The translations under genes and the position numbers were made by a program. Below the pieces are notes generated by a model. The model searched no databases. It saw only the letters and a program-made list of their open reading frames with translations, and had not been told where the DNA came from. Below are positions 1 to 22,156 of a DNA stretch of 22,156 nt, one piece after another. Source of the stretch: an uncultured cyanobacterium (lineage in GTDB: Bacteria > Cyanobacteriota > Cyanobacteriia > Cyanobacteriales > Cyanobacteriaceae); contig CAVVOP010000012.1 of the NCBI GenBank assembly GCA_963749915.1, forward strand, positions 1 through 22,156, read 5' to 3'. Positions within the stretch are counted from its first letter, which is position 1. The number at the start of each line of letters is the position of its first letter.

Positions 1-782
1 AACAGTAAAACTAAAGTCAACAGTAAAGCAGAAATAGCAATAGGGCTAAGATAATGCAAAAATTGCTCTTCAAACCATTCCCTTCCTTTGTACTTAAAAA
101 TCCAGTGACGGCTATAAATCCCCGCTGCTAAAGGCAAACCAACATAGATTAACACCGAGAGGACAATAGTTTGCCAGGGTACAGTTAAATTATTGGCGGA
201 AAGCAACCATTTCCCCAAAGGTGCATAGAGAAATAACATCGCTAAAGAGTTAACTGCCACCATAACTAAGGTATGTCCTTGGTTACTGTAGGAAAGGTAT
301 CCCCACATCAAGACCATCGCTGTACAGGGAGCAATTCCCAAGAGGATGCAACCAGCAATGTAGGAATTAGCTAAGGTGACTTCCGTGCCGCGAATAATTT
401 CCGTAGAACTCAACAAGGGCAGAAATAACCAGCCCAAGAAAAACTGAGCAAATGCCACCATTGTAAAGGGCTTAATCAGCCAGTTAACCACCAAAGTCAA
501 GATGACAGGTTTGGGGGTTTTTGCTGCTTTGACAGCTTGGGAAAAGTCAATCTTGACCATGATGGGATACATCATGAAAAATAGGCCGATAGCAATGGGA
601 ATGGAGACGTTGTAAATACTCATGTCATCTAAGGTCTGGGCTATATCTGGAAAGGTTCTTCCCAAGGCAATCCCCCCTAAGATACAAACAATTACCCAAA
701 GGGTGAGATACTTTTCAAAAAAGCTGAGTTTTCCTCCAGCTTTCACAGCTTTGGGATTGATTTGTGAGGTAGTCTTACTCAT
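1..782 (-). CDS. acr3: ACR3-family arsenite efflux transporter (3' end runs off window)
   Basis: Manual translation from ATG at 782 gives [51 protein letters not shown], the ACR3 motifs. AAGGA RBS upstream. Missing from ORF track because it is open at the window edge. Confidence 0.95.
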
Positions 783-805
783 ATAGTTTTTTCCTTTTAT
801 TATGA

Positions 806-839
806 GCGATCTGCTTGCAGAGTGCGCTTGCGCTCCCGC
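806..839. repeat. Small dispersed repeat (SDR5-like) inside a split HIP1 site
   Basis: GCGAT|ctgcttgcagagtgcgcttgcgctcc|CGC; nearly identical to the insert at 1850-1873. Confidence 0.75.
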
Positions 840-907
840 GTAACACACCCTCGCTAATCAGAGGAGAAGTCTTGATTAGTGACGAAATTATCATCGTTAT
901 ATAGATA

Positions 908-1387
908 GAGCCTATTTGAGATCTTTGACAGATGTTAAGCTAAGCTAATGATATCGGAGTGATTGAGAAACTGATGGACGCTTTACATCAACGAGTGCGC
1001 CAGCAGGTAAAAAAAAAGCCAAGTGGACAACCTTGATTATTGTGTGAATATTCCCAAGATCACTATTCTGTTAGACCATGGTTATCATCCAGACCACTTG
1101 AGGGAGGAATTAGAAAAGGTCTATCCCCAAATCATGACAAAAATTAAGTTTGAACTGTCAACGAAACCTTCAAAACAAGAAAAGGCTGCACTTGGAAAAT
1201 CAGGATTTGTGCCGGCGATCGCCAGATGGGTAATTGAACGTTCAAATGGGTGGATGGAGAGATGTAAGATCCTTGTCAAGAACTTCGAGAGGACTCTATC
1301 AAATGCGACGGCAAAACTCAATCTTTGCTTTGTCAGACTAATGATTAAGCGGCTTGCCGCCTCTGGCTAGAGATCTCAAATAGGCTT
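908..1387 (+). mobile_element. Internally deleted IS5-family element, 480 bp
   Basis: Terminal inverted repeats GAGCCTATTTGAGATCT (908-924) and AGATCTCAAATAGGCTT (1371-1387) match at 16/17. TA on both flanks. A-run frameshift motif near 1008-1018. Confidence 0.9.
955..1370 (+). pseudogene. IS5-family transposase remnant
   Basis: GVIEKLMDALHQRVRQQVKK../KWTTLII jumps to ILLDHGY..RWVIERSNGWMERCKILVKNFE (DDE C-terminus). N-terminus and first catalytic region are absent. Confidence 0.85.
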
Positions 1388-1687
1388 TATATTTTCAGAT
1401 GATTTTTTCTGTTTCTTTTCAGGTATGCTACTTGATAGTTTACTAAGTGTATTAACTAATTCTTTTAATTCTTGTACTTCTTTTTTAAGCTGTTCAAATT
1501 CAACTAAAGTAACACCACCAATCCAAGTTTTTTTAATAAGTAAAGTTTCTTCAAGCCCAAAATATTCAGCAATAATCACGTTTAATGCTCTTGAGCAATT
1601 AAGATTATTTTCCTGACAAAATTGGTCAAAGCGATGGTAAAGTTCGGGAATTATATATCCTGCTACCTTTTCATTTTCAGTAGTCAT
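1376..1687 (-). pseudogene. N-terminal half (RHH-like + coiled coil) of a split DNA-binding protein gene; C-terminal half at 14068-14313
   Basis: AGYIIPELYHRFDQFC..SRALNVIIAEYFG. Last codons KPI* come from the IS inverted repeat. KKSSENI is shared with the 14068 ORF. Confidence 0.75.
1388..1408 (+). repeat. 21-bp direct repeat, left copy
   Basis: TATATTTTCAGATGATTTTTT, identical to 14293-14313. Confidence 0.9.
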
Positions 1688-1771
1688 AATCAGTAATATA
1701 CTTAGTACGATAAAAGTATATCAAAAGTATAAAAGATAAAATATGATAATTCCCTGTAAATATTTACAAGA

Positions 1772-2347
1772 TTATTTATTATTTCTTCTCCATTCCCAAG
1801 GCTTCTCTAAATTCTTGCTGTAAATATTTAAACCTTTCTTAATAGCGAACTGCTTGCAGCAGCGCTTGCGCTCCGCCTCTGCTTGTTTTATCTCATTCCA
1901 AATAGGACAATCAGACTTATATTGAGGATAAGGATAAACCCAACCATTCTTAACCTGCTTAACTTGAACAGCTTCGCCATTAAGAAGATATAAAACAGCT
2001 ACACTTCTACCATATCTATCAGTATTAGTAATATCGAGATTAACTTTATTTCCATTTGATTGTAAAAGCGATCTTAAATAATCACGAGATTCAATGCCAT
2101 ATTCTTGATCTTTTTCTGGACTATCGATGCAGGCAAATCTTATTTTTAATTCTTCATTATCACTAGATATTACACGGAGTGTGTCACCATCATAAATGCT
2201 TCCTTCTTTTATTTGATATACTTGTTGTTGTACTTGGTAATTTACTTTATTGTTATTTTCACTAATTGCTTGATTATTATTATTTTGAAAGTAAACCCAG
2301 AGAAGGAATAAGCCTATAATTAAAGGTAATTTATTGAGTATTTTCAT
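1772..2347 (-). CDS. Thermonuclease (SNase) family protein with N-terminal membrane anchor
   Basis: IYDGDTLRV, IRFACIDSPE, DRYGRSVA and PWEWRR motifs. Confidence 0.92.
   Translation of the reverse strand: MKILNKLPLIIGLFLLWVYFQNNNNQAISENNNKVNYQVQQQVYQIKEGSIYDGDTLRVISSDNEELKIRFACIDSPEKDQEYGIESRDYLRSLLQSNGNKVNLDITNTDRYGRSVAVLYLLNGEAVQVKQVKNGWVYPYPQYKSDCPIWNEIKQAEAERKRCCKQFAIKKGLNIYSKNLEKPWEWRRNNK
1845..1876 (-). repeat. 24-nt SDR5-like in-frame insertion in a HIP1-like site
   Basis: Minus strand GCG|GAGCGCAAGCGCTGCTGCAAGCAG|TTCGC adds ERKRCCKQ. Confidence 0.8.
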
Positions 2348-2352
2348 AAGGG

Positions 2353-2380
2353 GAATTACGAATTACGAATTACGAATTAC
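2353..2380 (+). repeat. Heptamer tandem repeat (GAATTAC)x4, STRR-type
   Basis: Four perfect copies directly upstream of the thermonuclease start codon. Confidence 0.95.
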
Positions 2381-2460
2381 GAACTAATAATGACTACTAA
2401 TTAATATTAACAAATATAGCACAATAATAGAAATAAAGCTATAGTAAACAAGCTAATATT

Positions 2461-2547
2461 ATGGCAACAATAGATATACAAGAAAGAACATTTAAGTTTA
2501 CTATAAGAATAGTTAAATTATGTAAATTTCTCAAGGTAAATGGGTAG
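2461..2547 (+). pseudogene. N-terminal fragment of a four-helix-bundle protein
   Basis: MATIDIQERTFKFTIRIVKLCKFL, typical start of this family; stops after 28 aa. Confidence 0.65.
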
Positions 2548-2663
2548 CTCAAGAATTTCTCGGTTTCTTGGGCGACAGACTTTATCCCCATGGGAGTAAA
2601 GATAGAACCCACCCCGAATGAATCTCAGACACTCGGAACTACAGTAAGCTCTCCCTATATAGC

Positions 2664-2861
2664 TTATCTCACTCTCTCCTTTGACGAGAGCAAGCAGACA
2701 CTAAAATTAACGCTACCCACACCCAACCCCCAGCCAACTCCCGCCAGCAGGTTGTAAGAAGCAGCCGCAGCAAAGGCAGCACCAGCGATCGCTCCTGTGA
2801 CCTGTAATGCCAAGAACAGCTTGAGGATGTGATTGGATTTTGATTCTGAACTTCCGTTCAC
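2664..2861 (-). CDS. Small membrane protein, probable paralog of 19369-19590
   Basis: Hydrophobic Gly/Ala-rich segments; GVGSVNF versus GGSVSF; start overlaps the upstream stop. Confidence 0.6.
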   Translation of the reverse strand: MNGSSESKSNHILKLFLALQVTGAIAGAAFAAAASYNLLAGVGWGLGVGSVNFSVCLLSSKERVR

Positions 2862-3300
2862 CTTCGTTGGTCCCGCTGCCGCAGTTTCTCCAGCTTCTTT
2901 TTTATGGACTCGCTTGGCACTCCCGTCATGGAATTGAAACTTTGCCTCACTGCCTCCTCAGATTTGTGGACTTCCTCTGCCAAACCAGGAATGGTGAAAT
3001 TTCTGTTCTTCATGTAGTCCAGTTGGCGGTAGTTAAAAAGTGCCATCAGTTCGGCAGCACTGTACTGAGCAGCGACATCAACGCTTCCTAAATTTTGTTC
3101 TCTAATATCTTCGAGGGGATCTCGATCTACGTCCACCTCAATTTCTTCGTTCTGTTCCGAGGCAATTTCAACTTGGGAACTAGGCATGGAAACAAGTTCT
3201 GACCCAAACCCGTGACCATTACCATTTTGTTCTCCTTCAGCCATTGGCGGTTGAGTTATTACCGGAGGAAACGTGTCCATCGTTGAACCGGACTGGATGT
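2858..3300 (-). pseudogene. 5'-truncated paralog of the KfrA-like protein at 18908-19393
   Basis: Shares QYSAA and FT(I/V)PGL motifs. The first ~16 codons of the listed ORF are transposon inverted repeat; the HTH is missing. Confidence 0.7.
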
Positions 3301-3505
3301 GGCGTAAAGCTAGGGAAGCTGCAAAATCGGCAAAGTAGCTAAAACTCAATCACTGCAAAGGTTTTATGATAGCTACTAAGTAATTTAAATACACTATGGT
3401 TATTCTCTAGCATAGTTCCGAATTTTATCTAGAGATGACACTTTATGAACTTTTTTTAAATATAGGGATAAAAAAGAGCCTTTTAGGATATGATTATCAG
3501 AAATA

Positions 3506-3533
3506 AGTTCCGACACTATCTAAAAGCGGAATA
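3506..3533. other. Candidate tyrosine-recombinase resolution site
   Basis: AGTTCCGACAC-TATCTA-AAAGCGGAATA: 11-6-11 layout with inverted TTCCG/CGGAA; related AGTTCCGAA near 3414. Confidence 0.35.
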
Positions 3534-3554
3534 AATATAGGAGCATAATCTAAC

Positions 3555-5805
3555 TTGAAACAAAATTGGGAAGTAGAAGAACTAATTGAATATTGGATTT
3601 TATTACCATCTGAAATGGCATTGTTAAGAAATAAAACAGGAGCAAAACGAATTGGTTTTGCAGTTTGTTTCAAGTATTTTCAGTTATTTAGTCAGTTTCC
3701 AGAAGCTCTTACCCAAATCCCTCTGGTAGTAATTAATTATATTGCTAGTCAAGTTAACGTATCATCTTCACTATATTTAGAATATGATTGGCAAGAAAGA
3801 AGTAGCAGATACCACAGAGAGCAAATTCGGGACTTTTTTGGTTTTAGATTAGTACAAGAACTAGATTTTCAAAAACTCAAAAACTATTTATTATCAGATA
3901 TATTACCCCAAGAACAAAAAGAAGAACATTTAATTATAGTAGTTGAGCAATATTTCCAAGAAAGCAAAATAGAACTGCCTAGTAAGAAAATATTACTACG
4001 TTTAATTCGTTCAGCGGTTCGTCAATTTGAAGAAGAGCGGCAACCGAACCACCTAGAGAATTACGCTCTCATTCCCCTATTATTCGTTATACTTTAGTAT
4101 CTGCTTTTTCCTGGTTAAGATTACTCCAAGTTACGGACAATTTGGTAGATTTACTGATTTCTATCATACATAGTATAAGTAGAAGAGCCGAAAGAAAAGT
4201 CGATACAGAATTAATCAAAGACTTTAAAAAAGTCACGGGTAAAAATCATCTTCTTTATCTTATGGCTAATGCTAGTTTAGAAAAACCTGATGGTGCTGTA
4301 TCTGAAGTTATCTTTCCCGTAGTAGATGAAAACACACTATCAAATTTAGTCAAAGAGTTTAAATCTCAGGGTACTGCTTATCGTCAAAAAGTACATAATG
4401 TAATTCGTTCTTCTTATAGTCGTCATTACCGTCGCTTAGTACCGTCATTAAGGCAATGAACGGATTAATCGTATTAACTATGAAATAAGTGTTCTTCAAG
4501 CGTTGAGGGAAAGATTAAGATGTAAGGAAATTTGGGTAGTTGGTGCAAATCGTTATCGTAATCCCGATGAAGATTTACCCTCAGATTTTGAACAACATCG
4601 AGAAAATTATTATCAAGCATTGCAGTTACCAATGGATGTGGAAAGTTTTATCACTCCCTTGAAAATAGCATTATCATCTAATTTGATTACTTTAAATGAA
4701 GGAATACCCAAGAATAAGAAAGTCAAAATCTTGGACAAAAAAAATGGTTGGATTAGTGTCACACCTTTGGATAAACAAGCTGAACCAGTTAATATTTTTC
4801 GATTAAAAAGTGAATTGGTGCAAAAATGGCCGATGACAAGTTTGTTAGATGTGTTAAAGGAGGCTGATTTAAGAATCGGTTTTACAGATAGTTTCAAAAG
4901 CCTTGCCAGTAGGGAAGTTTTAGAAAAAGATGTATTACAAAAAAGGTTATTGCTTTGTCTGTATGGATTGGGTACGAATACAGGATTAAAACGAGTTAGT
5001 GATGGTACACCAAATATTGATTACCATGAACTTCGTTATATCAAACGCCGTTTTATTCATAAGGATTCACTTCGGGAAGCCATCGCCTCTGTAGTTAATG
5101 CTATTTTTGAGATCAGAAATCCTGAGATTTGGGGAAATGGTACTACTACCTGTGCATCTGATTCTAAGAAGTTTGGTGCTTGGGATCAGAATTTAATGAC
5201 GGAATGGCACCTGCGTTATGGTGGTAGGGGTGTGATGATTTATTGGCACGTTGAGAAGAAGTCAACTTGTATTTACTCTCAATTAAAAACTTGTTCTTCT
5301 TCGGAAGTGGCGGCGATGATTGAAGGGGTATTGCGTCACGATACTCAAATGACCGTTAAACAGCAGTTTGTGGATACTCATGGGCAAAGTGAAGTCGCTT
5401 TTGCTTTTTGTCACTTGTTGGGTTTTGAGTTGATGCCTCGACTCAAAAATATTGGTAAACAAAAATTATATCGTCCAGAAGCAGGAGATAAAGAGAGTTA
5501 TGAGAATTTACTCCCTGTTTTAACTCGCCCCATTAATTGGGATTTAATCCGTCAGCAATATGAGCAGATGGTGAAGTATGCTACGGCTTTGAGATTAGGT
5601 ATTGCTGAACCCGAAGCGATTTTACGTCGTTTTACTCGTGCTAATGTTAAACATCCTACCTATCAGGCTTTGGGGGAATTAGGAAAGGTAGTTAAAACTA
5701 TGTGCTTTAACACCTTTAATTTATAGTCATATTAATCCTTACGGTACGTTTCATTTGGATATGAATGAGCGACTTGTGCTTAAGGTGGAGGTGGTGGTGG
5801 GGTGA
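3555..5805 (+). pseudogene. tnpA: Tn3-family transposase, fragmented
   Basis: DUF4158-like N-terminus, ASDSKKF, DTHGQSE and [12 protein letters not shown] tail. Frame breaks near 4035, 4450 and 5701; far shorter than a ~990-aa TnpA. Confidence 0.92.
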
Positions 5806-5807
5806 TC

Positions 5808-6509
5808 ATGCAACGTACCAGTGCTAAAGTTAAGGCTAGAGCGATCGCTAAATTATTAAGGGATGAACATCCTGATTACAATTATCTTAAAAGTGTTTTT
5901 CGGCATCTGCGTACTGAGCTAAATATTGAGGTAACTCATTCTGAAAAGAAATTACCAAAAGTTCCTACGGAAGAAGAGTTACATAAATACTATCAAGCTG
6001 TTTGGAAAACTCGCAATGTGCAGGATATGGTGATTATTAAGACTTTTCTCTATACGGGTGTAAGAGTATCGGAGTTAGTTAATATTCGATTGGAAGATGT
6101 GGATTTTGATCGTTGTCAGATTCGGATTAATTCAGGGAAAGGGGGAAAGGATAGAATAGTTCCGTTTCCAATTTCTTTTAAGGAAGTTTTGGCTATGCAC
6201 GTTGATAAGATGGAGGGTAAAAGCGCTAATTATTTATTTGAGTCTAATCGTCATCAAAAATATAGCGATCGTGGAATTAGAAAGATTTTGACAAAGTATG
6301 CAGACATGGCTGAATTAGATCATTCCATTTCACCCCATCAATTACGACATTTTCTGCTGACATGGCTGAAAAAACAAGGGATTGATGATGCTTTAATTCA
6401 ACCCTATTCTGGTCATTCTTCTCGACAGTCATTAGAAGTTTATTCTCGCTTAAGTTTAAATGAAGCACAGTCTGCTTATGATAACGTTATGTCCAAATTC
6501 CCTCTGTGA
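5808..6509 (+). CDS. Tyrosine recombinase (integrase-family resolvase of the transposon)
   Basis: [22 protein letters not shown] and GHS..SLEVY catalytic motifs; alternative GTG start at 5802. Confidence 0.93.
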
Positions 6510-6644
6510 TAGCTTTTTAGCTACTTTGCCGATTTTGCAGCTTCCCTAGCTTTACGCCTAATTGAGAAGAACTGTTTGTCACTTGCCCCTCGTTGCAAGA
6601 ACCTTCTATTTTCGCCGACTCATAGGTTATTCTTCTTATGTCAT

Positions 6645-6977
6645 CTATCTAATTGCAACATCAATTAAAGGTTCTCCTGTATGATGAGGGGTAATCTGAA
6701 TCATTATTTTTTGTTCTAGTTTATTCAAAAAACTAAACAAACGACTTTCGGAAAATAGATGATATTTCCCTTTCATTAAATTAGAAACTTCTGGTTGTTT
6801 AATATTGAGTAAATTAGCTATTTCTTGTTGTTTTAAATTACGATTTTCTAACATCTTCCGGACAGCAAAACCGAGTTTAGCACGAGTCAGAAGTTCATCT
6901 CCATCATCTAAATCCATATCAGCAAAAACATTACCACTACTTTGTGTAAATTCAAAGGACATGATTTCTTCAGTCAT
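6645..6977 (-). CDS. XRE-family HTH antitoxin (HigA-like)
   Basis: SSGNVFAD..LKQQEIANLLNIKQPEVSNLMKGK; overlaps the toxin stop codon. Confidence 0.9.
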   Translation of the reverse strand: MTEEIMSFEFTQSSGNVFADMDLDDGDELLTRAKLGFAVRKMLENRNLKQQEIANLLNIKQPEVSNLMKGKYHLFSESRLFSFLNKLEQKIMIQITPHHTGEPLIDVAIR

Positions 6978-7339
6978 TGATTTTTCTCCTTAGATTTTTC
7001 TAATGCTTGTTTGTACCGTTTTTTAATTAAATCCACATCTTTTTGGGCAGTTTTAATTCCTTTCGGTGATTTTTTAACAAAAGCATGAAGAACATAAATA
7101 CAGTCGCCGATTTGTACAGCATAAACTGTTCTGTAAGTATCAGAATCGAATCTGGTTACAATTTCAAACACTCCACTGCCAACTCCCTTAAAAGGTTTGG
7201 CATCAGATGGCTTGTCTCCACACTGCGCATCATACAGAGATGAACCAATTTCACGGCGAACAAAATCAGGAAATTTTTTAACTTGTTCGAGACTATCTCC
7301 CATCCAAATAACTGATTTAATTTCACTGGTTTCTGACAA
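6974..7339 (-). CDS. RelE/ParE-superfamily toxin (HigB/Gp49-like)
   Basis: KPFKGVGSGVFEIV..YRTVY..IYVLHAFVKKS; toxin-first order; GGAG RBS. Confidence 0.9.
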   Translation of the reverse strand: MSETSEIKSVIWMGDSLEQVKKFPDFVRREIGSSLYDAQCGDKPSDAKPFKGVGSGVFEIVTRFDSDTYRTVYAVQIGDCIYVLHAFVKKSPKGIKTAQKDVDLIKKRYKQALEKSKEKNQ

Positions 7340-7350
7340 CTTGCTTCTCC

Positions 7351-7376
7351 AGATTATAAGTAATTACTTATAATCT
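7351..7376. promoter_or_regulatory. Perfect 26-bp palindrome, likely operator of the toxin-antitoxin operon
   Basis: AGATTATAAGTAATTACTTATAATCT equals its own reverse complement; contains TATAAT; directly upstream of the toxin RBS. Confidence 0.7.
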
Positions 7377-7524
7377 TAACCTATTTCAGTAAGCGAGCGA
7401 TCGCTATTCAAGTAACAATATATTTTCTATTAAACCTTAATCTAGGTCAAAGCTCGCCTTCTAGCCTTCTCGTCTTCCGCTTCGCATATTCCGGTTCGTT
7501 ACAAGTAATAAATAGTTTTTGCCA

Positions 7525-7571
7525 AGTATTTTACTTAGTATTTTACTTAGTATTTTACTGGTATATTACTA
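7525..7571 (+). repeat. 12-bp tandem repeat AGTATTTTACTT, about 4 copies
   Basis: Two perfect and two degenerate copies, each an AGTA-N3-TACT dyad. Confidence 0.85.
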
Positions 7572-7589
7572 GGGCTATTTAAAGCCCTA
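7570..7589 (-). terminator. Hairpin after the Gp157-like gene
   Basis: TAGGGCT-ATTTAA-AGCCCTA just past the stop codon. Confidence 0.5.
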
Positions 7590-7595
7590 TTGAGA

Positions 7596-8034
7596 TTATT
7601 TAATTGATAAATAACTGGACTTTTCTCCTAGTTCTGCATACTTTAAGGCTTCATTATCACCGTTAATTACTGCTTCTTTAAGTGCCTTTTTATCTACTTC
7701 TATTGTTACCTTCTGGTATTGTTGAGGATAGCTTTTAGCATCTTCTCTGAGTAAATGTAAGGGTGCAACCGATGCTTTTCTGATGGATATATTAAATTTA
7801 TTTGTTCTGAGTTTAGTTTTACCTATTTTCTCTAAATGTTGTTTAAGATATTCCGTTAACCATTCGATAGTTTTCTCATCCTTTTTAACTAATTTATTGA
7901 GTCTGTCAGCTTCTGCTTTTCTCATTTCCAACCATCTTTTTCTCGACTGAATTAAGCATAAAATAGAATCAATTTTATTCATGAATTGTTCATTTGTTTC
8001 TTCTGCTTCTGCTAATAATTCTAAGTATTCCAAG
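7596..8034 (-). CDS. Siphovirus Gp157-family protein, exon 2
   Basis: NKIDS..KAEADRL..EWLTEYL..KFNISIRK..VDKKALKEA..YLSIK; joins exon 1 in frame to give 182 aa. Confidence 0.85.
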
Positions 8035-10441
8035 ATTAAAGTAGGAGTAGCTGTCCCCAGCTAAACCTCTCTTCAGAACGGTACGTGAGACTTTCACCTC
8101 ATACCGCTCCTCTCAAATATGTCCTTTGTCATAGGTACAAATCAACTGCCTTTGGTACTTCCATCACTTGCAGTTTTTATGTCATGACAATGTCGATGTA
8201 GAACTTGTAGATTATTATATTCATCTTTGCCCCCTAATGATTTGGGGATAACATGGTCGATTTCTACTAAGTCACCATCCTTTAAATATAGTCCACAGTG
8301 ATTACATTTACCCTTCTGTCTCTTGAGTAATGTTGCCATTCTCGTTAATAATTCTGGGTGCTTTCCTAACCTTGCTGACCAGTACAACATATCTCCATCG
8401 AAAAGGCTTTTATTCCCTTTGACTTTGACGTGTCTTACAATGGGTGTGTCTGAGTGTCTAAGAAGTTTTGTGCTATCTGTACTAAAACACCAATTTCTCA
8501 TTATGACCTTTGAGTAATCGGTGTGCCAGTATTTCTGAGCTACCCAAGAGTTTGATTTCTTAGGATGTCTTCTTTCAGCCCATCTTTTTAATTGTTGATA
8601 TAAAATATTGTCACAATAGTTGTATGTTTCTTTGCTACAGACAGTGCTGTAATAATTACTCCATCCTCTGATGATTGGATTTAATTTGGAAATTAAAGCC
8701 TCTTGAGATACACTTCTGTGACTTCTTATAATATCGCCAATCTTTTTGATGTGGGCTTTTACTTTACTTTTTGAGGGTTTTATGATAGTTTTAAATCCAA
8801 GTTGATTTCCGTGTGCGGATTTTCCACTTTGATATTTCCCAACGGGATATTGTCTGATGTTAAATCCTAGGAAGTCAAAGTCAAATTCTAAATTTCCTTC
8901 ATGCTCATTGAGTGTATGGGAAATTTTGGTTTTGCTCGGTTTTAATTCTAGCCCTACTTCTTTTAACCAGTTTTCAATAATTAATTTACATTGTAGGATT
9001 ATTTCTAAGTCTTTGTGCAGGATAACAAAATCGTCTGCATATCTTATAAGACTGAGGTTATCCTCATTCTCTTTTTTCCTACCTTTGAGAGTTCTGGCAA
9101 ATTTCTTGACTTCTAATTCCATACCGTGTAAGGCTATATTTGCCAGCAACGGAGATATAACTCCTCCTTGTGGCGTGCCTTTGTCAGTAGTAATTAGGTC
9201 TTTGTTTTCCATTACTCCACTCTTTAGCCAAGCCTTGACCTGTCTGTTTAGTTGGGGGTAAGAATTGAGTTTTGTAAGTAGTTTATTGTGATTGATATTG
9301 TCAAAACATCCTGCTATGTCCGCATCAAGTACATATTTAGGTACATATCTGATTGCGTTAAATATAGCTCCAATGGCATCGTGACATGACCTTGCTGGTC
9401 TAAATCCGTAGGAATTGTCCTCGAAAGTTGATTCCCATTCCGGTTCTAATCCTAGTTTGACGAGGGCTTGTAAGGCTCTATCTTTTATGGTAGGTATTCC
9501 TAGACCTCGCTTCTCATCATTTGCTTTTGGTATGAAAACTCGGCGTAATGGCTTTGCTTTTCTACCTATGCTTAGGTTATTAACAAGTTCAAGTCTTTGA
9601 TTGGGTGTGAGTGACTTTTTACCATCAACCCCTGCCGTTTTCTTGCCTTGATTATCTTGGGTCACACGTCTGGTTGCCCAGAGTTTTCCATAATAGGATT
9701 TGGTTAGTAATCGCTGTAAACTGTGAACCAATTTGACATCGCCACTTTGACTTGCTCTGAATATTCTTGTTTGTAACTTAAACGTTGCAATCTCTACGAT
9801 TTTCCAATCGATTTGATTCCAAGCGTTCCATTTATACTTTACGTTCATAACATTTGAATTACTACTAAAAACTATTCAATACATATCTAAGTGTGTACGT
9901 CAGCATATCCTTTTCATTACAAAAAGGCATTGGCTTTTTACACAATCTCTCCTCTTTGGGGCTTACGCTGGTTACTACTTGAGGTTTTCGACCTCCTCAA
10001 GAGCCGTTCTGAGGTTATTTCGTTCCTGTCTTCCGTATTTTCTGACTTTAGATTCTTACTCTCCACCGAGCTCTATATTGATGTTCCCAGTTCAAATCTA
10101 CAAATTTGCTGGTATGTTAGAGTGTTGCCTTTTGGCTATAGCTTATCAGCCTTATTTAGCTATTTCTGCTTCACGATGGTTATAACGTAAGTTCCTTGCG
10201 TAATCATAATCAGAATTGCTAGATGTGTACCACTTTAGGCTAGTAGTAGGAACACCATTTAACCCTGCGTTAGCCTATGAGTTACCACCTCAATTGACTA
10301 AGGGTTATGCTGTCAACCCAACATCTGGGCGGATGGTTTTGCACCACCACGAAAAACAAGTTGTCAAGGTACATATCTGTAAACCTTGCCTAGCTTACGT
10401 TTCAGTCAAGGGACTTAGACTTTGGCTAGAACGAATCGCAC
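8035..10441 (-). mobile_element. Group II intron (IIB/CL-like), 2407 nt
   Basis: 5' GTGCG at 10441; domain V GAGCGGTATGAGGTGAAAGTCTCACGTACCGTTC; domain VI ending in AT at 8035; removal restores the host reading frame. Confidence 0.95.
8142..9848 (-). CDS. ltrA: Group II intron reverse transcriptase/maturase with HNH endonuclease
   Basis: RGLGIPTIKDR, SYGFRP, GTPQGGVISPLLAN, YADD, maturase NPIIRGWSNYY, and C-terminal CNHC..DHVIP..NLQVLHRHCH. Confidence 0.97.
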   Translation of the reverse strand: MNVKYKWNAWNQIDWKIVEIATFKLQTRIFRASQSGDVKLVHSLQRLLTKSYYGKLWATRRVTQDNQGKKTAGVDGKKSLTPNQRLELVNNLSIGRKAKPLRRVFIPKANDEKRGLGIPTIKDRALQALVKLGLEPEWESTFEDNSYGFRPARSCHDAIGAIFNAIRYVPKYVLDADIAGCFDNINHNKLLTKLNSYPQLNRQVKAWLKSGVMENKDLITTDKGTPQGGVISPLLANIALHGMELEVKKFARTLKGRKKENEDNLSLIRYADDFVILHKDLEIILQCKLIIENWLKEVGLELKPSKTKISHTLNEHEGNLEFDFDFLGFNIRQYPVGKYQSGKSAHGNQLGFKTIIKPSKSKVKAHIKKIGDIIRSHRSVSQEALISKLNPIIRGWSNYYSTVCSKETYNYCDNILYQQLKRWAERRHPKKSNSWVAQKYWHTDYSKVIMRNWCFSTDSTKLLRHSDTPIVRHVKVKGNKSLFDGDMLYWSARLGKHPELLTRMATLLKRQKGKCNHCGLYLKDGDLVEIDHVIPKSLGGKDEYNNLQVLHRHCHDIKTASDGSTKGS

Positions 10442-10551
10442 TGTAAATCAGCAGGTATATCTACACCTTCAAGATTCTCAATTGTCTCCTCTAATTCCTG
10501 AAGGCGATCGCTTAATTCATAGAGTTTGTATGTACCTTTAGTTTCTGTCAT
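10442..10551 (-). CDS. Siphovirus Gp157-family protein, exon 1
   Basis: ATG at 10551; MTETKGTYKLYELSDRLQELEETIENLEGVDIPADL-H (codon CA|C split by the intron). Confidence 0.85.
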
Positions 10552-10613
10552 GTTTTTAGTGTTAGTGAGTAGTAATTGATTTGTAGGTGAGGGCGGTTAA
10601 ACCCTCTAATTTC

Positions 10614-10979
10614 TTATTTATTTACCTTTTTTCCTCCTTTATTTCCGTTCCCCATTCCCTGTTCCCCGTTTCCTTTAGACTTAGGAGATTCTACTTGATT
10701 AGCATAGACAAATAGCTTACTTTTTTTCTCTCCTTCTTCTGTTTTCCATGAATTTTGTTCAATCTTTCCTGATACAATTACATAACTTCCTGAGTGCAAA
10801 TAGTTATTAACAAACATGGCTTGATTTCCCCAACATTCTACAGGTATCCATGAGGTTTTTTCCTCTCCTTTTATTACTGTATTGACTGCTATACTAAAGC
10901 TAACTTTTGTCGAGTTCTCATAAACATTCATGGTAGGTTCTGCACCTATATAACCAGCTATTGTTACTGTATTTATCAT
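10614..10979 (-). CDS. ssb: Single-stranded DNA-binding protein
   Basis: MINTVTIAGYIG..FSIAVN..TSWIPVECWG..VSGKIEQNSWK OB-fold pattern. Confidence 0.93.
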   Translation of the reverse strand: MINTVTIAGYIGAEPTMNVYENSTKVSFSIAVNTVIKGEEKTSWIPVECWGNQAMFVNNYLHSGSYVIVSGKIEQNSWKTEEGEKKSKLFVYANQVESPKSKGNGEQGMGNGNKGGKKVNK

Positions 10980-11185
10980 TCTTATTTCTTACCTTTTTAA
11001 TTTGACTTTCCTATAACTTAAGATTAGTATTAAGGCTTATTTCTCTCTCTTAATGTTTCCTTTCGTTACTCTTCTATTGTATATTATTTCCTCGAAAATA
11101 TCAATTACTTTATTATATATAATTAAGAATAAAAAACAATAAAAATGTTATAATAAGGATAAATATAGTAAATTAAAATTAATTT

Positions 11186-11698
11186 ATGGATAATAAATCA
11201 CAGACTCAAATAGTTGATAAAAGCTTAGTTAATGTCCCCCTAAAGTTTAATTTACTGGAAGATGAGGACATCGAACAAGCTAGTATTGTTTTCTCGGCAA
11301 TGCGTACTTATATTAAACGTTATTTAGTAGAAAAAATAGATTATGGTACTATCCCTTATTGTGGGAATAAAGAGGTTTTATTTAAAGCTGGTGCAGAAAA
11401 GCTCCTTCGTCTTTTTCGTTTACGTCCTACATTTGATTTAATTGATAAAATTGTAGATTATGAGACAGAATTATTCCATTATCATTATTGTTGTTCTCTC
11501 TATCGTTTTGGTGAATTGGTAGGTCAATGTGATGGAATTGCTAATAGTAGAGAAAAAAAATTTATTAAACAGATTAATAATAAAGATTATAGTGTTATTA
11601 ATACTTTATGTAAGATGTCACAAAAAAGATCTATGGTTGGTGCTGTACTTATAGTTTGTGGTGCGTCTGAGTACTTCAGTCAAGATTTAGAAGATTAG
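11186..11698 (+). CDS. Phage-type hypothetical protein, putative single-strand annealing protein
   Basis: DYGTIP..LFKAGAEKL..NTLCKMSQKRSMVGAVL..FSQDLED; divergent from ssb. Confidence 0.55.
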   Translation: MDNKSQTQIVDKSLVNVPLKFNLLEDEDIEQASIVFSAMRTYIKRYLVEKIDYGTIPYCGNKEVLFKAGAEKLLRLFRLRPTFDLIDKIVDYETELFHYHYCCSLYRFGELVGQCDGIANSREKKFIKQINNKDYSVINTLCKMSQKRSMVGAVLIVCGASEYFSQDLED

Positions 11699-11882
11699 TA
11701 AAGCTAAAATCAATGAAGGTAAGTTAAGGAATTATCCCTAGCTTACTTATTTACAAATCAAACAAAAAGGTAAACGAATAAATAAAATATATATCGATTC
11801 TCTTTTTATATATCTCATGTTATCATATTTTAAAATTATCTTAATTATACGTTATACTTTATTTATTATATATTAGATTATT

Positions 11883-12251
11883 ATGTCAGAATTGAGACCA
11901 GGTCATATTCTTCCTGATGAATATAAAGAAAAGGCGATCGCCAATGGTATAAATATAAAAACAGTATATCAAAGAATAAAGAGGGGATGGGAAATAGATA
12001 AAGCTGTAACAACGCCACCGAGTAAAACGGGAACATCGGCAATATATAATAAAAGAGTACATGGATCTATAACAGCAGGTGATCGCCCAAAAGGATCACC
12101 GATAACTTTTACTATGTATAAAGACTTAGAGGATTTATTTAATGATGCCTTGAAAGAAAGTAAATTAACAAGAAGTGATTTTGTAGCTAATGCAGTTGAA
12201 CAATATTTATTAAAATGGACTCCAAAGAAAAATCTCAGCAAAATAAAGTAA
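11883..12251 (+). CDS. DNA-binding protein (phage-type HTH plus RHH-like C-terminus)
   Basis: NGINIKTVYQRIKRGWEIDKAVTTP; ITFTM..TRSDFVANAVEQYL. Confidence 0.7.
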   Translation: MSELRPGHILPDEYKEKAIANGINIKTVYQRIKRGWEIDKAVTTPPSKTGTSAIYNKRVHGSITAGDRPKGSPITFTMYKDLEDLFNDALKESKLTRSDFVANAVEQYLLKWTPKKNLSKIK

Positions 12252-12395
12252 TTACAGTGGATTTCTCTAATAGGGAAACAGGGAATGTAGAGATTTACAC
12301 AGAACAACCTAAAATTATTAATCATCCAATAATTAGAGAAAGACGGAAAAGATTAGGCTTAAAGCTAAAAATTAATAATCGATGGTTTTAAGTTT

Positions 12396-12415
12396 GGGCG
12401 AAAAGCCCTTTTTTT
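12396..12415 (+). terminator. Rho-independent terminator
   Basis: GGGC-GAAAA-GCCC followed by T7. Confidence 0.6.
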
Positions 12416-12535
12416 CTGACTCTTATCTAGGAAAGGTGTTAGGATTTATGGTTTTTGTTTACCGTCATTAAAAACCGCTTCGCTAAGGACTTTTCCATAG
12501 TAGGCGGTTTTGTGTTGATAAATTGTTAATGTTAG

Positions 12536-13019
12536 TTGTCTGTAAATATTTACATTCCTCGATGGGCTTCGTAACTAGCCACTTCTCGATCTAATCTTTC
12601 GTATTCTTCGATGTAATCAAACTCACCATTAATTAAATGGTAATAGTCTTGTTGTTCCTGATGTTCCTGATATTGGCGGTTAATTTTTTCTTCTTCGGTG
12701 AACTCTAGGTATTCCTCAAAGCTATTGAATCCTAGATAAGACAAAAGGGCATAACCATGTTTGCATAAGGCTTTCTCTTGTCTGTAAATATTTACATTCC
12801 TCGATGGGCTTCGTAACTAGCCACTTCTCGATCTAATCTTTCGTATTCTTCGATGTAATCAAACTCACCATTAATTAAATGGTAATAGTCTTGTTGTTCC
12901 TGATGTTCCTGATATTGGCGGTTAATTTTTTCTTCTTCGGTGAACTCTAGGTATTCCTCAAAGCTATTGAATCCTAGATAAGACAAAAGGGCGTAACCAT
13001 GTTTGCATAAGGCTTTCTC
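12536..13019. repeat. 242-bp tandem duplication of the SWIM gene 3' end
   Basis: 12536-12777 versus 12778-13019; single mismatch (12751 A / 12993 G). Confidence 0.95.
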
Positions 13020-13352
13020 CCCTTCAAATACGATCCATTGATTGCCATAATCTGGGCAGGTGCAATCAATAAAGCAATCATTAGGGGTTAAGGTGTATTC
13101 CGTTCCTTTGATGGTGTTTTTAGCAGTGTAGGTATTATCTTGATTATCGATAATCTCAATGTCACTGCTACGGGCTGCACGATCGCTTCCCATGATTTGT
13201 TTAACTTCTTCTGCCGTTACCTTAATTTGTTCTCCTGTTTTTAGGGTTACTGTGCAATATTTGTTACTGCTAACCTTGATCATCTTTATATCTTTGCGAT
13301 CAATCCATGTAACCTTTTCTAGGTTACTGAAATTAAATAATATATGTGACAT
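12792..13352 (-). CDS. SWIM zinc-finger protein
   Basis: CTCPD...CKH (CxC-xn-CxH). Confidence 0.85.
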   Translation of the reverse strand: MSHILFNFSNLEKVTWIDRKDIKMIKVSSNKYCTVTLKTGEQIKVTAEEVKQIMGSDRAARSSDIEIIDNQDNTYTAKNTIKGTEYTLTPNDCFIDCTCPDYGNQWIVFEGEKALCKHGYALLSYLGFNSFEEYLEFTEEEKINRQYQEHQEQQDYYHLINGEFDYIEEYERLDREVASYEAHRGM

Positions 13353-13475
13353 GACTTTTTTACCTTTTTGTTTGATTAACTTTATTATAGCACATCCCCT
13401 TGAATATATGTAAGAAAATAGTAAATATTTTTAAGAAAATAAGTTATAATAGATGTATCAAACAAATAAAGGTAA

Positions 13476-13700
13476 ATGAAAAAAATGTATTATCTATCTT
13501 CGTTAAACAATCAGGAAAAATTAGAAGTTGTTTTGTCAGACTTAGAACACGCTTTAGTTATCCTTGATGAGGTTTCGGATAAGTTTCGTTCCACTCCTTC
13601 AGAATTAGCACGAATTGAAGGGGATTTATTACGGTTAATCGAATCTATTGATTGTGAGATTCAAGATAATGAATTTCAAGGTCTGGGTAACGTAGCTTAA
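13476..13700 (+). CDS. Small acidic hypothetical protein
   Basis: AAGGT RBS-like motif and TATAAT upstream; helical acidic sequence. Confidence 0.65.
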   Translation: MKKMYYLSSLNNQEKLEVVLSDLEHALVILDEVSDKFRSTPSELARIEGDLLRLIESIDCEIQDNEFQGLGNVA

Positions 13701-14067
13701 TTTATTCGGGGGGGCTTCGTCCCTTCCTTCACATAAATAAATGGGGACACTACGCCCCCAGTAAACCACCACTGACCACAGGTTCGGCAAGCTCACTGAC
13801 CACTCTTTCACCAAAACTAGGGGGCGAGGAGTGAAGCGTGGGGAGGAAGTGGAGCGAGTGGAGCGACTGACGAAGGAGGGAGACGGAACGAACGCAACGC
13901 AGCGAGACGGCGAAACGACGAAGCACGAACCCACCGCACGAATAGTAAACAATAATGGGTGGGAGAAAATAACAAATGGAGCGGTAACTAAGCAAAGATA
14001 AACGATGATTCCTTATCAGAAAACCAGCGACACAACAGGGTGGGCTATTTTAGAGCCTGGGTAAGAA

Positions 14068-14313
14068 TTATGAAACAAAATAATTACTATTCTCATCAAA
14101 AAACCATCCTTTACCTTCTGGGTCTTTTGATTTCGTCCATTCTATATATTCTTCTTTCGTTATCTTATTATCTCTAAATTTCTTTTTATATTGATTTATT
14201 GCACCTCTGGAGACATTAAATCTTTTAGCTAATTCTGTTGTATTTAATTCTATTCGCTCAAGGTTATCTGATAAGCGATCGCTTTCTAATTCTATATTTT
14301 CAGATGATTTTTT
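14068..14313 (-). pseudogene. C-terminal HTH half of the split gene
   Basis: KKSSENIELES..TTELAKRFNVSRGAI..EWTKSKDPEGKGWFF; begins at the 21-bp repeat. Confidence 0.75.
14293..14313 (+). repeat. 21-bp direct repeat, right copy
   Basis: Identical to 1388-1408. Confidence 0.9.
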
Positions 14314-14419
14314 ATCATTGAACTTCAGCAAAAGACGAACAGCGATCGCTATAATCAATTCAAAGTTCAAAATTCAAAATGCTTCCTGTGACATAGAAAC
14401 TGAATGAATCTAAAATCAG

Positions 14420-15046
14420 ATGACAAACATACAATCAAAGTTTATTAATTTTGAAGGTGGAAAAATCCATTATTTAGAAGTGGGTAAAAAAGACCAGCCT
14501 TGTGTTTTATTATTACATGGAGCAAGTTTCAAAGCCCAAACTTGGCAGGATTTAGGCACTTTACAATTGATAGCGGAAAAGAATTATCATGCTTTAGCGA
14601 TCGATTTACCTGGATATGGTAATTCAACTGTCGTTTCTACTCCTCCTGCTCAGTTTCTCTCAATCTTATTAGAAGCTTTGAATTTAGATGCACCGATAAT
14701 TATTTCTCCTTCTATGAGTGGAAATTATAGTTTCCCACTAGTTGTTCATCATCGAGAACAATTAAGTGGTTTGGTGGCGCTCACCGAAGGTGCGGCTACG
14801 CCGATCGCTCCTGTCAGTATAAGTAAATATGCTCAACAATTGCAGGGGGTTAATTTACCTACTTTAGCAATTTGGGGAAGTAATGACAGAATTGTACCCA
14901 CTCGAATGGCAGATAAGTTAGTTGAATTAATGCCGAATGCGTCAAAAGTCATTTTAAAGGGTGCTGGTCATGCTTGCTATATGAGAGCAACAGATGAATT
15001 TCATGATCATTTGATTCAGTTCATTAACCAAATATTCAATCAATAA
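14420..15046 (+). CDS. Alpha/beta hydrolase (ABHD14-like)
   Basis: LLLHGASF, AIDLPGYG, SPSMSG, WGSND and GAGHACY motifs. Confidence 0.93.
   Translation: MTNIQSKFINFEGGKIHYLEVGKKDQPCVLLLHGASFKAQTWQDLGTLQLIAEKNYHALAIDLPGYGNSTVVSTPPAQFLSILLEALNLDAPIIISPSMSGNYSFPLVVHHREQLSGLVALTEGAATPIAPVSISKYAQQLQGVNLPTLAIWGSNDRIVPTRMADKLVELMPNASKVILKGAGHACYMRATDEFHDHLIQFINQIFNQ
14777..14808 (+). repeat. 24-nt SDR5-like in-frame insertion in HIP1
   Basis: GCG|CTCACCGAAGGTGCGGCTACGCCG|ATCGC adds LTEGAATP. Confidence 0.85.
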
Positions 15047-15104
15047 ATAATGAGCAGTTTCAGGTGTTAGTTGACAGGTGTTGGGTAATAGTTTTGAGAA
15101 ATAA

Positions 15105-15161
15105 GCGATCGCGTAGCGCCAGCCTTTGGCTGATCGTGCGTAGCACGCCACTGCCTGATCG
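15105..15161 (+). repeat. Compound SDR5-like hairpin cluster at a HIP1 site
   Basis: HIP1 followed by CAGCC-TTT-GGCTG and CGTGC-GTA-GCACG hairpins with repeated GATCG. Confidence 0.65.
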
Positions 15162-15282
15162 TTTATACTTTTACAGTTGAGAGCATAATTCTGAGATTCA
15201 TTAGGAAATTAAAGAGTTTAATCCTAAATATAAAAGAGATTGCTATAATTAATCAAATTATTATTATTGGAGAAGGGATACT

Positions 15283-15525
15283 ATGCTCACAGAAACGATG
15301 GTTAAACCTTCTATTTGGATTGACCAAGAAATTAAATTAACACCAGTTAAAAATCTTTTTTTATTTAAGTTTAGCGAGACTTTACAAAATAGATTAGATG
15401 AACTTTCTCAAAAAAGAAATCAAGAACAATTATCTGTAGAGGAAGAAGCAGAATTGGCAGGAATACTAGAGTTAAATCAAATTTTTACTCTTTTAAATGC
15501 TAAAATTATTGCTGAACCTCAATGA
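15283..15525 (+). CDS. Small antitoxin-like protein coupled to the HNH gene
   Basis: LQNRLDELSQKRNQEQLSVEEEAEL; ATGA overlap with the next gene. Confidence 0.7.
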   Translation: MLTETMVKPSIWIDQEIKLTPVKNLFLFKFSETLQNRLDELSQKRNQEQLSVEEEAELAGILELNQIFTLLNAKIIAEPQ

Positions 15526-15971
15526 TTAATTCCAACCTGCGTCAGTTAATACGAAAGCGAGCGAATTATTTGTGTGAATATTGTCACTCACCAGAAGAAG
15601 CTAGTGCGGCACTTTTTCAGATAGATCATATTACTCCTCAATCATTGGGCGGTTCTGACTCTCCAGAAAATCTAGCTTTAGCTTGTCAACGGTGTAATAG
15701 TTATCGTTATAATTTTACGACTGCTATTGATCCACAAACTCAACAAGAAGTAAATCTTTATAATCCTCGCCAACAAAAATGGTCAGAACATTTCATCTGG
15801 AGTGCAGACGGTTGTTTTATTATTGGACAAACAATTATTGGACGTGCTACTTGTCATCGTCTTGATTTTAACGATCAATACCATAATGACGGATTTATTA
15901 TTAAAGCAAGGCGACTATGGGTAATTGGTGGTTGGCATCCTCCCAGCGAAGAGGCGAAACTCTCCGACTAA
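15522..15971 (+). CDS. HNH endonuclease
   Basis: CEYC..IDHITP..GG..NLALACQRCN. Confidence 0.92.
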   Translation: MINSNLRQLIRKRANYLCEYCHSPEEASAALFQIDHITPQSLGGSDSPENLALACQRCNSYRYNFTTAIDPQTQQEVNLYNPRQQKWSEHFIWSADGCFIIGQTIIGRATCHRLDFNDQYHNDGFIIKARRLWVIGGWHPPSEEAKLSD

Positions 15972-16069
15972 ACACCGTTACCAGTTATCAGCTTATTGAT
16001 TTTGTATTTTGGATTACCTTTGATGTTAATATCTTGGTTATTGATGGCATTTAATAAAGATATTTAGCT

Positions 16070-17038
16070 ATGGCTGGTAGAAATACAACTCCTCGTCGTA
16101 AAACGACACAAGCGAATAAAACTCCTGTGACAACAGAATCTGTGACAGCAGATATTCCTCAAAGTTCACTCTCCTCGATGACGGTTAAGCTAGAGGCGAT
16201 CGCCGTCCCGGAGCAACAAATACGTCGTTACTTTGACCCTGATAAAATGGCTCAATTAACCGCTTCGGTAAAAGAGCATGGTATTTTAGAAAATTTGCTG
16301 GTACGTCCTCATCCTACACGTAAAGGCTTTTATCAATTAGTGGCAGGGGAAAGGCGTTATCGGGCGGCTAAAGAGGCAAAGTTAACAGAAGTTCCTGTTA
16401 TGGTCAAAGATTTGACTGATGAGGAGGCTTTGGCTATTTCTTTGGTGGAGAATTTGCAACGGGATGATTTAAACCCTGTGGAGGAAACGGAGGGTATTTT
16501 ATTGTTGTTGTCCACGAGACTCAAACTCTCTGTTGCTGAAATTTCTTCAACTCTTTATCGGATGCACAATTTGTTAACGAAGAAAGTTACCAATAACGTT
16601 ATTGGTAAATCGGAAAATGAGAGTGAGGTTGAGATACAAAAGGCAATTGAGGGTATTTTTGCTGAGTTGGGGTTGATGAGTTGGGAGTCTTTTGTCAGTA
16701 ATCGTTTACCTTTGTTAAAGTTACCAGAGGATTTATTGGAGTCTTTACGGAAAGGCAAAATTGCCTATACTAAGGCAAAGGCGATCTCGAAGATTGTGGA
16801 TGCGGATGAGAGGGAGAAGTTATTGGAGGAGGCGATCGAGTCTTCTTTATCTTTGACTCAAATCAATGAGAGGGTAGCAGATATTCTTCCCAAGAAAGAA
16901 AAATATGATCTGAGAAATCGTTTTGATGCTACTTATAAGCAGGTAAGACAAGCGAAGGGTATATGGCAAGATCCTCAGAAGCAGAAAAAGTTGAAGTCTT
17001 TGTTGAAGCAGTTAGAAAACTTAATAGATGAAGGTTGA
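16070..17038 (+). CDS. parB: ParB/Spo0J-family partition protein
   Basis: GILENLLVRP, LVAGERRYRAA, ENLQRDDLNPVEE. Confidence 0.95.
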   Translation: MAGRNTTPRRKTTQANKTPVTTESVTADIPQSSLSSMTVKLEAIAVPEQQIRRYFDPDKMAQLTASVKEHGILENLLVRPHPTRKGFYQLVAGERRYRAAKEAKLTEVPVMVKDLTDEEALAISLVENLQRDDLNPVEETEGILLLLSTRLKLSVAEISSTLYRMHNLLTKKVTNNVIGKSENESEVEIQKAIEGIFAELGLMSWESFVSNRLPLLKLPEDLLESLRKGKIAYTKAKAISKIVDADEREKLLEEAIESSLSLTQINERVADILPKKEKYDLRNRFDATYKQVRQAKGIWQDPQKQKKLKSLLKQLENLIDEG

Positions 17039-17106
17039 TAAGTCTCAGGTAGGTATCAGTAACCAGTGAGCAGTTATCTGTAGTTTTTTGAGGATGGGCG
17101 AGGGAC

Positions 17107-17541
17107 TCATCTTGCAGGAACTTTGAGCAATCCCATGCCCACTTGATGGAAATGGTCATCATCTGTCAAAATCTGATTGATTCCTAATTCTTTCATGACA
17201 ACCATAGATGATAAATCAGTAAAAGAAATTTGTGGTTTATCTAAATATTTTACTCTTAATTTTAAGGTTTGCTCAAATCGTTCAGGAGTTATCCAAATTT
17301 TCTGAAAATTATCATGTTCAAAACTCTTTAGTAATGACTCCATCGAGACTTTAGCTTGATAATTGTTTAATCGTCTAAAGAATAAAGTAAAAGTTTCGTC
17401 CAAAACATAATCTGTTGTATAAAATCTGCCTTTTTGTCGGAGAAAATTGTGATAAAACTCAACAGTTTCTTGATGATAAGTTTCCCGCTTATCATTAAGT
17501 GTTAACCATCCCCAAGTATCGATAAACAAAAGATTATCCAT
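17107..17541 (-). CDS. vapC: PIN-domain toxin (VapC-like)
   Basis: FIDTWGW..YVLDETFT..SFTDLSS..ILTDDDHF. Confidence 0.9.
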   Translation of the reverse strand: MDNLLFIDTWGWLTLNDKRETYHQETVEFYHNFLRQKGRFYTTDYVLDETFTLFFRRLNNYQAKVSMESLLKSFEHDNFQKIWITPERFEQTLKLRVKYLDKPQISFTDLSSMVVMKELGINQILTDDDHFHQVGMGLLKVPAR

Positions 17542-17752
17542 ATAAATCCGAGTCTATCTTATCAGCTAAATTCCCAGATTCTACAGCACCGACAAAATCA
17601 GCGAGAGGATCGATAATTTGCTCTTCATCAGCAGTGGCACTCTCAGAACATTTGAGAGAATGGAGAAAATTTAACACCATGTCTAACTGTTCAAGATCAA
17701 GTTGGTTGATTTCGTTTAAGACTTGTTGACGAACATTAATAAAACTACTCAT
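17534..17752 (-). CDS. Putative antitoxin of the PIN toxin
   Basis: Small acidic ORF overlapping the toxin start; DPLADFVGAV..IDSDLYG. Confidence 0.75.
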   Translation of the reverse strand: MSSFINVRQQVLNEINQLDLEQLDMVLNFLHSLKCSESATADEEQIIDPLADFVGAVESGNLADKIDSDLYG

Positions 17753-17864
17753 AATTGAATATTTTTTGGCACTTGACAGTAGGTTTTATAGATTTATTTT
17801 AGCAAAATACTCTGTAGTCGTTATTCTGAATTGATAAATTAAAAATAGACCAACTGGTCACTGG

Positions 17865-18407
17865 TCACCGATAACTGCTCACTGCCCTCCTCCATTCCCA
17901 AGGTGGTTGACTATTATTATTTTTCCACACTCCTAATTTAGATTTTTGGGCGGTTTTTTCAGCTACAACAATGTCTTGTTTATGGGGACAATTACCAGAG
18001 TATTTTTGATAATGGTAGGCTAAACCTGCTTTGACCATTTCGGCGTTGAGAAAGTTACCATTTATATCAAATAGTTCAGCTACTGTACGTCCATAGCGGT
18101 CGCTTTCGATAGGAGTAAGATATACTTGACCATTACTAAAGGCAACTAGAGAACGTAAATAATCTCTCGATTCTAGCCCCAATTCTTGAGCTTTTTCGGG
18201 GGCATCTATGCCGCAAAATCGGATTTTTAATTCTTCATTTCCTTTAATAACTCTTAAGGTATCCCCATCATAAATGGAACCTTCTTTCACCTGCCATAAT
18301 TCACCAGGAGGATTTTTAGTGAGAACAAGCTGTTGATTAATTAATGAACAACTACTTAGGGCGATCGCTGTGAGAAAGAAAAATGAACGAAAAATGGGGA
18401 AAGACAT
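17865..18407 (-). CDS. Thermonuclease (SNase) family lipoprotein
   Basis: Lipobox LSSC; IYDGDTLRV, IRFCGIDAPE, DRYGRTVA, PPWEWRR. Confidence 0.93.
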   Translation of the reverse strand: MSFPIFRSFFFLTAIALSSCSLINQQLVLTKNPPGELWQVKEGSIYDGDTLRVIKGNEELKIRFCGIDAPEKAQELGLESRDYLRSLVAFSNGQVYLTPIESDRYGRTVAELFDINGNFLNAEMVKAGLAYHYQKYSGNCPHKQDIVVAEKTAQKSKLGVWKNNNSQPPWEWRRAVSSYR

Positions 18408-18410
18408 TTC

Positions 18411-18445
18411 GATTTTGGATTTGGGATTTTAGATTTTGGATTATA
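18411..18445 (+). repeat. Heptamer array (GATTTTG-like) x5
   Basis: gattttg gatttgg gatttta gattttg gattata, directly upstream of the nuclease start. Confidence 0.85.
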
Positions 18446-18588
18446 AAAACATCAACAAACATCTGGCAAACTCTCTAATCTTGGTCAGATTTGGAATTAT
18501 GCTCTTTGGCTCTGGGGATAGGAGAGCTTAAATATATTCTAAAGGAGTGAAATGCTGATGGGAAGGGGGTTAGACAGCACATTTATTT

Positions 18589-18880
18589 GAGCACAAAACA
18601 CAGAATTTCTTGTAATACGGTGTGCCCTTTAGCTAGGCTGAATTGCAGCAGTTAGAGCACAAAAAAGACATGAGCATTTTGTGCTGAGTGAAATAGTTGG
18701 AAGTAAAGAATTGTTAAAAGAGAACACTTTCAGTTGAGCTAATTATTGGTTCTGGGCTCGATTATAATTACCAGCACCAAAACACAGAATTTTTTGTAAT
18801 ATGATGTGTCCTTTGGGGAGACTAAATTTCAGCCATTACAGCACAAAGGAGCACCAAAAATAGATTGTCATTTTGTGCTC
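18589..18880. repeat. Duplicated ~75-bp unit with multiple AGCAC(C)AAA boxes
   Basis: 18590-18664 aligns with 18773-18847; inverted TTTTGTGCT copies near 18677 and 18871. Confidence 0.8.
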
Positions 18881-18907
18881 TCATAGGATAATTTTAAATA
18901 AAGGATT

Positions 18908-19393
18908 GTGGAGAGAAAAATTATGGCAGGAGAAGAAACAGCGAAAGTTGCAACTCTAAAGGAACAAGTTTGGGCAGTAGCTGACCAAATTTTAGCCACT
19001 GGGAGATACCCAAATCGGGATGAAATCTGCCAGGCTCTGGGCAAAAGCTCCCACACCATTGGTTCTCATTTTTCCCAGTGGAAGAAGGTAAATCCGCGCT
19101 CGTCAGTAGTTAAGCAACAGCCGTCGGAAATAGATAACTCGGCTACCAATTCTCAGACTCCTGAAACCAGAGAAGTGGTCAATCACGCCATCAGCGATGA
19201 AGATTTCCAATACAGTGCAGCCAAAGCGGTGGCGGCGGAACATTACTACAAAAAAACTTGGGATTTTACAGTCCCCGGTTTGCGGGAAAATCTAGAAGAA
19301 GCTTTAGCTGAAATTGATGATTTGGCTAGAAACCAAGATGAAAAAAAGGACCCTTTAGGAATGGTCAATTGGCTGATGAGCAGGAGAAAATAA
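18908..19393 (+). CDS. KfrA-N-like HTH DNA-binding protein
   Basis: LKEQVWAVADQILATGRYPNRDEICQALG.S..TIGSHFSQWK; likely start ATG 18923. Confidence 0.7.
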   Translation: MERKIMAGEETAKVATLKEQVWAVADQILATGRYPNRDEICQALGKSSHTIGSHFSQWKKVNPRSSVVKQQPSEIDNSATNSQTPETREVVNHAISDEDFQYSAAKAVAAEHYYKKTWDFTVPGLRENLEEALAEIDDLARNQDEKKDPLGMVNWLMSRRK

Positions 19394-19590
19394 TCATCTA
19401 CCGTCAAGGAGTAACCGATTGTCGGCGATCTCTATTTAAGTCCTGGTTTGCGGGTACGTTAGCATCCTTTGTCATATTGGTTCTAATTCCGGGAGTTAAG
19501 GATTGGCGAACAGTAATGACTACAACCTTTGCCGGAGGTAGTGTCAGTTTCGTGGCTTCCTGGCTAATGGATAGGAGTAGAAGTAGCTAA
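19369..19590 (+). CDS. Small two-helix membrane protein
   Basis: Hydrophobic segments; overlaps the upstream gene end; paralog of 2664-2861. Confidence 0.65.
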   Translation: MADEQEKIIIYRQGVTDCRRSLFKSWFAGTLASFVILVLIPGVKDWRTVMTTTFAGGSVSFVASWLMDRSRSS

Positions 19591-19605
19591 TTTATTATTC
19601 TATTT

Positions 19606-19794
19606 ATGAATAGTAGAGAAATCATTAAAAGTTTAAAAGAAGATGGTTGGTATCAAGTGGGAACGACAGGGAGTCATCATCACTTTAAACATCCAGTTAA
19701 AAAAGGAAAAGTTACTGTTCCCCATCCCAAAAAGGATATTCCTATCAAAACTTTAATAAGTATTGAAAAGCAGTCTGGCATTAAGTTGAGGTAA
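19606..19794 (+). CDS. hicA: HicA-family toxin
   Basis: GWYQVGTTGSHHHFKHP..VTVPHPKKDIP. Confidence 0.95.
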   Translation: MNSREIIKSLKEDGWYQVGTTGSHHHFKHPVKKGKVTVPHPKKDIPIKTLISIEKQSGIKLR

Positions 19795-19797
19795 AAA

Positions 19798-20091
19798 ATG
19801 ACACAATATGTTGCTACCGTTCATAAAGATCAAGATAGTGAATATGGCGTTCAATTTTATGATTTTCCGGGTTGTATTAGTGCTGGCAAAACTATAGAAG
19901 AAGCACGAAAGATGGCAACTGAAGCCTTAACAGGTCATCTTAGTTGGATGGTGGAAGATGGAGATGAAATTCCTACTCCTAGCTCTTTAGAAAATATTTT
20001 AACCGACCGAGATCATCAAGATGCGATCGCTTTTTTAGTCATTGAAATTGCTGACAACCTAATTAGGCCTAAAATTGAGTTGGTTAGTTAG
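19798..20091 (+). CDS. hicB: HicB-family antitoxin
   Basis: YGVQFYDFPGCISAGKTIEEA..IPTPS. Confidence 0.95.
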   Translation: MTQYVATVHKDQDSEYGVQFYDFPGCISAGKTIEEARKMATEALTGHLSWMVEDGDEIPTPSSLENILTDRDHQDAIAFLVIEIADNLIRPKIELVS

Positions 20092-20824
20092 AAAGTAGTA
20101 AATCCAGTTAACGAGAGAATCTTTCGTAGTGATTCCTGTTGAGCTATCTGAGTTTGGATGAATTGGTTTTCTAATCTTTCCTGTTTCTCGATCGCCGCTA
20201 AATAGGAGTTAGTCGAACTGCCACCCATGCGATATTCAATTTCGACCACCTTGGAAATAATTTGATGGTTATTCAGTTGGGCAGTAATCAGAGCAGCCTG
20301 CCTAAGAGCCTCTTCATATTCCAACACTAAGGTTAAGATTTCCTCCCTAGTTTTGTTTTGGATTCTACCTCGGCATAACGCCTCTCCAATTCAGCTCTTT
20401 GTGCTTCGACATTCGCCTTCTTGAGTTCTAAATCAGCAATGGCTATCCTGCTCCTCTGAATGTCACCGCCCCCGAAGATATTCTTAATCCAAGAGAAGGG
20501 ATTGATGATGTTGAGGGGATTAGGAGAGAAGGAATCCGGGATGTAATTAGTCCACAGTTTGCTTTCGGCATAGTTGATGCTCTCACCTGCCAGTCCTAAC
20601 CTTCTATCAAGCAATCCAATTCGTGCTTCCAAGGTTTCGAGTTCAGGAGAATTAGCGATCGCCTTATCAGTCAATAAATCAATGCATTCATCACTACTAT
20701 CTAAACAAGGCAAATCAGTGACCAGCTCCGGAGGGCGCTTCGCACCCCCAAAAGAAGATGAGAAACTAGCTTGCTTGGCTGATACTATCAAAGATGAGTG
20801 TCTTGATTCAAAAACCGGAGTCAC
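20088..20824 (-). pseudogene. Frameshifted helical hypothetical protein (possibly TolC-like)
   Basis: ORFs 20333-20824 and 20088-20327 fuse in frame if one TTTTG copy at 20351-20360 is removed; AIANSPEL motif. Confidence 0.65.
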
Positions 20825-20983
20825 AATGGTGCAATTTTCGCCCGATGACCAGCTTGGTTTGAGGGAAAGTGGACAACAGAATTGGTGAAAGGCAAGTCCT
20901 TATCCCGTTGGAGAGAATGAATTAAGTTAACCATCCCTCACCAAAGACACTTTTTAATTCTATTAGTGACATAATCTAAAAAG

Positions 20984-22156
20984 ATGAGCAAAGTTCCCCG
21001 CAAAAAACAATCTCGGAAAAAAGAGCAAAAAAGTCAAGAGTCTCAATTAACCATCATTAATCCCCATACTGCGGGAATAGATTTGGGTTCAAGAGAACAT
21101 TGGGTTTGTGTCCCACCATCGGCAACGGAATTAAATATTCGTTGTTTTGGTTGTACAACACCGCAATTGTTGGTTTTAGTACAACTGGTTAAGTGATTGT
21201 GGCGTAACTAGCGTAGCTATGGAATCCACAGGAGTAGAATGGCATACCTTATTCAAATTTTAAGTCAACGTAACTTCCAAGTATTTTTGGTCAATGCCAA
21301 AACTGTCAAAAACGTCCCGGGAAGAAAAAGTGATGTACTTGACTGTCAATGGTTGCAACAACTACATAGTTATGGTTTACTGGCTCCTTCCTTTGTACCT
21401 GAAGGTGAAATAGCAGTCTTAAGAAGCTATTTAAGACAAAGAGAAAATTTGATTCAGAGTAGTACTAGCCATGTACAAAGAATGCAAAAAGCACTCACGC
21501 AAATGAATCTACAACTGCACAAAGTTATTAGTGATATTACTGGTGTGACCGGTTTAAATATTCTCCGAGCGATTATTGGGGAGATAAGAAATCCGCAAAA
21601 ACTAGCCCAACTAGCAGATAAAAGGATTAAAAGTAGCCCTGAACAAATAGAATCAGCTTTAACAGGAAATTACCGTGAAGAGATGGTCTTTATCTTACAC
21701 CAAGAATTATCTTTTTATGAATTCTCTCAACAACAATAGTCATACTTGATAGTCAGATTGAGAAATGTTTCAGTAAATTTCCCACAGTCACGGAGCAAAA
21801 GGCTCCAGATTCCTAAAGAAAAGCGTCGTCGTCCCACTCATCCAGCATTTGACTTACACTCTCATCTGTTCGATTACTGGGGTAGATTTTACTACCATGA
21901 TGGCTTAGATGTGGTTACAGTTCAAACAATTATTAGCGAGGTAGGATTAGACCCTTCAAAATTTAAGAGCATTAAACATTTTACCTCTTGGTTAGGGTTG
22001 TGTCCCGGTTGTCGTATTACAGGAGGAAAAGTGAAAAGTTCTCAGACCAGACCAGTGGTGAATCCAGCTGCCACGGCTTTTCGATTAGCAGCACAAGCAG
22101 TTAGCCGTTCTCAGACTGCGTTGGGTGCTTTTTATCGTCGCCTTTGTAGCCGATTA
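20984..22156 (+). pseudogene. IS110-family transposase, frameshifted, runs off window
   Basis: AGIDLGSREH, AMESTG, RKSDVLDCQWL and FTSWLGLCPG..AATAFRLAA motifs across several frames with stops. Confidence 0.93.

Follow-up and report, generated by a model that had tools for sequence, protein, structure and literature searches.

Integration-dependent immunity of mycobacteriophages was reportedly described by Broussard et al. in 2013. In these phages attP lies within the repressor gene (PMC8092301, in the part cited here). Cyanobacterial interruption elements are excised by XisA, XisC or XisF, as far as the cited part of PMC4874684 goes. According to the cited sections of PMC7157771 and PMC7986276, some Tn3-family replicative transposons carry a tyrosine resolvase, as in the Tn4430 (TnpI) and Tn4651 (TnpS/T) types; those of PMC7986276 add that intramolecular replicative transposition, in the Tn3 family included, deletes DNA and loses the flanking repeats. 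Here we analyze a 22,156-nt stretch of DNA from an uncultured cyanobacterium (the window; contig C12), in which a 12.9-kb segment looks like a circle integrated through its own regulator gene (Table 1). We read the segment, tentatively and at somewhat less than an even chance, as a permuted fragment of a larger multi-copy island or plasmid module, which several independent accidents put together; rather than a switchable circle, it is probably an ordinary relic.

Table 1. Features of the window in order of position (C4 to C15, other contigs of the same genome)
Feature	Position	Strand	Remarks
Partial acr3 gene, other flank	1-782		
Decayed IS5-family remnant, 480 bp	908..1387	+	17-bp inverted ends, last base of right end altered
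N-half of 174-aa gene	1376..1687	-	codons 1-100: predicted RHH, coiled coil, linker start; ends KPI and stop from IS end
Left 21-bp repeat	1388..1408	+	opens with TATA, the target of the IS5 lineage
Thermonuclease (SNase) of module	1772..2347	-	PF00565; copies on C9, C10, C15
5' stub of 23S rRNA-IVP (four-helix bundle) type gene	2461..2532	+	cut off
C-terminal ~146 aa of ~202-aa family	2858..3300	-	weak KfrA likeness
Tn3-family transposon	3301..6558	+	53-bp inverted ends; PF01526, PF13700, PF00589
Broken TnpA	3555-5726		transposase in pieces
Tyrosine recombinase	5802-6509		inside Tn3-family transposon
Gp49 / HTH_37 toxin-antitoxin pair of module	6645..7339	-	99.8-100% to C8 and C10
Sipho_Gp157 gene interrupted by group II intron	7596..10551	-	profile matches
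Group II intron	8035-10441		RT-maturase-HNH ORF 8142-9848
ssb	10614..10979	-	PF00436
170-aa phage-like protein and 122-aa protein	11186..12251	+	kept in relatives' islands
SWIM-like gene	12792-13352	-	within 12536..13352
C-half of 174-aa gene	14068..14313	-	codons 94-174, predicted winged-helix-like
Right 21-bp repeat	14293..14313	+	foreign DNA begins at junction 14313/14314
Plasmid-like partner DNA	14314..22156		alpha/beta hydrolase, HNH, ParB, PIN pair, second SNase, KfrA, HicAB, IS110

The exact 21-mer that bounds the segment occurs once at each end, and no further site in the window matches it even when three mismatches are allowed; two such matches arose in 0 of 100 shuffles. This confirms the terminal repeat, splitting one gene into permuted halves on the same strand and in the same frame, that an earlier note on this DNA had described. 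The ORF from 1687 to 1376 carries ...KKQKKSSENI ahead of the residues supplied by the IS5 end, and the ORF from 14313 to 14068 begins KKSSENIELESDRL; the frame of the latter stays open as far as a TTG at 14370, which makes a fusion ORF of 100 aa. That the halves form one gene of ~174 aa is borne out by the full-length form in 18 of 24 homologues and by intact copies in the same genome. Four further, unsplit copies are present there, two of them intact (C15:15264-15785 and C8:443752-444273), one frameshifted (C10) and one cut at codon 141 (C9). Substitutions at 1668 and 1636 in the N-half are absent from these four copies, and when each arm is compared with the other copies, the identities form a mosaic compatible with one parent or two. 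Protein P0029 combines alleles from different copies, which indicates that the copies swap sequence through this gene.

The 174-aa protein has no Pfam match, a Foldseek search with it returned nothing below E 0.001, and viral and genome contigs gave no useful match to its gene. Its N-terminal 45 residues have a predicted structure with two helices at 14-43; the best VIA matches are mostly RHH proteins, weakly so (Z 4.0, rmsd 2.6-3.8 over 38-41 residues), and the Atlas lead is RHH_1, on 34% of one cluster with a score of 0.77.

The exact repeat, the in-frame permuted halves and the real ORF that they form when joined fit the model of the earlier note, in which an att core within its own regulator gene lets a 12.9-kb circle integrate and excise, excision switching the gene on. 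A small hairpin at the right junction fits as well, a weak hint given that 268 of 20,000 random tails (1.3%) fold as well. We nevertheless consider this model very improbable. The repeat peptide is the least conserved part of the protein (35% conserved vs 74-81% for the domains) and is exact in 0 of 18 homologues; the linker is highly variable in length, and the four nearest homologues retain a similar KSSE peptide. No clear dyad was found at the gene's own site. A native 21-bp match in the partner DNA is unlikely, because known repeats or a module fragment account for every one of the 12 exact 21-mers in common with the masked genome. With two intact copies already in the genome a cell-level switch is moot, and activation of the regulator by excision is not supported. 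Rather than an attachment core, the 21 bp are likely what trimming left of a longer duplication. Outward PCR from ~1600 and ~14150, or reads across 14292/1409, had been proposed as a check; the joined product is expected anyway from the paralogues, which cautions that, where intact paralogues exist, neither PCR nor reads across a junction prove anything.

The parent module is found on C10 and C15, where it corresponds to 6559..14313/1388..2523 in window terms, and the window copy is permuted against both. On these contigs it extends more than 10 kb past the window's part. In two relatives (G003 and G010) the module family lies within islands of 56 and 72 kb that split comM beside an XisF-type recombinase. 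The 174-aa gene is absent from both islands, and a family that uses comM and an XisF-type enzyme without this gene argues against the circle model. At the comM junctions, a search for exact repeats turned up ATCCCTGTCC in G010 but yielded no clear result in G003. comM is intact in the window's genome, where no XisF was detected above the cut-off. A full-text literature search found no paper on comM-splitting islands with an XisF-type recombinase in cyanobacteria.

The circle model gains from a tyrosine recombinase inside the segment, which, like the group II intron, the earlier note did not list; no dedicated integrase lies beside the split gene. The sole recombinase sits 4.1 kb from the N-half in the Tn3-family copy common to C4, and is the resolvase of a transposon that has its own duplication there. 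The window transposon is 100% identical to C4:918-4175 over 3258 bp. It is flanked by GATGT/TAATT, with no 5-bp target duplication, whereas the C4 copy is flanked by AAGAA/AAGAA; judged from these flanks, it is a rearranged insertion and no simple one. Two of the three other two-ended copies (C4 and G018) have the duplication, and one G008 copy is also without it. The right flank matches unbroken sequence on C10, C8 and C21, and the left end cuts a ~202-aa plasmid gene at codon 56, the first 55 codons of which were not found elsewhere in the assembly. The transposon ends read GGCG, and GGGG in some relatives. TnpA is broken in both the window and the C4 copy, so that any transposition was in trans; the same flanks also result from resolution of a cointegrate or from recombination of two copies with each other. 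In run X1, contigs ending at 3301 and 6559 continue with 40 and 18 letters unlike the transposon, at a depth of 5-6 that is also that of the X1 right junction. These transposon-free contigs could stem from another copy or strain.

We also see little likelihood that the 21 bp are a working site at which the transposon recombinase, or the putative phage-like annealing proteins, would excise a 12,905-bp circle and rebuild the RHH-HTH regulator of a multi-copy island family. If true, this would be an att-in-regulator switch outside phages, driven by a borrowed recombinase, in a cyanobacterium. The 170-aa protein, of putative annealing role, matches at least 14 phage records at 28-37%, nearly all named hypothetical. 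Neither it nor the 122-aa protein has a family in Pfam or NCBIfam, and the SSAP label given to 11186-11698 finds no support in either collection.

The IS5 remnant keeps only the transposase C terminus (1023-1370; partial match to model NF033580, E 2e-10, below the cut-off). Its relatives measure 897-1093 bp, with TATA at both ends in 15 of the 15 two-ended ones; the remnant has TATA at its right end and TATA-GA-TA at its left. Since it is decayed and no second copy was found in the genome, the IS5 joint is likely older than the transposon joint. The unit is closed by the apparently younger of its two joints, which argues against a self-contained circle of 12.9 kb that entered by site-specific recombination. 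What stands from the first description is the permuted order, the mobile-element cargo and an involvement of IS5 at the left end.

An IS end at its target is also compatible with a single event, in which the DNA from 14314 onward round to 1387 inserted into an intact gene and duplicated 21 bp, either through one-ended transposition of IS5 or as a long-target-duplication insertion; C12 would be a circular plasmid, and the transposon would later have deleted the remaining host replicon. Were C12 a circle opened elsewhere, the permutation would reflect only where the assembly starts. The ends of C12 show no continuation in the assembly, and no overlap of contig ends was found that would mark C12 as circular. 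Such an event yields exactly one unit plus 21 bp without coincidence, the flanks bear ParB and KfrA, and the T and A at 14313-14314 may represent one half of a former TATA duplication. Duplications can be long and variable: those of IS1630 measure 19-26 bp, and those made with restriction-modification genes are longer (PMC2853133, in the part cited here). However, the IS5 lineage duplicates TATA only, 14314 resembles no transposon end, the right junction occurs with a different downstream flank (P0018), and there is no IS5 junction among the matches listed for X1-X3. We regard a single event as quite unlikely.

The 14313/14314 junction recurs in X1 and X3, both runs of one single study, and in P0018, the same fusion with another C terminus whose divergence point is that of the C8 copy. 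The X1 and X3 contigs extend 30 letters left of the junction, the bridging rule being 31 letters. Loose ends at 1388 were seen in X1, X2 and X3; low depth over the IS5 remnant in X1 and X3 was not taken as absence. Runs with small word shares were excluded, except X6, which is uninformative on junctions. The right junction in other assemblies apparently comes without the transposon joint, as would be expected if two module copies, cut independently in the gene by IS5 and by an older break, had been placed head to tail through the Tn3-family copy; the overlap of 21 bp would then be chance, and no circle would ever have integrated. The gene is a frequent break point (3 of the 6 gene-bearing segments in the genome are cut within it and a fourth is frameshifted), and the transposon flanks originate from different places. 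Against this, a simple estimate puts two cuts within 21 bp at ~0.2% (anywhere in the unit) or ~6% (both in the gene), and no other module part is duplicated between the arms; we judge this course of events unlikely. An assembly artefact, with a collapsed repeat or chimeric read joining module copies at a 21-base overlap, appears extremely improbable: 21 is a common assembler word length, near-identical copies are numerous in the genome and the contig is open at its ends, but the right junction recurs in other assemblies and the left one sits at an IS target, a biologically defined site.

The window lacks the YdjM gene found ahead of the 23S rRNA-IVP type gene on C9, C10 and C15, the 3' end of the SWIM-like gene carries a 242-bp tandem duplication (12536-13019), and the intron-less joint from 8034 to 10442 is present in three runs. 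No rep family was matched in Pfam among the main ORFs of the segment, several of which have no family at all. The search for an empty site gave no close relative of either flank (DNA search, 301 and 61 genomes), no exact 21-mer match in viral or genome contigs, and no such joint in the runs among the matches listed. Metagenome contigs contained no close relative of the hydrolase neighborhood, a plasmid collection compared with 10400-14400 gave no DNA match and one weak protein match, and no motif across the junction was apparent by eye upstream of 12 relatives of acr3 and 12 of the hydrolase. Adjacency of acr3 and the hydrolase gained no support: in two genomes of one genus they lie 6-8 kb apart, separated by housekeeping genes.

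Assembly by separate accidents, the reading we prefer, would involve four steps. A presumably older break, whose junction recurs in other assemblies, would have joined the C-half and its 21 bp to plasmid DNA at 14313/14314. Homologous recombination between this remnant and an intact gene copy on a module-bearing replicon may then have fused both molecules, with a resulting direct repeat of roughly 235 bp or longer. The IS5 right end, at a TATA within the left copy, would have removed the intervening DNA, leaving 21 bp and a broken gene. Finally, the Tn3-family copy would have joined 3300 to 6559 and deleted the remaining module-bearing replicon, perhaps by intramolecular transposition, as the missing target duplication and the cut ~202-aa gene suggest. 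In favor of this reading, 14068-14313 contains only 4 TATA sites. Neither the long repeat of the second step nor the state before IS5 turned up in any molecule. The chance of IS5 trimming ending inside the repeat is modest, so that some coincidence remains. The product would be a dead end: recombination across the 21 bp would restore a complete ORF on a circle of 12,905 bp, yet neither a rep gene nor an integrase of its own was found and intact gene copies are present, which argues against a switch. As read here, the locus is of minor importance, a case of IS, Tn3 and inter-copy recombination mimicking an integrated circle.

As in mycobacteriophage immunity, the element's regulator gene is split by a terminal repeat, with its halves permuted at the ends. 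In the cited part of that account, however, the repressor comes with a linked tyrosine integrase, the host offers a defined attB and it is the truncated form that is active, whereas the window has no linked integrase of the element, the search yielded no empty site and the split lacks conservation. Adjacent deletion by IS5-family elements likewise places an IS end exactly at its target with foreign DNA on either side, but the window element is a 480-bp remnant with its last base altered, and the deletion is conjectural. An insertion with long target duplication, as far as PMC2853133 is cited here, shares the exact direct repeat of one partner's sequence that exceeds a normal IS duplication; the window ends differ in having no restriction-modification genes, one being an IS5 end at its usual target. 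The transposon resembles the Tn4430 and Tn4651 types, within the cited accounts, in its tnpA and tyrosine recombinase between long inverted ends and in a 5-bp duplication kept at a normal site (C4) and lost at a rearranged one (window), but TnpA is broken in both copies and the likeness accounts for the middle joint only. Compared with the Xis interruption elements, again as cited here, the window segment splits its own gene, C-half first, and has no xis gene, whereas these elements split a host gene in natural order and carry a xis recombinase. The islands of G003 and G010 do have these features, with a split host gene, an XisF-type serine recombinase at one end and a length of tens of kilobases, and this comM-splitting parent family in two relatives is the more useful lead.

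Both copies of the 21-bp direct repeat that bounds the 12.9-kb segment are exact, far above chance, and the two half-gene ORFs read as the earlier note had described. The gene that they would form when joined is real: it occurs unsplit on four other contigs of the same genome (G000), as intact 174-aa ORFs on C8 and C15, frameshifted on C10 and cut at codon 141 on C9. In a large protein collection, 18 of 24 matches, the protein's own cluster counted among the 18, span 91% or more of the 174 residues. The proposed circular permutation also held, as the multi-copy module to which the segment's genes belong (Gp157, ssb, SWIM, SNase and others) runs on C10 and C15 as 6559..14313/1388..2523 in window terms. 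In the predicted model of the 174-aa protein, two N-terminal helices precede a long helix (61 through 85) and a disordered linker (86 through 111); the C-domain is helical and closes with two strands. There was no Foldseek or Pfam match and the best Z in the RHH structural comparison was 4.0; the model-based RHH label is a lead only.

The genome assembly comprises 4.69 Mb in 34 contigs, of which the window is one complete contig; no continuation of either end was found in the assembly. The genome is rich in GCGATCGC sites, whose frequency, with the taxa of the protein relatives, points to a cyanobacterium. Carrying ParB, KfrA, toxin-antitoxin pairs and transposons, the contig looks like plasmid DNA. 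The query used for arsC gave no match in the assembly. The second SNase and the efflux-like gene (Table) suggest remains of a related element within the partner DNA from 14314 onward.

Coordinates of features in the window and at related loci
Feature	Location	Length	Remarks
acr3-type arsenite exporter gene	1-782		cut by contig end; sole acr3-type gene found in assembly
IS5 remnant	908-1387	480 bp	half usual length, last base changed
N-half of 174-aa gene (-)	1376-1687
Direct repeat, left	1388-1408	21 bp
GAATTAC tandem repeat	2349-2385		where YdjM of C9/C10/C15 is missing
Tn3-family transposon	3301-6558		53-bp inverted ends, broken transposase, tyrosine recombinase
Group II intron	8035-10441		RT-maturase-HNH ORF; inside Gp157 gene
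Exact 242-bp tandem duplication	12536-13019		3' end of SWIM-like gene
C-half of 174-aa gene (-)	14068-14313
Direct repeat, right	14293-14313	21 bp
Bulged hairpin, right junction	14293-14322		TTCA-G-ATGAT / ATCAT-TGAA
Second SNase	17865-18407		distant relative of module gene
Outer-membrane-efflux-like gene	20333-20824		distant relative of module gene
Gene-only copy of 174-aa gene	G000:C8:443,760-444,276		97-100% identity ends at start codon and just before stop
comM-splitting island	G003:C1:750,456-806,517	56 kb	large serine recombinase at one end
comM-splitting island	G010:C1:3,996,024-4,067,848	72 kb	large serine recombinase at one end

Taken over 18 homologues, with the own cluster, a fusion and four partial proteins excluded, identity with the query reaches 0.81 for the N-domain and 0.74 for the C-domain, compared with 0.25 for the linker and 0.35 for the repeat peptide; the peptide is exact in none of the 18, and the four nearest have a similar KSSE peptide. 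The 12 exact 21-mers common to the unit and the masked rest of the genome all trace back to repetitive DNA (short tandem repeats and a palindromic repeat) or to a module fragment, so the partner is unlikely to have had the 21 bp natively by chance. Excision, which the earlier note expected to switch the gene back on, is predicted to restore a whole ORF and a 12,905-bp circle in which, as it had stated, no rep gene was found (several ORFs lack a family assignment). A switch at the level of the cell is unlikely, since C8 and C15 already carry intact coding copies, and for the same reason outward PCR or spanning reads would be positive whatever the truth. Stretches unique in the genome lie at 2550-3300 and 13729-13812.

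The joints that close the segment appear to differ in age. The IS5 remnant has no second copy in the genome. Among 18 loci of IS5 relatives, TATA (its inner TA being part of the motif used to find the ends) stands at both ends in 15 of 15 two-ended loci and in two of three one-ended loci; the left 21-bp repeat starts with this TATA. The transposon is 100% identical to C4:918-4175, which is flanked by a 5-bp duplication (AAGAA); the window copy is flanked by GATGT and TAATT. Three two-ended copies outside the window were checked, the C4 copy among them; two have a 5-bp duplication and the G008 copy has none, and at two more loci no pair of ends was recovered. Intramolecular replicative transposition removes the DNA between element and target, with loss of flanking repeats (PMC7986276). 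The right flank is unbroken on C8, C10 and C21, and the left end interrupts a ∼202-aa gene at codon 56, the missing start of which was not found in the assembly. With its transposase broken in both identical copies, the transposon probably moved by a transposase supplied in trans. Genomes G018, G008 and G001 contain shorter relatives that share its ends. From the reduced length and altered last base of the remnant, we infer that the IS5 joint predates the transposon joint; the 12.9-kb unit dates only from this younger joint, and its entry as a circle is hard to reconcile with that order. Loose ends at 1388 in sequencing runs X1, X2 and X3 (depth 12-35) represent the joined form expected from paralogues; among the joints listed for these runs, none connects the IS5 side to 14314.

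At the right junction, contigs from X1 and X3, runs of one study, begin at 14284 and extend to 15944 and 14855, respectively; their coverage on the left side of the junction is 30 letters, one fewer than the bridging rule asks. The X1 contig differs from the window at 12 letters and by 24 gaps and so derives from another molecule. Further X1 contigs, on 2354-3301 and 6559-7046, continue with 40 and 18 letters not matched to the transposon, at a depth (5-6 at 3301/6559) equal to that of the right junction. A homologue on a 12.6-kb contig of another assembly, P0018, has the same 19-residue foreign start and a different C-terminus, diverging at the same place as the C8 copy. Misassembly, considered as a rival, is very improbable; the feature itself is real. 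The hairpin at this junction is equalled by 268 of 20000 random tails (1.3%), while the intact gene's own site folds less well; the hairpin may mark a break that involved fold-back or microhomology.

The 174-aa gene is cut in three of the six segments that carry it, and the window has private alleles at 1668 and 1636. The flanks of the gene-only copy on C8 are unrelated to those of other copies, which suggests gene conversion; the sequence of the homologue P0029 shows that alleles pass between copies by way of this gene. Elsewhere in the segment, the intron recurs at the same Gp157 site on C10, with a four-helix-bundle gene in the 5' part; intron-less alleles occur on C13, C15, C8 and in three runs. 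YdjM on C9, C10 and C15 is flanked by repeats similar to the GAATTAC array, so its loss from the window by slippage deletion is possible.

On C10 and C15 the module extends through YdjM, HlyD-like, outer-membrane-efflux-like, AAA, pilin-like and HTH genes, and pieces lie on C1, C4, C8, C9, C13, C14 and C21. In two related genomes, G003 and G010, module genes sit between comM halves, split at different points; the islands have Gp157, SWIM, SNase, HerA/FtsK-like ATPase, HlyD-like, AAA and HTH genes in common. Many partial copies of this backbone are found in G000 (C1, C4, C9, C10, C13, C14, C15, C31 and C34), where comM is intact. By sequence, the island recombinases are classed as XisF-type (G003, 487 bits against a cut-off of 375). 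Split comM occurs in 2 of 18 family genomes with a comM match (20 searched) and XisF above cut-off in 4 of 20, G000 not among them. The 174-aa gene is absent from both islands; all that G010 offers is a stretch of a DprA-like protein that matches the gene product's C-domain at 39%. The family thus integrates at a site and with an enzyme of its own, a machinery to which the split gene does not belong. One full-text search of a literature library found no paper combining xisF, comM and cyanobacteria; "magnesium chelatase" does not appear in the main text of PMC4874684, whose element tables may tell whether comM elements have been listed before.

Most likely, the segment arose in an unremarkable way, through transposons and through recombination of one copy with another. 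We favor a history in which an old truncation would have joined the C-half and the 21 bp to plasmid DNA; this remnant may then have recombined with an intact gene copy through at least 235 bp of identity, IS5 would have trimmed up to one of four TATA sites in the duplicated stretch, and a Tn3-type deletion would have removed the remaining module-bearing replicon. Fusion by the transposon of two independently cut module copies would require a 0.2-6% coincidence. Precedents for long target duplication (PMC2853133) exist for a third account, a single insertion on a circular plasmid that duplicated 21 bp. These three accounts tell different histories that all end in a defective relic. The excisable 12.9-kb circle of the earlier note fits poorly with an IS5 joint that appears older than the transposon joint closing the unit; we regard such a circle as very improbable, and its reading as a switch as equally so. 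Where true systems place att sites inside a repressor gene, a tyrosine integrase is linked to that gene and the attB sites are defined (PMC8092301); neither was found for the segment. Its transposon shares its gene arrangement, transposase with tyrosine recombinase, with the Tn4430 and Tn4651 subgroups (PMC7157771).
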